Assembly (NCBI RefSeq): GCF_045810705.1
Contig: NZ_JBJMVI010000008.1
Span: forward strand, 39,142 to 103,141
Length of the DNA stretch: 64,000 nucleotides
Source of the DNA: Sphingomonas sp.
Lineage (GTDB): Bacteria; Pseudomonadota; Alphaproteobacteria; Sphingomonadales; Sphingomonadaceae
Direction: 5' to 3'
Shown here: positions 1 to 64,000 of the stretch, in pieces
Layout: each line of letters opens with the position of its first letter
How positions within the stretch are numbered: position 1 is the first letter of the stretch
Translations under genes and position numbers: made by a program
Notes under the pieces: generated by a model
What the model was told of the DNA's origin: nothing
What the model saw: only the letters and a program-made list of their open reading frames with translations
Database searches by the model: none

Positions 1-2303
1 AAATCGTCGCGCCGATCCGACCAGCGCAAGCCACCGCGCGCGACCGGGCCGCCGCGCAAGTGGATTCCCTCGACACGCGGCGAATAGACCCAGATCTCGC
101 GCCACGGCACCGGTGCGGGCAGGCCAGGCACCATGCTGCTGTCGATCTTGAACGCGAGCGCTTCCTCGGCCGCAGGCGCGAACGCATTGGTGCGCACGAT
201 CGCCTCGACCAGTGCGCGCAAGCGCCGCAGGATCCGGTCGTCGTCGATCGAGCGCACCTTCGTGAGGCTGCGCTCTAGCTGCTCATGGTAGCCGGCGACC
301 TGCTCGTTGCGCTCTCTGGTCGCCGGATCGTGGGCCGTCACGAACAGCCCGATCAACGCGCGGGTCGCGTTGGGCGCCCGGCGTAGGGCGTCGACGACAG
401 TGACCAGTCCGAAGCTGCTGCCGGTCTGGCGCAGGTAACGGAACCAGGCGCGCAGCCAGACAACCGCCTGCATGTCGAGATCTGCGTAGAGCACGAGCTG
501 GTTGAACTCGTCGTCCTCGGCGCTGCAGCGAAGGACCCTCGCGATCGCGTCTTCGATCTCGGATGCGCGGCGAAGGATCGCCTGCTCGTCGGTGCCGGCG
601 CTGACCTCAACCCGGAAGTCGTGGATGTAACCGTTGCCGCCGCTAAGCGCAGTCGGGAATTCCTCGAGCACTCGGAAGCCGAAATTCTCGAGGACCGGGA
701 CCACGTCGGACAGCGGGATGAGCGCGCCCCTGCGGTACGTCTTGAGCCGGAAATAACCGGGCGGATCGATGTCCAGCCGCGACAGGCGCACGGCGCGGTC
801 GTCTTCGTCCGCGAGGTCGCACAACCGCAGGATGTCGGCCGCGCCTTCCTCGGGCGCGGTGCGGGCGCGGTATCCGTCGGGAAAGCTGTTGATATAGGTC
901 AGCGCCAGCCTGGTCGCGCGAGGAACTCCGGCAGCAGCGATCAGCTCGCCCTCGACCGCGGGCGACCAGCCCCGCACCATCTCGACGACGGCGGCATCGA
1001 GACCCGCCGCATCGGGCGATGGAGCCTCCTCATCGATATATTGCGTGTAGCGGATAAGCGCGAGGTCGCCGTCGCCGAGCTCGACCGACCAGCTGGTGAT
1101 CTCGCGGCCGACCTCATGCTCGAGCAGCATCGCGATCGCGGTGCGGCGGGCGGTGGTCAGTTCCTCTCGGGGGAGCCAGACGAAGGTGAACAGCTGGCCT
1201 TTGAGGATCGAGCGGACCTGCAGCAGCGCCGGGCGCGGGCGGTCGGCAAGCGACATCGCCATCATCACCAGTGCGCGCAGCGACTGATAATCGACCGCAA
1301 TGACTAGGTCGCGCGGCAACGACGCGACGGCGTGGCGAAGCGCCTTGCCGGAATGGCCCTTGGGATCGAAGCCGAAGTCGTCCGCCAACTGCTTGAGGCG
1401 CTCACGCAGCACGGGCACCTTTTCGGGCGGGACTCGCAACGCCTCGCTGGTCCACAAGCCAGCGTGAACCCCGATGCCGGTGATCCTACCCTCGTCCACG
1501 ACCGGGATGACGACGAGGTCGAGCGGCACGCGACGATGGACGGTTGATTTGCGTTCGGCCTTGGCCATCAGCGGTGCGACGCCGCCTTTTTCGAAATAGC
1601 GCATCGCGCCATAGGCACCGCCTTCATCGGTCGGGGCACCGGGGATGCTGAAGATGCCGAGCGCGTCCGACGGGACTTCGTGGGGCTTTTCGACGTGGTA
1701 GCCGAGCAGGGTCATTGCGCCGTCCGCGAACCAATTGAGCAGCGCCGCCCCTTCGGCATCTGGAATCGCGGCAGCGTCCTTGCGCATCAGGCTCTGCAGC
1801 GATTCCCAGTCGCGCACCGCAAGCCGAACGTCGCCCAGCACCCGACGCAGGTCGGCAGCGAGCTCCTGACGCCCGCGCGCGTCGGCGCGGTCGAGCTCGA
1901 GATACATCATCGACTCGCGCCGCTTCTTGTCGCCGCACAACGATTCAACCGATCGCAGCTCGCCTGCCGCGTCGCGGGTGACGCACACGACCGGGTGGAG
2001 CAGGCGATGAATGGTAAGCTGCCGGGACGCGATCGCATTGGCGACTGAATCGACCAGGAAGGGCATGTCGTCGTTGACGATGCCGATGCGCATTCGGCGG
2101 TTACCCGCCTCGCCGCCAATCGATTCGATCGACAGGGCGAGGTCGCCCGCCTCGCGGGTCGCAGCGAGCTCGGCGAGGAATTCGGCGGCCGCGCGTTCGC
2201 CTTCGCGGGTCAGTCCCTGAGTTTCGCCGGGAATCGCGTTTCCGGTCAGCGCCTTTCTGATTGACTCGACCAAGGGCGGGTCCAGGCGCTGGTGGGCCGT
2301 CAT
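1..2303 (-). CDS. gdhB: NAD-specific glutamate dehydrogenase (large GdhB type), 5' part; runs off the window start
   Basis: ATG at 2303 gives MTAHQRLDPPLVESIRKAL...RMRIGIVNDDMPFLVDSVANAIASRQLTIHRLLHPVV, the typical N-terminus of large NAD-GDH; no stop seen before base 1, which explains its absence from the ORF track. Confidence 0.9.
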   Translation of the reverse strand, partial: MTAHQRLDPPLVESIRKALTGNAIPGETQGLTREGERAAAEFLAELAATREAGDLALSIESIGGEAGNRRMRIGIVNDDMPFLVDSVANAIASRQLTIHRLLHPVVCVTRDAAGELRSVESLCGDKKRRESMMYLELDRADARGRQELAADLRRVLGDVRLAVRDWESLQSLMRKDAAAIPDAEGAALLNWFADGAMTLLGYHVEKPHEVPSDALGIFSIPGAPTDEGGAYGAMRYFEKGGVAPLMAKAERKSTVHRRVPLDLVVIPVVDEGRITGIGVHAGLWTSEALRVPPEKVPVLRERLKQLADDFGFDPKGHSGKALRHAVASLPRDLVIAVDYQSLRALVMMAMSLADRPRPALLQVRSILKGQLFTFVWLPREELTTARRTAIAMLLEHEVGREITSWSVELGDGDLALIRYTQYIDEEAPSPDAAGLDAAVVEMVRGWSPAVEGELIAAAGVPRATRLALTYINSFPDGYRARTAPEEGAADILRLCDLADEDDRAVRLSRLDIDPPGYFRLKTYRRGALIPLSDVVPVLENFGFRVLEEFPTALSGGNGYIHDFRVEVSAGTDEQAILRRASEIEDAIARVLRCSAEDDEFNQLVLYADLDMQAVVWLRAWFRYLRQTGSSFGLVTVVDALRRAPNATRALIGLFVTAHDPATRERNEQVAGYHEQLERSLTKVRSIDDDRILRRLRALVEAIVRTNAFAPAAEEALAFKIDSSMVPGLPAPVPWREIWVYSPRVEGIHLRGGPVARGGLRWSDRRDD

Positions 2304-2384
2304 GTAGGGAACTTGCTCCGAAACGATCGTAGGGTGCCGGCGGGGCTATAGACCTGCGGTCAATGAGCGGACAACCCTCGGCGG

Positions 2385-3746
2385 TCAGGCGATGCGGCGG
2401 ATCGCCCGTTCGACCAGGGCCGCGTCAGCAACCAATGCGACCGGCTCGTGCCGGCCGTCGGGACCTCGGCGCGTGATCACGACCGCGAACTCCTCTTCGG
2501 CCGGAACGTCGTCGAGCGAGATGGTCGGTGCTGCCCGGAGCTTCGCCCGAGCGGATTCGCTTTTGGTGTCGGGCTTCGCATCGGGACGCCGCGCGTGGCG
2601 CTCCGCTGCGACCAGAGCCTTTAGGCCGCCTGGCTGCTTGTCGATGAAGCTTTGAAGCTCGCCGGCCGGTAGTTCCTGGCGATGCGCGAAGGAAAGAGTC
2701 GCAGCAAATTCCGTCAGGCGCGCCTTGTCGTAATCGATCCCGAACACCAGCTTGACGATCGGGGTCATCGGCGCACGCGCCTGCGCCTTTACACCCGATT
2801 CCTCGAGCAGTTCGGCATATTCCTCGGGGTTGGCCTGCGCGGCCAGCGCGAAGTCGTAGGCCAGCGAAAGCGCCTTGTAGAGCGCCGCCCTCGATCGGCC
2901 CTCACCCGCCTTGACGGATTCGGCCGTTTCGCGCGCCGCCCACAGGCGGTCGGCAAGTCCGGCATCGGCGTTGAGCAAGCGTTCGGGCGCGGCCAGTGCA
3001 TCTTCATCGCCCGACGGGCCGTCCTCCCATGCGAAGGGGACGTGGGGCTCTGCGGCCGGTCCTTCTTCCGGCGATTCCGCCGGCGCCGAGAGGTCAGTTG
3101 GTTCGTCGATGATTTCGGCGCGGTGAGCCGGTTCGAGCGGCTGTTCCTCGTCGCGGCCGACCTCGGGTTCAGTGAACTCGACTCTCGGCAACTCGACGGG
3201 GACGTCGATCGCCGACGCGTGGGCATCGACACGCTTCCAGTTGATCACGCCGTAAATAAAGTCGATTTCCTCTCCGTTCGACGAGAAGGGCATGAGGATG
3301 CCGCGGTAGCAGATCGTCGCGCCGGCGGGGTTCTCGAACTCGGCCTCGAAGCCGACCGGCGCGCGGTTGGCGATGATCTGCATATAGTGATCGGTCAGCC
3401 GCGAGAGCAGCGACCGGCTCGGCACGTCGGCGATGGTGCGCACATCGTCGTCGAGGCCGCATTCGTCGCGAATCGCCGTGCCGACATAAGGGATCGCGGG
3501 GTCGTCGCGGCCGCAGGTGAAATCGAGCAGGACGCTGTGGCTGGCGAAGTCCTCGACCTCGCCCGGCTCGAGGTCCTCGATCGTGGGAAAATCGCGTCCG
3601 CGCAGAAGCGAGACCCAATGGTTATAGGCGCGGACATGCATCCGCCGCTCATCGGTGCCGATCGCCGCGGCGACGTCATAAGGTTGCGCAACTTCGCCCG
3701 CCTGCGGCAGGTCGAAGTCGGTCGGATATTCGCGAAAACTATCCAT
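2385..3746 (-). CDS. Conserved hypothetical protein with PAS-like N-terminal domain
   Basis: 453 aa ORF; DERRMHVRAYNHWVSLL...YRGILMPFSSNGEEIDFIYGVINWK is PAS-like, followed by an acidic linker and a helical C-terminal domain. Confidence 0.65.
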   Translation of the reverse strand: MDSFREYPTDFDLPQAGEVAQPYDVAAAIGTDERRMHVRAYNHWVSLLRGRDFPTIEDLEPGEVEDFASHSVLLDFTCGRDDPAIPYVGTAIRDECGLDDDVRTIADVPSRSLLSRLTDHYMQIIANRAPVGFEAEFENPAGATICYRGILMPFSSNGEEIDFIYGVINWKRVDAHASAIDVPVELPRVEFTEPEVGRDEEQPLEPAHRAEIIDEPTDLSAPAESPEEGPAAEPHVPFAWEDGPSGDEDALAAPERLLNADAGLADRLWAARETAESVKAGEGRSRAALYKALSLAYDFALAAQANPEEYAELLEESGVKAQARAPMTPIVKLVFGIDYDKARLTEFAATLSFAHRQELPAGELQSFIDKQPGGLKALVAAERHARRPDAKPDTKSESARAKLRAAPTISLDDVPAEEEFAVVITRRGPDGRHEPVALVADAALVERAIRRIA

Positions 3747-3895
3747 TGACGTGCGCCGGCCCCGCTTTCTCCACTCAGCCGACAGTTTCGCCGAGCCGCG
3801 TTACGAAAGCGTTAAGCATAACTGGTTAGCAGCCGGGTGGCGCTTGCGGGGCTCGGCGGGCGCTGATAGGGGCCGCGCTTCCTGAAAAAGAGCAA

Positions 3896-3971
3896 GCCGC
3901 TTTAGCTCAGCTGGTAGAGCACATCATTCGTAATGATGGGGTCAGGTGTTCGAGTCACCTAAGCGGCACCA
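3896..3971 (+). tRNA. tRNA-Thr (anticodon CGT)
   Basis: 76 nt cloverleaf: acceptor GCCGCTT/AAGCGGC, D arm TAGCTCAGCTGGTAGAGC, anticodon arm CATCA-TTCGTAA-TGATG, T loop GTTCGAGTC, encoded CCA. Confidence 0.97.
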
Positions 3972-3976
3972 CTCCC
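3959..3976 (+). repeat. Putative attL core (tRNA 3' end plus downstream bases) CTAAGCGGCACCACTCCC
   Basis: Aligns 15/18 (one gap, two mismatches) with 36094-36110. Confidence 0.6.
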
Positions 3977-4165
3977 ATAATCTATTCAGAGACTTGGACC
4001 CGGACGCCACGACCGGCGCGTGAATTATCGGGCAAGTTCCGGCACTTGTGCTCAAGCGCGCATCATGTTCTCGCGCCAAGAGAGCAAATTGGCCGCGCCG
4101 AATGGGCGATCTAAGCCCGCGATTCTCTGGAGCCCGAATTCGCTGCCACCAGATGCAGATGCGAG

Positions 4166-5737
4166 TTAACGCGAAGCCTGGTTGAAGCCAAAGTATCGCC
4201 GTTGTTCATCCCATGGGAGCGGGATGTCGGCCGCCCTGAGGAGGCGCCGGCCCGTGATCGTTGCCGGCTGGCGACCTTCGATGATCGCAACAATGATATC
4301 CGGGGCTAGCCAGCTCACTCGCAGAAGCTGCCAGAGGTGCCGCTTACTGTAGCGCGAAACGATAGGATCGGGATCACTCGTGAGTGCACTTTGCTGCGCC
4401 AGCACGGCAAGCGTGATCAGCTTAACGAGCACCGGGTCGGCGTCCTCGGGCGCCGCGTCGCTGGGACGCAGAACCAGCTTAAGCTCGTTGCCTCGCCGAG
4501 CGAGATCGGCTGGAATGAGGATCTGGTTTTCGACGTCGTCACCGATGTTCACGACGATCTTTGACGATTTGAGCTGAACCCTGACATTGTTCTCAAGCAA
4601 CATCCTGCGCTGCTCCGGAACGCTGCACTGGTCCAAACCTATGGGCTCTTCGAAGGGGGAGCCCAGCTCGGCAGCGCGGCGGGTCAAGGCTGTCTCGACG
4701 CAGCGCAAAACAGCGCGGTCGATATCACCTGCCGGTATCCGCCAAGCGGGCTTCCGATCCTCAGCTGGCTTCAGTCGAGTGACATAGTAGCGATGCTGAC
4801 GAGTTCCCTTCGTCGTGAAGACCGGCGTCATCGGCCGACCATCTTCGTTCGTGATCAGGCCTGTGAGTAGGCTCGGCGTGCGGGTTCGTTTCCCATGCAG
4901 GCGTTCGCGCCGATTGGTCGCCAACAGCAGTTGGACCTGGTCCCAAACGCCGTCGTCGATGATGGCATCATGCTCGCCATCGAACAGTTCGTCGCGATGG
5001 CTCACTTTGCCGACGAAGAGCGGGTTCTGGAGCAGTTGGGCGAGAGACCCTCGGGTAAAGAAGACACCCCCGACGGATCGCCCATTCGCAAATGACCGAA
5101 CCTTCGTTCGAATGCCGACAGTGGCAAGCTCATCGGCGAGAGCACCGACCGAACCGAGTTCGAGGTACCTGCGAAAGATCAGCCGAACCGTCTCTGCCTC
5201 CGGCTCCTCGATCAGGAGCTTCCGGCTCTCCAGCCGATAGCCAATAGGAATCGGACCACCCATCCACATGCCTTTGCGCTTCGACGCCGCAACCTTGTCG
5301 CGGATCCGCTCGCTGGTGACCTCGCGCTCGAACTGCGCGAACGACAACAGCACATTCAGCGTCAGCCGACCCATGCTGGTTGTGGTGTTGAACGACTGTG
5401 TAACGCTGACAAACGAGGCGCCGGCTTTGTCTAGCACTTCAACTATACGAGCGAAGTCGGCGAGACTTCGGGTCAAGCGGTCGATCTTGTAGACGACGAT
5501 GACGTCCACCCTTCCGGCGGCTACGTCGGCAAGCAATTGCTGGAGCGCCGGCCTGGCCATGTTCCCGCCAGACCAGCCCCCATCGTCATAATGCTCGTTG
5601 ACCCGCTCCCAGCCTTCATGAGCCTGGCTGAGGATGTAGGCAGCACAAGCTTCACGCTGGGCATCGAGACTGTTGAATGCCTGCTCCAATCCCTCTTCCG
5701 TCGACTTCCGGGTGTAGATGGCGCAGCGCCGCTTCAT
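4166..5737 (-). CDS. Large serine recombinase (resolvase + recombinase domains)
   Basis: MKRRCAIYTRKS (catalytic Ser), YDDGGWSG, VVYKIDRLTRS, SFAQFERE; ATG at 5737 overlaps the DUF2924 stop (ATGA), so the ORF-track start at 5800 is probably too long. Confidence 0.95.
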   Translation of the reverse strand: MKRRCAIYTRKSTEEGLEQAFNSLDAQREACAAYILSQAHEGWERVNEHYDDGGWSGGNMARPALQQLLADVAAGRVDVIVVYKIDRLTRSLADFARIVEVLDKAGASFVSVTQSFNTTTSMGRLTLNVLLSFAQFEREVTSERIRDKVAASKRKGMWMGGPIPIGYRLESRKLLIEEPEAETVRLIFRRYLELGSVGALADELATVGIRTKVRSFANGRSVGGVFFTRGSLAQLLQNPLFVGKVSHRDELFDGEHDAIIDDGVWDQVQLLLATNRRERLHGKRTRTPSLLTGLITNEDGRPMTPVFTTKGTRQHRYYVTRLKPAEDRKPAWRIPAGDIDRAVLRCVETALTRRAAELGSPFEEPIGLDQCSVPEQRRMLLENNVRVQLKSSKIVVNIGDDVENQILIPADLARRGNELKLVLRPSDAAPEDADPVLVKLITLAVLAQQSALTSDPDPIVSRYSKRHLWQLLRVSWLAPDIIVAIIEGRQPATITGRRLLRAADIPLPWDEQRRYFGFNQASR

Positions 5738-6186
5738 TGCTCGGCCACTCGGCTGACCGATTTGCGCTTCTTTAGGCCGAAGAAGGTCGGTCCTGACCAA
5801 TGGGTGCCAGTGATGGCCGTCGCGACCTGCGTCAATGAGCTGAAGCGCCTCGCGTCATACTCGTAGCCATCATCGAGCACGAGCACATGGTGCACCCTGC
5901 CCTGCCATTGCCGGACGAGCCTCGTTCCGGACTTAAGCGATGGTCGCTTCGAGTTGATCAGCTCTTCGCCTCGCCGGAGCCGATCGGCGGCCCGCTCCAG
6001 CTCGCGTTTGATGTGGCTCGGCACATCGCCATGCACACGCGACTGAAGCTTCCAGGCAATGCCTCGTCGGAGCAGGTCCGGCCCGATATCGGGGGCCGGC
6101 TTGCGCCAGCACTCGCGCCATTTGGCGCGGAGCTGCGCCGGAGACATTCCGGGCAGCTCCGCCAGTTGCTGTTCGAGAGCACTCAT
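5734..6186 (-). CDS. DUF2924 family protein
   Basis: LRAKWRECW...LLRRGIAWKLQ...GTRLVRQWQGRVHHV...SLTQVATAITGTHWSGPTFFGL; usual position upstream of this recombinase type. Confidence 0.9.
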   Translation of the reverse strand: MSALEQQLAELPGMSPAQLRAKWRECWRKPAPDIGPDLLRRGIAWKLQSRVHGDVPSHIKRELERAADRLRRGEELINSKRPSLKSGTRLVRQWQGRVHHVLVLDDGYEYDARRFSSLTQVATAITGTHWSGPTFFGLKKRKSVSRVAEQ

Positions 6187-6416
6187 TCGGCCCTGGCCGC
6201 AGCTGGCGCCGCCTCGATCCGATAGGCTGTTTTGCCATCCGGCCGCTCCTCTTTGAGCAGGTTGCTAGTCTTCCGCACGCCCGTCAGGAAGGCGCGGCAG
6301 CTGTGCTCCTTCCAGCCGGTAGACTTCATGATCTCGACGAGGGTCGCGCCATTGCCACGGGAGAGCATCTTCTTGACGGTCGCGCTCTTGGAGAGTTTCT
6401 TTGTCTGCTTGGCCAT
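6183..6416 (-). CDS. DUF3489 family protein (small winged-helix-like)
   Basis: KSATVKKMLSRGNGATLVEIMKSTGWKEHSCRAFLTG...YRI; overlaps the DUF2924 start. Confidence 0.85.
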   Translation of the reverse strand: MAKQTKKLSKSATVKKMLSRGNGATLVEIMKSTGWKEHSCRAFLTGVRKTSNLLKEERPDGKTAYRIEAAPAAARAE

Positions 6417-6604
6417 TGTGGGTCTCCTTGCGCCAGCATGATGGCTGGCACTGACCCAAGCCGCGGACCTCGGCGGCGTATCGCGGCGTTACCGCTAGTC
6501 AGCGGCACATGTGACCAACGCTCCGTTGGGAAGGACAGTCAAGCGCCAAGAAGCAAAAGCCAGCGAAGACGACTTTCGGCGCTCAGGCCTTTTCCCGACC
6601 GGGC

Positions 6605-7984
6605 TTAGGACGACAGATCAGTAAAGCCCGGATTGAAGCCCCGCAGCTCCGTACTTGCCATCACCACTTCGCGCGAATTCATATCTCGCAACGTCAGGTC
6701 GAGGACGTCGAGCCCCGCGACACCATTGAGGCGGCGCAGGACTTCCGCGATGGCAAGGCCCGCCGCGACAGTCCCGACGAAAGGCGCGCCCACAGTTCGG
6801 GACGCCAACGTGACAAGGCCGCATTCATCGAAACCAGCTTCGCCGAGCCGTTCGTAGGCCGGAGCGTGTCGGGTTGAGGTAGCCGCAGCCTCCCCTTCGT
6901 CGCGCCAAATATCCCGCGCCGGACGGGATCCTGGGAAGGAATGCAGGCGCATGGCCAGATATTCGGTCGGGCCAGCGCCGAGACCGGCCTCGACGACGAG
7001 ATCGAAGCCCGCGCCTTCGAGCGCCGCCCTCGCCGCGGCATTATCGACGCCGCACAGCGCAACCCGCGGATCGTCGGGCTGAAGAACAATGTCGCCAGCG
7101 AAGCGGCGTTCAATCATCCGCGTCCTGAAGCCCCTGAGCTCCGCCCAAGCAGCCATTGCGCGGGTTTTGCGTTGGCCGATGAGCGCGTCATTGGTCAGCG
7201 GCGACGTACTGTCGTTCGAGGCCGCGAGGCTGTCGAAATCCTGGAGCGTCAATTCGACTTCCTCGGGTCGCGCGTAGGGAAGTAAACCTAGGGCCCAGAG
7301 ATAGGCCTGCCCGAGATGACCAAGGCCAATCAGCCAGAGGTGAGACGGCGCGACAAAGCCCCTGGGCCCCGGAGCCGAAACGTCCCAGTCCCGTACTTCT
7401 GGGCGCCACAGGTTCATGCCGACGCGGCGGCGCGCAGCCATGGGATTGCCGCGAAAGTTCTGGAAGATTTCGCTGACGCCGAGGGCTCCGGCCACCATCG
7501 CCGCAAGGACATCGCGGGGTTCGTCATCAAATGTTTTGTCCTCGTCGGCCGGAAAAACGCCAGCGCGCCAGCCGCCGTATGCCACCTTCAGTGCGAGCTC
7601 TGATAGGCCCTCCGGAGCCTCCCCCAGAATCAGCGCGGGCACTTCGCCCGACAAGGCCTCTGAGATGGATCCGCCGAGCGTCAACACCGCGCTGCCCACG
7701 GTCGCTCCGAGGCCCGGCAGCGACAAGAGCAACGGGACACCGAGATTGCCGACGACGCTGACACCGCCGAGCAACGCGCGCCGGGCGCAGTTAACGATCG
7801 TCAGCAGAGCCGCCTGGCCGGCAGGGGACGCGGCCTCAACTTCATCCACACTGACCGAAAGCCGGTACCTGCCGAACAGCGCATAAGCTTCATCAAGTGA
7901 GTGCACTTCACCTGTGTCGAGCGCCATTTTGACAACGCGGTGCAACGTATCCGCAGAAATCACTGAAGGCCGATTCATCGCCAC
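6605..7984 (-). CDS. Ubiquitin-activating E1-like (ThiF/MoeB fold) protein, BilD-like
   Basis: C-terminal adenylation domain LIGLGHLGQ...QDFD...SN...KT...CGVDN...EAGLG, a degenerate N-terminal ThiF-like half, and candidate catalytic Cys in FDECG. Confidence 0.88.
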   Translation of the reverse strand: MAMNRPSVISADTLHRVVKMALDTGEVHSLDEAYALFGRYRLSVSVDEVEAASPAGQAALLTIVNCARRALLGGVSVVGNLGVPLLLSLPGLGATVGSAVLTLGGSISEALSGEVPALILGEAPEGLSELALKVAYGGWRAGVFPADEDKTFDDEPRDVLAAMVAGALGVSEIFQNFRGNPMAARRRVGMNLWRPEVRDWDVSAPGPRGFVAPSHLWLIGLGHLGQAYLWALGLLPYARPEEVELTLQDFDSLAASNDSTSPLTNDALIGQRKTRAMAAWAELRGFRTRMIERRFAGDIVLQPDDPRVALCGVDNAAARAALEGAGFDLVVEAGLGAGPTEYLAMRLHSFPGSRPARDIWRDEGEAAATSTRHAPAYERLGEAGFDECGLVTLASRTVGAPFVGTVAAGLAIAEVLRRLNGVAGLDVLDLTLRDMNSREVVMASTELRGFNPGFTDLSS

Positions 7985-8463
7985 GTTCCCGTCCTCACAA
8001 TCGAGCGAGCCTGCCAGCCGCTAAGGTCCACCCATCGATGGGAGCCAAGATATTGATAGACGCCAAGATGGTGGCGCCAGATCGGTCGCTCCGCGAGCCG
8101 CGGCACGATCAGCGCCAAGTGTCCGGGCTTTGCGATCATCGGATTGGTGCGATCGGAAGAGCTTTGCCGAGCGCGGCCGTTATTGCCGTGAAGATGGGCA
8201 TCGGCCACGACCTTGAGGCCGGTGGTTCGGCAATGCGCCCAAAGCGTCTCGAATGAATCCGCTTCGAGGATGCAGATGCCCGATGAATAGGCGTTTGCGT
8301 CGAGGTCATCGTAGAAGATGATGCTGCTGACCTCGCGATCGGTGCCGTCGATCGCACCAAGGAGGAACGCGCCGCTCTCGTGCCGGCCTTCGCTCCGCTC
8401 GTGAAGCTCGTCCAGAAGATCGAACCAGCGGGCGCGTCCGATGTGCAGCCGGGGCGCGCTCAC
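7975..8463 (-). CDS. JAB/JAMM metallo-deubiquitinase, BilC-like
   Basis: HESGAFLLG (catalytic Glu region) and AHLHGNNGRARQSSSD (HxH...SxxD JAMM motif). Confidence 0.88.
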   Translation of the reverse strand: MSAPRLHIGRARWFDLLDELHERSEGRHESGAFLLGAIDGTDREVSSIIFYDDLDANAYSSGICILEADSFETLWAHCRTTGLKVVADAHLHGNNGRARQSSSDRTNPMIAKPGHLALIVPRLAERPIWRHHLGVYQYLGSHRWVDLSGWQARSIVRTGTWR

Positions 8464-8951
8464 GACCGCTTCCCGTGATAAGAACTCGAGTTGAGCAGTT
8501 CGTGGACGGCTTCAAGGTAAAGGACGATGCCTTTCGCCGGGTCCCAGACCTGCGCAGGATGATCGGTCAGCCATTGCGGGTGGCCTTCGAAGCTCTGACG
8601 ATCGCACGGAAGGTACAGGCACAGCCCGCTTTTCCATTCGATCCGGAAGACGGCCATGAAGCGGTCGCTCCCATGGGGCCAAAGATTGTGGGCAAGGGGC
8701 GCGTTGGCCGCCGTATCCCAGAGGCAGGCGGTCACAGCCTGGCTCGGATAGCCCGAGCATTCGAACCGCAACGCATAGGCCCTCGGGCTATCGCCGCGCT
8801 CGGCGGCGGACACTTCGATCAATACATGCGGCCAATTGACCGACAATAGCTTCCAGCGGCCGCGATGCTCGCCGAGCACGAACTCGGGGCCTTCGAGGTC
8901 CTCGCGGAGCGCCCGCCGATCCGGGCGCTCCAAATCCTCAACTTCGGCCAT
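8460..8951 (-). CDS. Prokaryotic E2-like ubiquitin-conjugating protein, BilB-like
   Basis: YALRFECSGYP...LWD...WP...LYLPCDR (candidate active Cys116)...HPQW...WDP; lies between the Ubl and JAB genes. Confidence 0.8.
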   Translation of the reverse strand: MAEVEDLERPDRRALREDLEGPEFVLGEHRGRWKLLSVNWPHVLIEVSAAERGDSPRAYALRFECSGYPSQAVTACLWDTAANAPLAHNLWPHGSDRFMAVFRIEWKSGLCLYLPCDRQSFEGHPQWLTDHPAQVWDPAKGIVLYLEAVHELLNSSSYHGKRS

Positions 8952-8953
8952 GA

Positions 8954-9442
8954 TCAGCCCTCGACCCGCTTCAGGGGCACGAGGCTGAGCTCGATCCTGC
9001 AGTCGACCGACTTCAGGCTGCCGATCATCGTATCCGGGCTGGGGCGCTCCTTCGTCCCCGAAATCTGGAGCACGTGCTCGGTCGCGTCGGCGGCGCTCAT
9101 CGCAATTTTATCGACGAACCAGGCTTTCACCTCAGCAATGGTCGCCACCGGCGAAAACGGATGCTGCTTGCCGTCGCCGGCAAAATCGACAGTGACATGG
9201 ATCTTCTTGCAGCGATGCAGGCACAGGCGCTGCTTGTTGCCGACGCCCTGGCTTTGAAGTGGATGCTTGTCGTCGAGCGGATCCTCGCGGCCCTCGGCAA
9301 AGACCGAGGTATCGGACAAGTTGGCAAAGCCGAGCTCGACGGCCTTGGCACGGACATCCTTGGTGCCGGCCTTCTCGTCGAACTCGGCAAGCTCGACGCG
9401 CGGGTCACCTTCAAACTGGAGGAAGAGGGTAACTTTCGTCAT
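8954..9442 (-). CDS. Tandem ubiquitin-like protein (two beta-grasp domains, C-terminal Gly), BilA/ISG15-like
   Basis: 162 aa from ATG 9442 (MTKVTLFLQF...) with a second repeat starting KKIHVTVDF; ends VPLKRVEG-stop. Confidence 0.85.
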   Translation of the reverse strand: MTKVTLFLQFEGDPRVELAEFDEKAGTKDVRAKAVELGFANLSDTSVFAEGREDPLDDKHPLQSQGVGNKQRLCLHRCKKIHVTVDFAGDGKQHPFSPVATIAEVKAWFVDKIAMSAADATEHVLQISGTKERPSPDTMIGSLKSVDCRIELSLVPLKRVEG

Positions 9443-9493
9443 GGGATTGTTTCCTTGAAACCGGGCGGCCGAAAAATGACCGTCTGACAAGGC

Positions 9494-9519
9494 CAACCCG
9501 GCGAATCCCAAAACCGGAA
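9494..9519 (-). promoter_or_regulatory. Putative ECF-type promoter upstream of the Ubl operon: TTCCGGTTTTGGGA-TTCGCC-GGGTTG
   Basis: Same motif and spacing as 14344-14369; lies in the 101-bp gap between the helicase and Ubl genes. Confidence 0.6.
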
Positions 9520-9543
9520 ATGGCTTGCGCAAAAAAGGCAGCC

Positions 9544-12500
9544 TTAGCCGCCGAGCGCGATCCCGTGGGCGGGACAGGCGAAATAGAAAGCGCAATTCGG
9601 GCAGTTGCGATCGCTGGGCTTGGGCGGGAAGAGGCCCGCACCGATGCTCGCGAGCTCCGCCTCGATCGCGGCCCGCGCCTTGGCGGGGACGTCAGCCTTT
9701 ATGAGGTCCGGCTTCGCTTGCCCGTCGACCAGGGACACGTGCTCGAAGCTGATCGACAATCCAGGATGATCCAGCCCGACCATGGCCAGGAGGGCTCCAT
9801 AGCGCGCCTTCGCACTTTCCTTGTCCTTCGTAAGGCGCGCCGTCTTCAAGCGCTGGATGACGAGGCCGCCGTCCCGTTCAGCGATATGATCGGCTCTGGC
9901 CGTGATCGTGGTACCGCCGACCTCCATCTTTCGGTCGACAGGATAAACCTTGCCGGACGTCAGCTCTATCGCCCGCTCCACCATCTGCTCGGCCGACGCT
10001 CGATAAACCGTCGCCAGCGGACCGTCGGTAAGGCCGAGGCTCTCCCAATGTCCGTCGAACTCCTTTCGCCAGCCCGCCTGGCGAGCTTCGGCGTCGGGGA
10101 TGGTTCGCGCCCAGGACAGTGTTTTTCGAAGGGTGGATTGAAGCCCCAGATAGGGCGACTTGGGCCCGAACCCGCCGATCCCAAGGGCGAACTCATAATA
10201 ATATTGCCGCGGACAATGCTGGTAGGATTCGACGGCCCTGATCGAGATCTCCGCCGGCAAGGGATGGAGCGGCGCCAGCGGAAGATATTCGGGGGGTCTC
10301 GGCCCTTCCTCGACCCAATTCGCGGCGGCATTGAGGGGTCGATCGAGGTGCCCGGCAATTGGCTCGAGCAGGCGCGACGGGTTGGCCGTCGACCAGCCAC
10401 CGTAGCGAAGCGGCCGCGACAGATAGAGACTGTCCTTGGCTCGCGACAGAGCGACGAAGAACAGGCCCTCCTCCTCAGCCTCGCGCCCCATCAAGGGATC
10501 ATTGGGCACGAGCCCGTCCGGCGGCGGACACGGGTTGTGGCGGTTCTGCGCGGGAAAGTGGCGAGTCGTCAGGGTCGAGAGATGGACCGACGGAAATTCG
10601 AGGCCCTTGCTCGCGTGGACCGTCATCAGCCGGACGGCATCGATCCCCGCGGCAGCGGCAGGCATGCGTCTGAACTCCTTTTCCTCGTCGAGAAGCTCAA
10701 GGCGCCGGACATGGGCGAGGAACGCACTCTTGGGGTCCTTTTTGGGCGGCGCCCGAAAATCGAACGCGACCTGCAACAATTGGTAGATGGCGAGACGTGC
10801 CTGCTGGGCCGAGACGCTGTCCTCAAAGAGCAGGCCAAGCCGCGCCCGTCCCCTGATGAACAGGCTCTCGAGGATGAGACCATGGGGCGAAGTCATGAAG
10901 GCCGATCCGGCGAGGTCGTTCGCAAGCCTGCCAAGGCCCGCACGGCCCGCATCGGACAGGTCCGGCACGTCATCGAGCCGCCGAAGCGCCTTGATCATCG
11001 AGACCTTCTCGTTGCGCCGCCAAGTGCAGAGCGCTGCAATATCGGCGAGGGAGACGTAATAAGGCTCTTCCTGCGCGATCCGAAGGATGCCCAGGCCTTC
11101 CCACTCGCTCGCGACGGAGAGCAAGGAGAGATAGTCTCGCACTTCGGCGCGCTCGAAGAAGTCGCCGAAATAGAGGCTGGGGATGCCCGAGCGTTCGAGA
11201 TGCGCGCCAAGCTTGGCAAGGATCGTATGCGAGCGCGCCAGCACCACGTGATTGCTGAACTTGTCACCGACCTTGACGTGGGCGCGGATGGTTTCGGCAA
11301 TGCCTTCGGCTTCCGCTTCGAACGTCGCAGCTACGGAATAATGGACCGACCCCCGCTCTTCGCCTCGATGGGCTTCGAGATGGGCCATGGCCGGGAGGAC
11401 GCCCTTCCCCATTTCAGCGCCGAAGCTCGAGAAGGTCCGGACGATGCGCCCGCCTGACCGGTAGTTGACGCCAAGGTCGGTGAAGGTCGCGCCCGTGAAG
11501 TCCTGTCCGAACTCGGTCATGTTCAGCGGCGATGCACCGCGGAACCGGTAGATCGATTGGCGGGCATCGCCCACCACCCACGGGCCCTGCCCTGGCGTAA
11601 CCAGCTCCTTCAGGAACAAGGCGCTGGCGCGGTTCATGTCCTGGTATTCATCGACGAGGACATGCTTCGTCTTTGCGCGAACCGCCGCGGCGACCCCGGC
11701 ATGCTCAGCCAGCAGCTCATGCGCCCGCATGATGAGGTCGCCGAAATCGGCGTCGCCGCGTTCCCTCAGTGCGGCCTGGTAGACCGCATAGATACGGGCG
11801 ACCTCGGCTGCCTTGGCCGCTTCTACGTCGCGGCTGGGATGTTTCGTCATTGCCGCAGCGAAGCGAGCATAATCGTCCGGCGTTGCGAGCTGATCCTTGG
11901 CGCGCGAGATTGCATTCAACACGGCCTTCAACGGCTGCAGCGGTTCGCGAAGGTCGAGATAATATTCAAGGCTGAGGGACGGGAGCAGCTCTTCAAGCAG
12001 GAACAAGGAATCCGACCGGTCGAGCGGCTGAAGGTTCGGCTTGATGCCAATGACCTCGCCGTATTTACGAAGCAGCTCCAGGCCGAAGGCGTGGAACGTG
12101 CCGCTCCAGATGGTCGGCGCCAGGTCCCCAATCTCGCTCCGCAACCGGCGGCTGAGATCGACCGACGATTCATTCGAGTAGGTAAGGGCCACGATCGACG
12201 CCGGATTCTCGTCATTATCGACAAGCCATTTGATCCGCGCGACGAGGGTCCTGGTCTTGCCCGTGCCGGGGCCGGCTGTCACCTGGTGCGGCCCGAAGCC
12301 TGCTTCAGCGGCCTGGAGCTGCGTCTTGTCGGGCGGCGGCGGTGATGTGGATTGAGGTTTCGCATGGTCCTCGTCCGGCAGGAGCACAGCATCGGCCAGT
12401 TGCTGCAGGATCAGGTCGAGCGGAAGCCCGAGCCTCGCTGCGAGCTCGGACGGAGATTCCGTCGCTGCCGCCCACCAGGCCTTTAGCTTCGGCCTTGGCA

Positions 12501-12921
12501 GTAAGAACTCGCGCGCGAACAGATTGGCCTGCGCTTCAGCCCGTTCCTTCGGGCTGTAGGCGTCGATTTCGCCGACCACCGACAGTTCGGGTTCGGCCGG
12601 TGTCGCAAAATCAACATCGACCGAGCTGCAGCCTCCATGCGTGTCATGGAGCCGATGATGGCCGAATTCGTGAGCGATCGTGAAGCGCCGCGTTTCGAGC
12701 GCCAGGCCCATTGAATAAAGGATTCGGTTATCGTCGCGATCGTAGAGGCCGTCAGCTCCCTCCAGCAGGATATCGTCGGCCGGAAGCGGCATCAGCCGAG
12801 TGCCGGTCGCCTCCCGCGCGCGCTCGACCAGGTCGTCAGCGGCAGGAAGCTCGCCAGTCTCGGCAAACAGTTCCTCGTGCCAGGCGCGCGCTAGGCCCCT
12901 AATCTCGCTCCACATGCTCAT
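9544..12921 (-). CDS. ImmA/IrrE metallopeptidase - UvrD/PcrA SF1 helicase - AddB/RecB-like Fe-S PD-(D/E)xK domain fusion (1125 aa)
   Basis: RRFTIAHEFGH and EAQANLFAREFLLP (Peptidase M78); AGPGTGKT, GTFHAFG, VDEYQD, VGDARQSIYRFRGA, NYRS, MTVHASKGLEF, FFVALSRA (helicase motifs); HCPRQYY...CPNC...ACP (4 Cys); ATG 12921 overlaps the upstream stop. Confidence 0.9.
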   Translation of the reverse strand: MSMWSEIRGLARAWHEELFAETGELPAADDLVERAREATGTRLMPLPADDILLEGADGLYDRDDNRILYSMGLALETRRFTIAHEFGHHRLHDTHGGCSSVDVDFATPAEPELSVVGEIDAYSPKERAEAQANLFAREFLLPRPKLKAWWAAATESPSELAARLGLPLDLILQQLADAVLLPDEDHAKPQSTSPPPPDKTQLQAAEAGFGPHQVTAGPGTGKTRTLVARIKWLVDNDENPASIVALTYSNESSVDLSRRLRSEIGDLAPTIWSGTFHAFGLELLRKYGEVIGIKPNLQPLDRSDSLFLLEELLPSLSLEYYLDLREPLQPLKAVLNAISRAKDQLATPDDYARFAAAMTKHPSRDVEAAKAAEVARIYAVYQAALRERGDADFGDLIMRAHELLAEHAGVAAAVRAKTKHVLVDEYQDMNRASALFLKELVTPGQGPWVVGDARQSIYRFRGASPLNMTEFGQDFTGATFTDLGVNYRSGGRIVRTFSSFGAEMGKGVLPAMAHLEAHRGEERGSVHYSVAATFEAEAEGIAETIRAHVKVGDKFSNHVVLARSHTILAKLGAHLERSGIPSLYFGDFFERAEVRDYLSLLSVASEWEGLGILRIAQEEPYYVSLADIAALCTWRRNEKVSMIKALRRLDDVPDLSDAGRAGLGRLANDLAGSAFMTSPHGLILESLFIRGRARLGLLFEDSVSAQQARLAIYQLLQVAFDFRAPPKKDPKSAFLAHVRRLELLDEEKEFRRMPAAAAGIDAVRLMTVHASKGLEFPSVHLSTLTTRHFPAQNRHNPCPPPDGLVPNDPLMGREAEEEGLFFVALSRAKDSLYLSRPLRYGGWSTANPSRLLEPIAGHLDRPLNAAANWVEEGPRPPEYLPLAPLHPLPAEISIRAVESYQHCPRQYYYEFALGIGGFGPKSPYLGLQSTLRKTLSWARTIPDAEARQAGWRKEFDGHWESLGLTDGPLATVYRASAEQMVERAIELTSGKVYPVDRKMEVGGTTITARADHIAERDGGLVIQRLKTARLTKDKESAKARYGALLAMVGLDHPGLSISFEHVSLVDGQAKPDLIKADVPAKARAAIEAELASIGAGLFPPKPSDRNCPNCAFYFACPAHGIALGG

Positions 12922-13538
12922 TGCTCGGCATGCGAGCCCTTGGCCCAGAGAGCCTCCCGCCACTCGGCCTTCTGCGTTTCATCGATGGCGGCCGAAGCGA
13001 GGGCCTCCTCGAAGGTCTCCGTTTGGCGAACGGCCTTCTTGCCCGATTTCATCCGTGCGTTGGCAACGGTCGCCAATGGCGGTCCGCGTAGATGATGACG
13101 CACTACTGCGAGCGTGATGCCAAGGACATCACGCAATCGATCGAGGCACAATTGCGGAATGCTCTCAAAATCGATTTTCCTCCGGAACAGCTTCATCACG
13201 AAGGGCTCATCGAGGCCAATTCGAACGGCTACGTCGGCGTCGTTGAGGCCGGCGGATCGAGCAATCTGCGTCAGCGTCCCTTGCTTCGAATCTTCCTGAT
13301 GCAGGAGATTGAGCGCATGACTTACGGCCTCCGCAGCAAAGCGCTCGGCGTCGACGGACTGAGTGATCGGAAGCTCGATCTGCTCGGCCCACGTTGCAAA
13401 ATACTCGGCAAGCTCGCTCGCATGCTCCGGAAAAAGCTCGCACCAGCGCGAGAGCGCGGCATAGCTCGGCTCGTCCTCTTCGATCGCGATATGATCGAAA
13501 AGCTCGTCCAGGTGGATGTGGCGGGGTTTAACGGTCAT
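12918..13538 (-). CDS. Protein with helical N-terminal domain and XRE/Cro-like HTH (candidate anti-sigma or repressor)
   Basis: TLTQIARSAGLNDADVAVRIGLDEPFVMKLFRR resembles an XRE HTH; ATGA-coupled to both neighbours. Confidence 0.6.
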   Translation of the reverse strand: MTVKPRHIHLDELFDHIAIEEDEPSYAALSRWCELFPEHASELAEYFATWAEQIELPITQSVDAERFAAEAVSHALNLLHQEDSKQGTLTQIARSAGLNDADVAVRIGLDEPFVMKLFRRKIDFESIPQLCLDRLRDVLGITLAVVRHHLRGPPLATVANARMKSGKKAVRQTETFEEALASAAIDETQKAEWREALWAKGSHAEQ

Positions 13539-14428
13539 GACCTGTCTCCAAGGGCTTCTTGCATCTGCTTGCGGGCAGTGCCGATCCAGGTCCGGATTTG
13601 ACGGTCTGAGACATTGAAAAAGTCACACAAACACGGCTGTCCCTTCGGTCCGGGAAGATACGGCCAACCCCATAATTCGTGAAGGATGAACGCGACGCGG
13701 TGACGCCGGTCCTTCACGGCTGCCAGAATTTCACGACGTTTAGGGTGCTTCTCGCCGGCCTCAATCAGCTCCGCGAGAGGGTCGGGGCGATCGTCAGGGA
13801 CAAGCGAGGCAGCATCGATGGCATCGCCATCGTCGTTGATGATGGTCCGGAGTGGAGCGTGGAACTTGTTTTGACCCTTGCGTCGGCGAACTGCCCTTAA
13901 TGTTTCGCGCTCGACGATGCTCTTGAAGCTGATCTCGAGAATCTCAGTCTGCCGCGTTACCTCGCTTGAGGTGATCCGTCTGTCGATCTCATCCTTAACC
14001 TCGTCGCAGATGATCCCGAGGTCAGTCTCGCTGAATCCCTGCGCGGTGTCTTCGACGATCTTCGCGGCCCGCTCCATCAGAGTGAAGAGCACTCGGCCGA
14101 ACAGGTTGCGATCGATGACGCGCAAGAATTTCAAAAGGTAAACGCGGGTCTCATCCTTGATACCACCATGCCTCGGGGCGTGGACTGCCCACTCTTCGGG
14201 CGGCAGCGCCAGCATGGCGCCGATCTCTGCCTCGACATCGGTCCGGCGCGTGTATGGCTCCCCTGTTACGGTCGAACAGGTAAGCGGGCGCACGGTCCGC
14301 TTCGTACCGCACGAAGGTCCCTGTTTGTCTGTCACGGGATGCTCAACCCCCGCCTTCCCGAAACCGGAAGAATCTTTTTTTTCGATTGGCTCGTATTCGG
14401 CGAATGCTCTCGAAGGCACCTGAGCCAT
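13535..14428 (-). CDS. ECF/sigma70-family-like sigma factor (true start possibly GTG 14335)
   Basis: Region 2-like FKSIVERETLRAVRRRK; region 4-like RHRVAFILHELWG...FFNVSDRQIRTWIGTARKQMQEAL. Confidence 0.7.
   Translation of the reverse strand: MAQVPSRAFAEYEPIEKKDSSGFGKAGVEHPVTDKQGPSCGTKRTVRPLTCSTVTGEPYTRRTDVEAEIGAMLALPPEEWAVHAPRHGGIKDETRVYLLKFLRVIDRNLFGRVLFTLMERAAKIVEDTAQGFSETDLGIICDEVKDEIDRRITSSEVTRQTEILEISFKSIVERETLRAVRRRKGQNKFHAPLRTIINDDGDAIDAASLVPDDRPDPLAELIEAGEKHPKRREILAAVKDRRHRVAFILHELWGWPYLPGPKGQPCLCDFFNVSDRQIRTWIGTARKQMQEALGDRS
14344..14369 (-). promoter_or_regulatory. Putative autoregulatory ECF-type promoter: TTCCGGTTTCGGGA-AGGCGG-GGGTTG
   Basis: 20 of 26 positions fit the pattern shared with 9494-9519 (TTCCGGTTTYGGGA-N6-GGGTTG); ends 8 nt upstream of in-frame GTG 14335. 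Confidence 0.55.
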
Positions 14429-14697
14429 CGCGAACTCGGCTACGCGCCCGCACGACAGAACGATCGCAGCCGCTCGGCAGCCGCATACGCCACTCCCCCC
14501 AACTAAACCGAGCAGCTCTAAGTGACTCTGCATCAGCCGCGGAGTCAACGGCTGTGGCCCGCGACGAACTCGCTCGTTTTACATAACATCCGTTGCCGCG
14601 GCCTCTTAGCCCGGGGTGGCCGACAACTGCAGTTTCTGCTAGTTTCCGGACTGCTCGGTGAGTTGTGACGGCCCTCGTGTCGTCAGGGGGGTGTTCC

Positions 14698-16017
14698 ATG
14701 GCCGGGTTCGCACGCCAATTCCCGTTCGTCATCGTGGTTGTGTTCGCGATCCTCTTCGCCGCACCGGCGCTGAGCGCGCCCAGCGTCGTACCTTCTCCGC
14801 GCGTCACCGCCGCGGTGGTTGTCCGTGCTCAGCCGACCGCGAGTTCCGAAGCCCTCGCACGGATGCGGCCGGGCGAGTTTCTGCCGCTTCAGCAGGAAAT
14901 CTCCGGCTGGTTTCAGGTCCTGCTGCCCGACGGACGGACCGGCTACGTCAGCAAGGCATGGGCCGATATCGTTCCAGAAGCCGTCACCCCGGCACCACCG
15001 GTCTGGAAAATCCACTTTGTGGACGTCGGCACGGGACTGGCGACCTTTGTCGAAGGGCCCGACTTCGCACTCATCTACGATGGCGGCAGCAATGACGATT
15101 ATGCGCTCGGGTCGCGCAACCGGCTCCTCGCCTATCTTCACCGGGTACGGCCGGATCTCCAGGTCATTGATCACATTATTCTCAGTCACCCGCACCGCGA
15201 TCATGTCGAGCTGCTGCCCGACCTGTTCGACGGCTATCAGGTCCGCAACGTGTGGGATTCGGGGCGCATCTACGACATCTGCGGTTACCGCTCCTTTCTG
15301 CAGAAGATCAGCACCGAGCCCGGCGTCGTCTATCACGACGCTGCAAGCGAGGCGGGAGTCCACGCCGTGAGTCTGCCGGCGAAAGCCTGCTATGGTCACA
15401 CTGCGCCGCTCAGCGTGCACATTGCGGATGGCACGCCGATTACGCGGGGTCTGAAGGTGCCTCTCGGCGCCGGCGCTTCAATGACTTTTCTGACCGCCGA
15501 TGCCGGAAGCTATCCCGATCCGAACGAGAACAGCGTCGTCGTCAGGCTCGATCTCGGCGCCGACCGGTTCCTGTTCATGGGCGATGCTGAAGCCTCGCCG
15601 GATCGAGAGCCGCCATCAATTCCTCCACGCCCGAACTTTGCCGAGGGTCAGCTGCTGACCTGCTGCGCCGCAGATATCCAGGCGGATTTCATGGTTGTCG
15701 GGCATCACGGCAGCATGAGTTCATCGCGCGCGACGTTTCTGAATGCGGTCGGGGCAAAAATCTTTGTGATCTCGTCGGGACCGAAGGATTACGGGCGAGC
15801 CGGGCATCCCGTCACGCTTCCAGACCCTGAGGTCGTGCACGAGGTGGAGAGCCGCGGCACCCTTTGGCGGACCGATTTTGACGATCCAGATTGTCGGACC
15901 GACGCCGCCAAGATCGGTACCGACGCCGACAATAATGTTGGAGGCTGCGATAACATTCTCGTTCGGGTTCCCGCCAGCGGACCGCCGCTCGTCAATTACG
16001 AGCGAATCCACGACTGA
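14698..16017 (+). CDS. Secreted SH3b + ComEC/Rec2-like metallo-beta-lactamase-fold hydrolase
   Basis: Hydrophobic signal peptide; SH3b GWFQVLLPDGRTGYVSKAW; MBL motifs SHPHRDH, FMGDA, GHHGS, ISSG. Confidence 0.85.
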   Translation: MAGFARQFPFVIVVVFAILFAAPALSAPSVVPSPRVTAAVVVRAQPTASSEALARMRPGEFLPLQQEISGWFQVLLPDGRTGYVSKAWADIVPEAVTPAPPVWKIHFVDVGTGLATFVEGPDFALIYDGGSNDDYALGSRNRLLAYLHRVRPDLQVIDHIILSHPHRDHVELLPDLFDGYQVRNVWDSGRIYDICGYRSFLQKISTEPGVVYHDAASEAGVHAVSLPAKACYGHTAPLSVHIADGTPITRGLKVPLGAGASMTFLTADAGSYPDPNENSVVVRLDLGADRFLFMGDAEASPDREPPSIPPRPNFAEGQLLTCCAADIQADFMVVGHHGSMSSSRATFLNAVGAKIFVISSGPKDYGRAGHPVTLPDPEVVHEVESRGTLWRTDFDDPDCRTDAAKIGTDADNNVGGCDNILVRVPASGPPLVNYERIHD

Positions 16018-17132
16018 TGGAGAAAGCCCCAAATTCCAAAGCTAGCCGCAAGCTCGTCATTTGCTGCGACGGGACTTCAAACCAGTTCGCACGCGATCGG
16101 ACCAACGTTCTCAAGCTTGCCTTTGCGGCCCTCAACGACCCGGCGCGCCAGCTGCTTTATTATCATCCTGGCGTGGGGACGATGGCGCCTCCCGGGGTCT
16201 TCACCGGGATCGGCCAAAAGGTCATTCAGACTGTCGGTCTGGCCTTTGGCTATGGTCTCAAGGCCGACATCAGGGATGCATACACGTTTCTGATCAATCA
16301 CTATCGACCGGATGATGAAGTTTATATTTTCGGGTTCAGTCGCGGTGCCTACACGGCACGCGCGTTAGTCGCCCTCATCGCCGAATACGGGCTTCTGGCT
16401 CCCGGCAGCGACGCGCTTGTGCCCTACGCCATTAGACTTCTGTGGAGCTTTCACGGCGCGTCGGCCGCTAAGAAGGCAGCGGCGTTCAAACTGGCGGGAG
16501 AGTTCAAAAACTCGCTTTCAACCGGCAAGTGCAAGGTCCGGTTCCTGGGCGTCTGGGACACGGTCAGTTCGGTAGGGTGGATTGCCAATCCTCTATCCCT
16601 GCCAAACACGAGCGTGCTGCCGGGGGTCGACTCGATACGGCATGCAGTATCGATCGACGAGCGCCGGGCATTCTTCCGTACCAATCTCGTGAAGGCGGAC
16701 AGTGCTCGCGACATCCAAGAAGTTTGGTTTGTTGGCGACCATTGCGACATAGGAGGGGGCCATCCCGAGCTAGTGAGTGGACTCTCAAAGATTCCACTCA
16801 ATTGGATGATCTCAGAAGCGAAAAAGGCCGGGATGGCTTTTGACGATGCACGCATCGGTACAATCCTTGGGCAAACGTCGGGCGACTACGCAAAGCCTGA
16901 TCCAAATGCACCGATGCATGATGCAATGTGGCCCATCTGGTGGCTCGCCGAGTTCACCCCGAAGAAGCACTGGGACCATGTGACCGGCAGGACCCAATTT
17001 CGAGCCAACCTGTTCCGACGACGGCACTTCTCAAGCGCGCCAGTGATAGATGATAGCGCGTGGGAGCGCGCAAATGATTATGCGAAGCGCCTCCCAAAAG
17101 ACGCAGTGAGAAGGAGTTCAATCTACCATTAG
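16017..17132 (+). CDS. DUF2235 alpha/beta hydrolase (Tle1-like phospholipase family)
   Basis: LVICCDGT, YYHPGVGT, IFGFSRGAYTAR (GxSxG), FLGVWDTV, HAVSIDERR, VWFVGDHCDIGGG. Confidence 0.9.
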   Translation: MEKAPNSKASRKLVICCDGTSNQFARDRTNVLKLAFAALNDPARQLLYYHPGVGTMAPPGVFTGIGQKVIQTVGLAFGYGLKADIRDAYTFLINHYRPDDEVYIFGFSRGAYTARALVALIAEYGLLAPGSDALVPYAIRLLWSFHGASAAKKAAAFKLAGEFKNSLSTGKCKVRFLGVWDTVSSVGWIANPLSLPNTSVLPGVDSIRHAVSIDERRAFFRTNLVKADSARDIQEVWFVGDHCDIGGGHPELVSGLSKIPLNWMISEAKKAGMAFDDARIGTILGQTSGDYAKPDPNAPMHDAMWPIWWLAEFTPKKHWDHVTGRTQFRANLFRRRHFSSAPVIDDSAWERANDYAKRLPKDAVRRSSIYH

Positions 17133-17150
17133 AAGCCAGCGGAGGGGGAC

Positions 17151-18242
17151 ATGACTAGGGCAGTTGTTGAAGAGCCTATGCTCTTGCTTGTGCGAACGCT
17201 GCACGGCGCTGGTGCATCGACAATCGGGTTCTTCTTTCTGGTCTTCGTTATGATCGCCACTGCACAGCAAGATGTGGTGGCCCGAATGAAGGCTGAGGGC
17301 ATGACACTCGGTTACAGCTCGGCACTCGCGCTCGAAAACCAGGTCAAGGCTCAGCGAGACGACGAGATCAAACAAAAGAACCAGGAAGCGTCGGTAAACG
17401 CCAAACTGACGGATGCCCAACTGGCGCTCGATGAAGCGCAGCGAGATTTCGAAACGGCGTGGGTCGAACTGAAAGCAACTGCCGACCGAATCTCTCGATT
17501 AGGTCTATGCAATCTGTCGCCTACGGAGCCCGACAGTGCAAACCTGCGTCGAGCAGTCGCATCAGAACTACAGCAGTGCGACTCAGACCCGAGCACGGGC
17601 GCGTCGAATGTCCGGATCGTGCAAACCGCCAAAGGCCAAGCGACCCAATTTACGCCAATCTCGCAGAAATACGTTGCGGCTTATATCCGTATGTCGTCAC
17701 TCACGCAGCAGCTCGCCAATACACATGCTCAGTTAGTCGCTGACCAGACGTTTACGGACGACCAGCAAAAGGCGCACCGAAGCTTCGGAGATATGAATGT
17801 GCTTCTGAAGCCCTGGGTGCTCTTCGGTCAGAACCTCATTCAGTTCCCGCCTGCGCTGCTGCAGATCCTGCTCACCTTCGTGTCAGGTCTCTTTGGAGCG
17901 CTGCTGGTGACGCTCATTCTGATCGTTTATCCGAGGACGAGGATTGCCAAAGCGTCTCAAGCAAAGCCGGTGACTAGGACATTTCTAGGCGGCCTGATTG
18001 CGGTTTGCGTCTACATCGTGCTGTTGAGCGGTATCGCTGTTGTCGGATCTGGCACCTCCGGAAGTGGCGCCGGCAGCAACTACATGGCGTTCTGCGGGAT
18101 CGGGATCCTCGCCGGAATGTTTTCGGACCGAGTTGCTGGATGGCTGTCGGAGCGTGCGGATCAGTTTTTCAGTGCCGCCGCGCATCCTGGCGGAAGAAAT
18201 ACTGCAGCATCGACATCGCCGAATACTGCAGACGCGCCTTAA
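17151..18242 (+). CDS. Membrane protein with long coiled-coil and three to four C-terminal TM helices
   Basis: N-terminal hydrophobic segment, Gln/Ala/Glu-rich heptad region, then hydrophobic helices ending FCGIGILAGMFSD. Confidence 0.6.
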   Translation: MTRAVVEEPMLLLVRTLHGAGASTIGFFFLVFVMIATAQQDVVARMKAEGMTLGYSSALALENQVKAQRDDEIKQKNQEASVNAKLTDAQLALDEAQRDFETAWVELKATADRISRLGLCNLSPTEPDSANLRRAVASELQQCDSDPSTGASNVRIVQTAKGQATQFTPISQKYVAAYIRMSSLTQQLANTHAQLVADQTFTDDQQKAHRSFGDMNVLLKPWVLFGQNLIQFPPALLQILLTFVSGLFGALLVTLILIVYPRTRIAKASQAKPVTRTFLGGLIAVCVYIVLLSGIAVVGSGTSGSGAGSNYMAFCGIGILAGMFSDRVAGWLSERADQFFSAAAHPGGRNTAASTSPNTADAP

Positions 18243-18449
18243 TCTTGATTTCTATCATAATGGCACCTTTCGAGAATAGAACGCGCCACGCTCGCGGGGG
18301 CTTAGACATAAAATTTCGTTGTCATCCCCGCGAGGAGTACAGGTGCACTCTGGATCCGAGGTGGTCACTGGTGTTTGCCGCAAAGCGGCGGCGACTGCGC
18401 GCCGGAGCGGACCTGATCGATGATCGTCTCGTCTGCTCGCGTCGACTGG

Positions 18450-18527
18450 AACCATGTAGGCTGAATAGGAGAACTCAGGGCTGTCGGGTACCAGCTCCAG
18501 ACGCCCGTCTTCGAGGCAAGGACGCAC
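18450..18527 (-). pseudogene. Remnant of a LysR-type regulator C-terminus
   Basis: VRPCLEDGRLELVPDSPEFSYSAYMV resembles the end of an LTTR substrate-binding domain; no HTH or upstream part found. Confidence 0.45.
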
Positions 18528-18634
18528 CGCTCCCGGATGTTGCGCTGCCTTACCCTTCGCCTGCGACGCCCGCGACGCCGACAGCGCCTCGCGACATCCC
18601 CTCGCCCCAATGATACCAATTCCGCAATATCATC

Positions 18635-18650
18635 GTGATTATAATGAACT
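18635..18650 (+). promoter_or_regulatory. Cargo regulon motif copy A GTGATTATAATGAACT (upstream of TonB receptor)
   Basis: One of six KTG-N3-ATAATGAAST copies, all on the coding strand of the downstream gene. Confidence 0.75.
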
Positions 18651-18747
18651 TGATGAATGTTTTGCTTGTGTCACCCTCGCTGAAGGTGAGTTGCAGCCAT
18701 GAGCGCCGACATGGCTTCGGTCTCCAGCGGATTGGGTGGGAGCGCAC

Positions 18748-20709
18748 ATGTCGTCTGCTTGGCACCGCAGATTGCCTCTGGCCGTTGCGGCCGTATTCGC
18801 GGCGTTCCAGACGAGCGCAGCGCAGGCTCAGCACACATCCGACAATCCCGTAAAATCGGCTGACGACGCTTTCGGACTTAGACTCGGGTTGGAGTCGGTC
18901 GGACTCTACAGTCCAGGGTCAGTCCGCGGATTCAGCCCGATATCGGCTGGCAACGTGCGGATCGATGGCATGTATTTCGACCTGCAGGGGCCGCCCTCCG
19001 ATCGCGTCGTCGAGGGCTCGACGATTCACGTCGGTGTCAGCGAGATCGGCTATCCCTTTCCAGCGCCCACCGGCATCGCGGATTACAACCTGCGCAATGT
19101 GGGCGGCGATAAACCCTCCGCAACGGTCATCGCAAGCGCCGGGCCCTACGACGCACGGGGCATCAGCATCGATGGCAGCATTCCCCTGATCGGCAAGGAA
19201 CTCGTGTTGCCGATCGGGATAAGCACGCAAGTCAGCACGCAATCTTCCAAGGATGGAGCCTACTATCCGGGAATGACGTCTCGGGTCACGAGGATCGGCG
19301 CAACGCCCCAGTGGACGCCGAATTCGCACGTGACAGTGCGCGCGCTGATCGATTGGCAGAAAACCAGCGGGGCGAAAACCCTTCCGGAGTTCTTCGCCGC
19401 CGGCGATGTCCTGCCCCCACTGATCACAAAGGGCTACATCGCTCAGAATTGGGCCAAGGGGCGCAACAAGACATTGAACTTGGGAGGTCTGGTCACCGCA
19501 CAGCTGGCCAAAAACTGGCTGTTGCGAGCCGGGGTTTTCCGGTCGACGAATAACAACCCGGCAGGGTTCGCGGATCTCTATACGGGCATCCAACCGGACG
19601 GCCAATCCGATCATTTGGTTGTCGGCTTTCGGGATCAGAACGCTTCTTCCACGTCCGGGGAAGTGCGCCTCATTGGCACCTTCTTAACGAGCCATTGGCG
19701 CCAGCAGGTGATCCTCGCGGCTCGCGGACGCGACACCACAGCACATTTCGGCGGCAAGGATGTTGTGGATCTTGGTCCAGCCGACATCAGCAAGATCGTC
19801 CAAGCGCCGGAGCCCAACTTTACCTTTTCGGCGCGCTCCGCCGACCGGGCCAGACTGGGGAGCCTGGGGGCTGCCTACCGTGTCGACTGGAGCAGTAAGG
19901 GCGTGCTCGAGTTGGGGATCCAGAAGGAAGTTTATCGCGAGACCGCTAATAGTCCAGGGATCCCCCAATCGGAGATCTCGGCGCATCCTTTCCGGGCGTA
20001 CGCTAATGCGGCCTTCGCAGTCACACCAAAATTGACGCTTTACGGTGGTTATACCCAAGGCCTCGAGAATTCCGGTGTTGCGCCAAATTTTGCGCAGAAT
20101 AGCGGAGCGGTGCTGCCCGCCTCCCTGACATGGCAGTTCGATCTGGGCGCGCGCTATGCCGTGACACCCAAATTGAAGCTGATTGGCGGCGTGTTCGAAG
20201 TTGAAAAGCCCTATTTCAACCTGGATACGAGCAACTTCGACCGGCAGCTGGGCGTGCAGCAGGCGAAGGGCGTCGAGCTCTCGGTTGCAGGTGAGGTGAC
20301 CCAGAACCTCAACGTCAACATCGGGGCTCTCGCCGCCACCGTGGGCATCACCGGCCCGAATCTCGCCGCACAGGGTGTGGGCTCGATCGCCATCGGACAA
20401 CCGCATCTGACCTTCGTGGCCGCGGCCAACTACGCCCTGCCGCGCTGGCATACGGCGTCGATCGACGTGCGGTTCTTGTACATTGGGACCGCCCCGGAAA
20501 CGTTGGACAATCGCGTGTCCACGTCGCCCGCGAGCATCCTGAATATCGGAGGACGGTACAAATTCACCGCCTTCGGCAGGAACAACACCCTTCGTGTCCA
20601 GATCCAGAACGTCCTGGCTACCAATGTCTGGCAGCAACTGAGCACCCCGGGAGTCTTCCAATGGCCCGGTCCACGCAGGATTTTCGCCTATCTCACGACC
20701 GACCTTTAG
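18748..20709 (+). CDS. TonB-dependent outer-membrane receptor
   Basis: Signal peptide, plug GLYSPGSVRGF...GNVRIDGMYF, alternating beta-strands, GVFEVEKPY, QQAKGVELSVAG. Confidence 0.9.
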   Translation: MSSAWHRRLPLAVAAVFAAFQTSAAQAQHTSDNPVKSADDAFGLRLGLESVGLYSPGSVRGFSPISAGNVRIDGMYFDLQGPPSDRVVEGSTIHVGVSEIGYPFPAPTGIADYNLRNVGGDKPSATVIASAGPYDARGISIDGSIPLIGKELVLPIGISTQVSTQSSKDGAYYPGMTSRVTRIGATPQWTPNSHVTVRALIDWQKTSGAKTLPEFFAAGDVLPPLITKGYIAQNWAKGRNKTLNLGGLVTAQLAKNWLLRAGVFRSTNNNPAGFADLYTGIQPDGQSDHLVVGFRDQNASSTSGEVRLIGTFLTSHWRQQVILAARGRDTTAHFGGKDVVDLGPADISKIVQAPEPNFTFSARSADRARLGSLGAAYRVDWSSKGVLELGIQKEVYRETANSPGIPQSEISAHPFRAYANAAFAVTPKLTLYGGYTQGLENSGVAPNFAQNSGAVLPASLTWQFDLGARYAVTPKLKLIGGVFEVEKPYFNLDTSNFDRQLGVQQAKGVELSVAGEVTQNLNVNIGALAATVGITGPNLAAQGVGSIAIGQPHLTFVAAANYALPRWHTASIDVRFLYIGTAPETLDNRVSTSPASILNIGGRYKFTAFGRNNTLRVQIQNVLATNVWQQLSTPGVFQWPGPRRIFAYLTTDL

Positions 20710-20895
20710 TGATCACCCCCTAGAGGGGATCAACGGAAGTAAAGGCAGAACAGGCACTTAGAGCGTTCGTCAGCGCCAACTGGTTCCAAGAGCGGCTGCG
20801 GGCCAATAAGGCCAGGCGCATGTCGAAGCTCATCAATCCGCCGCTGCTCGACGGCAAGGCTCCGGCAGCGTGCGCAGCCGCGAGCCTGCCGCAAC

Positions 20896-21195
20896 TTACG
20901 GGATGTATTTCTCGGGCAATGGTGCAACGTCCGATTCGGCCTGCACTATGATGCTCGTGACGCGCCAGGTCATGCAGGTCCGGTCCTTGTCCGCGGGGCC
21001 GGTGATCGCCGCGTCGAGCGCTGCCGCAATGGCGTTGGGCTCGGATGGGAGGGCGCAGCTCGCAGCCGCCTCCGGCGATTGCGAACTCGTGGCGATCGCG
21101 CGAGCCTCCGATACCTGCTGCGCGTAGGCAATGTGGGGGGAGACCGCCGCGACAAATCCCAAGACGATTGCGGTTGCCGCAAATGTTCTATTCAC
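20896..21195 (-). pseudogene. Internally deleted, in-frame paralog of 24157..24738
   Basis: CALPSEP..AALDAAITGPADKDRTCM joins directly to WRVTSIIVQAES..PLPEKYIP; the paralog has about 88 extra residues at this junction. Confidence 0.75.
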
Positions 21196-21235
21196 GAACG
21201 TGTGCCCTTTCGATCGATGGCCGGCCCCGGCTGCT

Positions 21236-21251
21236 ACTTCATTATTTTCAC
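21236..21251 (-). promoter_or_regulatory. Cargo regulon motif copy B GTGAAAATAATGAAGT
   Basis: Upstream of the 20896..21195 gene. Confidence 0.75.
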
Positions 21252-21348
21252 GAATATAGTGCCAACAGAGCACGATCTCACCTGTGCCGCAGGGGAGATG
21301 AGCAGTCTTGTGCCGAAACCCTGGTCGTGCGCGCGCGGCATGATCCTG

Positions 21349-21364
21349 TTGCGAATAATGAACT
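21349..21364 (+). promoter_or_regulatory. Cargo regulon motif copy C TTGCGAATAATGAACT
   Basis: Upstream of the aminotransferase-RidA operon; continues TGTGGAA like copy F. Confidence 0.7.
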
Positions 21365-21389
21365 TGTGGAAGTGGCCTAATCTCCTGAG

Positions 21390-22577
21390 ATGGATCGCAT
21401 GGACCACCCCTTTGCTATGGATCGCGCTGCCGCGGTCTGGGCCGATCTTGGAGGCGCGACCTTCCTGAATTTCGCAGGGCACGCCGCCATGCCGCGCGCG
21501 GCGGTCGCGGCGGCCTGCGCGTCAGCGGCCTTGAAGGGTCGACCGGTCGGCGGGGATACGGCAAGCTTTTTCGATACATCCGAGCGTGTGCGCTCGTCGC
21601 TGGCGCAGCTGCTGGACGCCAGGGCCGGCGAAATCGCATTGACGACGGGCGCCGGGCCTAGCGCGGCCATCGTCGCCCTCGGCCTGTCCTGGGGACCCGG
21701 CGACGAGGTTCTGGTCTTGGAGGGTGACTTCCCGGTCCATTGGGCCACCTGGGCCCCAATGGAGGCGCGGGAGGGGCTGAAGGTCAAAGCTGTCCGACGA
21801 GAAGGCGACGTTGTGGATGACGTTCTCCAGGCGCTTGGACCCAAGACCCGGCTCGTTTCGATCAGCCATGTCGGGTTCGACGATGGAGCGCTTCTTGACG
21901 CCGGGCGCCTCTGCGCGGAGTGCCGGCGCCGGGGCGTTCTTGTGCTGCTGGATGCGAGCCAGTCGTGTGGGGCCGTCCCGCTGAGAGTCCAGGCTCTGGG
22001 CGCCGATTTCGTTGTCGGCGTTGGTTACAAGTATCTCTTGGGTCCTTGGGGTCTCGGCTTCCTTTGGACCTCGGCGGAGCGTTGGGCCGCGATGCGGCCG
22101 GCGCCGTGGAACTGGCTGTCCCAAGAAGTCCGCGTGTTCTCAGAATTGAACTTCGCCAACCCGGCGGCCTCAGTTGAGGCCAAGCGGTGGGACGCCGCGC
22201 AGATGACGGGGCCCTACAACATCAATCTCGCGGCCTTCGCTGCGTCACTGGATCAGGTCGTGGCGTGGGGGCCGGAACAGGTTTTTGCGCACGTCCATCA
22301 GCTGATCGAGCGCCTGTTCTCAGGGTTGCCCGCCGTTTGCCGACCAACCAGTCCACGTCGTGCCGGTGAGCGCGGTCCTTTCGGGTGCTTCGCGGCCGCA
22401 GACGACGCCGGGACCGACGACCTCTATGCGGCGCTTCAGCGCGAGCGGATCATCGTCAGCCGCCGAGGCAGCGCCATCCGCGTGGCGCCTCACCTCTTGA
22501 ACGACGCTGCCGACATCGACCGCTTGCTGGCCGTGGCGAACGACTTGGCCGGAGCGAGGCAGGAAACCTCAATATGA
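21390..22577 (+). CDS. Class V PLP-dependent enzyme (cysteine desulfurase/isopenicillin N epimerase-like)
   Basis: FLNFAG, LLDASQSCG, GYKYLLGPWGLGFL (PLP Lys), IRVAPHLLN. Confidence 0.9.
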   Translation: MDRMDHPFAMDRAAAVWADLGGATFLNFAGHAAMPRAAVAAACASAALKGRPVGGDTASFFDTSERVRSSLAQLLDARAGEIALTTGAGPSAAIVALGLSWGPGDEVLVLEGDFPVHWATWAPMEAREGLKVKAVRREGDVVDDVLQALGPKTRLVSISHVGFDDGALLDAGRLCAECRRRGVLVLLDASQSCGAVPLRVQALGADFVVGVGYKYLLGPWGLGFLWTSAERWAAMRPAPWNWLSQEVRVFSELNFANPAASVEAKRWDAAQMTGPYNINLAAFAASLDQVVAWGPEQVFAHVHQLIERLFSGLPAVCRPTSPRRAGERGPFGCFAAADDAGTDDLYAALQRERIIVSRRGSAIRVAPHLLNDAADIDRLLAVANDLAGARQETSI

Positions 22578-23053
22578 GCACCGAGGCGCGCCTTCGAGAG
22601 CTCGGAATCGATCTTCCCAACATCCCACCGCCGATCGCCGACGGGTACGTCCCAAAGTTCGCGCCGTGGGCTCGCAGCGGCGATCACATTTCCCTCTCGG
22701 GACGCCTGGCCAAGACTGGCGATCAGCTGCTGGTGGGGAAGGTCGGTGGGGATATTACCCTAGGCATCGCGAAATCGGCCGCCCGGGACGTCGCCATCGA
22801 ACTGCTTGGCGTCCTCAAGACCGCGGTCGGCGACCTCGATCACGTTTGCCAGGTGGCCCGCATGCTCGTCATGGTCAACGGCGCCCCAGGCTTCAATGAG
22901 CCGCACCGGGTCGCTGATGGTGCCTCGGAGCTGTTGGTCGAGGTCTTCGGCGAGCGCGGCCTTCACGCGCGTAGCGCCCTGGTTGCCTCGGATCTGCCAT
23001 TTGGCGCCGCGATCGAAATCGACCTTGTCGTTGAAGTCGCGAGCGCCGGCTAG
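22574..23053 (+). CDS. RidA/YjgF family protein (long subfamily)
   Basis: MSTEARLRELGIDLP...SG...GKVG...ADGASELLVEVFGERGLHARSA...LPFGAAIEIDLVV; ATG overlaps the upstream TGA. Confidence 0.9.
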   Translation: MSTEARLRELGIDLPNIPPPIADGYVPKFAPWARSGDHISLSGRLAKTGDQLLVGKVGGDITLGIAKSAARDVAIELLGVLKTAVGDLDHVCQVARMLVMVNGAPGFNEPHRVADGASELLVEVFGERGLHARSALVASDLPFGAAIEIDLVVEVASAG

Positions 23054-23081
23054 CGGGAGAGCCGTCTGGAAACGAACTGCC

Positions 23082-23462
23082 TCAGGCCCTGGCGATCAGA
23101 TCCATCTCGACGCTTGCGCCGAGCGGCAGAGCGACGACGCACACGGTCGTGCGGGCCGGAAAGGGCGCGGAGAATTGGCGGGCGTAGATGGCGTTAATAG
23201 CCGGATAGTCCTCCATTCGAGTGACGAAGATGCGCACCGAGATCACACTGTCGAAGCTCATGGAGGCCGTCCGGAGCAACGCGGCGACGTTGAGGAACAG
23301 CTGCTCGGTTTCCGCAATGACGCCGCCCGCCGTCAGCTTGCCAGTTGCTGAATCCTGGCCGACCTGACCGCTCATATATAGGAAGCCGTCAACCTCGATC
23401 GCCTGGGAATAGGGACCGACCGGCGCGGCGAGTTCCGGCGATGTCACTGCAGTCTTGCTCAT
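23082..23462 (-). CDS. RidA family imine/enamine deaminase
   Basis: APVGPYSQAI, YMSGQVG, INAIYARQF, PFPARTTVCVVALPLGASVEMDLIA. Confidence 0.92.
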   Translation of the reverse strand: MSKTAVTSPELAAPVGPYSQAIEVDGFLYMSGQVGQDSATGKLTAGGVIAETEQLFLNVAALLRTASMSFDSVISVRIFVTRMEDYPAINAIYARQFSAPFPARTTVCVVALPLGASVEMDLIARA

Positions 23463-23505
23463 CGAAAAACCTCTTCGGGCTGGGGCCTGTGCGCGAACCA
23501 CAACG

Positions 23506-23958
23506 TCACTTGAAAACAATCTCGCGCACGAGCTCTGTGCCAAGGACTTTCCTGTCCTCATTACGACGGACCCGAGCCTGGTTTTGACACTCGGCGCTGC
23601 AAATGACTTTTTCCGTCACGGCTTCAAACGCGTCGGCCTTATCGCCGATGTCCCCCGCATAGGACGCGTAGTCCTTGAAGGTGATTTCGAGATACACGTT
23701 GGGATCATCCACGGATTTCGGAGAGGACCGAAAGACCTTGTAACCGATGATGAGCCCGGCTTTCTTGGCGGCTTCCATGGTCGGCACCCAGGTCGAGGTC
23801 ACCCATTTCATGTAGTTATCAAAGTGCCCGTACTGGACCTGGATGTAGTCCACCTCAGTGACCGGGCCGTAGCTAAATTGGCGGGCGTCCTGAGCGATGG
23901 CACTGCCGGGGATCGGCGATGCTGCCAGAAAGGCAGACAGGGCTACAGCGATTTTCAT
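23506..23958 (-). CDS. Secreted hypothetical protein (dimeric alpha/beta-barrel-like)
   Basis: 150 aa with signal peptide; YMKWV...WVPTMEAAKKAGLIIGYKVF. Confidence 0.6.
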   Translation of the reverse strand: MKIAVALSAFLAASPIPGSAIAQDARQFSYGPVTEVDYIQVQYGHFDNYMKWVTSTWVPTMEAAKKAGLIIGYKVFRSSPKSVDDPNVYLEITFKDYASYAGDIGDKADAFEAVTEKVICSAECQNQARVRRNEDRKVLGTELVREIVFK

Positions 23959-24055
23959 ATTTGGTTACTCCCCGAACCTAATCATTGCGCGCAGCACTCG
24001 GCCGCCCGATTGTTCTCCAACGCTGCCCGAATACGCGCTGCCAAGAACCTTACAC

Positions 24056-24071
24056 AGTTCATTATCATCAC
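24056..24071 (-). promoter_or_regulatory. Cargo regulon motif copy D GTGATGATAATGAACT
   Basis: Upstream of the 23958 > RidA operon. Confidence 0.75.
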
Positions 24072-24156
24072 GGATATACTTCCGGATTAGCATGATCTCG
24101 CAGATGGTCGGAAGCCGGACCTGGCCCCCCGTTCGCTCAGATCGGGCTCGCCAATC

Positions 24157-24738
24157 CTAGGGCAAATATTCCTCGGGCAGGGGCGCCGAGGGCGATTCAG
24201 CCTGCACGGTAATGCCCGCGATTCGCCAACCGCCGGCCTCCTTGATCGCCTGGATGCTGTTGATGCCGCGCCCCACGGCTTTCCCTTCGACGCGAAGCAT
24301 GTAGAGGCTCCACAAATTCGACACCGCGCCGTAGCGATCAATGCGAAAATTCAGCTGCTTTTCTTCCAAGCTGATGTGACCGCGGGATCTGGTGCGTGCG
24401 ATCCAATCGTCGAGGCTCTGAAGCCTGTAGTTTGACCTCTCATCCGCGCCGGCCGGAGCGAACATCAAGCGCGCTTCGGGAATGAAAAGAGCCTTCATGC
24501 AGGCCCTGTCCTTGTCCGCGGGCCCGGAGATCGCGGCATCGAGCGCGGCAGGAATACCCCAAGGCTCCGACGGCAGCGCGCAGTCGGCAACCGGCGCGGC
24601 CGCCATCACACTCGACTGCGAGTCCCTATCTCTCCTCGCCAAAGCCTTGGCCGCCGGAGGGCGTTGCTCGTCATGAGCCGAGGCGGTTGAAGCGAAGACG
24701 CTCGCGGCAGCGAGGAAGGTGAAGAGATTGCGAGGCAT
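24157..24738 (-). CDS. Secreted NTF2/SnoaL-like protein
   Basis: MPRNLFTFLAAAS signal; ALFIPEARL...LDDWI...IDRYGAVSNLWSLY...RGINSIQ...GGWRI. Confidence 0.7.
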   Translation of the reverse strand: MPRNLFTFLAAASVFASTASAHDEQRPPAAKALARRDRDSQSSVMAAAPVADCALPSEPWGIPAALDAAISGPADKDRACMKALFIPEARLMFAPAGADERSNYRLQSLDDWIARTRSRGHISLEEKQLNFRIDRYGAVSNLWSLYMLRVEGKAVGRGINSIQAIKEAGGWRIAGITVQAESPSAPLPEEYLP

Positions 24739-24802
24739 GGATATTCCCTGAGACCGAGGACCTTCGGATAGCCCCCTTTGCTGCCGCTCGGAAAAACCCG
24801 CT

Positions 24803-24818
24803 ACTTCATTATTGGCAC
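24803..24818 (-). promoter_or_regulatory. Cargo regulon motif copy E GTGCCAATAATGAAGT
   Basis: Upstream of 24738. Confidence 0.7.
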
Positions 24819-24951
24819 GATAAAGATGCGTCTGAAGCACGATCTTATTCGTGGCGATGGCGCCTGATGTACGGCTCGTCTGGCAAGGTTTTCCGGGGTG
24901 GGAGAACCCTAGTACTGAAGGTGTAAGTCGCCCTTCGATCCTGCAAACTGG

Positions 24952-25842
24952 CTAGTTTCCTGGGGCGTCAAACAGATCGCCAATGCCGTCTTCAAGCAGT
25001 TTGACCGCTTTCTCCAGTGCTCCGAGTTGCCCAGCCCGCACGACCGCGACCGCCATCCGCAGGTCAAACGATGGTACCCGCAACACTTCGAACGCACCAC
25101 GAGCGTTGTTTCTCGCAATGACGCTCGCCGGCAGCAATCCCAGTCCATATCCTGATTGCACGAACTCGAGTTGTAGATGGATGTTGTGGATCTCGGCGGC
25201 GATCGTCGGGGTGTAGCCCGCCCGCTCAAGATGATCGACGAGGCTTGCCCGGAGAAAACAGCCAAGAGGGTTGAGAACCCAAGGTGCACCGCCCAGGCTC
25301 TTCCAATTGCCGTCGACCTTCTCTGCCGCGCTTTTGACGATCTCCACGCGATCCGTCGCAACGATATTCGTCAGGAGCGGCGCAGGCGCGGTCCGTCCGA
25401 CGGGCAGCGCAACGACCGCCACGTCCAGTTCGCCGGCGAGCAATCGGCTGAACAATGCACTTGCGCCCTCGCTCAACAGCCGCAGTCTGAGCCGCGGGAA
25501 TGTTTCCGTCAGCGCCCGAGTGGGTCCGGTAAGCGGTCCCACCGCCAGCGGGTGCGCGAGCCCGACGCGCAGGACGCCGTGAGGTTCGGTCTCGCTCGAG
25601 GTCAGGGATTTCAACGCCTCGGCCCCTTGGAGCAGACCTAGCGCTTGTTCGAGGACCCGAGCGCCGAGCGCGTTCAGGCGCGGCGGCTTGACCGAGCGGT
25701 CAAGCAGTTCGGCGCCCAGCGCATCTTCCAGCCTCTGCAGCTGGCGGGTGACCGCCGACGGCGTCCGGCACAGCCGGTCGGCGGCGGCGGCGATGGATCC
25801 CGCTCGCGCAAACTCCACGAGGGCGGGCAGATCATCGAACAT
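24952..25842 (-). CDS. LysR-type transcriptional regulator
   Basis: FARAGSIAAAADRLCRTPSAVTRQLQRLEDALGAELLDR HTH plus substrate-binding domain. Confidence 0.95.
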   Translation of the reverse strand: MFDDLPALVEFARAGSIAAAADRLCRTPSAVTRQLQRLEDALGAELLDRSVKPPRLNALGARVLEQALGLLQGAEALKSLTSSETEPHGVLRVGLAHPLAVGPLTGPTRALTETFPRLRLRLLSEGASALFSRLLAGELDVAVVALPVGRTAPAPLLTNIVATDRVEIVKSAAEKVDGNWKSLGGAPWVLNPLGCFLRASLVDHLERAGYTPTIAAEIHNIHLQLEFVQSGYGLGLLPASVIARNNARGAFEVLRVPSFDLRMAVAVVRAGQLGALEKAVKLLEDGIGDLFDAPGN

Positions 25843-25907
25843 GAAACCTCCTCAAGCATCTTTTGAACGCGGCCGACAGATCAACGTGCGCACATGGTAT
25901 GATAATA

Positions 25908-25923
25908 GTGATAATAATGAAGT
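25908..25923 (+). promoter_or_regulatory. Cargo regulon motif copy F GTGATAATAATGAAGT
   Basis: In the divergent gap between lysR and the GNAT/creatininase unit. Confidence 0.75.
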
Positions 25924-26201
25924 TGTGGAAAGTTTCTTCTCGTCGGAAAGGGAGGAATGATCGGTTTACTTGAAGTCTCAACCTGCGAGCGCGGAGGTCG
26001 CCGCGGCGTACTCGGCTCGACGGCGCGCCTGATTTTGAGGCGATGATCGACGATTTCTACACACCGGCCTGGGCCGACGCCCACGAGAAGTTCGGCGCGG
26101 ACTTGGTGGCCGGGCTCGCCCGGCTCGCCCGCCGGCTGCGGCCCCGCGACGCTGCCAAAGATGGCGGTCGCGGCAAGCGAGGCTTTGCTAAACATCAGCC
26201 G

Positions 26202-26687
26202 ATGCCTGAATCGATCACGATTGCATCGGAGGCCGCCATCGGCGCCGATGCTCAATATTGTCTCAGCGAATATTATCGCGAGCTGCAGGAGCGGTTCGAC
26301 GGCGGCTTCGACCCGGGTCTCAGCCTCCTTCCCTCGCTCGACGAATTCGCACCGCCGCGCGGTATGTTCCTCCTCGTCAGGTTGAACGGCCAGCCTGTGG
26401 GCTGCGGCGGGCTGAAGCCGATTTCGAAGGAAGCGGCTTACCTCAAGCGGATGTGGATCGCTTCAGGCGCACGCGGCCGCGGTCTTGCTCGCCGGCTGCT
26501 TTCGGCGCTTGAAGATGACGCGCGAGTGATGGGCTATTCCATCGTGCGACTGGAGACGAACAAGTCGCTCATCGAAGCGCAACAGCTTTATCGCTCCTCG
26601 GGCTATAGGGAAGTCGCGCCATTCAACGACGAGCGATACGCCCATCACTGGTTCGAAAAGCGGCTCGATCGGATATCGAAAAGATAA
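26202..26687 (+). CDS. GNAT N-acetyltransferase
   Basis: GQPVGCGGLK...LKRMWIASGARGRGLARRLL...RLETNKSL.EAQQLYRSSGY; start chosen at MPESITI, though the ORF is open from 26043. Confidence 0.88.
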   Translation: MPESITIASEAAIGADAQYCLSEYYRELQERFDGGFDPGLSLLPSLDEFAPPRGMFLLVRLNGQPVGCGGLKPISKEAAYLKRMWIASGARGRGLARRLLSALEDDARVMGYSIVRLETNKSLIEAQQLYRSSGYREVAPFNDERYAHHWFEKRLDRISKR

Positions 26688-26729
26688 GTGCCCCTGGGGC
26701 TCGGCTCACTTGGCCAATGGGAAACTGAC

Positions 26730-27617
26730 ATGCGCATTGCCTCGGCTCCGCGGTTCTTGCTGACGTCTATCGCGTGCGGAACGGCGGCCCTGATATTGCC
26801 CGCTGGATCGGCGCACGCCGCTCAATCCGCTCGTGCCGAGCGGTGCCCAAAGAACGACCAGGTCGAGTTCGAGAAGATGACTTGGGTGGAACTGAAATGC
26901 GCGATTGCAGCGGGAAAGACGACGGCGCTCATCTATACCGGCGGCGTCGAGCAACGGGGACCGCAGAGCGCGAACGGAGGCCATAACTTCATTGCCCATG
27001 AGACGGTCGAAGCGATTGCGAGGAAACTGGGCAATGCGATCTTCCTGCCCGTCCTGCCCTACACGCCCAATGATGCGGAATCGATCCCGGGCACCATCGG
27101 GATCACGGATGAGCTCCTCGGCGCAATGCTCGAACGCATCGCGCAACAAGCCGCGCTCAACGGCTTCCGCAACATTATCATCATGGGCGATCACGGTGGC
27201 GGCCAGCCGCAGGTCTACCAGAATGTCGCCAAGAAACTCGATGGGCAACTGAGCGGGGGCGCTCGCGTGTTTTACTGTGACCAGGTCTACAGGCCCGCGA
27301 ATGATGCGTTCGATCATTACCTGACGCAGCACGGCTTGCCGATCGGGCTTCACGGCTACCTCTTCGACACTTCAGAACTGATGTATCTCGACAAGGGTAA
27401 TACTTGGGTGCGCAGGGATCTGGTTCCCTCCGCCATCGGTGATCCCGTCGTCGGTCAGACCTCAGCGGATGGCAAGGCGCAGTTCGGTCCGCACAGTCCG
27501 CAAAACGGGATCCTCGGCGATGCGCGCCGTTCGACGGAAGAGCTTGGCAAGGTCGCAATCGACATGAAGGTCGATTTCGCGGTGAGGCAAATTCACAGCG
27601 TTCTGCCGTCCTCATGA
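26730..27617 (+). CDS. Creatininase/amidohydrolase family protein with signal peptide
   Basis: MTWVELK, GGVEQRGP, IIIMGDHGG, GLHGYLFDTSELMY, GILGD. Confidence 0.85.
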   Translation: MRIASAPRFLLTSIACGTAALILPAGSAHAAQSARAERCPKNDQVEFEKMTWVELKCAIAAGKTTALIYTGGVEQRGPQSANGGHNFIAHETVEAIARKLGNAIFLPVLPYTPNDAESIPGTIGITDELLGAMLERIAQQAALNGFRNIIIMGDHGGGQPQVYQNVAKKLDGQLSGGARVFYCDQVYRPANDAFDHYLTQHGLPIGLHGYLFDTSELMYLDKGNTWVRRDLVPSAIGDPVVGQTSADGKAQFGPHSPQNGILGDARRSTEELGKVAIDMKVDFAVRQIHSVLPSS

Positions 27618-27879
27618 CCTCATTGACGGCGCGAGTCCGAGAAATGGCCTTTTTGTGCCGCCCAGCCAGCCTAATGACCGCTTTCGACCCAATGCGGACA
27701 CGCAGGCACGGCGAAGGAAGTGTTCCACTGCGTTTAGCGCGGCACTTCGGCATGTCGACCTTTTCTGCGCGCAACAGCAAGATGCATCCCATTCGCAGCT
27801 CGACCTAGCTGCAATGTACTAATGGACCGAAGAGCGAGTGTGGGCGTGCGCCACCGGGGGGGTCTCGAAAGGCACCCAG

Positions 27880-29649
27880 ATGCGGTACGCATTAGCTAGC
27901 CAGTCACCTCCAAACGCCAAACGTTGCGCAATCTACACGCGCAAGAGTTCGGAGCAGGGATTGGAGCACAATTTCAGCTCCCTGGAGGCACAACGGGAGA
28001 TCTGTTCCGCATACATCGCCAGTCAGAGTCCAAACGGCTGGAGTGAGCTGCCGAAGCACTACGATGATGGTGGGTATTCCGGCGGGACTTTAATGCGACC
28101 CGCGCTCCAGGAGCTGCTTGCCGATGTAGAAGCTGGTGTCGTCGATAATATCGTGATTTACAAATTGGATCGCATCAGCCGCAGCCTGATCGATTTCATT
28201 CGGCTGATGGACCTGTTGCAATCCTATGATGTCGGGTTTGTCGCCGTTACGCAGAACTTCGACACAGGAGATTCGACCGGAAGACTGATCCTCAACGTCT
28301 TGCTCACCTTCGCGCAGTTTGAGCGCGAGATCGCTTCCGACCGTCTCAAGGACAAGTTTACCGCCATGCGACAGCGCGGAATGTTTGTCGGTGGAAACGT
28401 GCCCTTCGGGTTCAATCTCCTGGATAAAAAGCTGGTCATAAATCCAGCTGAAGCCGCGGTCGTCCGATGGATGTTCAATCGGTATCTAGAGACAAAAGGC
28501 ATGGCTCGGATCGCGAAGGAGCTGCGCGCAAAGGGCGTCGTGCGGAGAAGCCGGATCTCCAAAAGAGGCAGGCTTGTGCAAGGTCGGCCCATCTCCACTT
28601 CGGCCATCTTCTATATGCTCGCCAACCCGATCTACGTTGGTGAGGTTTTCAACAACGGAAAGGTGTATCCAGGCCTGCACGAACCGATCGTAGACGGGGC
28701 GGTTTGGGACGAGGTGCAAGCCCTCCGCGCGAAGCGCACGCGCGCAAAGGTGGTGGAAATTTACAAAACCGACCTCCTGCGAGACCTAATGTATGATTGC
28801 TACGGCAGAAAGATGGGGGTCTACCGAGATCATCGCTATGCCCAGGTTCGCCGCTATTACATCTCAAATCAGTCAGAATGGGGCCGCCGAAACGGGGTTA
28901 GGCGCTATCGCACGAAAGCAGATGAGTTGGAGCAACTCGTGGTCGCCGCCATCGCATCGCACTTTGCAGATCGTGAGCGCATTCGGTCGATGCTCATCAG
29001 GGCCGGCATCCGAGACGAACGCCTGAACAAGTTATCGACCGTCGGACAGGGGGCATCGCGATGGTTCGCGACAGCGTCCAACCGGCAAAAGATTTGTGTC
29101 CTGCAAACTCTAATCGCACGAATTGAGCTAAGCGGAACCCTAATTAAGATAATGGTGCGCGTGGCTGAGATCCCCAGAATCCTGCAGTGGGATAGAGTGG
29201 GGTTATTTCGCGCGGATTTGCAGACCCGTACTCGATCAGAAGACACGGAAGTGATCGAAGTACCCGCAACTACTATCTGCATGAAGCGTGAGTTGACTCT
29301 GTTACTAAAGAAGCGCGGGCAAGAGCAGCAAAGCACGCCCAATCGCAGGCTGATTGGTTTGCTGTCGAAAGCGCGGCAAGCTCAAGCGGCGCTAGATGAA
29401 CGAACGGTTCGGAATGTGACCGAACTTGCCGCGAAGGTGCACTGCCATCCGAAGCGCTTCACTCGAGTTGCCCGCCTCAACTATTTGGCCCCCGACATCG
29501 TAGCAGCCATTCGTGATGGCACGCAGCCACCCGACCTGAATTGCAAGACGCTCATGTCTGTGGATCTGCCGATGGATTGGAGTTTGCAAAGACGACTTCT
29601 TGGCTTTGCGGATCAGCCCGATTTTTTACGCGCGGCGCCAGGCTGGTAA
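27880..29649 (+). CDS. Second large serine recombinase
   Basis: RCAIYTRKSS, YDDGGYSG, IYKLDRISRS, TFAQFERE, and a C-terminal RLNYLAPDIVAAIRDG tail similar to the left recombinase. Confidence 0.93.
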   Translation: MRYALASQSPPNAKRCAIYTRKSSEQGLEHNFSSLEAQREICSAYIASQSPNGWSELPKHYDDGGYSGGTLMRPALQELLADVEAGVVDNIVIYKLDRISRSLIDFIRLMDLLQSYDVGFVAVTQNFDTGDSTGRLILNVLLTFAQFEREIASDRLKDKFTAMRQRGMFVGGNVPFGFNLLDKKLVINPAEAAVVRWMFNRYLETKGMARIAKELRAKGVVRRSRISKRGRLVQGRPISTSAIFYMLANPIYVGEVFNNGKVYPGLHEPIVDGAVWDEVQALRAKRTRAKVVEIYKTDLLRDLMYDCYGRKMGVYRDHRYAQVRRYYISNQSEWGRRNGVRRYRTKADELEQLVVAAIASHFADRERIRSMLIRAGIRDERLNKLSTVGQGASRWFATASNRQKICVLQTLIARIELSGTLIKIMVRVAEIPRILQWDRVGLFRADLQTRTRSEDTEVIEVPATTICMKRELTLLLKKRGQEQQSTPNRRLIGLLSKARQAQAALDERTVRNVTELAAKVHCHPKRFTRVARLNYLAPDIVAAIRDGTQPPDLNCKTLMSVDLPMDWSLQRRLLGFADQPDFLRAAPGW

Positions 29650-29690
29650 ACCTTGAGGGACCTCGCCCCCTGGCCAGGGGCCGATAGCGC

Positions 29691-30212
29691 CTAGAACGCC
29701 TTGTGCATATTGAGCAAAACGACGCCCCCTTGGACGACCGCGCTGATTTGTGCGGCTCGAAGTGCAGTGTGTGGATCGCGATCCACAATGACTTTGAATA
29801 CGGCGAAGTGAACCAATCCCAGGCCGAGCTTTGCCGCGACGATCGTTCCGGTCGAGGGATGATGTCCCCAGATAAAGTTTCCTTCCGTGCAACGATTGCG
29901 GTTGAGACAGCTAATTGTCTCCGCGGCGTCAATGGCGCTGAGCGCTAAAAAGGCAGCCTCCCATTTATAGGCTGCCGATTTTGTGGCTTGGTCCGGATTG
30001 AGCAGCACGGCTTGGCCAGACACGGACCGCACGGTGGTGGCATTTGGCTGAAGATCAAGCGAGGCAGGTTGCAGTTTGTAACCACCCAATTTCGTGTTCT
30101 GTTCCTGCGCTAGCCGCATAGCCCGATCGAGCGCAGATTGCGCGGGAGCTTCAGTGGGAACCGCAATCGACAAAGCAACGGCGATAATTCTGACGACTGA
30201 ACGATAAGACAT
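29691..30212 (-). CDS. Hypothetical exported/membrane protein
   Basis: Signal-like N-terminus; C-terminal LSAIDAAETISC...EGNFIWG hydrophobic domain. Confidence 0.55.
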   Translation of the reverse strand: MSYRSVVRIIAVALSIAVPTEAPAQSALDRAMRLAQEQNTKLGGYKLQPASLDLQPNATTVRSVSGQAVLLNPDQATKSAAYKWEAAFLALSAIDAAETISCLNRNRCTEGNFIWGHHPSTGTIVAAKLGLGLVHFAVFKVIVDRDPHTALRAAQISAVVQGGVVLLNMHKAF

Positions 30213-30505
30213 TGAATCCCCCACAATTTGGTGGGACGAGCATGCATCTTTGCCGCCCGATTTCTTGCCCTATCTGCTCCGAACTGGGCGCGTTGAATGG
30301 GTAGCTAAAACGCCTGGAAGGACTTTCCGAAATTCGGGTCCCCGGATTCGTCTGATTTGTTAGGTAAATCCAAATCGCACTTGCTTTCGTCCGATTTGGG
30401 GACGACTTGGGGGGTGCCGAATCGCCCCCGAGGCGGAGTGTTTGAGTGCCGCAGTCAAAACGGAAGAGGCTGCGTGGCGGGCAGCCAGGTCCCAGACCGC
30501 TAAAG

Positions 30506-30709
30506 ATGTCCGAGATCCCGGTCGTCGATCCCCACGGGGATCGGGCCAAGGTATTCGTGCGCGAGTTTCGGCAATCGGTACCCGGCTCTCCGGTCGAACG
30601 AAAACATGTCGCCTACGAATTGAACTCAGGCGAGCGTGTCCAATTGCTCGACAATGACACTTTCATACTCGCCAGCACCGGCGCGAGGTTCGTCCGCGTC
30701 CCTGAATGA
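30506..30709 (+). CDS. Small hypothetical protein
   Basis: 67 aa MSEIPVVDPHG...YELNSGERV...DTFIL..TGARFVRV. Confidence 0.45.
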   Translation: MSEIPVVDPHGDRAKVFVREFRQSVPGSPVERKHVAYELNSGERVQLLDNDTFILASTGARFVRVPE

Positions 30710-30802
30710 ACTGCGTTGTGCGTTGGAACCCTGCTTTCAGCGTCTCCACATCGGATCAGGAAGCTGTATCCGAAGATCGTTGGGTCGGTTTTGTTGTGCG
30801 TC

Positions 30803-31720
30803 ATGACACGCACTCATTCCTTCCGGCTAATTGCCAGCGCAGCCATGTTCGCCGCCAGCGCCACGCCCGCCCATTCGTCGATCTTCGATCAGGATGATCG
30901 CGAATATGTGAGCCTGGTGGAGGGTTCGCCATATTCTCCAGTTGGTGTGGTCACGCACGGAGTTCTTTTATATACTTTCACGACCGGCTTCCTGGTTGAC
31001 GATTGCCATGTGCTCACTTCACCGGCGGCCTTCGGTTACGGGCAGGCTCTGCTTGGCAAGCGGGCGAAGTTTCAAGCGGGATTCGGAACGCCGCAATTTG
31101 CATCTACAAAGGGTACGGTCGTCGCTGCCGGTCCGTATGGACGAGATCGGACGATGAAGGAGCGATACGAACGGGGCGGAGGACGTTGGGTCCTGCTTCG
31201 CCTGGACCAGTGCCTCGGAGCGAGGTTGGGACATGTCGCGCTGAAAACTGGCCCATTCAGTCCGTATGAGTTCCGTGACTTGAAAAGCGCCGGCTATCCG
31301 GCTCGCCGGAGCAGAAAAAACGGCATTACGATCGATCCCTCGTGTCGCATTATTAGTGGCATGGGCACCATCTGGAATGACGATTGCGCGACTCTCAAGG
31401 GCGATGCCGGCGATCCCATCTTTCGAATTTCAGGTTCCGGCACCAAGTCCCAAATAGAAGTTTATGCGATGCAGGCTTACGGTTTCACCCCGGGGGTGCC
31501 CGTCCCGCTAACGGCCGGCCTCGAAAACCAGGCAATACCGATGTCCCTGATCGCACCGCAGATCGAACCCTACTTGTCCGCAAATGGGCAGCGCCGGGCT
31601 GGAGAATCAAACAAGCTCGGGTCACAGCGCGCCGATGCGGTACCTCATATCGGCCCAGGCGTTGGCGCTCCTTCTAACAGGCCTCTGCTGGATACGAGTC
31701 TGGGCGAAACCAACCGCTAA
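30803..31720 (+). CDS. Secreted trypsin-fold protein lacking the catalytic triad
   Basis: Signal peptide; TGFLVDDCHVLTSPAAF, RWVLLRLD, SAGYP, HDC-equivalent DDCATLKGDAGDPIF. Confidence 0.7.
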   Translation: MTRTHSFRLIASAAMFAASATPAHSSIFDQDDREYVSLVEGSPYSPVGVVTHGVLLYTFTTGFLVDDCHVLTSPAAFGYGQALLGKRAKFQAGFGTPQFASTKGTVVAAGPYGRDRTMKERYERGGGRWVLLRLDQCLGARLGHVALKTGPFSPYEFRDLKSAGYPARRSRKNGITIDPSCRIISGMGTIWNDDCATLKGDAGDPIFRISGSGTKSQIEVYAMQAYGFTPGVPVPLTAGLENQAIPMSLIAPQIEPYLSANGQRRAGESNKLGSQRADAVPHIGPGVGAPSNRPLLDTSLGETNR

Positions 31721-31890
31721 ACGAGTTCAGAGCGCGGCTTTCGTGACCGCGTTGACGGTTGTGCTCAGAGCCTTCGCGCTTTCGCTGGCAATTGTTCTGA
31801 ACAGGTAATGATACTCACGGTCGAGTTAAGAGCGCGCGAGCAGTTGCTTCGTGTTTAGACCCAATTCGGAATCGTTTCATTCTGAATCGG

Positions 31891-32505
31891 ATGTGTCTTG
31901 CCATCTTTGTTTTTCGCGAATACTTAACCGGCGCTCGGTTCAAACAGGTCGCCTGCGGGGACCGAGAAGGAACGCGCATAGTGTCCTGCCAAGACAACCT
32001 CTACATTCCTGAGATCGGCAACGTACCGCGGGAGCTCCCGTTAGACGACGATCAGCTGCAGTTAGGCCTACGACTCGGGCTCGACGAGGTGGCTGCAGCA
32101 GAAGAAGAGAGATTGCGCCGTGCTCCCCGCAGGCGGCCTACCCAATCCCAGTTGCATCGTTTGGCTTACAATCTCTACCGTGCGCGGCGATCGCGCAGCC
32201 GACTTTTCGATCCGCAACTCTTCGGCGAGCCAGCTTGGGATATGTTATTGGCGCTCTATAGCCTTCCTCCGCGAGGTGAAGTGCTCGGCGTCTCCTCCCT
32301 AAGCCTTGCTGCCGAAGTTCCCGGAACGACCGGTCTCAGGTGGCAGGACAAACTAATAGATGAAGGGCTCATCAAGCGTGGGCCTCATGTTCGCGATGCG
32401 CGGATACAGCTGGTCGGCCTTTCTCAACTTGGACGCCTGCTGATGGATCGATACCTGGTCAGGCTCTTCTATTGCCAGGGCGGTTTGATTGATGTGCGTG
32501 GCTGA
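31891..32505 (+). CDS. MarR-like winged-helix protein (start uncertain)
   Basis: ARRSRSRLF...LFGEPAWDMLL...VSSLSLAAEVPGTTGLRW...GLIKR...DAR...LS. Confidence 0.7.
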   Translation: MCLAIFVFREYLTGARFKQVACGDREGTRIVSCQDNLYIPEIGNVPRELPLDDDQLQLGLRLGLDEVAAAEEERLRRAPRRRPTQSQLHRLAYNLYRARRSRSRLFDPQLFGEPAWDMLLALYSLPPRGEVLGVSSLSLAAEVPGTTGLRWQDKLIDEGLIKRGPHVRDARIQLVGLSQLGRLLMDRYLVRLFYCQGGLIDVRG

Positions 32506-32566
32506 CTATAGTTGCAATTGAGGCCTAAAAAGGCGAGGCTTACACGGATGTAAGCCGGGGGCTCGG

Positions 32567-32755
32567 ATGGCCGGTGCGCGTAATTCCGTTTCGCGTGAGC
32601 AAGTGCTCAAGCGAGCGCTGAAACTTTCAACAGAGGCGATGGACCTCTTGGACGCACACGGGAGCGATCCTAAAGCCGCGGCCTACTTGGCCTTGGCGCA
32701 ACAGCAACTGCGAACATCGATCGGCGAGCCCGATTCAGAGCAGAACGCCACATAA
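32567..32755 (+). CDS. Small hypothetical protein
   Basis: 62 aa ORF; ALKLSTEAMDLLDAH...AAAYLALA helical hairpin. Confidence 0.4.
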   Translation: MAGARNSVSREQVLKRALKLSTEAMDLLDAHGSDPKAAAYLALAQQQLRTSIGEPDSEQNAT

Positions 32756-33074
32756 GCGCTGCCACGCGGCTGCCGACCACAGTTGCGTTGTTTGCGACAT
32801 CGCTAGGCCCAGTGCCGCCTGAGCCCGCCGAGGCGCACCTAGGCGGCCTCAATGCGAAGGGCTGTCAAACAAACAGACAGACCGGCGAATAATCATTGCC
32901 ATCGGACTTCCTGTTCAGCCCCCTGTGGCCCATCTGTGGTCGACGGCTGATGAACGCCCAAAGGACACAAAAAGGGAGCTGGCGCGTCCGTTCGCACCAG
33001 CCCCTTTTTTGATCCAGCACGCTGAACACCAAGTTGCTGCCCTCGCAAATCCTACATTGCAAGCGTCTGCTTGC

Positions 33075-33266
33075 CTACGCGGGCTTTGCTCCCTTGCTGC
33101 CGCACTTGGCATAATGACCCTTCGCGTCACGGCATCGTGTCAGCTTCACCGGAGCCTTAGTGCATTTCACGAACTTGCCTTTGGCGTCACGGCATGGCGC
33201 ACCAAACGCAGGAGCTGAACCGGCAACCAGACCCAACGCAGACAAGGCGATTATGATCTTTCGCAT
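33075..33266 (-). CDS. Small secreted basic protein with two CRDAKGxF/YxKC repeats
   Basis: 63 aa: MRKIIIALSALGLVAGSAPAFGAP-CRDAKGKFVKC-TKAPVKLTR-CRDAKGHYAKC-GSKGAKPA, preceded by a GGGAGA SD. Confidence 0.7.
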   Translation of the reverse strand: MRKIIIALSALGLVAGSAPAFGAPCRDAKGKFVKCTKAPVKLTRCRDAKGHYAKCGSKGAKPA

Positions 33267-33585
33267 GTCATTCTCCCTCAGGTGGGGAGCGTAGCCTACG
33301 CTCGGGATGCCGAAACGCACGTTACATTTGCGACAATGTCGACAGCGGCTCCAGCGGCGAAAGCTTCCGCCTTCCACCCAGAGTTGCCACTAGGCTTTGC
33401 GCCATCGGTTGAGGTTCGCTCCTAGCAAGGGAGCCTCTTCATGAACCCGCCAACCGCGTTGCCGCGCATTGTCGGGCCAAGCTGCCACTGCGACCGAGTC
33501 GATGGCGGACGCTTCGCTAATGTCGTGAATGGGTCAAAGCATGCATTAGGTGAGCCGCCACAGCTCAGCCGCGAGTCTCATGCCA

Positions 33586-34416
33586 TCAACTCCATTGGCG
33601 CTTGGATCTGGGCTTCTTCCGATCGGCAGCGAACTCTGCGAGCGTCTTTCCTTCGCGCGACGCATCCTGGTGATACGAGCGGTCCACCAATTTTTCCTTG
33701 TATCGATCGGGCGCTGCATCATTAATGAGATCGAAAATGCGTTGCTCAAAATGCCACTCGATTAGCCAGCGCTCTCTTGTTTTGGGGTCACGCGCTCTTC
33801 GATGCTTTGCCGCGAAATAGGTCACTTCTGCCTGCGCTTCGGCCCGACGCTCAAAACGCGTGTCCCACTCAACCTTCTCTTCTTTGGTGAGTGGGCCGCG
33901 GATGTTCACCGTCCCCTTTCGAAAGTCCAGAATCACATCATCCGGATGCGGAAGTGGTGTGGGCATCGGCCGGCCGTCGCGCTCACAACGCTCGATCTCC
34001 TCGGTCCATTTCGTCTTGTAGGTGAGGAAGCTCTCAAGGGACTCCAGACGTGACTGGAGCTCCGCGTCCTCGACCCGCTGCACCATTTCCGCGAGCGTTT
34101 TCTGAGCGAATCTGTTTCCCTTCATGGCAGATACGCCCATCGCGCGCATGACCGCCTGGATCGCGGGGATCTCGAATATTTCGTCTCCTTCGCGGATCGT
34201 TACCGGTCGATAGGCTTCCTGGAGTATCAGTTCGTTGGTTGGTCGCTGGGCTGGGTCGAATTGAGGCTGCGCCTTACCTTTACTCCCTCGAGGTCTCCCG
34301 CCTGGGTTTCCGGACTGCCCTTTCTTGAAGCGATGCTCGACCGGAGGGCTTGCGTAACCCACCTTTTGCAGGGCCGGCAGGTTGCTCCGATTGCTGTTGT
34401 CGCCGCCGCTCATCAA
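33586..34416 (-). CDS. DUF5681 domain protein
   Basis: KVGYASPPVEHRFKKGQSGNPGGRPRG. Confidence 0.85.
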   Translation of the reverse strand: MMSGGDNSNRSNLPALQKVGYASPPVEHRFKKGQSGNPGGRPRGSKGKAQPQFDPAQRPTNELILQEAYRPVTIREGDEIFEIPAIQAVMRAMGVSAMKGNRFAQKTLAEMVQRVEDAELQSRLESLESFLTYKTKWTEEIERCERDGRPMPTPLPHPDDVILDFRKGTVNIRGPLTKEEKVEWDTRFERRAEAQAEVTYFAAKHRRARDPKTRERWLIEWHFEQRIFDLINDAAPDRYKEKLVDRSYHQDASREGKTLAEFAADRKKPRSKRQWS

Positions 34417-35729
34417 GCGGCCTGCGCCGACATGAGGACGCGCTCAGCGACCTCTTCAAACGTCTCGCCCGACGTCGCCAAGGTTGCCCGCTTACCGGTG
34501 AACAGTTCCCAACGCCTGACGATCGTGTCGCAATAGGTCGGATCGTATTCGATTAGGCGCGCAATGCGGCCCGTCCTCTCCGCAGCTATGAGGGTGCTGC
34601 CTGAACCACCAAAGGCATCGAGGACAATCTCTCCTCGTCTGGAACAGTCGCGCAGAGCATCGGCTATCATAGCCACCGGCTTGACGGTGGGGTGCATCGC
34701 GAGTTCCTCGGCGCGATTTGTCGTCATTGAACTGATGCCCGCGTAGTCCCAAACGTTGGTTCGGTAGCGGCCGGTTTCGCCAAGGCCGAAGCTGTTGGTG
34801 TGCTCGCCTTTCCCCGCTTTGAATACAAAGACTAGCTCATGCTTGGAGCGGTAGAATGCACCCATGCCGCCATTGGTCTTGTTCCACACGACCAGGTTCT
34901 TCAGTTCCGTGAACGCCGCCTCGCCCGCTGCGAGCAGCTCGCCCATGTGGCGCCAGTCCATGCAAACGAATGCGATCGCTCCATCGCGCATGGAGGCGGA
35001 GGTTGCCGACAGGGTCTCAGTCAGGAAGGCGGTGAATTGTGCCTTGTTCATTTCGCCGCTCGCGAATGCGAACTCACGATGCTTCACGCTGCCCAGGCCC
35101 GAAACATGGCCGCCAATCGGAACATTGTAGGGAGGGTCGGTGAACACGATATCGGCCCGTTCGGGGCCAAGAAGGGCAGCATAGTCCTCCGCTCTTCGAG
35201 CGTCCCCACAGATGACCTTGTGGCGACCGAGCAGCCAAACATCGCCGCAAGCGGTCACCGCCGCGTCGGCAAGTTGCGGAATCTGATCCTCGGCAGAGTC
35301 CGGGCCCTCCGGATCGCCCTCGCACATATCATCAAGGATGAAATCCGTTTCAGCGAGGCTGAAACCCGTCAGTTCGATATCGAATTCCAGGTCGATGAGC
35401 CCCTGGAGTTCGATGGCCAGGATCTCACGGTCCCAGCCGGCATTCAGCGCCAACTTGTTGTCGGCGAGAACGTATGCCCTTCGTTCGGCGTCTGTCAGGT
35501 GTGAGAGAGCAATGGTGGGAACTGACTGAAGGCCGAGCAACTTCGCTGCCTCGACGCGACCGTGGCCGGCAACGATCTCGCCGCTGTCCGTGATCAGGAT
35601 TGGGTTGGTAAAGCCGAACCTTTGGATCGATGCTGCGATCTGCTTAATCTGCTTTTTGGAATGAGATCGCGCATTCAGGCCGTACGGCCTGAGTTCGTCC
35701 GGACGACGCTCGTTGAGCTTCATCATCAT
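34413..35729 (-). CDS. ParB/Srx N-terminal domain - N6/N4 DNA methyltransferase (beta class)
   Basis: NARSHSKKQIKQIAASIQRFGFTNPIL...AGHGRVEAA (ParB); FTDPPYN, HPTVKP, LDAFGGSGSTLIAAE (MTase). Confidence 0.93.
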   Translation of the reverse strand: MMMKLNERRPDELRPYGLNARSHSKKQIKQIAASIQRFGFTNPILITDSGEIVAGHGRVEAAKLLGLQSVPTIALSHLTDAERRAYVLADNKLALNAGWDREILAIELQGLIDLEFDIELTGFSLAETDFILDDMCEGDPEGPDSAEDQIPQLADAAVTACGDVWLLGRHKVICGDARRAEDYAALLGPERADIVFTDPPYNVPIGGHVSGLGSVKHREFAFASGEMNKAQFTAFLTETLSATSASMRDGAIAFVCMDWRHMGELLAAGEAAFTELKNLVVWNKTNGGMGAFYRSKHELVFVFKAGKGEHTNSFGLGETGRYRTNVWDYAGISSMTTNRAEELAMHPTVKPVAMIADALRDCSRRGEIVLDAFGGSGSTLIAAERTGRIARLIEYDPTYCDTIVRRWELFTGKRATLATSGETFEEVAERVLMSAQAA

Positions 35730-35913
35730 GAGCCCTCCCATTTAACGCGCGCGAAACCCCCTAGCGCGCCTCAGACACGTGAGAATTCGGTGAGACATTT
35801 TCAAGAACGAGCCATGAACATCTGAGCGTCGGAATCGGGCGATTCATCGCGTCGGACAAGCAGGAGCACAAATCGCTGTTCCTGCGGACAAGGGACTGTT
35901 TCAATCGAAAGGG

Positions 35914-36062
35914 TTCCCTGATTCCGCGGCGGGATTTCCCTGTTCGTGCGCTCAGGGAATGTGTCCAGAGAATGGCGCAGAACTCGCGTTCCGAGAGCGC
36001 GCCGCTGCGCTGGGTGATCAAAAAGTACGAAATTCGCTGTAGATTGCGACGAAACAGGGATT
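35914..36062. repeat. Cluster of TTCCCTG/CAGGGA(A) direct and inverted motifs at the island right end
   Basis: TTCCCTG 35914-35920, TTCCCTGTT 35936-35944, CAGGGAA 35953-35959, TTCGCTGT 36033-36040, AACAGGGATT 36053-36062. Confidence 0.65.
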
Positions 36063-36093
36063 ATCAGGCTAGATAGCGGTTATCGCGCGCCTG

Positions 36094-36110
36094 CTTAGCG
36101 CACCATTCCC
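36094..36110 (+). repeat. Putative attR core CTTAGCG-CACCATTCCC
   Basis: 15/18 match to the tRNA-Thr 3' end region 3959-3976, located where island-type genes stop. Confidence 0.6.
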
Positions 36111-36226
36111 TTCCCTTGGGAGGGTCATCGCCATCCTATCACGGATGACGGCCCTTGCTCAGTCGATCCGCACCAATGTGGCGAGCCGTTAATGCCCGGG
36201 GGGCTGGTAAGCCCAGACCAATCGCC

Positions 36227-36634
36227 TCAGTCTCTGCGTAGGGCGATCGGAGTTGCCCATAACTGAAGCGCTTTTCTTTCCGCAGCACTCAAAGGACCGC
36301 AACTCAATCCCGGACGACGAAATTGAGGCTCGAACCTCTGCCTCGGCTTTGGAACCTGGCGCAGCAGCTCATCGCGTCCAAGCTTGCGCTCGAAGGCAAT
36401 GCCGGCGAGTTGTCCCTCGACCCAGACGACACGACCCTCAAGCCGCAGGTCGTTGCGTTGGAAGATGATCGGCGATCCCTCAACTGGCATCACTGTGCTC
36501 TGAACAAGCGCGCCCTGCGACGATAGATTGCGGAGTGTGACGGGCGTCGCAATGCCGTCAACCTCGATCTGAGCGCTCAGCAGCACAGGCGAACGCTGCG
36601 AATGGCGATTCTGTGTGACTGAGCTTTCGTCCAT
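36227..36634 (-). CDS. PilZ domain protein
   Basis: QNRHSQRSPV (RxxxR-like) and LRNLSSQGA (D/NxSxxG). Confidence 0.85.
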   Translation of the reverse strand: MDESSVTQNRHSQRSPVLLSAQIEVDGIATPVTLRNLSSQGALVQSTVMPVEGSPIIFQRNDLRLEGRVVWVEGQLAGIAFERKLGRDELLRQVPKPRQRFEPQFRRPGLSCGPLSAAERKALQLWATPIALRRD

Positions 36635-36857
36635 GCCTCGCCATACAACGGGTTTGGTGAACACTTCGTTGAACGAGTTTTTGGGTCTGCATTGTGAAGC
36701 CAATCTCATGCGTTTTCATTTTCCGGTGATTTGTTCGCGAGCAGCCTGCCCGTGCGATGCCGTATGTCCTAACTAAAGATACTAGCAGGGGTGCCAATCG
36801 CGCGGCACGGTGCTAGCCGCATCAGGGAAGCGTGCAGGCGAATCATCGCCTGACAAA

Positions 36858-37901
36858 ATGACAAATGCCGACGTTCCGGGAGGGCGGGCGACGGCAGCAT
36901 TGAGGTGGACGGACTTGGAACAGTGGGCATTGACACCGGGGCTTGCCGAAACATCGCGCTGGGCGTTCATCGTTGGCGCGCCGCGCTGCGGGACGACGGC
37001 GATGTCGGAATATCTACGGGAACACCCGGATGTGTGCTTCTCGACGCCCAAGGAACCGCATTATTTCCTCGCCAATGACCTGCGCGGGCAAGAGGCAGGC
37101 CAATTGCGCGAGATCGTGCGCAACAAATATCTCGAGCGCTTCTTTCCCGAGCGGCACGGCTCGCAGCTATTTGCCGAAGGCTCCGTCAGCTATCTCTACG
37201 CGCCCGAGCAGCTCGAGCCGATCCTCAAGCTATGGCCGCGGGCCAAGTTCCTCATCGCTGTCCGGAATCCGCTGGAGATGGTGCCATCGCTGCACCAGCG
37301 CTTGTTCTACAATGGCGACGAGACACATCGGCAGTTCGACCGCGCCTGGAATCTCGTACCGGAGCGTCGGGCAGGACGGTCGATCCCGCGCAGCTGCCTC
37401 GAACCGCGCTTCCTCGACTATTGGGAGGCCGGCCAGCTCGGCAAGCATCTTGAGCATTTCTTCAGCCGGGTCGACCGCGAGCGGTGCCTGGTCACGGTGT
37501 TCGACGACTTCAAGGCGGACCCTGGCCGCGAGTACCGGCGTGTGCTCGATTTCCTCGACCTTCCCGACGACGGGAGGACCGATTTCGAACGTCACGCGGA
37601 AAGCAAGGATTCGCGCGTCGCATGGATCCACCGGCTGATGAAGCGGCCGCCCCGCGCCGCTTTATGGCTGTTCGACCGAGAGGACCTCGAAGTGATCGAA
37701 GCGGGAACCGGCGAGCCCGGCCCGCTGCTCGAAAAGGTGATGGAGATCCGCACCAGGATCATCCACTGGAACCGCATCCCGGCATCCAGGCCGCAGGTTA
37801 GCGAGCGCGTGCGCGGCGAAATGCGGTCGATGTACCGCGAGGACAATGCGCTGCTTTCACGATTGCTCGGCCGCGACCTTAGCCACTGGGTCGACGCCTA
37901 G
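36858..37901 (+). CDS. Sulfotransferase family protein
   Basis: FIVGAPRCGTT (5'-PSB loop), KEPHYF, EGSVSYLY, IAVRNPLEMVPS. Confidence 0.9.
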   Translation: MTNADVPGGRATAALRWTDLEQWALTPGLAETSRWAFIVGAPRCGTTAMSEYLREHPDVCFSTPKEPHYFLANDLRGQEAGQLREIVRNKYLERFFPERHGSQLFAEGSVSYLYAPEQLEPILKLWPRAKFLIAVRNPLEMVPSLHQRLFYNGDETHRQFDRAWNLVPERRAGRSIPRSCLEPRFLDYWEAGQLGKHLEHFFSRVDRERCLVTVFDDFKADPGREYRRVLDFLDLPDDGRTDFERHAESKDSRVAWIHRLMKRPPRAALWLFDREDLEVIEAGTGEPGPLLEKVMEIRTRIIHWNRIPASRPQVSERVRGEMRSMYREDNALLSRLLGRDLSHWVDA

Positions 37902-38605
37902 GCGTTCCGGACTTCGCCGCACTCGAGGTTGGCGGGCACGGCGACATCCATCATCTTCGGCCGCGGCAGGTTGAGCGCCGTCATGATGGCGACGAATTCT
38001 TCGACGTTCTTGCCGCCGCCGAGCCGCGGGTTGCGCGCGCGCTCCTGCCCGATGCTGCTCACCTGGCGCTGCTGGTAATCGTGGGCCGGATAGACCAGCG
38101 TCTCGTCCGGCAGCGAAAAGAGCTTGTCGTGCACAGACCGGTAGAGCGTCGCCGCATCGCCGTTCTGGAAGTCGGTCCGGCCGCAACCGTCGATCATCAG
38201 CGCGTCGCCGGTGAAGACGCGCCAGGCGCCCGTGCTGCGCAGCAAATAAGCGTGATGGTCATCGGTGTGGCCGGGCGTGTGCAACGGCTCGAGGCGCAGA
38301 GTGCCGACGCAGATCGGCTCGCCTTCGCGGATTGCTACATCGACCTGCCTCGCCGCGCTCTTTTCGGGCACCGCCGTTTGCGATCGGGTGAGGTCGCGCA
38401 ACCGGTCGGCGCCGGTGACGTGGTCTGCGTGGATATGCGTTTCGATCGTATATTTGAGCGTGAGGCCGAGTTCATTGAGCAATGCCAGATCACGGTTCAC
38501 GGTTTCGAGGACGGGGTCGATCAGCGCTGCCTCGCGCGTCTCCTCACAAGCGACCAAATAGGTGTAGGTCGACGACACCGGCTCGAACAATTGTCGGAAG
38601 ATCAT
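37898..38605 (-). CDS. MBL-fold hydrolase, persulfide dioxygenase (ETHE1/Pdo)-like
   Basis: MIFRQLFEPVSSTYTYL, ETHIHADH, TPGHT, FTGDALMIDGCGRTDFQ, YPAHDY. Confidence 0.9.
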   Translation of the reverse strand: MIFRQLFEPVSSTYTYLVACEETREAALIDPVLETVNRDLALLNELGLTLKYTIETHIHADHVTGADRLRDLTRSQTAVPEKSAARQVDVAIREGEPICVGTLRLEPLHTPGHTDDHHAYLLRSTGAWRVFTGDALMIDGCGRTDFQNGDAATLYRSVHDKLFSLPDETLVYPAHDYQQRQVSSIGQERARNPRLGGGKNVEEFVAIMTALNLPRPKMMDVAVPANLECGEVRNA

Positions 38606-38652
38606 TGAGTGCCTCTTGCCCGCCAGCGACATCCTAGCCCATCGGTGGGTCA

Positions 38653-39609
38653 ATGAACATTTGCGTTGTCGGTGCCGGCGCGATCGGCGGCTGGGTGGCG
38701 GCCAAGCTCGCGCTTGCCGGCAAGGAGGTCAGCGTGCTCGCGCGCGGCGACACGCTTCGCCTGGTACATGCCGAAGGCCTACGTCTCGAGGAAAATGGCG
38801 AAGAGTTCGTCGCCAGCGTCGAGAGTTCCAACGACTGCGCCGCACTCGGCCCACAGGACGTCCTGTTCGTTGCGGTCAAAGCCCCTGCGCTGCCGCCGCT
38901 CGCATCCGAGATTCGGCCGCTGATCGGTTCTCAGACGACTATCGTGCCAATGCTCAACGGGGTGCCCTGGTGGTTCGTCGAGGGAATGCAGCTAAAATCG
39001 GTCGATCCGCAAGGAAGCATCGCAGCGGCGCTGCCGTTTGAGCAGGTCATCGGCTGCGTGGTCCATGCATCCTGTCACCGCTCCGCGCCGAACCGTATTC
39101 ACGTGAAGCATGCCGAAAAGCTGATCATCGGCGAGCCGGGCGGGGCCGAGACCAGCAAGCGCCTGGGGCGTCTGTTCGCGCTGCTCGACGAAGCTGGGCT
39201 GAAGCCGGACGTCACTGGCAACGTCCGGCGCGCGATCTGGTACAAATTATGGGGCAATGCGACGATCAACCCGCTGTCGGCGCTGACGCGCGCGACGTGC
39301 GACCACATCCTCGCCGACGCCGAATGCCGCGCGTGGATGCTCGAGGGCATGGCGGAGCTAGCGGCGATCGGCGCATTGGTCGGCTGCCCCATCAGCGAAA
39401 GCGGCGAGGACCGGATGGCGGTGACAGCGCGGCTGGGCGCATTCAAGACGTCGATGCTCCAGGACGTCGAAGCGGGTCGGCCGATCGAACTCGAGGCGCT
39501 GGTCGGCGCGCCGCGCGAGATCGCTCGCGCCCGCGGCATTGCAACGCCGGCGCTCGACCGACTTTACGGCGTGACCAAGCTGATGGCGGAGACCTTGGGT
39601 CTAGGCTGA
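38653..39609 (+). CDS. 2-dehydropantoate 2-reductase (PanE/ApbA) family
   Basis: VVGAGAIGG, LFVAVKA, WYKLWGN, KTSMLQD...GRPIELEA. Confidence 0.9.
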   Translation: MNICVVGAGAIGGWVAAKLALAGKEVSVLARGDTLRLVHAEGLRLEENGEEFVASVESSNDCAALGPQDVLFVAVKAPALPPLASEIRPLIGSQTTIVPMLNGVPWWFVEGMQLKSVDPQGSIAAALPFEQVIGCVVHASCHRSAPNRIHVKHAEKLIIGEPGGAETSKRLGRLFALLDEAGLKPDVTGNVRRAIWYKLWGNATINPLSALTRATCDHILADAECRAWMLEGMAELAAIGALVGCPISESGEDRMAVTARLGAFKTSMLQDVEAGRPIELEALVGAPREIARARGIATPALDRLYGVTKLMAETLGLG

Positions 39610-40884
39610 GGCGACGACTCGCCCGACGCATTCGCCGAACCCGATGCGGGCGGCGCCTTCGGTTTCGCACCAGGCTTTCAGCGTGACCTCGTCGCCGTCC
39701 TCGAGGAAGCTTCGCGTCTCGCCGCCCGGAAGCCCGACCGGTTGCTTGCCACCCAGGCTGATCTCGAGGAGCGATCCAAGCCCGGTCGCGCTTTCGGTCG
39801 ACAAGGTTCCGGTACCGATCAGGTCGCCGGGCTGCAGGTTGCAGCCGTTCGAGCTGTGATGGGCGACGATCTGCGCCGCGCTCCAATACATCGCGGCATC
39901 GGCCGATCCGCGCGTAAGCACGTGTGGGGCTCGTCCGTCGGAACGCATCTTCTCGGTCGTCAGCGTGACCTCGAGCTGGATGCCCAATGCGCCGGATTCG
40001 CGATCCTTCGCGTCGTTTAGGTACATTAATGGCTCAGGATCCCCATGAGGCCGCGGCGGCATCGGCTTGCGAAACGGCGCGAGCGCTTCTGCACTCACTA
40101 TCCACGAGCTGACACTGGTCAGGAAATTCTTGGCGAGGAACGGCCCGAGCGGCTGATATTCCCACGCCTGGATGTCGCGCGCCGACCAGTCATTGAGCAG
40201 GCAGTAGCCGCCGATGTGGTCCGCGGCTTCGGCGATCGGGATCGGTGATCCCAGCTCATTGCCCTGCCCGATCCACATGCCCAGCTCGAGCTCGTAATCG
40301 AGCCGGCGGGTGGGCCCATATTCGGGCGCATCCGCGTCGGGCGCCTTGCGCTGGCCCCTCGGGCGGATCACCGGCTCTCCGCTAGCGCGCACCGAGCTTG
40401 CTCGCCCGTGGTAGCCGATTGGCACATATTTGTAGTTCGGCAGCAGCGGGTTGTCGGGCCGGAACTGCTTGCCGACATTGGTCGCGTGGTGAATCCCGAC
40501 GTAGAAATCGGTGTAGTCGCCGATCAGGCATGGCACGTGGAGGCGGACCTCGCTCTGCCCGACAAGCTGGGCCTCGACCTCGTCACGATAGTTCCCGTCC
40601 GAGAGCAGCTCCTGCAGGCGCCGACGAAGCGCGCTCTGAGCGTGGGGCCCGCGCGACAGCCAGCCGTTGAGCACCGGCTGCGACAGGTCTTCGCGCCAGT
40701 CCTCGTCGAGCAAGTCGGCGATACCGGTGAGGTCGAGGACATAATTGCCGATCGCGATGCCCGCCCGGCGGCGCCGCTCGCCCACCGAGAAGATTCCGAG
40801 CGGGAGGTTCTGGATCGGGAAATCGCTGCCTTGCGCGCTTTCGCACCAACTGGTGAGCGCTGCATCGTTGCTCCCGCCAATCAC
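39601..40884 (-). CDS. fahA: Fumarylacetoacetase
   Basis: [51 protein letters not shown]; GTG start overlaps the hmgA stop. Confidence 0.95.
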
Positions 40885-42164
40885 GGCAGCTTGGCCTTGG
40901 GAAAGCCGGTCCACGCCTGGTCGTAGTCCGTCTGCGCGCGATCGAGCGCCCATTGGGTCGGGCGGTACGGCCAGCAGGTTTCGACCATGAAGGCCATCGT
41001 TCCCTCGATCTTGACGGGTTTGAGCTCGGCCTCGCTCGCGTTGCGCCAGCTGTCCACGTCCGGTCCGTGACCACTCATGGCGTTGTGCAGCGACAGGCCG
41101 CCGGGCGCGAACCCGTCGGACTTGGCGTCATAGGAGCCGTGGATCAGGCCCATCGCCTCGCTCATCACGTTGCGGTGGAACCAGGGCGGCCGGAACGTAT
41201 CCTCGCCGACCATCCAGCGCGGCGGGAAGATCACGAAATCGGCATTGGCGCGGCCGGCGACATTGCTCGGCGATGTCAGGACGGTGAAAATAGACGGATC
41301 CGGGTGGTCGAAGCTCACCGTTCCGATCGTGTTGAAGCGGGAAAGATCGTAGCGATAGGGCGCATAATTGCCGTGCCACGCGACGACGTCGAGCGGCGAG
41401 TGGTCGAGCGTGGTCGTCCACAGATGGCCGAGGGACTTCTGGACCACCTCGCTGGTGTCATCTTTGTCCTCGAACCAGGCGACCGCCGTCTCGAAATCGC
41501 GGGGGTTGGCGAGGCCGTTGGCGCCAATCGGCCCGAGCTCGGGCAGCCGCAGCGGCAGGCCGTAATTCTCGGCGACGTAGCCGCGGCTGTCGCCATCCAC
41601 CTCGACGCGGAACTTCACGCCGCGCGGCACTACGCCGATCGAGCCGGGCGCGACGTCGAGGCGACCGAGCTCGGTCGCGATGCGCACCGTCCCCGATTGG
41701 GGGATGACCAGCAGCTCTCCGTCAGCGTCGACGAACACGCGCCGGTCCATGCTTCGGCCGGCGCGATAGAAATGGACGGCGACGCCTTCCAGCTCTTCCG
41801 GCGGGCGATTTAGAAGGACGGTGACCATGCCGTCGACGAAGTCCTTGCCCTCGGGCATGTCTTTCGGCGGATCCCAGCGAAGGCGGTTGGGCGCGAGCGG
41901 CGCAAGCGGTGCCGCGCACCCGAACAAGGGCGCATTTTCGTAGCGGACGAACGGCCGGTGATCCGCCGTGGGCCGCATCCGGTACAGCCACGAGCGGCGG
42001 TTCTCGTGCCGCGGCGACGTGAAGCTGCTTCCCGACAGCTGCTCGGCATAGAGGCCGAAAGCGGGACGCTGGGGCGAGTTGCGGCCCTCGGGCAGCGCGC
42101 CAGCCACGGCCTCGCTTTCGAAATGGCCGCCGAAACCGGTCAGATAATCGAGCGCGTCGGTCAT
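40881..42164 (-). CDS. hmgA: Homogentisate 1,2-dioxygenase
   Basis: [63 protein letters not shown]. Confidence 0.96.
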
Positions 42165-42282
42165 GCCGCGCCGGTTACCCACTCGGACGCGGACAATCAA
42201 ACGGGCGCGGCTCACGGAGAGCCGCGCCCGCGCGGCGGACGGGGACTCGCAACCCGTCCGCGCTCACCTCATCCGCAGCTAC

Positions 42283-42486
42283 TCAGCTGTGGTTGACGTT
42301 GACGTTGACCGTGCTCGGAATCACCGACTTGCTGCCGCCGAGGCCGAGATCCGCGCGGAAAACGTAGAGCAGAACCAGGACGACGATGATCAGCAGAACG
42401 ACCGCAAGTAGGCCGCCGCCGCCACCGCCTCCGGTTTCGACAACGGTCGTGTGTTCGCGTTCCACATCGTCGCGATCATCGGCCAT
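42283..42486 (-). CDS. Small single-pass membrane protein
   Basis: 67 aa; Gly run followed by a hydrophobic helix. Confidence 0.6.
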   Translation of the reverse strand: MADDRDDVEREHTTVVETGGGGGGGLLAVVLLIIVVLVLLYVFRADLGLGGSKSVIPSTVNVNVNHS

Positions 42487-42566
42487 TGGAAACTCTCCTG
42501 TTTTACCTGTTAAACCGGCGAAACGAACGAACTGCGGTCTTGGCGGTTCCGAACGGCGGAGAGCAG

Positions 42567-43115
42567 ATGAAGCGCCTGATCATCGCACTTGCGATTTTGG
42601 CACTCGCCGGCTGTAGCCGCGCTGACCAACGCGCGGGGTCGTCCCACCAGGTGCAGGAGGCCGCCGACGCCAACGGGGCGCGCCCGACCGTGGTCGCGCC
42701 GGGCACGGGCCCCGATGCGAGGACACCATTTACGCCAGCCAAACCAACGGTTGACCCGAGGAGTCCTGAAGCCGCGCGAGAATTGGTCCGGCGCTTTGGC
42801 ACGCTGATCGAAGACGGCGATTGGAGTGAAGCGCAAAAGCTCTGGGGCAACGCCGATGCTGCCGCCGATCTGACCTCAAGGCTCAAGCGATTTCGGAACC
42901 TGTATCTGGAATCCGGCAAATCCGCTGAACCGGAAGGCGCAGCTGGTTCGATCTATGTCACTGTGCCCGTGACCTTTTACGAAACGGATTTCGAAAACCA
43001 TTCTTTCCGCCGGTCCGCGGACGTCCTTCTGCGCCGGGTCAACGACGTGTCGGGTTCGACCGAAGCGCAGCGCCGCTGGCACATCGAGCGGATCGACTGG
43101 AAAGACGCGACCTAA
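42567..43115 (+). CDS. Hypothetical lipoprotein
   Basis: Lipobox LAGC; EGAAGSIYVTVPV...LRRVNDV.GST.AQRRWHI. Confidence 0.7.
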   Translation: MKRLIIALAILALAGCSRADQRAGSSHQVQEAADANGARPTVVAPGTGPDARTPFTPAKPTVDPRSPEAARELVRRFGTLIEDGDWSEAQKLWGNADAAADLTSRLKRFRNLYLESGKSAEPEGAAGSIYVTVPVTFYETDFENHSFRRSADVLLRRVNDVSGSTEAQRRWHIERIDWKDAT

Positions 43116-43288
43116 AAGGCGTTCAGCGCGTCGGCGGCCTGGTTGGCGTCGGCCGCCGAATTATCGTCCTCCGGCGCCGCACCGGCGAAATCATAGGCGA
43201 ACCAGATGATTCCGGCGGCCCACAGCAGGGCCCACCACCGGTTCTTGAAGATCGTACTGGTGCGCATCGGGATCACGGGCCCGAACAT
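43112..43288 (-). CDS. Small hypothetical membrane protein (not in ORF track)
   Basis: MFGPVIPMRTSTIFKNRWWALLWAAGIIWFAYDFAG...ALNAF-stop. Confidence 0.55.
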   Translation of the reverse strand: MFGPVIPMRTSTIFKNRWWALLWAAGIIWFAYDFAGAAPEDDNSAADANQAADALNAF

Positions 43289-43300
43289 GGCACGAGGATG

Positions 43301-43522
43301 CTAAGATTGAGTTTCCTCGTCCGCGTGCGTGACCTCGCGGTGGGGGAAGCGGTCGCGGATGCGGGTGTTGAAATAGACGCCTTTTGCGAACGCGCCGCGG
43401 AAGGCGTCGGCAACTTCCTGCGGAACCCCCGAATAGACGTAGCGGCGGCCGGTGGTGAACTCGACCCACAGGTCGCCCTTCATCTCATCGTAGACGAAGC
43501 GGCGAATGACCGACGAGGGCAT
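43301..43522 (-). CDS. KTSC domain protein
   Basis: MPSSVIRRFVYD...L.VEFTTGRRYVYSGVP...F..A..KG.YFN..IRD. Confidence 0.9.
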   Translation of the reverse strand: MPSSVIRRFVYDEMKGDLWVEFTTGRRYVYSGVPQEVADAFRGAFAKGVYFNTRIRDRFPHREVTHADEETQS

Positions 43523-43565
43523 GACGGTTCAACGCGCCGACGGCAGTGTCGCTCCTCGGCCGGGT

Positions 43566-44129
43566 TCAGCGTTGGCTCGTGGCGGCCGCCGCAGCCTGAG
43601 CCGCGGCCGCCTGCGCTGCCGCCGCTTTGGCCTTTGCCGCCTTGTCGGCTTCCGCTTCCTCGCGCTGCTTCTTGGCCTGGAGGTAGAGCTGATACTCGCT
43701 CGATGTGGGCTGAGTGACGAACATGCTCCCGACCTCCTGGCCCTTGGACAGCCGGTCGGCCATGGTCGCAAGCGCCGTCGCGGCGGTGAATATGTCGATT
43801 GTCGGCTGACCCCGGCAGCCCATCGGCCCGACGGTCGCGCAGCTATGGTCGACATAGGTCTCGTGCGGATTGTGCGGCCGGCCCGCCTCGCCCTGCTTCT
43901 TCAGGCGCCGCGCGGCGAGCACATCGGGGTCGAGCCGATAGCCCTGCGGGCGTAACGCGCAGACAATAATTTCGCGGGAATTGGGGTCGGGGGCAGCCGG
44001 GGTCGTGCATTCCTTCTTTGCCGCAGCGGCCGCTTCGACCTTCGGCGGCGAGGCCGAGGGGCCATCAACCTGGGGAGTGGCCGCGGCCTGGGCGAGAAGC
44101 ACGAGCGCGACGGGCAGGCCGATTGGCAT
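43566..44129 (-). CDS. Hypothetical exported protein
   Basis: Signal-like N-terminus; EIIVCA, CATVGPMGC. Confidence 0.6.
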   Translation of the reverse strand: MPIGLPVALVLLAQAAATPQVDGPSASPPKVEAAAAAKKECTTPAAPDPNSREIIVCALRPQGYRLDPDVLAARRLKKQGEAGRPHNPHETYVDHSCATVGPMGCRGQPTIDIFTAATALATMADRLSKGQEVGSMFVTQPTSSEYQLYLQAKKQREEAEADKAAKAKAAAAQAAAAQAAAAATSQR

Positions 44130-44264
44130 TGGCTCTATTCTCCCGCCTAGGCTTGCGCGGCAATGAACGGCGCGACCGTGGGTAAACTTACCTATTGCAA
44201 CGCGGCTCAAAAGAGCGCGTTGGCACTGCGGTCCGTAACGGACTCAAATAGGAGGAGCAGCCAC

Positions 44265-44642
44265 ATGCGTGCGTTGCTTGGTCTCGCGGCGCTTGGCGCC
44301 GCCGCATTAGCTTCATCCGCTTATGCTCAACACTTCAGCATATCGAGCTTTGGTTCCTCATCCGCCGCGCCTCGGGTTACGACGATGCCGGAACGTGGGC
44401 ATCACCGCGATGGCCGCTTCGAGGGGCACGTCCACAGGGGCGTGCCGCCGGCGGCGTTGGCCTACGGCTACGGCTACGGCGGTTACAACGACTATGGCGA
44501 CTTCGACGGCAACCGCGGCTTCGATCCCGACAAATGGAACGATTGGTGGCACGATCGGCCCGAGCGCGCCTTTCCCCGCTGGATGAGCCACAACAATGAT
44601 TGCGCCCGGCGCTGGTACAGTGGCGACGTCCTGACTTGCTGA
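44265..44642 (+). CDS. Hypothetical secreted protein
   Basis: AGGAG SD, signal peptide, Gly/Tyr/Trp-rich C-terminus. Confidence 0.6.
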   Translation: MRALLGLAALGAAALASSAYAQHFSISSFGSSSAAPRVTTMPERGHHRDGRFEGHVHRGVPPAALAYGYGYGGYNDYGDFDGNRGFDPDKWNDWWHDRPERAFPRWMSHNNDCARRWYSGDVLTC

Positions 44643-44757
44643 GCGGGCGCGGCGCCTCACAGGTTCGCCGGAAGAACACAAATTACAAATCGCAACCGTG
44701 TCGGTTCGCGAACGTTTGCCTCCTGCAAGGCGTTTTCCAACCTTGATGGAGGATCAT

Positions 44758-45204
44758 ATGCGCAGGACAATGATGACGCTGCTGGCGTCGATCGCGGTGC
44801 TGGGCGGCTGCAACACGGTCCGGGGCGTGGGCGCCGATATCGAATCCGTAGCCAATGCTTTTGACCCGAACGTCCATTACGCAGTGTGCGGCAGCTACGG
44901 CGTGCTCGACCGCAACGGCGACGGCCGGATCAGCCGCGCCGAATGGCTGGCCTACGGACCGGCCGAGTTCGCCAGCTGGGACCTCAACCACAATGGCCGC
45001 ATCGGCAAGGGTGAGTTCTCGAGCTGCTGGTATGGCGGCGGCTTCTATTCGGGCTACAACCGCGCCAATTGGGAGCCGGCGTTCGCCGCGCTCGACCTCA
45101 ACGGCGATGGTGTGATCACGCAGAATGAATTCTTCAGCGGTGCCGCCTGGGCGCGGCTCGACCCGAATAATACGGGCGTGATTACCGCTTGGCCGTGGTC
45201 GTAG
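44758..45204 (+). CDS. Lipoprotein with entericidin-like N-terminus and four EF-hand-like loops
   Basis: VLGGCNTVRGVGADIES; DRNGDGRISRAE, DLNHNGRIGKGE, DLNGDGVITQNE, DPNNTGVIT. Confidence 0.7.
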   Translation: MRRTMMTLLASIAVLGGCNTVRGVGADIESVANAFDPNVHYAVCGSYGVLDRNGDGRISRAEWLAYGPAEFASWDLNHNGRIGKGEFSSCWYGGGFYSGYNRANWEPAFAALDLNGDGVITQNEFFSGAAWARLDPNNTGVITAWPWS

Positions 45205-46411
45205 GCGCCGGAAGCAGCGCGTAAGTGCGGCGAAAGGCTTGCTCCTCGGCGGCGCTATAGGCGCTGTCGGCGGCCTTTGGGGCCGGGTCGGCGACACCGG
45301 TGACGAAGTAAGCGACTCCACGGCCGCGTGAGCGGTCGAGCCAAAGACCGCCCTTCATGCCGTAGGCATCACCGGCATGGCCGACGAGGACCGCGCCGCG
45401 CGTGCCCATGTCGTCGCCGCAGCCGGGAACCTTGTTCGGGATCCGGTGGGTGCCGTTGCCGGCGCTGCAGTAAAAGCCGCCTTCGGTTGCGCCATTGGTT
45501 CCATCGAAGCGCCACGTCTGGGCCAGGAGCAGCTCGACGGCCCGCGGTGAAAGAAGGCGGACCCCGCCGAGCGCGCCGCCGTTCAGCAGCATCCGGCCAA
45601 TGCGCGCGAGGCCACGGGCGGAGATGCGCAGGCCGCCCTGCGGTGCGAACAATGCACCGTTCTCGCCCAGGCGCCAAAGCTTGAGGTCGCAGGACGCGCC
45701 CTCCTTGACGAACACCGGGCAGTCGGGGCGGCGGCCATGGAGATCGTCCTTGACCGGCTTGCCGCCTGGCTCGTCGAGCTCGACGGCGCGAGCCACCGCC
45801 GCGTCGCTGCAGGTCGGCCAGTTGAAGCACGCGTCGAGCTTCATCGGATCGAGAATGGCGCGTCGCATCCAGATGTCGAAGCGCTCGCCGGTGACCTTCT
45901 CGATGATCGAGCCGATGATCGGGTAGTTGAAATTGACGTAAGCGAATACATTGTCGCCCGGGCCGTGCTGGCTGTCCCAGTTTCTGGGGTCGCTGAGCGC
46001 CTGCCGCAGCGTCTCGCCGAGAGGGATCACATAATCGTCGTCATGCTCGCGCACGGAGCTGGTGTGCGCCAGGAGCATCGACAGCGTAATCGGGCGGCCG
46101 GGGAAGTTGGGGTTGCGCAAGCTCCAGCCGAGCCAGCGCGAGACGTCGCTTGAGAGGTCGAGCCTGCCGTCGTCGACCAGCTTCATGACGCCGATTGCCG
46201 TGACCATCTTGCTTACCGAGGCGACGCGGACCGGGTCGTCGATCGTCACTCTCCGTCCGCTCTGTGGATCGGCAATTCCATCGGCGAAGCTCACAATGTC
46301 GCCGTTACGATCGAAAGCGACCCCGACCTCGGCATGCGCCGCCGGCACAGCGGTCGAAACCGTCGCGCAGCCCGCGAGAGAAAGTATCGAGAGCAAGCTC
46401 AGCAGGCGCAC
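45182..46411 (-). CDS. Serine hydrolase, beta-lactamase/PBP family
   Basis: ASVSK (SxxK), FAYVNFNY, GHAGDAYG. Confidence 0.9.
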   Translation of the reverse strand: MRLLSLLSILSLAGCATVSTAVPAAHAEVGVAFDRNGDIVSFADGIADPQSGRRVTIDDPVRVASVSKMVTAIGVMKLVDDGRLDLSSDVSRWLGWSLRNPNFPGRPITLSMLLAHTSSVREHDDDYVIPLGETLRQALSDPRNWDSQHGPGDNVFAYVNFNYPIIGSIIEKVTGERFDIWMRRAILDPMKLDACFNWPTCSDAAVARAVELDEPGGKPVKDDLHGRRPDCPVFVKEGASCDLKLWRLGENGALFAPQGGLRISARGLARIGRMLLNGGALGGVRLLSPRAVELLLAQTWRFDGTNGATEGGFYCSAGNGTHRIPNKVPGCGDDMGTRGAVLVGHAGDAYGMKGGLWLDRSRGRGVAYFVTGVADPAPKAADSAYSAAEEQAFRRTYALLPAPTTTAKR

Positions 46412-46493
46412 AGGTCAAGACTAAGCGCAGTTCGCTTCCTCGGCCACAACAAGAGGAGTATTAGGCCCGCTTCCTCAACCAAGGGGGTTAGCC

Positions 46494-46907
46494 ATGAGGA
46501 TCGTCACTTTCGCAGCAGTTGCAGCATTTGCGTTCACCGGCGTCGCCGCCAACGCCGCAACCCCGCTCCAGAAAGAAACCGCTGTCTGGCAGGCGTTCAA
46601 GGACAAGAAGGCGGATGCATTCGGCGCGATGTTCGCGCCCACTTATGTCGGTCTCTATGAGGACGGCGCCGCGACCAAAGCCAAGGAACTGGACCACCTC
46701 AAGAATGACAAGCTTGAAAGCTTCAAGATTACCAATTTCGCTAGCCGGATGATCGATCCCGACGACATGTTGATGACCTATTCCGTCGACGTGAAGGGCA
46801 TGGCGGGCAAGGACGACATGTCGGGCAAGTACCAGGCCGCAACGCTGTGGCATCGCACCGGCAACAAGTGGCTCGGGGTCTACCACACCGAGATCAAAGC
46901 CAAGTAG
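46494..46907 (+). CDS. Secreted NTF2-like (DUF4440) protein
   Basis: Signal peptide; ...ATLWHRTGNKWLGVYHTE. Confidence 0.75.
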   Translation: MRIVTFAAVAAFAFTGVAANAATPLQKETAVWQAFKDKKADAFGAMFAPTYVGLYEDGAATKAKELDHLKNDKLESFKITNFASRMIDPDDMLMTYSVDVKGMAGKDDMSGKYQAATLWHRTGNKWLGVYHTEIKAK

Positions 46908-46966
46908 GGCCGGGAGCGCCGGCGCCCGCGCTTCGTTTCCTCCACAAGGAAGCGTAAGGCGTCGGC

Positions 46967-48739
46967 ATGGCGGACGATACGAAATCGGGGAGCGCGATCC
47001 CGACGCTCGAGGATTGGCAGCACTGGACGCTGGTGATGGGCCGCGCACAGCAGATGCTGATGGAGTTCTGGGCGGAGAGCCTGAACAAGGACCAGCCTTT
47101 TCCCGCATGGTCGCCGCCAGCCTTCGGATTCGGCGAGGCGCAGGGCGCGAGCGACCCGATGGCGCTGATGAGCGCCGGCGCACAGGCCTGGGCCAAGGGC
47201 CTCGAGACCTGGGGCAAGATGCTCGGCGGGGTTACTGCGACGCCGGCGCCTGAGGAGAAAGAGCGCAAGGATCGCCGCTTCGCCGCGCCCGAGTGGCGCG
47301 AGAACCCGATCTTCGAAACGATCCGGCAGACCTATTTGCGCGTGTCGGACCAGCTGCTCGGGACGGTCGACGAAGTCGACGGCCTCGATCCCGACGCGCG
47401 CGAGAAGCTGCGCTTCGCGACCCGCAGCTTCGTCGACGCGATGAGCCCGTCCAACTTCGCGCTGACCAACCCGCAGGTGCTGAAGCGCACGCTCGAGACC
47501 CGCGGCGAGAACCTTCTCAAGGGCCTCGCCAACATGCTGAACGACATCGCGGCGGGACAGCTCACCCAAACCAAGCCCGGCGTGTTCGAGGTTGGGCGCA
47601 ATTTAGCGACGACGCCGGGGAAGGTGATCAAGCAGACGCCGCTCTACCAGCTGATCCAGTACACGCCGACTACGGATGAAGTGCTGACAACGCCGGTCGT
47701 CATCTTCCCGCCATGGATCAACCGCTTCTACATCCTCGACCTCAGCCCGGAGAAAAGTCTCGTCAAATGGTGCGTCGACGCGGGAATCAGCTTGTTCATG
47801 GTGAGCTGGAAGTCGGCCGACGAGAGCATCGCCGACGCGACGCTCGACGATTATGTGTTGAAAGGCCAGGTCGACGCGATCGACGCGGTACGCGAGCTCC
47901 TTGGCGTGCCGGGCGTCCATGCCGTCGGCTATTGCGTCGCCGGCACGACGCTGGCGGCCACGCTCGCCTATCTCGACGCCAAGGGCGAGGCGGAGAAGGT
48001 CCGCTCAGCGACCTTCCTCACCGCGCAGGTCGATTTCGCCGAGGCCGGCGACCTCAAGCTGTTCACCGGGCCCGAGACGATGGGGCTGCTCGACAAACTG
48101 ACCGCGGAGAAAGGCTATCTTGACGGCCGCTACATGGCCGCGACGTTCAACCTGCTGCGCGGTCGCGACCTCATCTGGAATTACGTCGTCAACAATTACC
48201 TGCTCGGCGAGGAGCCGCCGCCGTTCGACCTGCTTCACTGGAACAGCGATACAACCAACCTTCCCGCGGGCTGGCACCGCGACTATCTCGAGACGCTCTA
48301 CAAGGGGAACAGGCTCGCCGAATCCGGCGCGATCAAAGTCGCCGGGACGCCGATCGATATCGAGCGGGTGAAGACGCCGTCCTACATCCAGGCCGGCCGC
48401 GAGGACCATATCGCGCCGCCGCAGAGCGTGTGGAAGATCATGGACCATTTCGCCGGGCCGAAACGGTTCGTGCTCGCCGGCTCGGGGCATATTGCGGGCG
48501 TGGTGAACCCGCCGGCCGCGCAGAAATATCAATACTGGGTCAACGAACAGCCGTGCGGCACGCTCCAGTCGTTCATCGACGGCGCGACCGAGCACAAAGG
48601 CAGCTGGTGGCCGGACTGGCTCGAGTGGCTCAAGAAACAGGACGGTGAGACGGTGGAGGCCGCGGGCGCGCGTATGCCCGGCAAGGGCAAGCTCAAGCCG
48701 ATCGAGGACGCGCCGGGAGCCTATGTGAAATCGCGCTGA
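46967..48739 (+). CDS. phaC: Class I poly(3-hydroxyalkanoate) synthase
   Basis: PPWINRFYILDL, GYCVAGT (lipase-box Cys), EDHIAP, SGHIAGVVNPP, GSWWPDW. Confidence 0.96.
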   Translation: MADDTKSGSAIPTLEDWQHWTLVMGRAQQMLMEFWAESLNKDQPFPAWSPPAFGFGEAQGASDPMALMSAGAQAWAKGLETWGKMLGGVTATPAPEEKERKDRRFAAPEWRENPIFETIRQTYLRVSDQLLGTVDEVDGLDPDAREKLRFATRSFVDAMSPSNFALTNPQVLKRTLETRGENLLKGLANMLNDIAAGQLTQTKPGVFEVGRNLATTPGKVIKQTPLYQLIQYTPTTDEVLTTPVVIFPPWINRFYILDLSPEKSLVKWCVDAGISLFMVSWKSADESIADATLDDYVLKGQVDAIDAVRELLGVPGVHAVGYCVAGTTLAATLAYLDAKGEAEKVRSATFLTAQVDFAEAGDLKLFTGPETMGLLDKLTAEKGYLDGRYMAATFNLLRGRDLIWNYVVNNYLLGEEPPPFDLLHWNSDTTNLPAGWHRDYLETLYKGNRLAESGAIKVAGTPIDIERVKTPSYIQAGREDHIAPPQSVWKIMDHFAGPKRFVLAGSGHIAGVVNPPAAQKYQYWVNEQPCGTLQSFIDGATEHKGSWWPDWLEWLKKQDGETVEAAGARMPGKGKLKPIEDAPGAYVKSR

Positions 48740-48742
48740 CGC

Positions 48743-49339
48743 CTAGCAGTTTTCATATTTCCAGTTGCGCCGCTTGCCTTCGCTTAGCCACTCGATCGCG
48801 CTTGCGATGCGCTTGTGGCGCGTCGCGTCCTGCCTGGCTTCGGCAATCCACTCCAAATATTCGCGCCGCGCGCTTGGCGGGAACGCCTCGAGGTTCGCCT
48901 TCGCCGGCGGTGCCTTGTCGAGGGCGGCAGCGAAGTCCGGATGGAGTTCCGGCGGCGGTTTGGGCGCATGCTTGGCCTTTCGCTGCGCAGGGGTCTTCGC
49001 CGCCAGTTCCGCCGCTTCACGGATCAGCCGGTCGAGCTCATCGTCGTTCGGTAGCTCGTCGACCGACTGGATTCTACCGAATTGACCCATCGCGCCAACG
49101 GACGAATGGCTGGATTCGAGTTCCTGGCCCCGCCAGAAATTCACCGCCGCATGCGCTTTGAAGGCCGCGGTGATCAGCACGATTTTCCCGCTCATGGTGT
49201 AAGCGGGCATGCTCCATTTGATGGTCTCTTCGGCATCCGGAAGGACGGCATGAACGCGGTTCCGGACCTTCTCGAGTATGGGCCGGGCGAAGGGCTGTGC
49301 CTTGGCGATATAGGCGTCGATGCGCGGTTCGCGGCTCAG
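48743..49339 (-). CDS. YdeI/OmpD-associated (DUF1801) family protein, probable CTG start
   Basis: Frame reads (CTG)SREPRIDAYIAKAQPFARPILEKVR...ETIKWSMPAY...RREYLEWIAEARQDATRHKRI; the ORF track starts late at 49210. Confidence 0.8.
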   Translation of the reverse strand: MSREPRIDAYIAKAQPFARPILEKVRNRVHAVLPDAEETIKWSMPAYTMSGKIVLITAAFKAHAAVNFWRGQELESSHSSVGAMGQFGRIQSVDELPNDDELDRLIREAAELAAKTPAQRKAKHAPKPPPELHPDFAAALDKAPPAKANLEAFPPSARREYLEWIAEARQDATRHKRIASAIEWLSEGKRRNWKYENC

Positions 49340-49557
49340 AATATGCCGCCTCCAATCACCAGGCGGATGACGCCGACGGCAATCACCAGCAGGTTGAGGT
49401 TTCGGCCGGCGGTGCCGCGCGAAATCAGTCCGACCGCCGCGCCGATGATTGCCAGCGGGATGATCAGCCAGTTGAGCCAGCCGAGCAGCGGCAGAAAGGC
49501 GACGAGCGCGCAGATCAGCGCGACGAAGCCGATGGTCAGCGAGGCGACATTGAACAT
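49336..49557 (-). CDS. Small membrane protein
   Basis: 73 aa with three hydrophobic segments. Confidence 0.75.
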   Translation of the reverse strand: MFNVASLTIGFVALICALVAFLPLLGWLNWLIIPLAIIGAAVGLISRGTAGRNLNLLVIAVGVIRLVIGGGIF

Positions 49558-49572
49558 GGTTTCAGCCTATCA

Positions 49573-50478
49573 TCATTCGGGGGCCTGCGGCAGCCGCGGC
49601 GCGCGGAGCATGGCGGTGACGTAAAGCCCGAGTGCGATCCAGATCGCCGGGAAAGCGATTACGTGGACCGCCTTGAGCGGCTCGCCGTACAAAACGGCAA
49701 TCAGGAACTGGAGCGTCGGCGCGATGAACTGGAGCATCCCGAGGGTCGAATAAGGAAGGCGCTTGGATGCGGCGGTGAACAGGAGCAGGGGCGTGGTCGA
49801 GACGATCCCCGCGAGAAGTAGCAAGCCGGTCAGCGCGTTGGTCGAGCCCATGATCGAAGCGCCGGTCGAATGACGCCAGGCGAGCCACACCAGCGCAAGC
49901 GGGCACAGGATCAGTGTCTCGATGCCCAGGCCCGTGATCGCATTGGCCGCAACGACTTTGCGCAACAGGCCGTACAGCGCGAACGTCCCGCACAGCGTCA
50001 GGCTGATCCACAATTGCCCGAGCGCTCCCGCGGCGAGGACGGAAATCCCGGCAGCCGCGATCGCGACGGCGGTCCACTGAAGTCGGTTCAACTTCTCGTG
50101 GAGCACGAAGCGGCCGAGGAGCACGTTGGCGATCGGATTGAGATAATAGCCGAAGCTTGCGGCGAGCAGGTGCCCGCTGTTCACCGCGTAAACGTAGAGG
50201 AGCCAATTGCCGCCGATCAGCAAGGCGGTGACGGCGAGGGTCCCGAGCGTCGTCCGGTCGCTGATCGCCTCGCGGACCTTCGGCCAGCCCCGCGAGAGGG
50301 CAATCAGCAAGGCGAGGAACGGCAGCGACCAGAGCACGCGATGCGCGACGATGTCGACCGGCGCGACAGCGCGGACTGCCTTGAAGTAGAGCGGCAGAAC
50401 GCCCCACAGCGCATAAGCGAGAAGTCCCAGCGCAAAGCCGGTCCGCGTATGTTGGGTCGAAGTCCGGTTCGCGTTCAT
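49573..50478 (-). CDS. rarD: RarD (EamA/DMT) transporter
   Basis: AYALWGVLPLYFK, IVAHRVLWS, NWLLYVYAVN, SFGYYLNP, LQFIAPTLQFL. Confidence 0.93.
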   Translation of the reverse strand: MNANRTSTQHTRTGFALGLLAYALWGVLPLYFKAVRAVAPVDIVAHRVLWSLPFLALLIALSRGWPKVREAISDRTTLGTLAVTALLIGGNWLLYVYAVNSGHLLAASFGYYLNPIANVLLGRFVLHEKLNRLQWTAVAIAAAGISVLAAGALGQLWISLTLCGTFALYGLLRKVVAANAITGLGIETLILCPLALVWLAWRHSTGASIMGSTNALTGLLLLAGIVSTTPLLLFTAASKRLPYSTLGMLQFIAPTLQFLIAVLYGEPLKAVHVIAFPAIWIALGLYVTAMLRAPRLPQAPE

Positions 50479-50601
50479 CGTGGGTGGGCCTAGCGGCGGT
50501 GAAGCCTGCACGAAAGAAGCTGGTAAGCGGCGCGTTGGTTGAAACCGGTCCGTGCGGATGTCAGTTAGGAGCGGCGGCTGCAGAGGAGGGCTGCTTTCCC
50601 C

Positions 50602-51285
50602 GTGGCGCGACTTGGCACCTTGATTCTCGCGACCGCGGCAATTGCCGCGGTACTGACCGGCTGCGAGACGGCCAGGTCTCGACTGCCGCCCGCGGTGCGC
50701 CCGAGTGTCGAGGTCGGCCCGCCGCTCAAGTCGGAGGCATGGAAAGCGCTCGCCACTGCGGAGGACAAGGACCGTATCGCGCGGCTCGGCCTCGCCTGGC
50801 AGGAGGCGCTCGCGGATGCGGCCAAATCCAATGCCGCGGACATCCGTCGCGACGGCAAGCTTCTGCTGCCCCGGTCGGCCTTGCCGCGACCGCAGCCGAC
50901 GCCGGGCAGCTACAATTGCCGGCTGATCAAGCTCGGCAAGGCGACAACCAGCGGCAAGCCCTACGAAACCTTCAAGCCGTTCTTCTGCTATGTCGAGGTC
51001 GAGGGCGACCTGCTGACCATCGTCAAGCAGACCGGCAGCCAGCGGCCCGCCGGCCGCTTGTGGGAGGATGACGATCCGACGCGGCTGGTGTTCCTCGGCA
51101 GCCTCGCATTGGCCAGTGAGGATCAACCGCTGGCCTATGGCGACGATCCCAAGCGCAACATGGCCGGCGTTCTGGAGCGCATCGGACCGTTCCGGTGGCG
51201 GCTGGTGATCCCCTGGCCACAAGGCACTTCGAAGCTCGACGTGTTCGAGCTGACGCCGGTGGACTTCACCCAGCAGCCGCAATGA
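50602..51285 (+). CDS. DUF4893 family lipoprotein
   Basis: Lipobox LTGC; YNCRLIKLG, FFCYV, KQTGSQRPAG. Confidence 0.85.
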   Translation: MARLGTLILATAAIAAVLTGCETARSRLPPAVRPSVEVGPPLKSEAWKALATAEDKDRIARLGLAWQEALADAAKSNAADIRRDGKLLLPRSALPRPQPTPGSYNCRLIKLGKATTSGKPYETFKPFFCYVEVEGDLLTIVKQTGSQRPAGRLWEDDDPTRLVFLGSLALASEDQPLAYGDDPKRNMAGVLERIGPFRWRLVIPWPQGTSKLDVFELTPVDFTQQPQ

Positions 51286-51650
51286 GCGAAGCGGGGCTGC
51301 TCGCCGATCCCGGCGAGGTGCGCGCGATCCTGGTCGCCTCGGCGCAGGCCGGCCAGGCGATCAGCTATTCCGAGGTGCTGGAGTTGCTCGGCCATCACTT
51401 CACCCGCCCCAAGATGCGCGCTCTGTGCAAGGTCCTGAGCTTCGTCGACGATGAGGCAGAGGCGCGCGGAGAGCCCGAGCTTGCGGTGCTCGTGGTGCGT
51501 CAGTCTGACGGGCTGCCGGGCCAGGGCTGGTGGGTCGGCGGGGCGAAGAAGCACGGCTTTACCGGCCTGTGGAACGGACCGAAGGCGGCGAAGCTGATCC
51601 GCAAGATCCAGGGACAAGCGTTCGATTATTGGGCGGGACGCGACGCCTAG
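51282..51650 (+). CDS. Conserved hypothetical protein
   Basis: 122 aa coupled to the upstream gene; PELAVLVVRQSDGLPGQGWW. Confidence 0.7.
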   Translation: MSEAGLLADPGEVRAILVASAQAGQAISYSEVLELLGHHFTRPKMRALCKVLSFVDDEAEARGEPELAVLVVRQSDGLPGQGWWVGGAKKHGFTGLWNGPKAAKLIRKIQGQAFDYWAGRDA

Positions 51651-51670
51651 CATTCGCTAATCGCCCGACC

Positions 51671-52768
51671 GTGATTGATGTGCGCACCTTTATTGTCGAC
51701 GACGACGACGACGGTATCCGGCTGGACCGCTGGTTCAAGCGGCACTTGCCCGACGTCAGTTTCAACCTCGTCTCGCGCTGGGCGAGGACGGGGCAGCTGC
51801 GGCTCGGCGGCAAGCGCGCGGTGCCGGGCGATCGCGTGGAGGCCGGGCAGGAAATCCGCGTGCCGCCGCTGGAAAGCGCGCCGGCCCGGGCGCGTCCGCA
51901 GACCAAGCGCAATCCGCTGACCGAGGACGAGGCGCAATTCGTCCGCGACCTGGTGATCTACGAAGATCCGAACGCATTCGTGTTCAACAAGCCGCCCGGG
52001 CTGGCGACGCAAGGCGGCACGAAGACCCACGAGCATCTCGACCGGCTGCTTGACGGCCTCAGCGATGAAGGCGGACGGCCCAAGCTCGTCCACCGGCTGG
52101 ACAAGGACACGTCCGGCGCCCTGCTGGTCGCGCGCAGCGCCCGCTCGGCGGGTCATTTCGCCAAGGCATTCTCGGGCCGCACCGCGCGCAAGGTCTATTG
52201 GGCGCTCGTCGTCGGCGTGCCCGATGCCGACGAGGGTATGATCGATGCGCCGCTTGCCAAGCAGCCCGGGACCGGCGGTGAGAAGATGCATATCAGCGAA
52301 GAGCATGGGCTGCCGGCGAAGACGCGGTGGCGGGTCATCGACCGCGCCGGCAACCGCGCCGCCTGGGTCGAGCTCCAGCCGCTGACCGGCCGGACGCACC
52401 AGCTGCGTGCGCACATGGCGGCGATCGGCCATTCGATCGTAGGCGATGCCAAATATGGCGGGAGCGATGCCTTCCTGACCGGCGGCATCAGCCGCAAGCT
52501 TCATCTCCATGCGCGGCGCATCCAGATCGACGCGCCCGATGGCGGCAAGATCGACGTGACGGCCGAGCTTCCGGCGCATTTTGCCGAAAGCCTGGCAATG
52601 CTCGGCTTCAGCCCGCTGGCCGGCGATTCGCTGGCGCTCGATCAGCCCAAGGCATCGCCGGCGGCGAAGCAGCGAAAGATCGCCGCGGCGGCCAAAACAC
52701 GGCGGCGCGAGCGGCGCGGCGAGCGGCGAGCGCGTGGTTCCGAGAGCAAGTCCCGAGGCAAGCGCTGA
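51671..52768 (+). CDS. RluA-family (RluC-like) pseudouridine synthase
   Basis: S4-like RLDRWF, NKPPGL, VHRLDKDTSG, TGRTHQLRAH, GDAKYG. Confidence 0.95.
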   Translation: MIDVRTFIVDDDDDGIRLDRWFKRHLPDVSFNLVSRWARTGQLRLGGKRAVPGDRVEAGQEIRVPPLESAPARARPQTKRNPLTEDEAQFVRDLVIYEDPNAFVFNKPPGLATQGGTKTHEHLDRLLDGLSDEGGRPKLVHRLDKDTSGALLVARSARSAGHFAKAFSGRTARKVYWALVVGVPDADEGMIDAPLAKQPGTGGEKMHISEEHGLPAKTRWRVIDRAGNRAAWVELQPLTGRTHQLRAHMAAIGHSIVGDAKYGGSDAFLTGGISRKLHLHARRIQIDAPDGGKIDVTAELPAHFAESLAMLGFSPLAGDSLALDQPKASPAAKQRKIAAAAKTRRRERRGERRARGSESKSRGKR

Positions 52769-53376
52769 TGCATCCGAATGCCGCGTTTCACTGGACGGAT
52801 CGAACCGAGATGCTCGATTTTGTGAGCGTTCGTTCGTTCGCGCACATCTTTACGGCGTCAGCCGTGGCACTGTTCGCGGTCCATGCGCCGGTGATCGTGC
52901 GCAATGGCCGGATCTGGTTCCATGTCGCGAGGCGCAATCGTATCGCCAACCAGCTCGACGGTCGCCGCGCGTTGGTCAGCGTTTCTGGACGCGAAGGCTA
53001 TCAAAGCGCGAATTGGTATGCTTCGGAGGATCAGGTTCCGACCTGGCATTATGAGGCGGTCGAGATCGAGGGTACGGTTCGGCAGCTGTCGGGCGAAGAA
53101 CTAATCTCGCTCGTCGATCAATTGTCAGACGTGATGGAAGGCCGTCATTCGCCCGACAAGCCATGGACGCGAGCGAAGATGGCGCCCGGCAAGTTCGAAG
53201 CCATGACCAAAGCCATCGTCGGCTTTGAACTCGAACCGGTTGAAGTTCGCGGGACTCGCAAGTTCAACCAGCACAAGAACGAAGAGGATCGTGCAGCGAC
53301 GATTGCCGGTCAGCGCGGCGCCGGCCGCGACGATATCGTCGCGGCAATCGAGGAATTGGCGCCGCGTGACAAATAG
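52768..53376 (+). CDS. FMN-binding negative transcriptional regulator (PaiB family)
   Basis: MHPNAAF, YQSANWY, VPTWHYEAV, IVGFE, KFNQHK. Confidence 0.88.
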   Translation: MHPNAAFHWTDRTEMLDFVSVRSFAHIFTASAVALFAVHAPVIVRNGRIWFHVARRNRIANQLDGRRALVSVSGREGYQSANWYASEDQVPTWHYEAVEIEGTVRQLSGEELISLVDQLSDVMEGRHSPDKPWTRAKMAPGKFEAMTKAIVGFELEPVEVRGTRKFNQHKNEEDRAATIAGQRGAGRDDIVAAIEELAPRDK

Positions 53377-54034
53377 GCTGGCGATCTTCGATTGCGACGG
53401 CACGCTGGTTGACAGCGGCGCGACGATCTACGCGGCGCTGAAGGCGAGCATGGAGCAGAACGGGCTCGATGTGCCGCCGCCGAGCGTCAGCCGCCGCGTC
53501 ATCGGCCTCAGCCTCATCGAAGCGATGGCCGCCCTGCTTCCCGACGCCACGCCCGAGCAGCACTTCAAGCTGGCCGAGGATTACAAGCGCGCCTTCATGG
53601 AGTTGCGCACCGCCGGTCTAGTCGACGAGCCGCTGTTCGACGGGGTGCTCGAACTGCTCGATGCGCTGGAGAAGGACGGCTGGCTGCTCGCAGTCGCCAC
53701 GGGCAAATCGGACCGCGGGCTCAGGCATTGCCTGGAGCAGCATGCGATCCATGCGCGCTTCGTCTCGCTCCAGACCGCCGACCGGCACCCATCCAAGCCG
53801 CATCCATCGATGGTCGACCAGGCCATTGCCGAGGCCGGAGCGTCGCCGGCAACGACGATCGTCGTCGGCGATACCAGCTTCGACATGGCGATGGCGGTCA
53901 ATGCCGGCGCGACGGGCATCGGCGCCGGCTGGGGCTATCATGAAGCCGACGAATTGCTCGAGGCGGGGGCTGTCGCGGTCGCCAATCAGCCGGTGGACGT
54001 CCTGAGCTTGATCCGGGAGCATGCCGATGGATGA
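53366..54034 (+). CDS. HAD-IA family hydrolase
   Basis: IFDCDGTLVDS, VATGKS, SKPHP, VVGDTSFDM. Confidence 0.93.
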   Translation: MTNRLAIFDCDGTLVDSGATIYAALKASMEQNGLDVPPPSVSRRVIGLSLIEAMAALLPDATPEQHFKLAEDYKRAFMELRTAGLVDEPLFDGVLELLDALEKDGWLLAVATGKSDRGLRHCLEQHAIHARFVSLQTADRHPSKPHPSMVDQAIAEAGASPATTIVVGDTSFDMAMAVNAGATGIGAGWGYHEADELLEAGAVAVANQPVDVLSLIREHADG

Positions 54035-54254
54035 CGAGGCCGCGCGGCGACGCTTGTTGCTCTACTCGCTCGCGCGCTTTGGCGGGCTCGCGATCTTCAT
54101 CCTCGGGATCGCGATCTTCTACACCGACCTGGTTCGTCCCGGCGGCTGGCCGCAGGTCGGGGCAATCGTCGCGATCATCGGGGTGATCGACGCCATGTTC
54201 GTCCCGAGGCTATTGAAGAAAGCGTGGGACGAGCGGGACCGGCTCGACCGGTGA
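54027..54254 (+). CDS. Small membrane protein
   Basis: Two hydrophobic helices; overlaps both neighbours. Confidence 0.7.
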   Translation: MDDEAARRRLLLYSLARFGGLAIFILGIAIFYTDLVRPGGWPQVGAIVAIIGVIDAMFVPRLLKKAWDERDRLDR

Positions 54255-54943
54255 AGCGCTTCTGGAAGGACGTCGCAGTCGAACCGGACGGCGACGGCTG
54301 GGCGATCAAGCTAGACGGCAAAGCGATGAAGACTCCTGGCCGGGCTCCGATGGTGGTGCCGGTCGAGCGCCTGGCGCACGCGATGGCGGAGGAGTGGCGG
54401 GTGGTTAGTGTAACCGTCGATCCGCGCGCCATGCCGATCACCGGCCTTGCCAATGCGGCAATCGACCATGTGGCGCCGGATCCCCGAAGATTCGCGGAAG
54501 GACTCGGGCGCTACGCCGAGGCTGATCTCGCGTGCTACCGCGTCGAGGGTCCAAGCGCGCTGGTCGGTCGGCAGGAAGAGCGGTGGGACAAGCTGCTGGC
54601 GTGGGCGCGACGACGCTACGACGTGGACTTCGTCATCACCTCGGGACTTATTCACGTCGCTCAGCCGCCGGCGACGGTCGAGCGCCTGTCGCACGCGCTT
54701 GCCGCGCTCGATCCATTTCGCCTCGCCGGCCTGTCCCCGCTGGTGACGATCGGAGGCTCGCTCGTTGCCGCTTTGGCGGTGTTGGAGAAGGCCATTACCG
54801 CGGAAGAGGCGTGGGAGGCTGTGAGCGTCGACGAACGGTGGCAACTTGAACAATGGGGCTCCGACCAGGAGGCCGAGGCGGCCATGGAGAACCGTCGAGG
54901 CGACTTCCTCGCCGCTGCGAGGTTCCTCGACCTTCTCGACTAG
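54251..54943 (+). CDS. ATP12 family chaperone
   Basis: KRFWKDV, LDGK..KTP, EEW, MPITGLANAAID, DLACYR, VDERWQ..QWG.D. Confidence 0.93.
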   Translation: MKRFWKDVAVEPDGDGWAIKLDGKAMKTPGRAPMVVPVERLAHAMAEEWRVVSVTVDPRAMPITGLANAAIDHVAPDPRRFAEGLGRYAEADLACYRVEGPSALVGRQEERWDKLLAWARRRYDVDFVITSGLIHVAQPPATVERLSHALAALDPFRLAGLSPLVTIGGSLVAALAVLEKAITAEEAWEAVSVDERWQLEQWGSDQEAEAAMENRRGDFLAAARFLDLLD

Positions 54944-55581
54944 TGCGCGGGGCCGATGAGGTCGCGAACGAAGGTCACCAGGCCGATCCGCCGCGTGCGC
55001 TTCAGCCGTTCGGCGGCGACGATCGCGCGCACCTGCGCAACGCACTGGTCCATGTCGCGGTTGACCAGGACATACTCATATTCGGGCCAGTGGCTGATCT
55101 CCGAGGCCGCCCGCGACATTCGGTCGGCGATCACTTCGTCGCTGTCGGTGCCGCGGCTACGCAATCGGTGCTCGAGCTCGTTCATCGAAGGCGGCAGGAT
55201 GAAGATCGAGACGAGATCCTCGCCCATTGCGGCTTCGAGCTGCTGCGTCCCTTGCCAATCGATGTCGAACAGGATGTCGCGGCCCTCGCGCAGCGCGTCC
55301 TTCACCGGAGCCTTGGGCGTTCCGTAGCGATAGCCGAACACCGGGGCCCATTCGACGAAATCGCCCTCGTCGATCATCGCGTCGAAGCCGGCATCGTCGA
55401 CGAAATGATAGTCGAGGTCGTCGACCTCTCCCGGGCGTTTGGGCCGCGTCGTCGCCGACACGGACATCGTCACGTCCTTGTCCGATTCCAGCAACATCCG
55501 GGCGATAGTGGACTTGCCGGCGCCCGAGGGGGACGAAAGCACGATGAGAAGGCCGCGGCGCTGACGGGTCGGTTGGTCCAT
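54940..55581 (-). CDS. gmk: Guanylate kinase
   Basis: LSSPSGAGKST, SVSATTR, YHFV, YGTP, DIDWQG. Confidence 0.97.
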   Translation of the reverse strand: MDQPTRQRRGLLIVLSSPSGAGKSTIARMLLESDKDVTMSVSATTRPKRPGEVDDLDYHFVDDAGFDAMIDEGDFVEWAPVFGYRYGTPKAPVKDALREGRDILFDIDWQGTQQLEAAMGEDLVSIFILPPSMNELEHRLRSRGTDSDEVIADRMSRAASEISHWPEYEYVLVNRDMDQCVAQVRAIVAAERLKRTRRIGLVTFVRDLIGPAH

Positions 55582-55706
55582 GGCCGACCTTGCTTCGGTC
55601 GAGCCGTGCACGTCAAGCGACCCAATGGTGCAGTGCACAAAAAAGCTCTTGAAATGCCGCAACGCACCCTATATTGTGCAGTGCAGCATATTTGAAGGAA
55701 TGAGTA

Positions 55707-56441
55707 ATGGCAGAAGAAACCAAGGTAGAAGCTGAGGTCGCCCGGAAAGCGGCCGCCGAAGCTCCCGCCAAGGTCGCAGAAGCGGTCGCCGCTACCGTCG
55801 AGACGGTGGTCAAGGAGAGCGCGAAGACTGCCAACCGCACTCATGTCGCCGCCACTCGCCGCGTGAAGCGTGAGCGTGTGGCTCGCAAGACGGTCGCCAA
55901 GGCTGCGACCCGTCGCACTGTTCGCAAAACCCGTACGGCCGCGCGCAAGAGCGCCGCTGCACCCAAGCAAAGGACCCAGACCATGACCAAGAATATCTTC
56001 AACGGCATCGATGCCATTCCGGCGTTCGCGCCGTTCCAGACGATCCTGACCGAGGCCAATGAGCGTAGCCAGGACCTGGTGAAGCGCAGCCAGAAGGTCG
56101 CCGGGGAGCTCGCCGACCTCGCCCGCGCCAACGTCGAGGCGGTCGTCGAGGCCGGCCGCGTCGCCACCGAGGGTGCGCGCTCGATCGGCCAGGACGTTGT
56201 CGCCAAGCAGCGTGACGGCTTCGAGCAGGCCGCGGACGCGATCCGTTCGCTCGCCGAAGCCAAGTCGCCGACCGAATATCTGCAGCTGCAGGGCGATTTC
56301 GCCCGCGCTTCGTTCGACCGTGCGGTCGCCGAGAGCTCGCGCCTGACCGAGTCGCTGGTGAAGCTCGCCGGTGAGGCGTTCCAGCCGCTTTCGAACCGCG
56401 CGTCGGCCAATGCCGAGCGTTTCAATACCCTCGTTGCCTGA
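55707..56441 (+). CDS. phaP: Phasin (PHA granule protein) with Ala/Lys/Arg/Thr-rich N-terminal extension
   Basis: ANVEAVVE...KSPTEYLQLQGDFAR.SFD..VAE.SRLTE...AFQPLSNR. Confidence 0.85.
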   Translation: MAEETKVEAEVARKAAAEAPAKVAEAVAATVETVVKESAKTANRTHVAATRRVKRERVARKTVAKAATRRTVRKTRTAARKSAAAPKQRTQTMTKNIFNGIDAIPAFAPFQTILTEANERSQDLVKRSQKVAGELADLARANVEAVVEAGRVATEGARSIGQDVVAKQRDGFEQAADAIRSLAEAKSPTEYLQLQGDFARASFDRAVAESSRLTESLVKLAGEAFQPLSNRASANAERFNTLVA

Positions 56442-56474
56442 CCCTCTCCCCTCCTAAGTTAGGCAACGACTGTT

Positions 56475-56512
56475 GGCGGCCGCTCCAGTAACGGGGCGGC
56501 CGCCTTTTTTTT
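56475..56512 (+). terminator. Rho-independent terminator after the phasin gene
   Basis: GGCGGCCGCTCC-AGTAAC-GGGGCGGCCGCC stem followed by T8. Confidence 0.9.
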
Positions 56513-56573
56513 ACCACTCTGCTGCTTATTGACGCCTTGCCGCGTTTCCGCGGGCTGCCATATTTTGGGTGTG

Positions 56574-56924
56574 ATGATTCCACGCGTGATCACGATGGCC
56601 AATGAGCCGGGCGATGACGGCCTCGACGAGATCGAGACCGGTGTCGCGACACGCACTCGGCCGAAGACGAAGAAGCCGTCCAACTACAAGGTGTTGATGC
56701 TGAACGACGACTACACGCCGATGGAGTTCGTCGTCCTGGTGCTGCAGCGCTTCTTCTCGATGGGCATCGAGGATGCGACTCGGGTGATGCTCCAGGTCCA
56801 CCAGCAGGGCGTCGCCGTGTGTGGCGTCTTCACCTACGAGGTCGCGGAAACGAAGGTCACGCAGGTGATCGACTTCGCGCGAGAGAACCAGCACCCGCTC
56901 CAGTGCACGCTCGAGAAGGCGTGA
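56574..56924 (+). CDS. clpS: ATP-dependent Clp protease adaptor ClpS
   Basis: [39 protein letters not shown]. Confidence 0.96.
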
Positions 56925-56969
56925 TTTCCCCTGCCTTGCAGGGAGGGGAGAAGCGGCTAAAGCGCGGCC

Positions 56970-58253
56970 GTGGACAGCATCTGGATCAAGGGCGGGGCCA
57001 AGCTCCAGGGTGAGATCCCGATCAGCGGCGCCAAGAACGCCGCGCTGACCCTGATGCCTTGCGCGCTTCTCACGGATGAGAAGCTGACGCTCGCGAACCT
57101 GCCGCGCCTCGCCGACGTCGACACATTCAGCCATCTGCTCAACCAGCTCGGGGTCTCGACGTCTGTTGCCGGGGTGAAGAAGGGGCAGGTGGGTCGCCGT
57201 ATGACCCTCCAGGCCGACGACATCGTCTCGACGGTCGCGCCCTATGACATGGTGCGAAAGATGCGCGCCTCGGTCCTGGTGCTCGGCCCGATGCTTGCCC
57301 GTGCGGGCGAAGCGACGGTGTCGCTTCCGGGCGGCTGCGCAATCGGCGACCGCCCGATCGATCTGCACCTCAAGGCGCTCGAATGCATGGGGGCCGAGAT
57401 CGAACTGGCGGCCGGCTATGTGAGGGCCAGCGCGCCCAAGGGGCGGCTCGCCGGCGGCGATTACAGCTTTCCCGTGGTGTCGGTCGGCGCGACCGAGAAT
57501 GCGGTGATGGCCGCGGTGCTGGCGAAGGGCCGAACGCAATTGTTCAACGCGGCGCGCGAGCCCGAGATCGTCGATCTCTGCAGTTTGCTGGTTGCGATGG
57601 GCGCCAAGATTCGCGGCATTGGATCGTCGCACCTGATCATCGACGGCGTCGAGGGGCTGCACGGCTGCGAATATGAGGTTATGCCCGACCGCATCGAGGC
57701 CGGCAGCTATGCCTGCGCGGCGGCAATGACCGGCGGTTCGCTCGACCTCATCGGCGCGCGGCCCGACGACATGCAGGCGACTCTAGGCGCGCTCGCCCAA
57801 GCGGGCCTGATGATCGAGTTCCACAATCGCGGCATCAAGGTCAGCGCGGACGGAGGGCTGAAGCCGCTTGCGCTCTCGACCTCGCCGTTTCCCGGGTTCG
57901 CCACCGACATGCAGGCGCAGTTCATGGCGATGCTCGCGCTCGCGCGAGGCGACAGCTTCCTCGAGGAGACGATCTTCGAGAACCGCTACATGCATGTGCC
58001 CGAGCTTCGCCGGATGGGCGCGGAGATCGACATCCACGGCCGCTCGGCGATCGTTCACGGCGTCGAGACACTGACCGGGGCCGCCGTGATGGCGACCGAT
58101 CTCCGCGCGTCGATGAGCCTGGTGCTTGCTGGCCTCGTCGCCGAGGGCGAGACCGAGATCCTGCGCGTCTATCACCTCGATCGCGGCTACGAGCGGCTGG
58201 AAGAGAAACTCTCCGCCGTAGGCGCGACGATCGAGCGGCGCAGTTCGGGTTAG
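56970..58253 (+). CDS. murA: UDP-N-acetylglucosamine 1-carboxyvinyltransferase
   Basis: [60 protein letters not shown]. Confidence 0.98.
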
Positions 58254-59020
58254 AGCTTCTTGAAGAAGCGGATGCTGGTCCGCTCGTAGCCCATGTGGCG
58301 GTAGAAGGCGTGGGCCTCTGCGCGGCGGTCGTTGCTGGTGACCTCGATCAGCCGGCAGCCCTTCTTGCGGCACCATTGCTCGGCGGCTTCGACTAGCAAG
58401 CGGCCGACACCGTGGCCCTTGGCTTCCTCGGCAACGACGAGAATCGTGATCCGGCCGAGCGGCGCATCCCGGTGCAGGGTGATGGTGCGATGGACGCCGC
58501 ACAGGCCGATCACCGCTTTGTCGAGGGTGGCGAGGAGCGGGGTTTCGCCGAGCCTCTTGAGCGTTCCGAGGTTCTTCCGAACCTGCTTTTCGCTGATCTC
58601 GTGACCCAGCTGATGGATCAACGCAGCAAGACGGCGCGCGTCGGACGGCTTGGCTTCGCGGAGCTTGGGTTTGGGCTTTTCCTTCGGTTTTGGTGGCACG
58701 GCCGCGGCGCGCGGCGGTTTGGCCGCCGGCTCGGCGTCATTGGCGGCTGCCCGCTTCGGTTTCTTCTTCCTCGGCAGCACCGCGACGCCTAGCGATGCGC
58801 CCCAATCCTTGGCGCCAAGGTTGCGGAGATAGTCCTCGACTTGCGCAGGCTCTCCGATTGGCCCCTTGGCGTCCATGCCGAACACCGGCTTGCCCGAGAC
58901 ATCGGTCAGCCCGACCTTGCCGAAGCGGCGCTTGCCGGGCGTGCGAATTCGCGATCGCACAAGCTTGAGCCCACGATTGCGGGCACTTTCTGCCAACTCG
59001 TCCAGCCACGGGTCGCTCAT
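58250..59020 (-). CDS. GNAT acetyltransferase with an extra N-terminal domain and Pro/Lys linker
   Basis: C-terminal [17 protein letters not shown]...[20 protein letters not shown]; ATG 59020 overlaps the DUF445 stop. Confidence 0.85.
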
Positions 59021-60282
59021 AGCGTGTCGAGCAGGTGAAGGACGAGGCCGACCATGCCGCCGACGAGCGTTCCGTTGATCCGGATATATTGGAGGTCGCG
59101 CCCGACCGCGGCCTCGAGCCGGTTGGTCACGGTCTGCGCGTCCCATCCGCGGACCGTTTCGGACACCAATTTGACGATCGATCCGCCGTAGCTCGCGGCC
59201 ATGCCGACCACCGCGCGGCGGGCAAACTGGTTGATCGCCGCGCGAATCCGCGCGTCTTTCTCCAGCGTCCCGCCCATCGACTTCAAGACTTCGCCGAGTT
59301 TGCCGGCCATGACCGCGTCGGGGTTGCGCGCGGCTCGAATGATCGCCTCGCGGCCCTTTTGCCACAAGGTGTCGAGCCAAAGGCCGACCGACTTGTTGTC
59401 GAGCAGTTGCTCCTTGATCGCCTCGACCCGCTCGCGCGTTTCGGGCCTGGTCTGAAGGTCGTTGGCGAGCTGCGCGAGCGCCTCCTCGATCTTGAGCCGC
59501 ACTGGGTGTGCCGAGTCGGTCGACATTTCGGCCGTGAGCTTCCGCAGACCGTCGATGATCGCGTCGGCAAGCTTGGCGTCGAGGCCGGCGAGCTTCAGCA
59601 CCCAATTGGCCTTCTTGCGGACCATGTCGCGGATAAGCTGCTCGTTCGCGTCGAGCGCGCGCGCGGTCCAGCGGATCGCCGCCTCGAGCATCGGTACGTG
59701 CCGGTCCTCGTTGATCGCCGAGGCGAGTGCGTGGCCAAGCAGCGGCGAAACTTCCATCGAGCGCAGCCGCGTCGAGATCGCACCCTTGACGATGCCGCCC
59801 AGCCGCTCGTCGTCGAGGCTTTCGAAAATGTCGGCGATCAGGCGAGAAGCGCCGGCGCGGATCCGCGTTCCTTCGCCCGCCGGGGTCTGGAGGAAGCGGC
59901 CGGCGGCTCCCGCGATGTCGAGCCGCTGCATCCGGCGGGCGACGACCGAGGGGATCAGGAAATTCTCCCTGATGAAGCTCGCCAGCGCCTCGCCGATCCG
60001 GTCCTTGTTGCGCGGAATGATCGCGGTGTGCGGGATCGGCAGGCCGAGCGGGTGGCGGAACAGAGCGGTGACGGCGAACCAGTCGGCAAGTCCGCCGACC
60101 ATCGCCGCTTCGGCGAAGGCCTTGACGTAGCCGAGCCAGGGATACGAGGGCTCGAACGCGCGCGCCGCCGCGAACACCGCCGCCATCACCACCAACAGGC
60201 CGGTGGCGACGACCTTCATCCCTTGCGCACCGGGCTGCGCTGGGTTGAAGCGGGACAGAGCGCCGTTGGTCATCGCCCTCAT
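59017..60282 (-). CDS. DUF445 family membrane protein
   Basis: EAAMVGGLADWFAVTALFRHPLG.PIPHTAIIP.NK; DLQYIRINGTLVGG. Confidence 0.93.
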   Translation of the reverse strand: MRAMTNGALSRFNPAQPGAQGMKVVATGLLVVMAAVFAAARAFEPSYPWLGYVKAFAEAAMVGGLADWFAVTALFRHPLGLPIPHTAIIPRNKDRIGEALASFIRENFLIPSVVARRMQRLDIAGAAGRFLQTPAGEGTRIRAGASRLIADIFESLDDERLGGIVKGAISTRLRSMEVSPLLGHALASAINEDRHVPMLEAAIRWTARALDANEQLIRDMVRKKANWVLKLAGLDAKLADAIIDGLRKLTAEMSTDSAHPVRLKIEEALAQLANDLQTRPETRERVEAIKEQLLDNKSVGLWLDTLWQKGREAIIRAARNPDAVMAGKLGEVLKSMGGTLEKDARIRAAINQFARRAVVGMAASYGGSIVKLVSETVRGWDAQTVTNRLEAAVGRDLQYIRINGTLVGGMVGLVLHLLDTL

Positions 60283-60313
60283 GCCGGCTCAATAGCCGAC
60301 ATCGGCGCTCGGT

Positions 60314-63300
60314 TCACTCCGCCGGGATGGCGTGGCCGGTCGCGTGCGCTTCGCTGCCGATGAGCTTGTGGAACAGCTTGCCGATGCGCGTTTCGAGCGA
60401 AATGGCCATCGAGAAATAGGACGGGACAAGGAGGAGCGTCAGGACGGTCGAGAAGATCAGGCCGCCGATCACCGTGATACCCATCGGCGCACGCCAGCTG
60501 CCGTCGCCGCTCAGCGACAGCGCGGTCGGCAACATGCCGGCGACCATCGCCACCGTGGTCATCACGATCGGCTGCGCGCGCTTGTGGCCCGCTTCCCAGA
60601 TCGCCTCGTTCTTCGCCATCCCGTGATTCATCATCTCGACCGCGAAATCGACCAAAAGGATCGAATTCTTCGCGACGATCCCGAACAGCATCAGGATGCC
60701 GATCAGCACGAACAGCGAGATCGGCTGATTGGCGATATGCAGCGCGATGGCCGCACCGAGCGGAGCGAGTAACAGCGAACCCATGTTGACGAACGGTGCG
60801 AGGAAACGCCGGTAGAGCAGCACGAGCACCGCAAACACCAGCAGCACGCCCGAAAGCAGCGCGATCGCGAAGTTGAACAGCAGCTCCGACTGCCACTTCT
60901 GGTCGCCGAGGTTCATCTTCTGAACCCCCTGCGGCAGGTTCTTCACGGACGGCAGATTGTTGACTTTGGCCAAGACGTCGCCCTGGGCAACGCCCGGCGC
61001 TAGGTCGGCGCCAATCGATAGCCGCCGGAGCTGATTGGAGCGTTGGATCGTGGTCGGTCCCGAGCCGAAGCCGATTTCGGCCACGGATTTCAGCGGCACC
61101 GAGCCGCCGCCCGACGTCGGCACCGGCAGGTTCTCGAGCGTCGAGATATCCCGTCGCGCATTCTCCGACAGCGAAACCTGGATCGGCACTTGGCGGTCGG
61201 ACAGAGAGAATTTGGCGCTGTTCTGCTCGATGTCGCCCAAGGTCGCGATGCGGATCGTCTGACTGAGCGCGGCGGTCGTGACGCCGAGGTCGGCGGCGAG
61301 GTCGAAGCGGGGCTTGATCGTGATCTCGGGCTGCGCGAGCTGGCTCCCGACGCGCGGCGCGCGCAGGCCGGGTACGGTCGCCATCTCCTTGGCGATCTGG
61401 TTGGCGACCGCGGTCAGCTTCACCGGATCGTCGCCCCCGAGATAGAGCATGACGTCGCGCGAATCCGCATCCGGTCCGCCGCCGTTGCGCGTCTGGAAGC
61501 TGACCCGCGCGTCGGGGAACGCCGACAGGGTCGGCGCGAGCGCGCGCTCCCACTCAGAGCTCTTCATCTTGCGGGACTTCTTCAGAACGATGTTCACGTG
61601 GCCGTTGCCGACGTGGATATTCTCGAACACTCGCTCGACGTTGGGGTCGCGGATGAGGAGCGCGGCGACGCGATCGGTGGCAGCCTCGGTTTCCTTGAGC
61701 GTGCTGCCCGGCGCCAAGAGGATGTTGGCGCGGGAATAATCGCTGTTCGGCGGCGGGAAGAAGGACATCGACAAGGTGCCGAACAGCACGATGCTCAGCA
61801 GCAGGGTAGCGACGCCAGCCCAGACCATCGCTAGCCGATGGTCCTGCAAGCGCGCATTCCAGCGGGCGGCGACGATCTCGTGCCACTCGGCGAAGCCTCC
61901 GCCGAGCATGCTGACGATCATGCCGATCAGCTTCGCGGCGGCATATGCCACAGCCCCGCCCCCGGCGAGTGCAAGGATGAAGGTGATCGCACCGTTCCAG
62001 CCGAGCTTTCCGAGCATCATCATCGACGCGCCGGTCCCGGCCCCAAAGGCCGCCACGACGGCCAGCAACAGGAGCGTCCCAATCGCGTAATAACGAAGGT
62101 CGCGGGCGGGCCGTGGCAAGCGTCCAAGCAGCGCATGGGCCTTGGTCGTATCGAGGCTCCAGTTGAGAATCTTGAGGTAGATGTCCATCCACCGCCAGGC
62201 GGCGTGCGGCTGCACGCCGCGCGAGCGGAGGAAGTAAGCGGCGATCAGCGGGGTGATCATCCGGGCGACGAGCAAGCTCATCAGAACCGACACCACGACG
62301 GTGAAGCCGAACGCCTTGAAATATTGGCCGGCGATGCCTGGCATCAGCGCGACGGGCAGAAACACGGCGACGATCGCCATGGTGGTTGCAAGAACCGCAA
62401 GCCCGATTTCGTCGGCTGCGTCGAGCGCGGCTTGATAGGCCGACTTGCCCATTCGCATGTGCCGGACGATGTTTTCGATCTCGACGATCGCGTCATCGAC
62501 GAGCACGCCCGCGACCAGGCCCATCGCCATCGTCGACATGAAATTGAGCGTAATTCCGAGCATGCTCATGAACCAGAAGGCAGGGATCGCCGACATCGGG
62601 ATCGCCAGCGCGGAGATGGCGGTTGCACGGATATCGCGAAGGAATAGCAGGACGACGAAGACGGCAAGGACGGCGCCTTCGATCAGGCCCTCCATCGCCG
62701 AGCGATATTGCCCCTTCGTATAATCGACGGTGTTGAAAATCTCGGAGAAGTGGACCTTCGGATTTTCCTTCTCGAGCTTCTTCATCTCCTTCCACACGCC
62801 GTCATAGGCAGTGACTTCCGAAGAGCCCTTGGCGCGCTGGATCTGGAAGGTGACGACCTGCTGGCCGTTCATCTTGGCGATCGAGCGCTGCTCGGACGAG
62901 GAATCCTTGACCTGGCCAAGGTCGGCCAGCCGGACGAAGCGCCCTCCGGGCAGCGCGATCTGCGTTTGCGACAGCTCATAGGCGTCCTGCGCGTTGCCGA
63001 GCACGCGCACCGACTGCTCCGACCCCGCGATCTCGGCCCGGCCGCCTGGCGCATTGAGGTTGCTTTGCCGAAGCTGCTGGTTGACCTGGGCGGCAGTGAT
63101 TCCCTGAGCCTGGAGCGCCGCGGGATCGAGGATCACGCGGATCGTGCGATCGACTCCGCCATTGCGCGAAACGGCCGCGACCCCTGGCAGCCCGAGCAAC
63201 CGCTTGGCGACGTTATTGTCGACGTACCAGCTCAGCTGCTCGAGTGTCATGTCGGTGGTCTGCGCGCCGACCACCGCGATCGGCTCGCCCTCCGCATCGA

Positions 63301-63700
63301 CGCGCGTGACCTGCGGCTCGAGGATGCCATCGGGAAGGTTGCTGCGAATCTGCGCGACCGCGTTGCGGACGTCGTTGACCGCGCGGTCGGTCGGCGTGCC
63401 GAGCTGGAACTGCACAAAGGTCGTGCTGTTGCCCTCGCTCACCGAACTGCTCATCTCGTCGACGCCGTTGACTCCGCGGATCGCGGATTCGACCCTTTGG
63501 GTAACCTGTGTCTCGAGCTCGTTGGGCGCGGCGCCGGGCTGCGACACTGACACGATCGCCGCCGGGAAATCGATGTCGGGAGCGTTGTTCACCTGCATCC
63601 GCGCGAACGCGATCAGCCCGGCGAGCGTGAGCCCGACGAACAGGACGATCGGGAACACCGGATTGCGGATGCACCACGACGAGATGTTGCGGAAGTTCAT
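60314..63700 (-). CDS. RND efflux permease (AcrB/AcrD/AcrF family)
   Basis: MNFRNISSWCIRNP, GVLVDDAIVEIENI, GIVAKNSILLVDF, KRAQPIVMT; 1128 aa. Confidence 0.96.
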   Translation of the reverse strand: MNFRNISSWCIRNPVFPIVLFVGLTLAGLIAFARMQVNNAPDIDFPAAIVSVSQPGAAPNELETQVTQRVESAIRGVNGVDEMSSSVSEGNSTTFVQFQLGTPTDRAVNDVRNAVAQIRSNLPDGILEPQVTRVDAEGEPIAVVGAQTTDMTLEQLSWYVDNNVAKRLLGLPGVAAVSRNGGVDRTIRVILDPAALQAQGITAAQVNQQLRQSNLNAPGGRAEIAGSEQSVRVLGNAQDAYELSQTQIALPGGRFVRLADLGQVKDSSSEQRSIAKMNGQQVVTFQIQRAKGSSEVTAYDGVWKEMKKLEKENPKVHFSEIFNTVDYTKGQYRSAMEGLIEGAVLAVFVVLLFLRDIRATAISALAIPMSAIPAFWFMSMLGITLNFMSTMAMGLVAGVLVDDAIVEIENIVRHMRMGKSAYQAALDAADEIGLAVLATTMAIVAVFLPVALMPGIAGQYFKAFGFTVVVSVLMSLLVARMITPLIAAYFLRSRGVQPHAAWRWMDIYLKILNWSLDTTKAHALLGRLPRPARDLRYYAIGTLLLLAVVAAFGAGTGASMMMLGKLGWNGAITFILALAGGGAVAYAAAKLIGMIVSMLGGGFAEWHEIVAARWNARLQDHRLAMVWAGVATLLLSIVLFGTLSMSFFPPPNSDYSRANILLAPGSTLKETEAATDRVAALLIRDPNVERVFENIHVGNGHVNIVLKKSRKMKSSEWERALAPTLSAFPDARVSFQTRNGGGPDADSRDVMLYLGGDDPVKLTAVANQIAKEMATVPGLRAPRVGSQLAQPEITIKPRFDLAADLGVTTAALSQTIRIATLGDIEQNSAKFSLSDRQVPIQVSLSENARRDISTLENLPVPTSGGGSVPLKSVAEIGFGSGPTTIQRSNQLRRLSIGADLAPGVAQGDVLAKVNNLPSVKNLPQGVQKMNLGDQKWQSELLFNFAIALLSGVLLVFAVLVLLYRRFLAPFVNMGSLLLAPLGAAIALHIANQPISLFVLIGILMLFGIVAKNSILLVDFAVEMMNHGMAKNEAIWEAGHKRAQPIVMTTVAMVAGMLPTALSLSGDGSWRAPMGITVIGGLIFSTVLTLLLVPSYFSMAISLETRIGKLFHKLIGSEAHATGHAIPAE

Positions 63701-63731
63701 GGTCTAGCTGCTTTCAATGCTCGTCCACCGG

Positions 63732-64000
63732 TCAGTGTGTGGTCTCGCGACGCGCGTTGACCTTCTGGCCGGGGCTGAGGAACGGTCCGGCGGCCAGCAC
63801 GACGGCCTCATTGCCCGACAGGCCGCCCGTAATGGTCACGCCGTTGTCGTTGACGCTGCCGATCTTGACGTCACGCCGCTCGATCTCATTCTTGGCGTTG
63901 ACGATGTAGACGTAATTGCCGCGGTCGTCGCTCAGCACCGCGCTCTGCGGGAGCAGCGGCGCAGTGGTCGCGCCCGCCGTGATCCGCGCCTCGGCGAAAC
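63732..64000 (-). CDS. RND periplasmic adaptor subunit, 3' end only
   Basis: FAEARI...LLPQSAVLSDDRGNYVYIV...RRDVKIG...GLSGNEAVV. Confidence 0.9.
   Translation of the reverse strand, partial: FAEARITAGATTAPLLPQSAVLSDDRGNYVYIVNAKNEIERRDVKIGSVNDNGVTITGGLSGNEAVVLAAGPFLSPGQKVNARRETTH

What the first reader, a model, noticed from the sequence alone, without database searches (positions are those of the whole stretch)
6605..14428. Candidate regulated defence system: ECF-like sigma > XRE-HTH > IrrE-UvrD fusion > Bil-like Ubl/E2/JAB/E1 in one co-directional unit
Seen: seven consecutive minus-strand genes. Sigma/HTH and HTH/helicase overlap by ATGA, E2/JAB and JAB/E1 overlap, Ubl/E2 are 2 nt apart, and the only real gap is 101 bp before the Ubl gene. 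Established: Ubl+E2+JAMM+E1 is the architecture of the Bil (bacterial ISG15-like) antiphage system, and HExxH M78 peptidases cleave XRE-type partners (ImmA/ImmR, IrrE/DdrO, CapP/CapH), with IrrE and CapP activated by ssDNA. Inference: the helicase exposes or senses ss or damaged DNA, the fused peptidase cuts the HTH protein (a putative anti-sigma), and the freed sigma switches on the ubiquitin-like operon. I do not know of a described Bil locus controlled by a dedicated sigma and protease-helicase, but could not search.
Basis: partly seen in the sequence, partly recalled or inferred. Interest (0 to 1): 0.9.

Follow-up and report, generated by a model that had tools for sequence, protein, structure and literature searches.

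The report
Sigma-factor switch controlling a Bil defence operon
A known bacterial ubiquitin-like antiviral system (BilABCD) is here joined to three upstream genes (its own sigma factor, a small DNA-binding-type protein, and a protease fused to a DNA helicase), and the same seven-gene cassette recurs in many bacterial phyla, pointing to an undescribed way of switching this immune system on.

Summary
Corrections: the sigma gene starts at GTG 14335, not 14428. The large protein also has a C-terminal Fe-S, Cas4/AddB-like nuclease-type domain. The locus is probably two transcription units.

BilABCD is unambiguous (PADLOC E 1e-45 to 1e-165). P7 is an ECF-type sigma by family profile and predicted fold. 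P6 has an XRE/CapH/DdrO-like HTH core.

The cassette is not a chance adjacency. In 54 dereplicated genomes where both flanks are visible, 49 carry all seven genes, across at least eight phyla. Homologous trios also precede the unrelated Bub-type Ubl operon.

One bipartite promoter (TTCCGGTT-N13-GGGTTG) occurs exactly twice in the 64-kb window, before the sigma gene (leaderless) and before bilA. This promoter pair recurs and co-varies across loci.

Best model: the helicase module senses abnormal DNA, the fused M78 peptidase cleaves P6, and the freed sigma drives its own operon and bilABCD. The sigma-to-Bil link is supported. The trigger, the cleavage and the anti-sigma role are inferred. I found no description of this module in the searchable literature. 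It is a new variant of a known kind.

The parts
14344..14369 (-). P_P7: sigma-dependent promoter of the trio operon. The -35 is TTCCGGTT (14362-14369) and the -10 region is GGGTTG(AG) (14344-14349). The GTG start codon lies 34 nt from the first T of the -35, so the mRNA is predicted to be leaderless.
   Evidence: The pattern TTCCGGTTTN{10,16}GGGTTG has 2 hits in the 64 kb, with 0.00 expected. A homologous motif lies before P7 in 33 of 51 dereplicated loci (2.1 expected), and the -35-to-start-codon distance has a mode of 34 nt.
13535..14335 (-). P7: ECF-type sigma factor, 266 aa, GTG start. It has an N-terminal extension of about 60 aa with a conserved PLT motif, then sigma2-like and sigma4 domains.
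   Evidence: The family profile matches solved ECF sigmas: 6in7_B 1.3e-10, 1or7 1.3e-6, SigE, CnrH. 29 of 53 members hit Sigma70_r4_2 and 2 hit Sigma70_ECF. Foldseek hits for the AF2 model are all sigma factors, with ECF sigmas first at probability 1.0 and 177-200 aligned columns. Start codon.
12918..13538 (-). P6: 206-aa partner protein. It has an N-terminal three-helix domain (about aa 10-54), an XRE-type HTH (about 89-150), a low-confidence linker carrying a conserved KAxxKP motif (about 155-172), and a C-terminal helical hairpin (about 176-204). It is the proposed cleavable inhibitor, either an anti-sigma or a repressor.
   Evidence: AF2 model pLDDT 76. Foldseek matches XRE HTH domains, including CapH-NTD 7t5u (TM 0.78, 2.0 A) and DdrO 6rnz (TM 0.74). 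Sequence-level HTH hits are only weak. It lies directly between P7 and the helicase in 59 of 63 loci. Distant relatives sit in the same context.
9544..12921 (-). Large three-domain protein, 1125 aa: M78 (ImmA/IrrE/CapP-type) peptidase, UvrD-type SF1 helicase, and a PD-(D/E)XK/Cas4-AddB-like Fe-S domain.
   Evidence: Pfam: Peptidase_M78 5.9e-13, UvrD-helicase 4.9e-58, UvrD_C 1.8e-29, PDDEXK_1 3.1e-12. There are hundreds of full-length relatives with the same architecture.
12397..12747 (-). M78 peptidase domain (aa 59-175) with HEFGH at aa 84-88.
   Evidence: H84, E85 and H88 are invariant in 23 sequences and at least 90% conserved in 67. UvrD begins at aa 199, which leaves no room for the GAF-like domain of CapP/IrrE.
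10417..12327 (-). UvrD/SF1 helicase core (aa 199-835).
   Evidence: Walker A AGPGTGKT, (D)EYQD, and motifs III and V/VI are conserved across 67 family members. PADLOC GajB-type and NCBIfam PcrA/UvrD hits fall well below the equivalog cut-offs.
9571..10248 (-). Cas4/AddB-like nuclease-type domain (aa 892-1117) with four invariant cysteines (C903; C1107-x2-C1110-x5-C1116).
   Evidence: The four Cys are conserved 67/67 and D1011 57/67. The motif-III acidic position is Arg in 54/67, so the domain may be catalytically inactive. No PDB sequence match was available to confirm the register.
9531..9552 (-). Intrinsic-terminator-like hairpin GGCGGC-TAAG-GCTGCC followed by TTTTTT, straddling the helicase stop codon.
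   Evidence: It is the top-ranked site in the terminator scan. T-runs follow the helicase stop in many related loci.
9494..9519 (-). P_bilA: second copy of the sigma-dependent promoter. The -35 is TTCCGGTT (9512-9519) and the -10 region is GGGTTG(G) (9494-9499).
   Evidence: 2 hits in the window, 0.00 expected. The motif is present before bilA in 36 of 51 dereplicated loci (1.2 expected). The -10 variant agrees with that of P_P7 within loci, 19 of 31 against 9.1 by permutation.
9443..9487 (-). Predicted bilA 5' leader (about 43 nt), with a short GC-rich palindrome (CGGTC-ATTTTTC-GGCCG) near +1 and the SD sequence AAGGA.
   Evidence: Sequence. A GC-rich palindrome recurs at this position in related loci, but it is not supported as an RNA structure.
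8954..9442 (-). bilA: ubiquitin-like protein, 162 aa, ending in Gly.
   Evidence: PADLOC BilA 8.5e-45, aligned 1-162 of 162. C-terminal G162 is at least 93% conserved.
8460..8951 (-). bilB: E2-like protein, 163 aa.
   Evidence: PADLOC BilB 1.3e-61; Pfam DUF7665/BilB-like 3.6e-61. Y-x-P-C116-D-R is conserved.
7975..8463 (-). bilC: JAMM/JAB deubiquitinase-like protein, 162 aa.
   Evidence: PADLOC BilC 5.5e-59. E29, H90, H92, S101 and D104 are conserved.
6605..7978 (-). bilD: E1-like adenylating enzyme, 457 aa.
   Evidence: PADLOC BilD 5.2e-165. The GxGxxG loop (218-223) and C386 are conserved.

Best explanation
This is a seven-gene antiviral module organised as two operons, both read from the same dedicated promoter type.

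Operon 1 is predicted to be leaderless and autoregulated. It encodes an ECF-type sigma factor (P7), an XRE-HTH partner protein (P6), and a sensor-protease made of an M78 (CapP/IrrE-type) peptidase fused to a UvrD helicase and an Fe-S, Cas4/AddB-like DNA-end-binding domain. Operon 2 is bilABCD, the ubiquitin-like conjugation system known to tag phage tail proteins.

Proposed sequence of events:
1. At rest, P6 keeps the sigma-dependent promoters off, most likely by sequestering the sigma (anti-sigma role).
2. The helicase/Fe-S module loads on abnormal DNA, such as free ends or ssDNA from phage replication or from damage.
3. This activates the fused peptidase in cis. The helicase-nuclease module takes the place of the GAF-type sensor domain of CapP/IrrE.
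4. The peptidase cleaves P6, probably at the conserved disordered linker or the first helix of its C-terminal domain.
5. The freed sigma transcribes its own operon (positive feedback) and bilABCD.

Shown here: the identities of all parts, the conserved seven-gene linkage, and the paired, co-varying promoters. Inferred: steps 1-4.
For: Parts: PADLOC BilA-D, with catalytic signatures conserved. M78, UvrD and PDDEXK domains, with HExxH, Walker A and four Fe-S cysteines conserved in 67 sequences. P7 is an ECF sigma by profile against PDB sequences, by per-member Pfam scans and by fold. P6 has an XRE/CapH/DdrO-like HTH fold.

Linkage: tblastn and iterative HMMs find P7-P6-Hel-BilABCD colinear in Alpha- and Gammaproteobacteria, Planctomycetota, Acidobacteriota, Chloroflexota, Nitrospirota, Latescibacterota, Verrucomicrobiota and Myxococcota. 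P7+P6 lie upstream in 59 of 63 loci, Bil lies downstream in 51 of 57, and 49 of 54 show the complete cassette. All P7 and P6 relatives looked up lie in this context.

Sigma-to-Bil link: the bipartite motif occurs exactly twice in the window, at the two predicted promoters, with 0.00 expected. Across 51 loci it occurs 36 and 33 times against 1.2 and 2.1 expected, with a fixed 34-nt distance to the P7 start codon. The -10 variants co-vary within loci.

Regulator role: the same genomic position before other Bil operons is occupied by stand-alone HTH + ImmA/IrrE pairs (Chambers et al.). Homologous trios also precede Bub-type operons.

Precedent: CapP is activated by ssDNA and cleaves CapH (Lau et al.).
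Against: - No direct evidence exists for a P6-sigma interaction, for cleavage, or for the DNA trigger.
- P6 has a bona fide HTH, so it could be a DNA-binding repressor rather than an anti-sigma.
- The window's P7 and P6 themselves hit no curated family. The P7 model has only moderate confidence (pLDDT 63), and no member hit Sigma70_r2 among the listed families.
- About 30% of loci lack a recognisable motif under my simple pattern.
- Cupriavidus EM10 keeps P7, P6, both promoters and Bil without the helicase. So the helicase is not strictly required to maintain the rest.
- The near-exclusive association with Ubl systems, unlike the promiscuous CapH/CapP, hints that the helicase may do more than regulate.
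Confidence: 0.58

Rival explanations
1. The architecture is the same, but P6 is a CapH-like DNA-binding repressor rather than an anti-sigma. It binds an operator at P_bilA, for example the GC-rich palindrome at about +1, and possibly elsewhere. The M78 domain cleaves it. The sigma merely provides promoter specificity and feedback.
For: The P6 core superposes on the CapH and DdrO HTH domains. A short GC-rich palindrome recurs just downstream of the -10 of P_bilA. CapH/CapP work exactly this way. Lau et al. saw a sigma next to capH/capP in 24 CBASS systems.
Against: The two promoters of a locus share no sequence beyond the -35 and -10, and P_P7 has no leader to hold an operator. The HTH is central rather than N-terminal and is flanked by an extra conserved N-terminal domain. 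The gene order, sigma followed by a translationally coupled partner, is the classic sigma/anti-sigma layout. The palindrome sequence is not conserved between lineages.
Confidence: 0.25
2. The helicase protein is primarily an effector or working partner of the Ubl pathway, not just a sensor. It might attack or track phage DNA, be a Ubl-conjugation target, or recruit Bil. The sigma and HTH protein would then regulate both arms.
For: The family is tied almost exclusively to Ubl systems, Bil or Bub, unlike generic Cap regulators. UvrD-type helicases are effectors in Gabija and other systems (PADLOC GajB hits). AddAB-like nuclease/helicase pairs and separate exonuclease genes recur beside other Ubl operons.
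Against: The nuclease motif-III acidic residue is replaced by Arg in 54 of 67 members while the Fe-S cysteines are invariant, which argues for DNA binding rather than cutting. The invariant fused M78 active site needs a substrate, and the adjacent CapH-like protein is the obvious one. Bil systems function as four genes when cloned (Hor et al.).
Confidence: 0.12
3. P7 is not a sigma factor but a LuxR/GerE-type HTH activator, as PGAP labels some homologues. It would work with the housekeeping sigma, and the conserved motif would be an activator-binding site.
For: Homologues are annotated as 'LuxR family transcriptional regulator' or 'DNA-binding response regulator'. 4 of 53 members hit GerE. The sigma2 region has no listed Pfam hit, and the model confidence is moderate.
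Against: The profile alignment to ECF sigmas runs through the end of sigma2, the linker and sigma4. The top 50 fold matches are all sigma factors, with near-full-length alignments. The motif is bipartite with -35/-10-like spacing and a fixed 34-nt distance to a leaderless start codon. No sigma70-like promoter lies on this strand.
Confidence: 0.05

Closest known systems
BilABCD (bacterial ISG15-like) anti-phage system (Millman et al. 2022; Hor et al. 2024, read as 10.1101/2023.09.04.556158)
   Same: The four downstream genes match in order, size, HMM hits and catalytic signatures. BilA ends in Gly, as reported for all BilA homologues.
   Different: The published system is a four-gene operon with no dedicated regulators described. 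Here it has its own ECF-type promoter and a conserved three-gene upstream operon.
CapH + CapP (and IrrE/DdrO, ImmA/ImmR): an HTH repressor cleaved by an ssDNA-activated M78 peptidase (Lau et al. 2022, 10.1101/2022.04.27.489752)
   Same: An M78 HExxH peptidase is encoded next to an XRE-fold protein, upstream of an immune operon. CapH/CapP pairs occupy the same position before other Bil and Bub operons. The P6 fold matches CapH-NTD and DdrO.
   Different: The peptidase lacks the GAF-like domain and is fused to a UvrD helicase plus an Fe-S nuclease-like domain. The HTH protein is about twice the size of CapH, with an extra N-terminal domain and a central HTH. The genes are co-directional with the target operon rather than divergent. 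A dedicated sigma and sigma-type promoters are integral. The association is restricted to Ubl systems.
CalpL-CalpT-CalpS (type III CRISPR-associated protease, anti-sigma and ECF sigma cascade; from my own knowledge, plus the title and abstract of 10.1101/2023.06.23.546230)
   Same: The logic matches the proposal here: an immune signal activates a protease that cleaves an inhibitor and releases an ECF-family sigma.
   Different: The protease is different (SAVED-Lon versus M78), the input is different (cyclic oligoadenylate versus presumed DNA), the proteins are unrelated, and the CalpS regulon is unknown. Here the target promoter and operon (Bil) can be read from the sequence.
DdvS/DdvA ECF sigma/anti-sigma control of a CRISPR-Cas system in Myxococcus (PMC6061681, abstract)
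   Same: A dedicated ECF sigma drives an immune operon.
   Different: That system uses a membrane-bound anti-sigma and an envelope-type input, with no protease-helicase and no Ubl system.
AddAB/RecBCD-type helicase-nucleases and Cas4 (Fe-S PD-(D/E)XK nucleases; from my own knowledge)
   Same: An SF1 UvrD-like motor is followed by a RecB-family domain with the C...CX2CX5C iron-sulfur signature.
   Different: It is a single polypeptide with an N-terminal peptidase. The (D/E)xK acidic residue appears to be lost. NCBIfam scores are far below the AddA/RecB/PcrA equivalog cut-offs.
CapK + CapS and CapW/BrxR controllers of Bil/Bub operons (PMC13373217; PMC11601596)
   Same: These are alternative DNA-damage-responsive modules found upstream of Bil and Bub operons.
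   Different: The proteins and mechanisms are unrelated (kinase/STAS; WYL). None involves a sigma factor or a helicase.

Membership tests
BilABCD (Bil) system | Four genes in the order Ubl, E2, JAB/DUB, E1, matching the family models | tested here: met
   PADLOC BilA 8.5e-45, BilB 1.3e-61, BilC 5.5e-59 and BilD 5.2e-165, all near full-length. Gene order.
BilABCD (Bil) system | Ubl (BilA) ends in a conserved C-terminal glycine | tested here: met
   The window BilA ends ...KRVEG. G162 is at least 93% conserved in 58 sequences. The requirement is stated by Hor et al..
BilABCD (Bil) system | BilA consists of two fused ubiquitin-like beta-grasp domains | not tested
   Only the full-length match to the BilA model (1-162 of 162) and Pfam BilA_UBL_2 hits on relatives are available. 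No structure was predicted for BilA.
BilABCD (Bil) system | Catalytic residues of the JAMM DUB, the E2 Cys, and the E1 nucleotide loop and Cys | tested here: met
   BilC has E29, H90-x-H92, S101 and D104. BilB has the YxPC116DR motif. BilD has G218xGxxG223 and C386. All are at least 93% conserved.
BilABCD (Bil) system | Protects against phage by conjugating the Ubl to phage proteins | not testable with these tools
   This needs phage challenge and conjugation assays.
CapH/CapP-type (ImmR/ImmA, DdrO/IrrE) regulator pair | M78 Zn-peptidase with HExxH | tested here: met
   Pfam Peptidase_M78 5.9e-13. H84, E85 and H88 are invariant.
CapH/CapP-type (ImmR/ImmA, DdrO/IrrE) regulator pair | The peptidase carries a C-terminal GAF-like regulatory domain and is a stand-alone protein of about 200-300 aa | tested here: not met
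   M78 ends at about aa 175-195 and UvrD begins at aa 199. The protein is 1125 aa.
CapH/CapP-type (ImmR/ImmA, DdrO/IrrE) regulator pair | The partner is a small XRE-HTH repressor with an N-terminal HTH and a C-terminal oligomerisation domain | tested here: inconclusive
   The XRE fold is present, with TM 0.74-0.78 to CapH and DdrO. However, it is central, preceded by an extra domain, and the protein is 206 aa. Oligomerisation and DNA binding are unknown.
CapH/CapP-type (ImmR/ImmA, DdrO/IrrE) regulator pair | Encoded upstream of, and divergent from, the regulated operon, sharing its promoter region | tested here: not met
   The genes are co-directional, with separate promoter copies. The divergent rule comes from Chambers et al. 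and Lau et al..
CapH/CapP-type (ImmR/ImmA, DdrO/IrrE) regulator pair | The peptidase cleaves the HTH partner when activated by ssDNA or DNA damage | not testable with these tools
   This needs in vitro or in vivo cleavage assays.
ECF (group 4) sigma factors | Two-domain sigma2 + sigma4 architecture without sigma3 or sigma1.1 | tested here: met
   The profile matches ECF sigmas from the end of sigma2 through sigma4. Foldseek gives ECF sigmas first, with near full-length alignments. Caveats: the model pLDDT is 63 and there is an extra N-terminal segment of about 60 aa.
ECF (group 4) sigma factors | Passes the curated Pfam Sigma70_r2 / Sigma70_r4(_2) models | tested here: inconclusive
   The window protein has no Pfam hit at E<=0.1. 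29 of 53 relatives hit Sigma70_r4_2 (best 2e-12). None is listed for Sigma70_r2.
ECF (group 4) sigma factors | Autoregulated promoter with a conserved -35/-10, shared with the target genes | tested here: met
   This is sequence inference only, with no TSS data.
ECF (group 4) sigma factors | Co-transcribed cognate anti-sigma factor | tested here: inconclusive
   P6 is in the right place and is translationally coupled, but it has no recognisable anti-sigma domain.
UvrD/SF1 helicases | Walker A, DExx and SF1 motifs III-VI | tested here: met
   Pfam UvrD-helicase 4.9e-58 and UvrD_C 1.8e-29. The motifs are conserved. It is not an orthologue of PcrA, UvrD or Rep, scoring 218-270 bits against cut-offs of 911-1144.
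Cas4/AddB-type Fe-S PD-(D/E)XK nucleases | Four cysteines (C...CX2CX5C) that coordinate an Fe-S cluster | tested here: met
   C903, C1107, C1110 and C1116 are conserved 67/67. The cluster itself was not tested.
Cas4/AddB-type Fe-S PD-(D/E)XK nucleases | Catalytic D...(D/E)xK triad | tested here: inconclusive
   D1011 is present in 57 of 67. The position expected for the (D/E) is Arg in 54 of 67, and the K position is K or R. The register rests on my own motif reading, and no PDB sequence match was found to confirm it.
Gabija (GajB) | UvrD-like GajB paired with the GajA OLD-family nuclease | tested here: not met
   The GajB models hit only the UvrD core. No GajA-like gene lies in the locus.

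The most novel reading that the evidence does not exclude
This would be a fourth, mechanistically distinct class of immune-operon controller. A DNA-end- or ssDNA-sensing helicase with a catalytically dead Fe-S nuclease domain is physically fused to a CapP-like protease. That protease destroys an HTH-type anti-sigma and releases a dedicated, leaderless, autoregulated ECF sigma. The sigma's only targets are its own operon and a ubiquitin-like conjugation operon. The module is ancient, spans at least eight phyla, and has been exchanged between the evolutionarily distinct Bil and Bub systems. That implies a specific functional coupling between sensing of DNA processing and protein ubiquitin-like tagging in bacterial immunity.
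Probability: 0.4. Interest if true: 0.82.

Novelty: new variant of a known kind. Interest (0 to 1): 0.72.

Why it matters
Bil and Bub are the bacterial counterparts of eukaryotic ubiquitin/ISG15 immunity. How they are switched on during infection is largely open. [quoted passage not shown]

This locus shows that a large share of Bil operons come with a dedicated sigma factor, a CapH-like protein and a protease-helicase-nuclease fusion. That share is about 16 of 38 on plasmids, and nearly all relatives of this helicase in genomes. Some Bub operons carry the same trio.

The locus gives a directly testable circuit with a readable promoter pair and a defined candidate substrate. It also gives a candidate sensor whose input (DNA ends or ssDNA) can be assayed in vitro. 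It may explain why heterologous four-gene constructs need artificial promoters. It also suggests that the ssDNA-activated M78 switch has been hard-wired to an ssDNA-generating motor.

Tried and rejected
- Direct Pfam, NCBIfam and PADLOC scans of the window's P6 and P7 gave nothing. Family alignments from related loci were needed.
- A sequence search of the nuclease domain against PDB gave no hits. The claim that the catalytic residue is lost therefore rests on motif reading only.
- Rfam search of 6000-15500 found nothing relevant.
- I tested the hypothesis that the bilA leader forms a conserved RNA hairpin sequestering the SD. RNAalifold on a MAFFT alignment found no consensus structure. Alignment-free z-scores were weak (mean -0.6), and the sense strand was not more stable than the antisense (14 of 41). 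I rejected it as unsupported. The short GC palindrome near +1 remains unexplained.
- I looked for a shared P6 operator at both promoters. No common sequence beyond the -35 and -10 was found.
- My first bipartite regular expression was too narrow and undercounted promoters. It was replaced.
- I asked whether the trio is a general-purpose regulator of other effectors. The loci lacking Bil turned out to have Bub genes or JAB+E1 nearby (L073, L079, L077), to be fragments (L034), or to have unrelated neighbours (L042, L074).
- A viral-contig scan with the M78 alignment found no relatives.
- A megablast of the island against plasmids gave only weak recombinase hits, so the organism was not identified.
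- Gabija membership was rejected because there is no GajA.

Full report
OBSERVATION

The window carries seven consecutive minus-strand ORFs between 6605 and about 14335. I checked the junctions base by base.
- The P7 stop and P6 start overlap as ATGA (13535-13538).
- The P6 stop and helicase start overlap as ATGA (12918-12921). The helicase N-terminus MSMWSEIR matches its homologues.
- A 101-bp gap (9443-9543) precedes the Ubl gene.
- Two nucleotides separate the BilA stop from the BilB start.
- BilB/BilC overlap as GTGA, and BilC/BilD overlap as ATGA.

Three corrections are developed below. The sigma gene begins at GTG 14335, not ATG 14428. The large protein has a third domain. The locus is probably two transcription units.

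WHAT THE PARTS ARE

The four downstream proteins match the PADLOC BilA, BilB, BilC and BilD models essentially end to end (E 8.5e-45, 1.3e-61, 5.5e-59, 5.2e-165). Their catalytic signatures are conserved across 56-58 relatives:
- BilA ends in Gly.
- BilB has YxPC116DR.
- BilC has the JAMM set E29, H90xH92, S101, D104.
- BilD has GxGxxG and C386.

The 1125-aa protein combines three domains: Peptidase_M78 (aa 59-175), a UvrD/SF1 helicase (199-835), and a PD-(D/E)XK/Cas4-like domain (892-1117). Across 67 family members the following are conserved:
- the HExxH motif;
- the helicase motifs;
- four cysteines arranged C...CX2CX5C, all 67/67. From my own knowledge this is the Cas4/AddB iron-sulfur signature.

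The acidic residue expected in the (D/E)xK motif is Arg in 54 of 67 members. The nuclease may therefore be inactive and serve in DNA-end binding. That reading rests on motif inspection only, because no PDB sequence match was available to fix the register.

UvrD begins 24 residues after the M78 domain ends. There is no room for the GAF-like regulatory domain that CapP and IrrE carry.

The two small upstream proteins hit nothing in Pfam, NCBIfam or PADLOC on their own.

For P7, a 53-sequence family alignment (A2) gave three lines of evidence:
- A profile search against PDB sequences matched ECF sigma factors: 6in7_B 1.3e-10, E. coli sigmaE 1.3e-6, M. tuberculosis SigE, and CnrH. The matches run from the end of sigma2 through sigma4.
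- 29 of 53 members individually hit Sigma70_r4_2, and two hit Sigma70_ECF.
- For an AlphaFold2 model (pLDDT 63), the listed top 50 PDB fold matches were all sigma factors. ECF sigmas came first, with near full-length alignments.

P7 is therefore an ECF-type sigma, with an extra conserved N-terminal segment of about 60 aa.

For P6, the AlphaFold2 model (pLDDT 76) shows four regions:
- an N-terminal three-helix domain;
- a confident central XRE-type HTH;
- a low-confidence linker carrying the conserved motif KAxxKP;
- a C-terminal helical hairpin.

The HTH superposes on the 434 repressor, SinR and C-proteins. Notably it also superposes on the two known M78-peptidase substrates, CapH (7t5u, TM 0.78, 2.0 A) and DdrO (6rnz, TM 0.74). 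Sequence-level HTH signals are weak.

THE SEVEN GENES ARE ONE CONSERVED SYSTEM

P7 relatives are rare in the word-indexed search (9 clusters). Every contig long enough showed P7-P6-helicase, and Bil too where the sequence extended far enough.

The helicase family is large, and its listed full-length members share the three-domain architecture. I scanned one genome per species with an alignment of the M78 domain, which returned 80 loci. tblastn and iterative HMM searches showed P7, P6, Hel and BilA-D colinear in nearly all of them, even at 30-35% helicase identity.

After dereplication:
- 59 of 63 loci with upstream room have P7+P6.
- 51 of 57 with downstream room have all four Bil genes.
- 49 of 54 with both sides visible have the complete cassette.

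The hosts include Alpha- and Gammaproteobacteria, Planctomycetota, Acidobacteriota, Chloroflexota, Nitrospirota, Latescibacterota, Verrucomicrobiota and Myxococcota (record titles).

The six loci without Bil downstream resolve as follows:
- two have Bub-type genes adjacent (L073, L079);
- one has a divergent JAB+ThiF pair (L077);
- one is a fragment (L034);
- two have unrelated neighbours (L042, L074).

The most distant P6 relatives (17-20% identity) are again in the same context. The P7 family comprises 568 clusters at E<=1e-3 among 1.84 billion representatives, and the listed members are mostly 250-290 aa. No viral contig carries the module.

THE TRIO IS A PORTABLE MODULE FOR UBL SYSTEMS

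On plasmids, helicase relatives at about 32% identity in Acinetobacter and Agrobacterium are preceded by true P7 and P6 homologues. They are followed not by Bil but by multiubiquitin, ThiF and DUF6527 genes, which is a Bub-type operon.

Looking from the Bil side, the 38 plasmids with a BilD-like gene divide as follows:
- about 16 have the trio;
- one has P7+P6 without the helicase (Cupriavidus EM10);
- about 10 have a stand-alone or fused HTH + ImmA/IrrE (CapH/CapP-type) in the same position, three of them with an additional exonuclease-domain gene;
- seven have nothing or a disrupted upstream region;
- four were not inspected.

The Paraburkholderia caffeinilytica Bil operon has the CapH/CapP-type pair. 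From memory, that operon is one of the experimentally tested ones. Exchange of alternative modules at one position argues that the trio is a regulatory or sensor module.

THE SIGMA-TO-BIL LINK

The helicase-bilA gaps of diverse loci contain a conserved bipartite element. It consists of (A/C)TTTCCGGTT, then about 13-16 nt, then CGGTTGA, CTTGAA, CGATTA or CGACTT. The same element lies upstream of P7.

In the window, the pattern TTCCGGTTTN{10,16}GGGTTG occurs exactly twice in 64 kb. The sites are 9494-9519 and 14344-14369, both on the minus strand, with 0.00 expected from shuffles.

Among 51 dereplicated loci the motif is present before bilA in 36 (1.2 expected), before P7 in 33 (2.1 expected), and at both sites in 26.

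The distance from the -35 to the first in-frame P7 start codon has a sharp mode at 34 nt, which is also the window's value (14369 to 14335). This places the start codon at the expected transcription start, so the sigma mRNA is predicted to be leaderless. It also fixes the gene start at GTG 14335.

Within a locus, the two promoters share their lineage-specific -10 variant. The agreement is 19 of 31 against 9.1 by permutation, and several mismatches are artefacts of my site picking. They share nothing else.

An autoregulated promoter duplicated in front of a target operon is the classic ECF arrangement (my own knowledge).

A terminator-like hairpin plus T6 straddles the helicase stop codon, just upstream of the P_bilA -35. 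The trio and bilABCD are therefore probably separate operons driven by the same sigma.

MECHANISM

I propose the following. P6 holds the circuit off. The helicase/Fe-S module engages abnormal DNA. The fused M78 peptidase is thereby activated and cleaves P6. The sigma then drives its own operon and bilABCD.

The analogy is CapH/CapP, where ssDNA activates CapP and CapP cleaves CapH in the first helix of its C-terminal domain (Lau et al.). Here an ssDNA-producing motor replaces the GAF sensor domain.

Whether P6 acts as an anti-sigma or as a CapH-like repressor is open.
- For anti-sigma: the sigma-partner gene order with translational coupling, the extra N-terminal domain, and the lack of any shared operator.
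- For repressor: the bona fide HTH, and a recurrent GC palindrome at about +1 of bilA.

The near-exclusive tie to Ubl systems leaves room for a more direct role of the helicase in the pathway. None of the activation steps is shown. All are inference.

COMPARISON WITH WHAT IS KNOWN, AND NOVELTY

- Hor et al. describe Bil as a four-gene operon.
- Chambers et al. found divergent CapH/CapP at 15% of Type II Bil operons.
- Lau et al. note in one sentence that 24 CBASS systems encode a sigma70-family sigma beside capH/capP.
- Searches combining Bil, DUF6527, ubiquitin-like, UvrD, M78, ImmA and sigma factor found no description of this module.

The library excludes most subscription-only papers, so prior mention elsewhere cannot be ruled out.

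I classify this as a new variant of a known kind. It is a known effector system (Bil) and a known switch principle (an M78 peptidase cutting an XRE-type partner). They are combined with a dedicated ECF sigma and a fused helicase/Fe-S sensor into a conserved circuit that has not been described.

CONTEXT

The cassette lies in an island of about 14 kb next to a tRNA-Thr gene (3896-3971). On one side are a large serine recombinase, DUF2924 and DUF3489. On the other are an MBL-SH3 protein and a Tle1-like phospholipase. A 94%-identical copy of the cassette sits in a different genomic context in L002, consistent with mobility.

Noticed in passing
window 9443-9493 (minus strand); related loci L008-L085, helicase-bilA gaps: A short GC-rich palindrome or hairpin (window: CGGTC-ATTTTTC-GGCCG) recurs right at the predicted +1 of the bilA transcript. 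In many Alphaproteobacteria it is nested in an outer inverted repeat. The 5' arm of that repeat lies between the -10 and +1, and the 3' arm overlaps the SD (for example CCTCTTGC...GCAAGAGG). It is not supported as an RNA structure, and its function is unknown. Possibilities are an operator, an mRNA 5' stabiliser, or an anti-SD element active only in read-through transcripts.
   Followed up: partly
window 3896-6416 and 14665-18242: The island context is tRNA-Thr, a large serine recombinase (4166-5800), DUF2924 and DUF3489 on one side. On the other side are an MBL-fold + SH3 protein (14665-16017), a Tle1-like phospholipase (16017-17132) and a 363-aa predicted membrane protein. A Tle1-like gene and a serine recombinase also flank the 94%-identical cassette in L002, but in a different arrangement.
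   Followed up: partly
window 27838-36000: A second large serine recombinase (27838-29649) lies in a lower-GC stretch (0.55-0.59) together with a ParB-N6/N4 DNA methylase fusion (34413-35741). This is probably another integrated element.
   Followed up: no
L090:12973-17342 and L094:9517-15464: An AddAB-like pair (a PD-(D/E)XK nuclease family protein followed by a UvrD-helicase protein) lies immediately downstream of a Bub operon (Agrobacterium pTi) and of a Bil-type operon (R. anhuiense). This is a second recurrent helicase/nuclease association with Ubl systems.
   Followed up: no
L094:4071-6354 and L096:3658-5963: A divergent three-gene set (HTH, ImmA/IrrE peptidase, exonuclease-domain protein) lies upstream of Bil-type operons. 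It is a CapH/CapP pair with a separate DNA-processing enzyme, paralleling the fused helicase found here.
   Followed up: partly
L091 (Cupriavidus sp. EM10 plasmid) 3644-9359: P7 and P6 homologues and both promoter copies are present with BilABCD, but the helicase gene is absent and an unrelated opposite-strand gene sits in its place. This is either a decayed variant or a helicase-independent one.
   Followed up: partly
L097:13031-13984: A single 317-aa protein carries both the BilA_UBL_2 and BilB-like domains. It is an apparent Ubl-E2 fusion, and it lies within an otherwise standard seven-gene cassette.
   Followed up: no
window 14140-14335 (P7 aa 1-65): P7 has an N-terminal extension of about 60 aa before sigma2, with an invariant P17-L18-T19 and conserved R30, D33 and E35. 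It is modelled with low confidence. It may be a docking or regulatory segment.
   Followed up: no
L093 (Xanthomonas euvesicatoria plasmid) 1724-9356; L090:5552-6409: Public annotation labels the P7 homologues as 'LuxR family transcriptional regulator' or 'DNA-binding response regulator', and the helicase only as 'UvrD-helicase domain-containing protein'. The module is therefore invisible in current annotation.
   Followed up: yes
window 42928-42935: There is a third exact TTCCGGTT octamer, but it lacks the -10 half of the motif. This is consistent with chance (1.9 expected).
   Followed up: yes

What the first reader, a model, noticed from the sequence alone, without database searches (positions are those of the whole stretch)
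9544..12921. Three-domain protease-helicase fusion whose Fe-S nuclease domain appears catalytically dead
Seen: intact M78 peptidase motifs (HEFGH, EAQANLFA) and all SF1A helicase motifs. The C-terminal AddB/RecB-like domain keeps four Cys (HCPRQ...CPNC...C) and motif II (ARADHI), but motif III reads VIQRLKT where D/E-x-K is expected, with Arg at the acidic position. Inference: the C-terminus may be a DNA-binding or sensing module rather than a nuclease, making the peptidase the output domain, the reverse of usual helicase-nuclease defence effectors.
Basis: partly seen in the sequence, partly recalled or inferred. Interest (0 to 1): 0.65.

Follow-up and report, generated by a model that had tools for sequence, protein, structure and literature searches.

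The report
DNA-sensing protease switch for ubiquitin-like defence
This 1125-residue protein joins a latent zinc protease, a working DNA helicase and a nuclease-shaped domain that has lost its catalytic residues, and it always sits with a sigma factor and a small repressor-like protein next to bacterial ubiquitin-like anti-phage operons, so it is most likely a DNA-sensing switch that turns those operons on.

Summary
ORF 9544-12921 (-) encodes M78 peptidase + SF1A UvrD helicase + a Cas4/AddB-like Fe-S domain. Its motif III reads R-L-K. Arg1024 is invariant in 115 homologs and present in 122 of 158 domains from the wider family. A canonical relative has D-Y-K at exactly these columns. Peptidase and helicase motifs are invariant.

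The gene is third in a translationally coupled cassette:
- gene 1: ECF-type sigma-like protein
- gene 2: XRE-HTH protein
- gene 3: the fusion protein

In all 22 informative loci (Alpha-, Beta- and Gammaproteobacteria, Chloroflexi, many plasmids) the cassette adjoins a ubiquitin-like conjugation operon. Fourteen are BilABCD, as in this window at 6605-9442, and eight are Bub.

A bipartite promoter-like element, TT(T/A)CCGG-N16-CG(A/G)TTG, lies about 72-90 nt upstream of the Ubl gene in 12 of 22 loci, and often upstream of gene 1 as well.

Best explanation: a CapP/IrrE-type latent protease whose ssDNA-sensing GAF domain is replaced by a helicase plus pseudo-nuclease DNA sensor. On DNA engagement it would cleave gene 2, free the sigma factor and induce Bil. 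This is inferred, not shown.

Verdict: a new variant of protease-based immune-operon regulators, which I did not find described in the papers searched.

The parts
9544..12921 (-). Gene 3: M78 peptidase - UvrD-type SF1A helicase - Fe-S pseudo-nuclease fusion, 1125 aa
   Evidence: ORF. Pfam domains. 115 full-length homologs. AF2 model with pLDDT 91.5 and pTM 0.89.
12496..12921 (-). M78 (ImmA/IrrE/CapP-type) peptidase domain, residues 1-142. HEFGH at 12658-12672, invariant Cys98 at 12628-12630, Asp102 at 12616-12618, third ligand region EAQANLFA at 12514-12537.
   Evidence: Pfam PF06114, 49.1 bits against a cutoff of 22. Profile against the PDB: IrrE 3dte and CapP 7t5t, both about 9e-5. Invariant columns. 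Coordinates.
12382..12495 (-). Three-helix linker, residues 143-180, at the position of the HTH domain of CapP/IrrE
   Evidence: Helices 143-152, 157-164 and 168-180 in the model. CapP domain plan from 10.64898/2026.05.16.725639. The correspondence is inferred.
10342..12327 (-). SF1A helicase core, residues 199-860, with all motifs (Walker A 12253-12276, DEYQD 11638-11652, motif III 11533-11571)
   Evidence: Pfam UvrD-helicase 4.9e-58 and UvrD_C. NCBIfam PcrA/Rep/UvrD. Foldseek UvrD/PcrA, E 1e-35 to 1e-30. Motif residues invariant.
9547..10254 (-). Cas4/AddB-like PD-(D/E)XK fold with four Cys, residues 890-1125. Motif II ARADHI at 9883-9900, motif III VIQRLKT at 9841-9861 (R-L-K at 9844-9852), Cys903, CPNC at 9592-9603, Cys1116 at 9574-9576.
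   Evidence: Pfam PDDEXK_1 3.1e-12. Alpha-beta-beta-beta-alpha-beta core in the model. Alignment to canonical L008. Family census.
12918..13538 (-). Gene 2: 206-aa XRE-type HTH protein (N-terminal helical domain, HTH at about 89-150, disordered linker 151-175, C-terminal helices). Proposed substrate of the peptidase. ATGA overlaps with both neighbouring genes.
   Evidence: 278 relatives, some carrying HTH_26 or HTH_31. PDB profile hits to XRE proteins. AF2 model. Foldseek to CapH NTD, DdrO and 434 repressor. Overlaps.
13535..14428 (-). Gene 1: ECF-type sigma-factor-like protein. Start uncertain: the ORF runs to 14548, and homology begins near residue 85 of that ORF.
   Evidence: Profile against the PDB: ECF SigE 4e-4 over sigma2 + sigma4. 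hhalign against RpoE E 1e-4, prob. 56%. Sigma70_r4 hit in the L004 ortholog. Orthologs named sigma-24, sigma-70 family or sigma factor-like in public records.
9494..9520 (-). Bipartite promoter-like element TTTCCGG-N13-CGGGTTG, starting 78 nt upstream of the bilA ATG. Proposed gene-1 sigma-dependent promoter.
   Evidence: Unique in the window, 0.05 expected. The same element is at -72 to -90 from the Ubl gene in 12 of 22 loci, and copies lie upstream of gene 1.
9537..9552 (-). Terminator-like hairpin over the stop codon of gene 3, followed by T6
   Evidence: Consensus scan. Function not tested.
8954..9442 (-). bilA (ubiquitin-like protein)
   Evidence: PADLOC BilA 2.2e-44.
8460..8951 (-). bilB (E2-like)
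   Evidence: PADLOC BilB 1.3e-61 and Pfam DUF7665.
7975..8463 (-). bilC (JAB deubiquitinase)
   Evidence: PADLOC BilC 5.5e-59.
6605..7984 (-). bilD (E1-like)
   Evidence: PADLOC BilD 5.3e-165.

Best explanation
Gene 3 is the sensor-protease of a three-gene regulatory cassette (ECF-type sigma-like protein, XRE-HTH protein, M78-helicase-pseudonuclease). The cassette controls transcription of the adjacent ubiquitin-like anti-phage operon, which is bilABCD here and Bub elsewhere.

Proposed steps:
(i) The cassette is made at a low level, and the gene 2 protein keeps the system off, either by holding the sigma factor or by binding the promoter region.
(ii) Phage infection or DNA damage produces DNA ends or single-stranded DNA. 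The UvrD-type motor loads on them. The Fe-S nuclease-shaped domain, which can no longer cut, grips the displaced strand or end, as the nuclease-like domains of AddB and RecC do.
(iii) The DNA-engaged, ATP-hydrolysing state releases an autoinhibitory loop of the N-terminal M78 peptidase. The candidate is a cysteine switch at Cys98/Asp102, as in CapP.
(iv) The peptidase cleaves gene 2, probably in its disordered linker at about residues 151-175.
(v) The sigma factor directs RNA polymerase to the TT(T/A)CCGG-N16-CG(A/G)TTG promoter upstream of bilA, and in many loci upstream of the cassette itself. BilABCD is then produced.

Shown by computation: the domain make-up, the loss of nuclease residues, the intact peptidase and helicase motifs, the conserved gene order and the conserved promoter-like element.
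Inferred: every functional step (i)-(v).
For: Loss of the nuclease catalytic set:
- R1024 is invariant in 115 homologs.
- It aligns with the D of D-Y-K in canonical L008.
- R-x-R or R-x-K is present in 122 of 158 domains of the wider family, and all four Cys are kept.
- E1035 is not a compensating residue.
- The C-terminal domain is the least conserved part: 0.43 mean pairwise identity, against 0.58 for the helicase and 0.55 for M78.

Active peptidase and motor:
- H84, E85, H88, E129, the Walker A residues G219/G221/K222 (T223 in at least 90%), D424, E425, Q427, D428 and motifs III-VI are invariant.

Kinship of the peptidase domain:
- IrrE and CapP are its best solved relatives.
- CapP is an ssDNA-activated peptidase with a cysteine-switch loop that cleaves the XRE repressor CapH to induce immune operons. 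CapH+CapP accompanies 25 of 162 Bil operons and 168 of 544 Bub operons.

Gene 2 is an XRE-HTH protein:
- Pfam and PDB evidence.
- Fold like the CapH and DdrO N-terminal domains, with a disordered linker.

Gene 1 is sigma-like.

Gene organisation:
- Genes 1-2-3 overlap by ATGA.
- The cassette adjoins Bil in 14 loci and Bub in 8 loci, across 22 of 22 informative loci from four bacterial classes and many plasmids, including one divergent arrangement.

Promoter-like element:
- 13 strict matches fall in the two expected regions, against 0.11 expected.
- In hold-out loci, 11 matches against 1.25 expected.
- The two copies within a locus share lineage-specific -10 parts.
Against: - No experiment supports any functional step.
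- The sigma assignment rests on weak scores (E 4e-4; hhalign probability 56%).
- The XRE hits for gene 2 are individually weak (E 0.04-0.9).
- The window itself has no clear copy of the promoter element upstream of gene 1.
- The promoter motif was first seen by eye in part of the same loci.
- Seven further matches lie inside gene 1 and may only reflect codons of a conserved peptide.
- The cassette is co-directional with bilABCD, unlike nearly all described capH/capP pairs.
- D1011, E898, E1035 and K1026 are invariant in the close subfamily, and I had no coordinates, so an unusual active site cannot be excluded geometrically.
- Cys98 is absent from three of five distant relatives.
Confidence: 0.6

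Rival explanations
1. Gene 3 is a defence effector in its own right. It would be a helicase-nuclease that unwinds and degrades phage DNA using a non-canonical active site (for example D1011, E898 or E1035, and K1026). The M78 domain would be an accessory, and the link to Bil would reflect only defence-island clustering.
For: The overall architecture matches AddA/AdnB/RecB helicase-nucleases. PADLOC's best models are GajB-type UvrD helicases. UvrD-Cas4 fusions are predicted defence components (PMC5704561). D1011, E898, E1035 and K1026 are invariant in the close subfamily.
Against: - Arg at the metal-binding position is the family signature, and the Lys is Arg in most members.
- E898 and E1035 vary in distant members.
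- E1035 coexists with canonical D-x-K domains.
- There is no GajA or AddB-like partner in the cassette.
- Fixed gene order with ATGA overlaps and 22 of 22 association with Bil or Bub, across classes and on plasmids, is far beyond island clustering.
- The shared promoter element links the cassette to the Ubl gene.
Confidence: 0.1
2. Gene 3 works inside the Bil/Bub conjugation pathway rather than upstream of it. It could be a target-recruiting (E3-like) factor that brings the Ubl machinery to phage DNA or replication complexes. It could be a substrate of conjugation. Its M78 domain could process the Ubl or its conjugates.
For: It is strictly co-inherited with two different Ubl systems. Bil operons encode no E3 (PMC11601596). 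Type II Bub operons typically lack a JAB peptidase.
Against: - Most described Bil operons (135 of 162) work as four genes without it.
- BilC and BubE already provide the peptidase functions.
- The M78 domain groups with the repressor-cleaving IrrE and CapP.
- An XRE-HTH gene and a sigma-like gene travel with it, and a promoter element sits before the Ubl gene. These features fit a transcriptional role.
Confidence: 0.1
3. It is a regulator as in the best explanation, but the peptidase substrate is not gene 2. The M78 domain would remove the conserved N-terminal extension of the sigma-like protein (pro-sigma activation). Gene 2 would be a classical repressor or an adaptor.
For: Gene 1 has a conserved stretch of about 70 residues (PLT..G..Y.R...VE..I) ahead of the sigma2-like region. 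Pro-sigma processing is established in Bacillus sporulation (my own knowledge).
Against: All characterised M78 relatives (ImmA, IrrE, CapP) cleave an adjacent XRE-HTH protein. Gene 2 has the HTH-linker-C-terminal domain plan of such substrates.
Confidence: 0.12

Closest known systems
CapP + CapH (Corbett lab), with IrrE/PprI + DdrO and ImmA + ImmR
   Same: The M78 zinc peptidase is encoded next to an XRE-HTH protein. The peptidase is latent and is activated by DNA (ssDNA for CapP and IrrE). Cleavage of the HTH protein induces an adjacent immune operon, including Bil and Bub. A conserved Cys and acidic loop follows HExxH. A three-helix unit follows the peptidase domain.
   Different: The ssDNA-binding GAF domain is replaced by a complete SF1A helicase plus an Fe-S nuclease-shaped domain of about 940 residues. 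A sigma-like gene is added. The cassette is co-directional and translationally coupled rather than divergent. The gene 2 protein is about 205 aa, with an extra N-terminal helical domain.
AddAB / AdnAB / RecBCD helicase-nucleases
   Same: The UvrD-type motor is followed by a RecB/Cas4-type domain with a four-Cys cluster. Foldseek aligns the model to AddA, AdnB and RecB over helicase plus nuclease. From my own knowledge: RecC carries an inactivated nuclease-like domain, and the AddB Fe-S cluster is needed for binding DNA ends.
   Different: It is a single polypeptide with no partner subunit. The motif III acidic residue is Arg. It has an N-terminal protease. There is no repair-gene context.
UvrD-Cas4-like fusion proteins of pfam12705 (Hudaiberdiev et al. 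2017, PMC5704561)
   Same: A UvrD helicase is fused to a Cas4-like domain and found in defence contexts. L008 looks like such a protein.
   Different: Those proteins keep D...D/ExK...QxxxY, lack the M78 domain and sit with type III R-M or Dcm/Vsr genes, not with Bil or Bub.
ECF sigma / anti-sigma systems controlled by regulated proteolysis (e.g. RpoE-RseA-DegS/RseP)
   Same: The sigma gene is followed directly by a small regulator gene. A protease is the signal-transducing step. There is an autoregulated bipartite promoter (the mechanism is general knowledge).
   Different: The components are cytoplasmic. The regulator carries an XRE HTH. The protease is fused to a DNA motor. The signal would be DNA rather than envelope stress.
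Gabija GajB
   Same: It gives the best PADLOC scores for the helicase part.
   Different: There is no GajA neighbour. The match covers only the UvrD core. GajB has no peptidase or Fe-S domain.

Membership tests
ImmA/IrrE/CapP M78 peptidases | HExxH plus a downstream Glu ligand in a Peptidase_M78 fold | tested here: met
   PF06114 scores 49.1 bits against a cutoff of 22. H84, E85, H88 and E129 are invariant. IrrE and CapP are the best PDB relatives.
ImmA/IrrE/CapP M78 peptidases | Adjacent gene for an XRE-HTH substrate protein | tested here: met
   Gene 2 overlaps the start codon. XRE HTH by Pfam in relatives, PDB profile and Foldseek. Cleavage itself was not tested.
ImmA/IrrE/CapP M78 peptidases | C-terminal GAF domain forming the ssDNA groove (CapP, IrrE) | tested here: not met
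   Residues 199-1125 are UvrD helicase plus a PD-(D/E)XK fold.
ImmA/IrrE/CapP M78 peptidases | Cysteine-switch loop after HExxH (present in many CapP, not all) | tested here: inconclusive
   Cys98 and Asp102 are invariant in 115 homologs, 10 and 14 residues after H88. Cys98 is present in 2 of 5 distant relatives. The loop alignment to CapP is ambiguous.
SF1A UvrD/PcrA/Rep helicases | Motifs Q, I, Ia, II, III, IV, V and VI, and the four-subdomain fold | tested here: met
   ATPase and unwinding activity were not tested.
RecB/AddB/Cas4 Fe-S PD-(D/E)XK nucleases | PD-(D/E)XK core fold with a four-Cys cluster (1 N-terminal + 3 C-terminal) | tested here: met
   PF12705 scores 47.4 bits against a cutoff of 22. 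Secondary structure core. C903, C1107, C1110 and C1116 are conserved.
RecB/AddB/Cas4 Fe-S PD-(D/E)XK nucleases | Motif III (D/E)-x-K | tested here: not met
   R-L-K here. R is present in 115 of 115 homologs and 122 of 158 family domains. It aligns to the D of D-Y-K in L008.
RecB/AddB/Cas4 Fe-S PD-(D/E)XK nucleases | Motif IV QxxxY | tested here: not met
   Y1041 and L1045 (Q in the consensus) occupy the Q and Y columns of L008.
RecB/AddB/Cas4 Fe-S PD-(D/E)XK nucleases | Nuclease activity | not testable with these tools
   Needs purified protein.
Gabija (GajA+GajB) | GajA ATPase-nuclease gene next to GajB | tested here: not met
   The neighbours are the sigma-like gene, the XRE gene and BilABCD.
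Type II Bil system (neighbouring operon) | bilA-bilB-bilC-bilD in this order | tested here: met
   PADLOC E-values from 2e-44 to 5e-165 for the four ORFs at 6605-9442.
ECF (group 4) sigma factors (gene 1) | Sigma2 and sigma4 domains | tested here: inconclusive
   PDB SigE 4e-4 over both regions. hhalign against RpoE 1e-4 with prob. 56%. Sub-threshold Sigma70_r4 hit. Public annotations as sigma factor. There is no Pfam hit for the window protein itself.

The most novel reading that the evidence does not exclude
The cassette is a fourth class of immune-operon regulator, beside CapW, CapH+CapP and CapK+CapS. In it an ATP-driven helicase with a pseudo-nuclease DNA clamp actively scans for DNA ends or single-stranded DNA. 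It converts that encounter, through a fused latent protease, into release of a dedicated sigma factor that transcribes ubiquitin-like defence operons from its own promoter type. This would be the first motor-coupled protease sensor, and the first sigma-factor-based switch described for anti-phage systems.
Probability: 0.4. Interest if true: 0.8.

Novelty: new variant of a known kind. Interest (0 to 1): 0.7.

Why it matters
Bil and Bub are the bacterial counterparts of ubiquitin/ISG15 conjugation. How they are switched on is only partly known (CapW, CapH+CapP, CapK+CapS).

If the model holds, it would show three things:
- A helicase-nuclease scaffold can be re-used as a pure DNA sensor, with an Arg filling the former metal site.
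- Protease-based de-repression can be coupled to an ATP-driven motor instead of passive ssDNA binding.
- Defence operons can carry their own sigma factor and promoter.

The system is easy to test. The cassette is compact and occurs on plasmids of culturable Sinorhizobium, Rhizobium, Agrobacterium, Pseudomonas and Acinetobacter. It predicts a cleavage event, a promoter and clear point mutants.

Tried and rejected
- **Genome-contig scan with the full-length alignment.** The patterns chosen were generic UvrD motifs, so only 7 of the 80 loci were real relatives.
- **Sequence searches of the PDB with the C-terminal domain.** Neither the family profile nor the canonical L008 domain gave a significant hit. 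I therefore could not make a residue-level alignment to a solved nuclease. L008 served as the canonical reference instead.
- **Model coordinates.** They are not available to scripts, so I could not measure distances around R1024, D1011, E898 and E1035.
- **Foldseek with the whole model.** The helicase dominates the result.
- **Pfam on the window's gene 1 and gene 2.** Nothing usable came back. Profiles built from orthologs were needed.
- **Transcript evidence.** The window comes from a soil metagenome and no isolate RNA-seq exists for it.
- **Phage collection.** No relative of the C-terminal domain was found.
- **E1035 as a relocated acidic residue of the Cfr10I kind.** I considered this and rejected it.
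- **A GajB/Gabija assignment.** Rejected because there is no GajA gene.
- **The GTG start at 12963.** Rejected.

Full report
**1. The observation**

The minus-strand ORF from ATG 12921 to the stop at 9544-9546 encodes 1125 residues. A GTG 14 codons upstream is open. Homologs all begin MSxW, and the ATG overlaps the stop of the upstream gene in an ATGA, so 12921 is the start.

Pfam finds four domains, all above their gathering scores:
- Peptidase_M78, residues 59-175
- UvrD-helicase, 199-475
- UvrD_C, 715-835
- PDDEXK_1, 892-1117

These are HEFGH, EAQANLFA, the helicase motifs, HCPRQ, ARADHI, VIQRLKT, CPNC and the last Cys.

**2. Is the odd motif III real and meaningful?**

A protein search returned more than 100 full-length three-domain homologs at 48-94% identity.

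In an alignment of 115 of them:
- R1024 and K1026 are invariant.
- D1011, E898, E1035, C903, C1110 and C1116 are also invariant.
- C1107 is kept in 114 of 115.

A distant UvrD-nuclease relative without the peptidase (L008, 25% identity) has the textbook motifs GKIDRL, IIDYKTG and QMTVY. Its D and K of D-Y-K align with R1024 and K1026, and its Q and Y align with Y1041 and L1045.

Five three-domain relatives at 33-36% identity read R-x-R at motif III. Among them:
- the motif II Asp is Asn in one and Glu in another;
- E1035 is Asp in one and Ala in another;
- E898 is not kept in any of them;
- all keep the four Cys.

A profile of the domain searched against 1.84 billion cluster representatives found 122 proteins at E<=1e-30. 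The full-length ones are nearly all 1112-1190 residues, with the domain at the C-terminus. In the best 150:
- Arg holds the acidic position in 122 of 158 domains.
- The next-but-one residue is Arg in 76 and Lys in 57.
- The canonical D...D-x-K combination appears in only 9, most of them among the tandem domains of two unrelated multi-nuclease proteins.

E1035 is not a relocated catalytic residue. It occurs in 6 of 11 canonical domains, and about a quarter of Arg-type domains have a non-acidic residue there.

The C-terminal domain is also the least conserved part of the protein. Its mean pairwise identity is 0.43, against 0.58 for the helicase and 0.55 for the peptidase.

I conclude that the domain keeps its fold and its cluster but lost nuclease chemistry early in the family's history. 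I could not check the geometry, because model coordinates are not exposed.

**3. The other two domains are under strong constraint**

H84, E85, H88 and E129 of the peptidase are invariant. So are Walker A, DEYQD and motifs III-VI of the helicase.

The AlphaFold model built on the 115-sequence alignment is confident, with pLDDT 91.5 and pTM 0.89. Its best solved matches are UvrD, PcrA and Rep, followed by AddA, AdnB and RecB.

The only low-confidence stretch, at about residues 111-120, lies in a highly conserved loop of the peptidase domain.

A profile of the N-terminal 190 residues finds IrrE (3dte) and CapP (7t5t) as best solved relatives, both at about 9e-5.

According to a 2026 preprint (10.64898/2026.05.16.725639), CapP is built as peptidase + HTH + GAF. 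Single-stranded DNA binds between the peptidase and GAF domains. This releases a cysteine-switch loop that blocks the zinc site.

The target has the following parallels and one difference:
- An invariant Cys98 and Asp102 sit just after HExxH.
- A three-helix unit sits where the CapP HTH is.
- The helicase and pseudo-nuclease sit where the GAF domain would be.

The cysteine-switch reading is an inference. Three of five distant relatives lack the Cys.

**4. Context, which changes the picture**

Immediately downstream on the same strand lies a complete BilABCD operon (PADLOC E-values 2e-44 to 5e-165). Immediately upstream, linked by two ATGA overlaps, lie a 206-residue gene and a gene of about 297 residues.

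The order gene 1 - gene 2 - gene 3 - Ubl operon recurs in every locus I could read.

Bil lies downstream in 14 loci:
- the window, and Phenylobacterium;
- a Lichenicoccus MAG, an uncultured alphaproteobacterium and a Chloroflexi MAG;
- S. meliloti and S. medicae;
- three loci from metagenome assemblies of unnamed organisms (L084, L086, L087);
- plasmids of R. phaseoli, B. japonicum, Aminobacter and Roseovarius.

Bub (multiubiquitin, E1-like, DUF6527/BubE) is adjacent in 8 loci:
- Pseudomonas sp. NFX224 and Sphingomonas cavernae;
- a metagenome contig whose gene 2 protein matches an Azospirillum palustre record (L088);
- A. johnsonii and A. seifertii;
- Mesorhizobium and an Agrobacterium Ti plasmid;
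- Robbsia, where the Bub operon is divergent from the cassette.

Two further loci are uninformative, one because of a contig end and one because of an IS66 insertion.

The C-terminal domain hits 77 PLSDB plasmids, 43 of them Acinetobacter, and no phage record.

**5. The two small genes**

Gene 2:
- It has 278 relatives of about 205 residues.
- Of 60 scanned, 14 match HTH_26 and 6 match HTH_31.
- Its profile hits XRE proteins in the PDB, weakly but consistently.
- Its model (pLDDT 75.5) shows an N-terminal helical domain, a five-helix HTH at 89-150, a disordered linker at 151-175 with near-invariant K164 and P169, and C-terminal helices.
- The HTH superposes on 434 repressor, SinR, the CapH N-terminal domain (TM 0.78) and DdrO.

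Gene 1:
- A 13-sequence profile hits the ECF sigma factor SigE across the sigma2 and sigma4 regions (4e-4).
- hhalign against E. coli RpoE gives E 1e-4 at 56% probability.
- The Pseudomonas ortholog has a sub-threshold Sigma70_r4 hit.
- Public records name orthologs sigma-24, sigma-70 family sigma factor or sigma factor-like protein.

The sigma assignment is likely but not secure.

**6. A shared cis element**

Genes 1-3 overlap one another, but a gap of 45-210 nt always precedes the Ubl gene.

In the window this gap holds two features:
- a terminator-like hairpin over the stop codon, at 9552-9537;
- the element TTTCCGG-N13-CGGGTTG at 9494-9520, starting 78 nt before bilA. It is unique in the 64 kb, with 0.05 expected by chance.

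Across loci, the heptamer TT(T/A)CCG(G/A) is enriched in this gap and upstream of gene 1:
- 15 matches against 1.4 expected in the loci where I first saw it;
- 11 matches against 1.25 expected in hold-out plasmid loci.

A strict bipartite pattern gives 13 hits in these two regions, against 0.11 expected. It lies at -72 to -90 from the Ubl start in 12 of 22 loci. The two copies within a locus share lineage-specific downstream parts. In the Chloroflexi locus, for example, TTTCCGGTTT...CAACGATTA occurs twice.

This is what an autoregulated alternative-sigma promoter looks like.

Caveats:
- The motif was found by eye.
- The window has no clear copy upstream of gene 1.
- Seven extra matches lie inside gene 1 and may only reflect codons.

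**7. Mechanism proposed**

The target is a CapP/IrrE-type latent peptidase. Its passive ssDNA-binding domain has been replaced by a DNA motor and an end- or strand-gripping pseudo-nuclease.

On meeting phage-derived or damage-derived DNA it would cleave the XRE protein. The sigma factor would then be free to transcribe the Ubl operon.

All functional steps are inferred. I give the general model 0.6.

Rivals:
- an effector nuclease with an unusual active site (0.1);
- a role inside the conjugation pathway (0.1);
- the same regulator with the sigma N-terminal extension as the peptidase substrate (0.12).

**8. Comparison with what is known**

The Corbett laboratory papers report the following:
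- CapH+CapP accompanies 25 of 162 Bil operons and 168 of 544 Bub operons.
- The pair is divergent from bilABCD in all but one case.
- CapW and CapK+CapS also regulate these operons.

The four of these papers that I term-searched do not contain the word helicase, and in the CapK+CapS paper sigma factor appears only in anti-sigma comparisons.

UvrD-Cas4 fusions have been described, but with intact motifs and in restriction-modification or Dcm/Vsr contexts (PMC5704561). Further full-text searches found no description of this cassette.

I therefore rate it a new variant of a known kind, namely protease-based de-repression of immune operons. It is not a member of the active RecB/AddB/Cas4 nucleases, because two defining motifs were tested and not met.

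Noticed in passing
window 6605-9442 (-): A complete Type II BilABCD (bacterial ISG15-like) ubiquitin-like conjugation operon lies directly downstream of the finding.
   Followed up: yes
L004 9060, L091 4538, L092 4471, L094 3487, L096 3496, L099 3499, L100 3541: The bipartite promoter-like pattern also occurs inside the 3' part of gene 1, about 210-216 nt before gene 2, in seven loci. Six of these are Bub-type or IS-disrupted; L094 is Bil-type. It is either an internal promoter for genes 2-3 or a by-product of codons for the conserved sigma4 'LPE..RR.IE' stretch.
   Followed up: partly
window 12559-12621 (-), residues 101-121 of gene 3: A loop inside the M78 domain is highly conserved (D102, P111, S114, V116 and G117 invariant or nearly so). 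It is nonetheless the only low-confidence stretch of the model. It may be an autoinhibitory or partner- or DNA-contacting loop.
   Followed up: partly
window 4166-6416 (-): A large serine recombinase (544 aa), a DUF2924 protein and a DUF3489 protein lie directly after bilD. Similar recombinases flank the cassette in L084 and L090, which suggests the whole unit rides on an integrative element.
   Followed up: partly
window 14665-17132 (+): Divergent from gene 1 are an MBL-fold, ComEC-like protein with a signal-peptide-like N-terminus and a Tle1-like phospholipase (PF09994, 8e-74). An inverted TTTCCGG at about 14643-14650 faces the MBL-fold gene.
   Followed up: partly
window 27838-29649 (+) and 34413-35741 (-): A second large serine recombinase and a ParB-N6/N4 DNA methylase fusion lie in a lower-GC stretch (0.555-0.591 between 28 and 36 kb). 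This is probably another mobile element.
   Followed up: no
L096 10320-14648 and L099 10279-14648: In the Mesorhizobium and Agrobacterium Ti-plasmid loci, the Bub operon is followed by a separate PD-(D/E)XK nuclease family protein plus UvrD-helicase gene pair (AddAB-like). An AbiEii/DUF6088 pair precedes the cassette.
   Followed up: no
L097 151-7735: In Robbsia andropogonis plasmid p1 the Bub operon is divergent from the cassette and shares a 150-nt intergenic region with it. This is the arrangement typical of capH/capP regulators.
   Followed up: partly
P0257 and P0351: Two proteins, of 1297 and 1047 residues, carry four to five tandem canonical Cas4-like nuclease domains (D...DYK each). This is an unusual architecture unrelated to the finding.
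   Followed up: no

Follow-up and report, generated by a model that had tools for sequence, protein, structure and literature searches.

The NodD/nod-box system is built around a LysR-type transcriptional regulator (LTTR) gene with a divergent cis-element of about 45 bp, and every nod operon has a further copy of this element before it, on a symbiosis island or plasmid that can be transmitted. Homologous promoter segments lying before non-homologous genes are likewise known, as mobile or propagated promoters. At the level of the operator, LTTR sites have a common architecture of four half-sites in successive major grooves with the T-N11-A signature, which was first derived from NodD sites; the OxyR sites are 15-bp inverted repeats centred at -66 and -44 (PMC5002191).

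In the 64-kb window (the whole stretch of DNA that was analysed), a sequence-only reading had noticed six copies of a 16-bp motif, and this observation is confirmed. The 16-mer KTGNNNATAATGAAST has six exact matches in the window (18635 +; 21236-21251 -; 21349 +; 24056-24071 -; 24803-24818 -; 25908 +), all exactly at the positions and on the strands given for them before, and its count was 0 in 100 dinucleotide-preserving shuffles, which bears out the view that six copies are unlikely by chance. The 8-mer ATAATGAA is absent from the 64 kb apart from the six motif copies. The motif had been taken for the whole element; the six copies stand, but the 16-mer makes up no more than the right, promoter-proximal half of a module of 41 bp with fixed spacing, RTCRTGC-N18-GTG-N3-ATAATGAAST. 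A profile HMM of this longer module found the same six sites and no others in the window at E<1e-3. The modules, the lysR gene and the predicted target genes are the following.

18610..18650, + strand: module copy 1, ATGATAC-N18-GTGATTATAATGAACT, before the TonB-dependent receptor gene; HMM 34 bits
18736..20709, + strand: TonB-dependent receptor-like outer-membrane barrel, predicted target of copy 1
20896..21198, - strand: 100-aa secreted protein, predicted target of copy 2
21236..21276, - strand: module copy 2, ATCGTGC-N18-GTGAAAATAATGAAGT, before the 100-aa secreted protein; HMM 37 bits
21324..21364, + strand: module copy 3, GTCGTGC-N18-TTGCGAATAATGAACT, before the class-V aminotransferase and Rid-like operon; HMM 36 bits
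21390..23053, + strand: class-V aminotransferase (21390-22577) and YjgF/Rid-like protein (22577-23053), predicted target operon of copy 3
23082..23958, - strand: 150-aa secreted protein with no assigned family (23506-23958) and RidA (23082-23462), predicted target operon of copy 4
24056..24096, - strand: module copy 4, ATCATGC-N18-GTGATGATAATGAACT, before the 150-aa secreted protein and RidA operon; HMM 26 bits
24157..24738, - strand: SnoaL/lumazine-binding-like secreted protein, predicted target of copy 5
24803..24843, - strand: module copy 5, ATCGTGC-N18-GTGCCAATAATGAAGT, before the SnoaL-like secreted protein; HMM 34 bits
24952..25842, - strand: LysR-type transcriptional regulator, 296 aa, HTH_1 (PF00126, 5.8e-16) and LysR_substrate (PF03466, 1.9e-24), presumed binder of the module
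25883..25923, + strand: module copy 6, AACGTGC-N18-GTGATAATAATGAAGT, divergent from lysR and before the GNAT and creatininase operon; HMM 43 bits
26043..27617, + strand: GNAT acetyltransferase (26043-26687) and creatininase-family amidohydrolase (26688-27617), predicted target operon of copy 6

All six copies face the next gene start, and between 18.6 and 27.6 kb there is one copy per transcription unit, without exception. The gap between motif and gene is about 86-98 nt for copy 1, 40 nt for copy 2, 25 nt for copy 3, 97 nt for copy 4, 64 nt for copy 5 and 119 nt for copy 6; the distance of 25-100 nt given earlier was therefore nearly right, the measured range being 25-119 nt. Copies 2 and 3 stand back to back, copy 5 sits immediately downstream of the lysR stop codon and copy 6 lies 66 nt upstream of lysR, divergent from it as had been noticed.

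To describe the anatomy of the module we used the six copies together with an unbiased set obtained by a protein-seeded search with the window LysR alone, which is independent of the DNA pattern and in which orthologs with enough upstream DNA were counted. The left element (ATCGTGC) lies exactly 18 nt upstream of the 16-mer in all six window copies, that of copy 1 (ATGATAC) being the most degenerate. Counting from the G of GTG as offset 0, four half-sites follow each other in 11-bp steps, GTGC at -22, GCAm at -11, GTGA at 0 and GAAs at +11. They compose two T-N11-A boxes with a centre-to-centre distance of 22 bp, in 6/6 copies of the window as in about 230 others from elsewhere. In box 1, TGC-N7-GCA, the anchors T-21 and A-9 are each conserved in 46/46 members of the unbiased set; box 2 is the imperfect dyad TGA-N7-GAA, with T+1 (position 2 of the 16-mer) in 46/46 and A+13 (position 14) in 45/46, which upholds the earlier statement that each 16-bp copy contains T-N11-A. 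The register of these anchors shows no shift anywhere in that set, whose consensus is ATCGTGC-N6-GGCA-N8-GTGA-N2-ATAATGAAST. The upstream box 1 is the more symmetric (a perfect GTGC-N7-GCAC in copy 2) and box 2 much less so, while the interior of box 2 (ATAAT) is conserved beyond what LTTR contacts alone would need. A palindrome across the whole module (ATCA-N3-TGAT) was rejected because only copy 1 has it. When the ATAAT core was omitted, the half-site skeleton TGC-N7-GCA-N8-GTG-N8-GAA, with at most one mismatch, still retrieved exactly the same six sites, with about 0.5 expected by chance.

The protein encoded at 24952..25842 has the N-terminal HTH_1 domain, the C-terminal LysR_substrate domain and the length of about 300 aa typical of LysR-type proteins. 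No NCBIfam equivalog was found for it, it matches none of the NodD models, and its nearest solved structures are BenM and CatM (E ~2e-14). Its orthogroup comprises at least 1507 sequence clusters; nearly all of them stem from metagenomes of soil and from phyla that are poorly represented in culture, such as Acidobacteriota, Verrucomicrobiota, Gemmatimonadota and Eremiobacterota. An exact-protein look-up of the window LysR found no record.

A DNA-seeded pattern scan of 185,579 species genomes, in 8-kb tiles, revealed at least 119 module loci against about 9 expected by our own estimate. A LysR ortholog (at least 55% identity) lies within the 8-kb tile in 93 of 119 loci among the matches listed, and in most listed loci that lack one the module is at the edge of the tile. 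The protein-seeded search gave the same picture from the other side: the module is adjacent and divergent to lysR in 55 of the 59 orthologs, with a gap of 15-72 nt (mode about 45 nt), and was found in none of seven distant LysRs (27-35% identity). Four of the 59 have no module detectable by HMM, and three of these four carry visibly degenerate copies. Overall, 156 of 230 usable copies adjoin lysR, and the core is equally conserved in these 156 and in the 74 copies away from lysR. Close relatives keep the modules, with a reshuffled set of genes behind them. In other genomes, the site that copy 6 takes here, divergent from lysR, is where the module ancestrally stands. The module is thus tied to the orthogroup of the window LysR across phyla by tight co-inheritance, and the comparison of 55/59 orthologs with 0/7 distant LysRs supports the earlier proposal that the local LysR would control the whole block.

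The module has several features of LTTR operators: a T-N11-A motif within an interrupted dyad, two boxes about two helical turns apart, as for a tetramer footprint of about 45-60 bp, and an intergenic position divergent from the regulator gene (copy 6, 55/59 orthologs, 156/230 usable copies). As with the operators of OxyR, GltC, BenM and CatM, the 15-bp interrupted repeats are spaced about 21-22 bp apart, consecutive major grooves take up the four half-sites, and operator and divergent regulator gene overlap. The window LysR, however, is related to these regulators at the family level only, with no equivalog; the half-site is GTGC rather than ATAG or ATAC, conservation is higher in the promoter-proximal box, in reverse of the usual trend, and no third box was found at the module. 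NodD and its nod boxes are the closest known system, since there too an LTTR gene has a divergent copy and further copies stand before target operons, tandem T-N11-A boxes lie on one face of the helix, and regulator, boxes and cargo are transferred together horizontally. The resemblance is in logic only, and the module is not a nod box: it lacks the ATC-N9-GAT repeats of the 47-bp consensus and is unrelated in sequence, the window LysR is not a NodD ortholog, the cargo consists of hydrolases and detoxification enzymes instead of nodulation genes, and the hosts are free-living soil bacteria of at least seven phyla. Judged by its sequence, the module with its LysR is a putative new, uncharacterised member of the known LTTR-operator type.

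Taken together, we consider it likely that the LysR of 24952-25842 has a 41-bp operator of which the 16-mer forms the promoter-proximal half, and that regulator, operator and variable cargo travel together. Both the binding of this LysR to the module and the direction of regulation are what we infer from sequence. A LysR tetramer would occupy the four half-sites at -22, -11, 0 and +11, one helical turn apart, and the A/T tracts at -15, -4 and +7, in phase between the half-sites, would be the places of bending. Copy 6 would serve both autoregulation and control of the GNAT-creatininase operon, the five other copies would bring the remaining five operons under the same LysR, and regulator, operator and variable cargo would move jointly among soil bacteria.

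The core promoter may be placed in two ways. An arrangement with TTGTGG at offsets 15-20 as -35, a 17-bp spacer and a weak -10 (TAYAAA or sAnnnT) at 38-43 is, in our judgement, close to an even call, leaning to the doubtful side. It would put the boxes at about -65 and -43, the canonical positions of recognition and activation sites (near -65 and near -35/-45), comparable to the -66 and -44 of OxyR (PMC5002191), with the 16-mer as activation site abutting the -35, and under this geometry the LysR would be an inducer-dependent activator. The TTG at offsets 15-17 is conserved at 97/75/94% and A39 at 86-89%. A hint in the same direction comes from three gene families with start codons at offset 49-50, as would be expected of leaderless mRNAs (the 160-aa secreted protein family, the GNAT gene of locus L123 and the second ATG of the window aminotransferase), with no clear peak overall. 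Against it, copies 2 and 5 of the window have neither the TTG nor any -10 at offsets 38-43, and in copy 2 the start codon (offset 56) and the Shine-Dalgarno sequence (41-46) would coincide with the predicted transcription start or precede it. The alternative, that the -10 is the NATAAT within the 16-mer, with transcription starting directly past the motif, seems to us possible with more doubt than belief. The boxes would then span -39 to -3, away from the canonical sites, and the LysR would be a repressor released by ligand. In its favour, A6 and T10 of ATAAT are conserved in 46/46 members of the unbiased set and the three positions between them are variable, which is the pattern of a -10 hexamer, and ATAAT is the sole promoter-like element common to all six window copies; against it, a -35 is missing, and LTTRs do not usually sit on -39 to -3. 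A consensus promoter scan of the window gave partial matches overlapping copies 2, 4, 5 and 6, and in three representative loci it found no complete sigma-70 promoter at the module, which fits a regulator-dependent promoter. In eight public metatranscriptome runs the locus is present in RNA libraries, with the lysR side 3-10 times deeper than the target side; these are assembled unitigs that end at k-1 overlaps (graph branch points), with contigs that span the whole module. A sigma-54 reading (GG-N10-GC across the N18) was discarded, the first G of GGCA being variable and the -12 GC being GT, and so was an ECF-sigma reading, there being no linked sigma gene.

Other explanations of the motif account for less of these data. 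Were it a plain strong sigma-70 -10 region (NATAAT with conserved flanks) of well-expressed genes with no dedicated regulator, the invariant ATAAT of the six copies, the A/T at the -11-like and -7-like positions in 46/46 of the unbiased set and the TATAAT-like core remarked on earlier would be expected; the invariant GTG and GAAST flanks and the ATCGTGC and GCA at fixed distances 18-25 nt upstream would be left unexplained. The 11-bp-phased half-sites alone retrieve all six sites, the module comes with no -35 and is exclusive to one LysR orthogroup, and the other 57 kb of the window, where many promoters must exist, hold no copy, all of which makes this reading very improbable. We give hardly more weight to an operator for a different regulator, such as a metal regulator (Fur, Zur or Irr) or an alternative sigma factor. 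The site is AT-rich, copy 6 is superficially like GATAAT repeats and a TonB-dependent receptor is among the targets, yet the motif is directional and not a 19-bp palindrome, metal-uptake genes are not the targets, and no fur, irr or sigma gene is linked, whereas the LysR ortholog is (93/119 among the matches listed; 55/59). The sequence-only reading had named a Fur or Irr site as an outcome that would overturn it; the Fur box (GATAATGATAATCATTATC, a 19-bp palindrome) and the Irr ICE box (TTTAGAA-N3-TTCTAAA) both have 0 matches within three mismatches in the window.

A role as RNA, whether 5' leader element, riboswitch or leader-peptide signal, would agree with the constant position on the coding strand and with the leader of about 60 nt that other phyla keep past the motif, including a small upstream ORF (MLLWKP) before the quinone oxidoreductase gene (qor). 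It is extremely improbable: Rfam has no match in the window (E up to 1) or in 12 related loci (gathering thresholds), the six window leaders have no shared or unusually stable fold (z-scores -0.7 to +1.7), conservation in the window ends with the motif, and no plausible transcription start lies far enough upstream to include the conserved ATCGTGC/GCA half, which adjoins the divergent lysR. Copies that are mere relics of duplication, or of a small promoter-bearing mobile repeat with no present shared regulation, would be in keeping with a module that has clearly been copied, together with qor 5' stubs and a common signal peptide before unrelated genes, and with the paralogs behind copies 2 and 5 (the 100-aa protein of 20896..21198 is a paralog of 24157-24738 with an internal deletion). 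Such an origin without function is nevertheless most unlikely, given that the window copies resemble each other only within the 41 bp, with unrelated flanks, that register and anchor bases are kept across phyla, also far from lysR, that there are no terminal repeats, target duplications or transposase, and that the copies invariably face a gene start.

Returning to the operator for the adjacent LysR, the module and the same regulator occur across at least seven phyla of soil bacteria. The island is shared, at 93% nucleotide identity, by one contig from Verrucomicrobiae and one from Gammaproteobacteria, and the finding of it in different phyla, at identities up to this value, supports the earlier suggestion that the block moved as a self-contained regulon, as far as sequence comparison can tell. 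Many copies are related via recent horizontal transfer, so that part of the conservation is common descent; the divergence of the six window copies and the shuffled genes of relatives speak against shared ancestry alone. Elsewhere the module stands before about 15 unrelated gene families, mainly detoxification enzymes, hydrolases and secreted proteins. The window families recur in this role: a TonB-dependent receptor homolog stands behind a module in locus L073, SnoaL-like homologs in L105 and L120, GNAT/creatininase-family genes in L120, L121, L030, L040 and L001, and the 150-aa secreted protein and RidA families both in many other loci. The label of catabolic cargo was not borne out for these genes, since they resemble a changing mixture of detoxification, hydrolase and secreted proteins. 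The cargo (quinone oxidoreductase, RidA, PhzF-like, DinB, GST, S9/S15 peptidases, creatininase-like amidohydrolase and class-V aminotransferase) suggests that the cells respond in this way to a reactive or xenobiotic small molecule, rather than running one catabolic pathway. A megablast of the 9.4-kb block against a plasmid collection gave no match, and in the literature we found the motif sequence in no paper and no paper combining LysR, RidA, quinone oxidoreductase and Acidobacteria.

Truncated qor 5' stubs often accompany the module to its places before unrelated genes, and it also brings a common signal peptide. As in mobile or propagated promoters, the same segment of about 100-150 nt, promoter and leader, is found before these families, often with the fossil of the 5' end of a previous gene; unlike them, the segment bears the operator of a co-transferred regulator, and each copy would therefore enrol a gene in one regulon. 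A bolder proposal, which we regard as rather unlikely, is that the spreading unit would be the island plus an operator-promoter cassette (about 100-150 nt with LysR operator, core promoter and leader), repeatedly recombined before new genes, sometimes with a qor stub or signal peptide. This would result in a self-extending regulon that reaches across phyla, with different members in almost every genome and with a nearly invariant regulator and operator.

These data provide a precise predicted operator for a large, wholly uncharacterised LysR orthogroup (at least 1507 clusters), from which the regulon may be read straight from the sequence of any genome carrying a member of it. One cultured carrier, Acidicapsa dinghuensis 4GSKX, makes experiments possible. 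The system is an example of genes passing between phyla in very recent times (93% nucleotide identity), and it would offer a natural example of regulon growth, in which an operator-promoter cassette is copied before new genes.

The sequence-only reading had proposed that six copies of one 16-mer mark every transcription unit of the block, and both parts of that claim were borne out. A pattern search with KTGNNNATAATGAAST returned exactly these six matches in the window, at the positions and on the strands given in that reading, and 100 dinucleotide-preserving shuffles gave none. The 8-mer core ATAATGAA has no further occurrence anywhere in the 64 kb; allowing three mismatches raised the number of matches to 19 against 8.1 expected, the additions being only scattered weak ones, and a profile HMM of the module recovered the same six sites and none other in the window. 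Every copy is oriented toward the next gene start, with one copy per transcription unit from 18.6 to 27.6 kb, and the gene of the LysR-type regulator (lysR, 24952-25842, minus strand) is divergent from copy 6.

Copies of the module in the window and the units that they precede
18610-18650, plus: copy 1, TonB-dependent receptor
21236-21276, minus: copy 2, 100-aa secreted protein
21324-21364, plus: copy 3, class-V aminotransferase and Rid-like protein
24056-24096, minus: copy 4, 150-aa secreted protein and RidA
24803-24843, minus: copy 5, SnoaL-like secreted protein
25883-25923, plus: copy 6, GNAT and creatininase-family hydrolase

Alignment of the six upstream regions revealed a second element, (A/G)TC(G/A)TGC, exactly 18 nt upstream of the GTG of the 16-mer in 6/6 copies, and no conservation outside the 41-bp span. 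The 16-mer is real, but it is only half of a larger 41-bp unit. Counting from the G of GTG as offset 0, this unit contains the half-sites GTGC at -22, GCAm at -11, GTGA at 0 and GAAs at +11, which lie one helical turn apart and make up two T-N11-A boxes with centres 22 bp apart. The skeleton TGC-N7-GCA-N8-GTG-N8-GAA, searched with at most one mismatch and with the ATAAT core omitted, matched exactly the six sites and none other in the window, where about 0.5 would be expected. In the copies retrieved with the LysR protein, T-21, G-20, A-9, A-6, T-2, T+1, A+6, T+10 and G+11 are invariant (46/46), so that the anchor pair of box 1 (T-21 and A-9) never varies; the T-N11-A noticed earlier in the 16-mer holds as box 2 (T+1 in 46/46, A+13 in 45/46), and no register shift occurs in this set. 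Copies 2 and 3 face away from each other, with 47 bp between their left elements (21270-21276 and 21324-21330), and form a predicted divergent double operator at 21236-21364 with no lysR between them.

The 41-bp pattern was scanned in one genome per species across 185,579 species and was found in at least 119 stretches, against about 9 expected by our estimate from information content. The matches listed come from soil and peat MAGs of Acidobacteriota (several classes), Verrucomicrobiota, Gemmatimonadota, Eremiobacterota, Acidimicrobiales, Gammaproteobacteria (Steroidobacteraceae, Burkholderiaceae, Usitatibacter) and Alphaproteobacteria (Allosphingosinicella, Sphingomicrobium, Phenylobacterium, Rhizomicrobium), with one cultured strain among them, Acidicapsa dinghuensis 4GSKX, where the locus is on contig NZ_JAGSYH010000004.1 near 672.1 kb. 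Complete MAG chromosomes that carry the island include OY969905.1, OY968773.1 and OY969555.1. Two loci, L013 and L096, are chance matches. Among the matches listed, a LysR ortholog (at least 55% identity) lies within the same 8 kb in 93 of 119 tiles, most of the others having the module at the tile edge, and in 78 of 104 cases a LysR ortholog is the ORF that diverges from the module. The converse search used the LysR protein on metagenome contigs, without the DNA motif. It gave 59 orthologs with at least 60% identity and 130 nt or more of sequence upstream; next to 55 of them, in divergent orientation, lies the module, typically at a distance of about 45 nt from the start codon. In three of the four missed by the module search, the module is recognizable but carries several substitutions. 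No module was found upstream of distant LysRs (27-35% identity; 0/7). All DNA examined gave 236 HMM hits, of which 230 were usable; 156 adjoin lysR and 74 do not, and core conservation is equal in both groups. The module is thus quite probably the operator of this LysR, whichever promoter arrangement applies, as judged from these sequence associations. At E<=1e-40 the orthogroup has at least 1507 clusters, and those listed all stem from metagenomes and bear just the generic name 'LysR family'; the LysR of the window has no NCBIfam equivalog, and no published paper with the motif sequence was found.

LTTR operators have been described as 15-bp interrupted repeats about 22 bp apart, with four half-sites in successive major grooves, and OxyR repeats are centred at -66, -44 and -35 (PMC5002191). 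The module resembles published LTTR operators in repeat spacing, in its four half-sites and in its overlap with the regulator's own promoter. The closest system in logic is that of NodD and the nod boxes, where an LTTR has a long conserved box before each target operon and the whole set is transferred; the system of the window is not a member of the NodD family, since both box sequence and protein differ. The Fur or Irr site named as an alternative in the sequence-only reading was not recovered, as the window contains no such box. An Rfam search gave no match, and the leaders of the six copies have no shared or unusually stable fold. Nor are the copies likely to be pure duplication relics: those of the window resemble one another only within the 41 bp, and the anchor bases persist even in copies that lie far from lysR.

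Representative loci gave no complete sigma-70 consensus promoter at the module, in agreement with a promoter that depends on a regulator. In the arrangement that we tentatively consider, at slightly under an even chance, TTGTGG directly after the motif would be the -35, with a weak -10 17 bp further on; the boxes would lie at about -65 and -43, the 16-mer would be the activation site and LysR an activator. The T, T and G of its TTG are 97, 75 and 94% conserved and A39 is 86-89% conserved, and in three gene families the start codon falls at offset 49-50, which would be compatible with leaderless transcription from such a promoter. Against it, copies 2 and 5 have neither the TTG nor a downstream -10, and the ribosome-binding site of copy 2 would fall upstream of the transcription start in this arrangement. 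Alternatively, NATAAT inside the motif could be the -10, with LysR on -39 to -3 as a repressor, a possibility that we rate somewhat lower. In NATAAT, the only promoter-like element common to all six window copies, the A and T at the -11-like and -7-like positions never change, while inner positions vary. A plain -10 by itself cannot account for the motif: it explains neither the phased upstream half-sites nor why the link is exclusively to one LysR orthogroup. Eight soil and rhizosphere metatranscriptome runs, available as assembled unitigs that end at graph branch points, contain the locus (L139:1250-2000, L017:4300-5400). Four of them were mapped on L139, and there coverage is about 3-10 times higher on the side of lysR than on that of the target gene, which would be consistent with an uninduced system in bulk soil.

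The genes downstream of modules elsewhere belong to about 15 unrelated families, and most window genes have module-linked homologs in other loci.

Families linked to the module
MDR-type quinone oxidoreductase (qor), RidA, PhzF-like isomerase, DinB-fold proteins, GST
S9 and S15 peptidases, creatininase-family hydrolase
150-160-aa secreted protein, SnoaL-like secreted protein, FtsX-type permease, TonB-dependent receptor, GNAT

This set does not resemble one catabolic pathway; it resembles a kit of changing composition, made up of detoxification proteins, hydrolases and secreted proteins. The closest relatives (Sphingomonadales-like, LysR 83-93% identical) carry modules on both sides of lysR, with the genes behind them shuffled. 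The 100-aa secreted protein behind copy 2 (20896-21198, minus) and the 193-aa SnoaL-like protein that follows copy 5 (24157-24738, minus) are paralogs; the shorter one lacks residues 83-170 of the longer and may therefore be a decaying duplicate.

The 5' start of qor (MPHAIQIRQTGGPEVL...) follows 53 modules, and 49 of these ORFs end within the DNA examined. About 16 of the 49 reach full length (at least 321 codons); the other 33, with 8-287 codons, are stubs that are fused to other sequence or internally deleted. A near-identical signal peptide, MNR..VMV.VAG.AVLGMTATLAGAQT, is carried by at least four different mature proteins, and promoter, leader and signal peptide seem to travel as one piece.

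Traces of propagation in other genomes
qor fossils after the module: L023 (minus strand, 100-200 nt past the module), L017:4650-5130, L028, L036, L078, L101
Carriers of the shared signal peptide: S9 peptidase, S15 peptidase, SnoaL-like protein, 263-aa protein
Loci of the shared signal peptide: L105:4023-6167 and 1183-1728, L085:4160-6124, L051, L101:4495-5517

In the leaders we also observed a short uORF, MLLWKP (ATG CTT TTG TGG AAA CCC TGA), about 40-60 nt past the motif and ending on the qor start codon, conserved in L023, L139 and most Acidobacteriota-type copies; TTGTGGAA occurs twice at these loci, directly after the motif and before the qor ATG. In the window, a 29-codon uORF (MIGLLEVSTCERGGRRGVLGSTARLILRR; 25957-26046, plus) lies between copy 6 and the GNAT gene. 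Its first letters, ATGATCG, are also those of the GNAT start, and its stop overlaps the GNAT ATG; the uORF start, which falls at motif offset 49, resembles a copy of the original start codon that has been displaced.

The block lies within a stretch of lower GC (window 2000-37000; 55-60% vs 63-68%) and adjoins a large serine recombinase, with other mobile or defence-type genes around; housekeeping-type genes (PhaC, AcrB) begin past about 37 kb.

Mobile and defence-type genes around the block
4166-5800, minus: large serine recombinase
9544-12963: M78-UvrD-PD-(D/E)XK protein, 1139 aa
14665-16017: SH3-metallo-beta-lactamase-fold protein
16017-17132: Tle1-like phospholipase
27838-29649, plus: large serine recombinase
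34413-35741: ParB-DNA methylase fusion

Over a segment of about 2.9 kb with lysR, module and cargo, a contig of Verrucomicrobiae (5.0 Mb) is 93% identical in nucleotides to one of Gammaproteobacteria (3.5 Mb; L018 vs L017, also L005 and L100), and such identity across phyla points to a very recent inter-phylum transfer of the segment. Given the stubs, the shared signal peptide, this identity and the low-GC, recombinase-associated setting, the earlier proposal that the block moved as a self-contained regulon has good support at the level of the family; for the copy in the window it is plausible. What is unusual about this family is its spread across phyla, together with the way in which operator and promoter propagate like a cassette.
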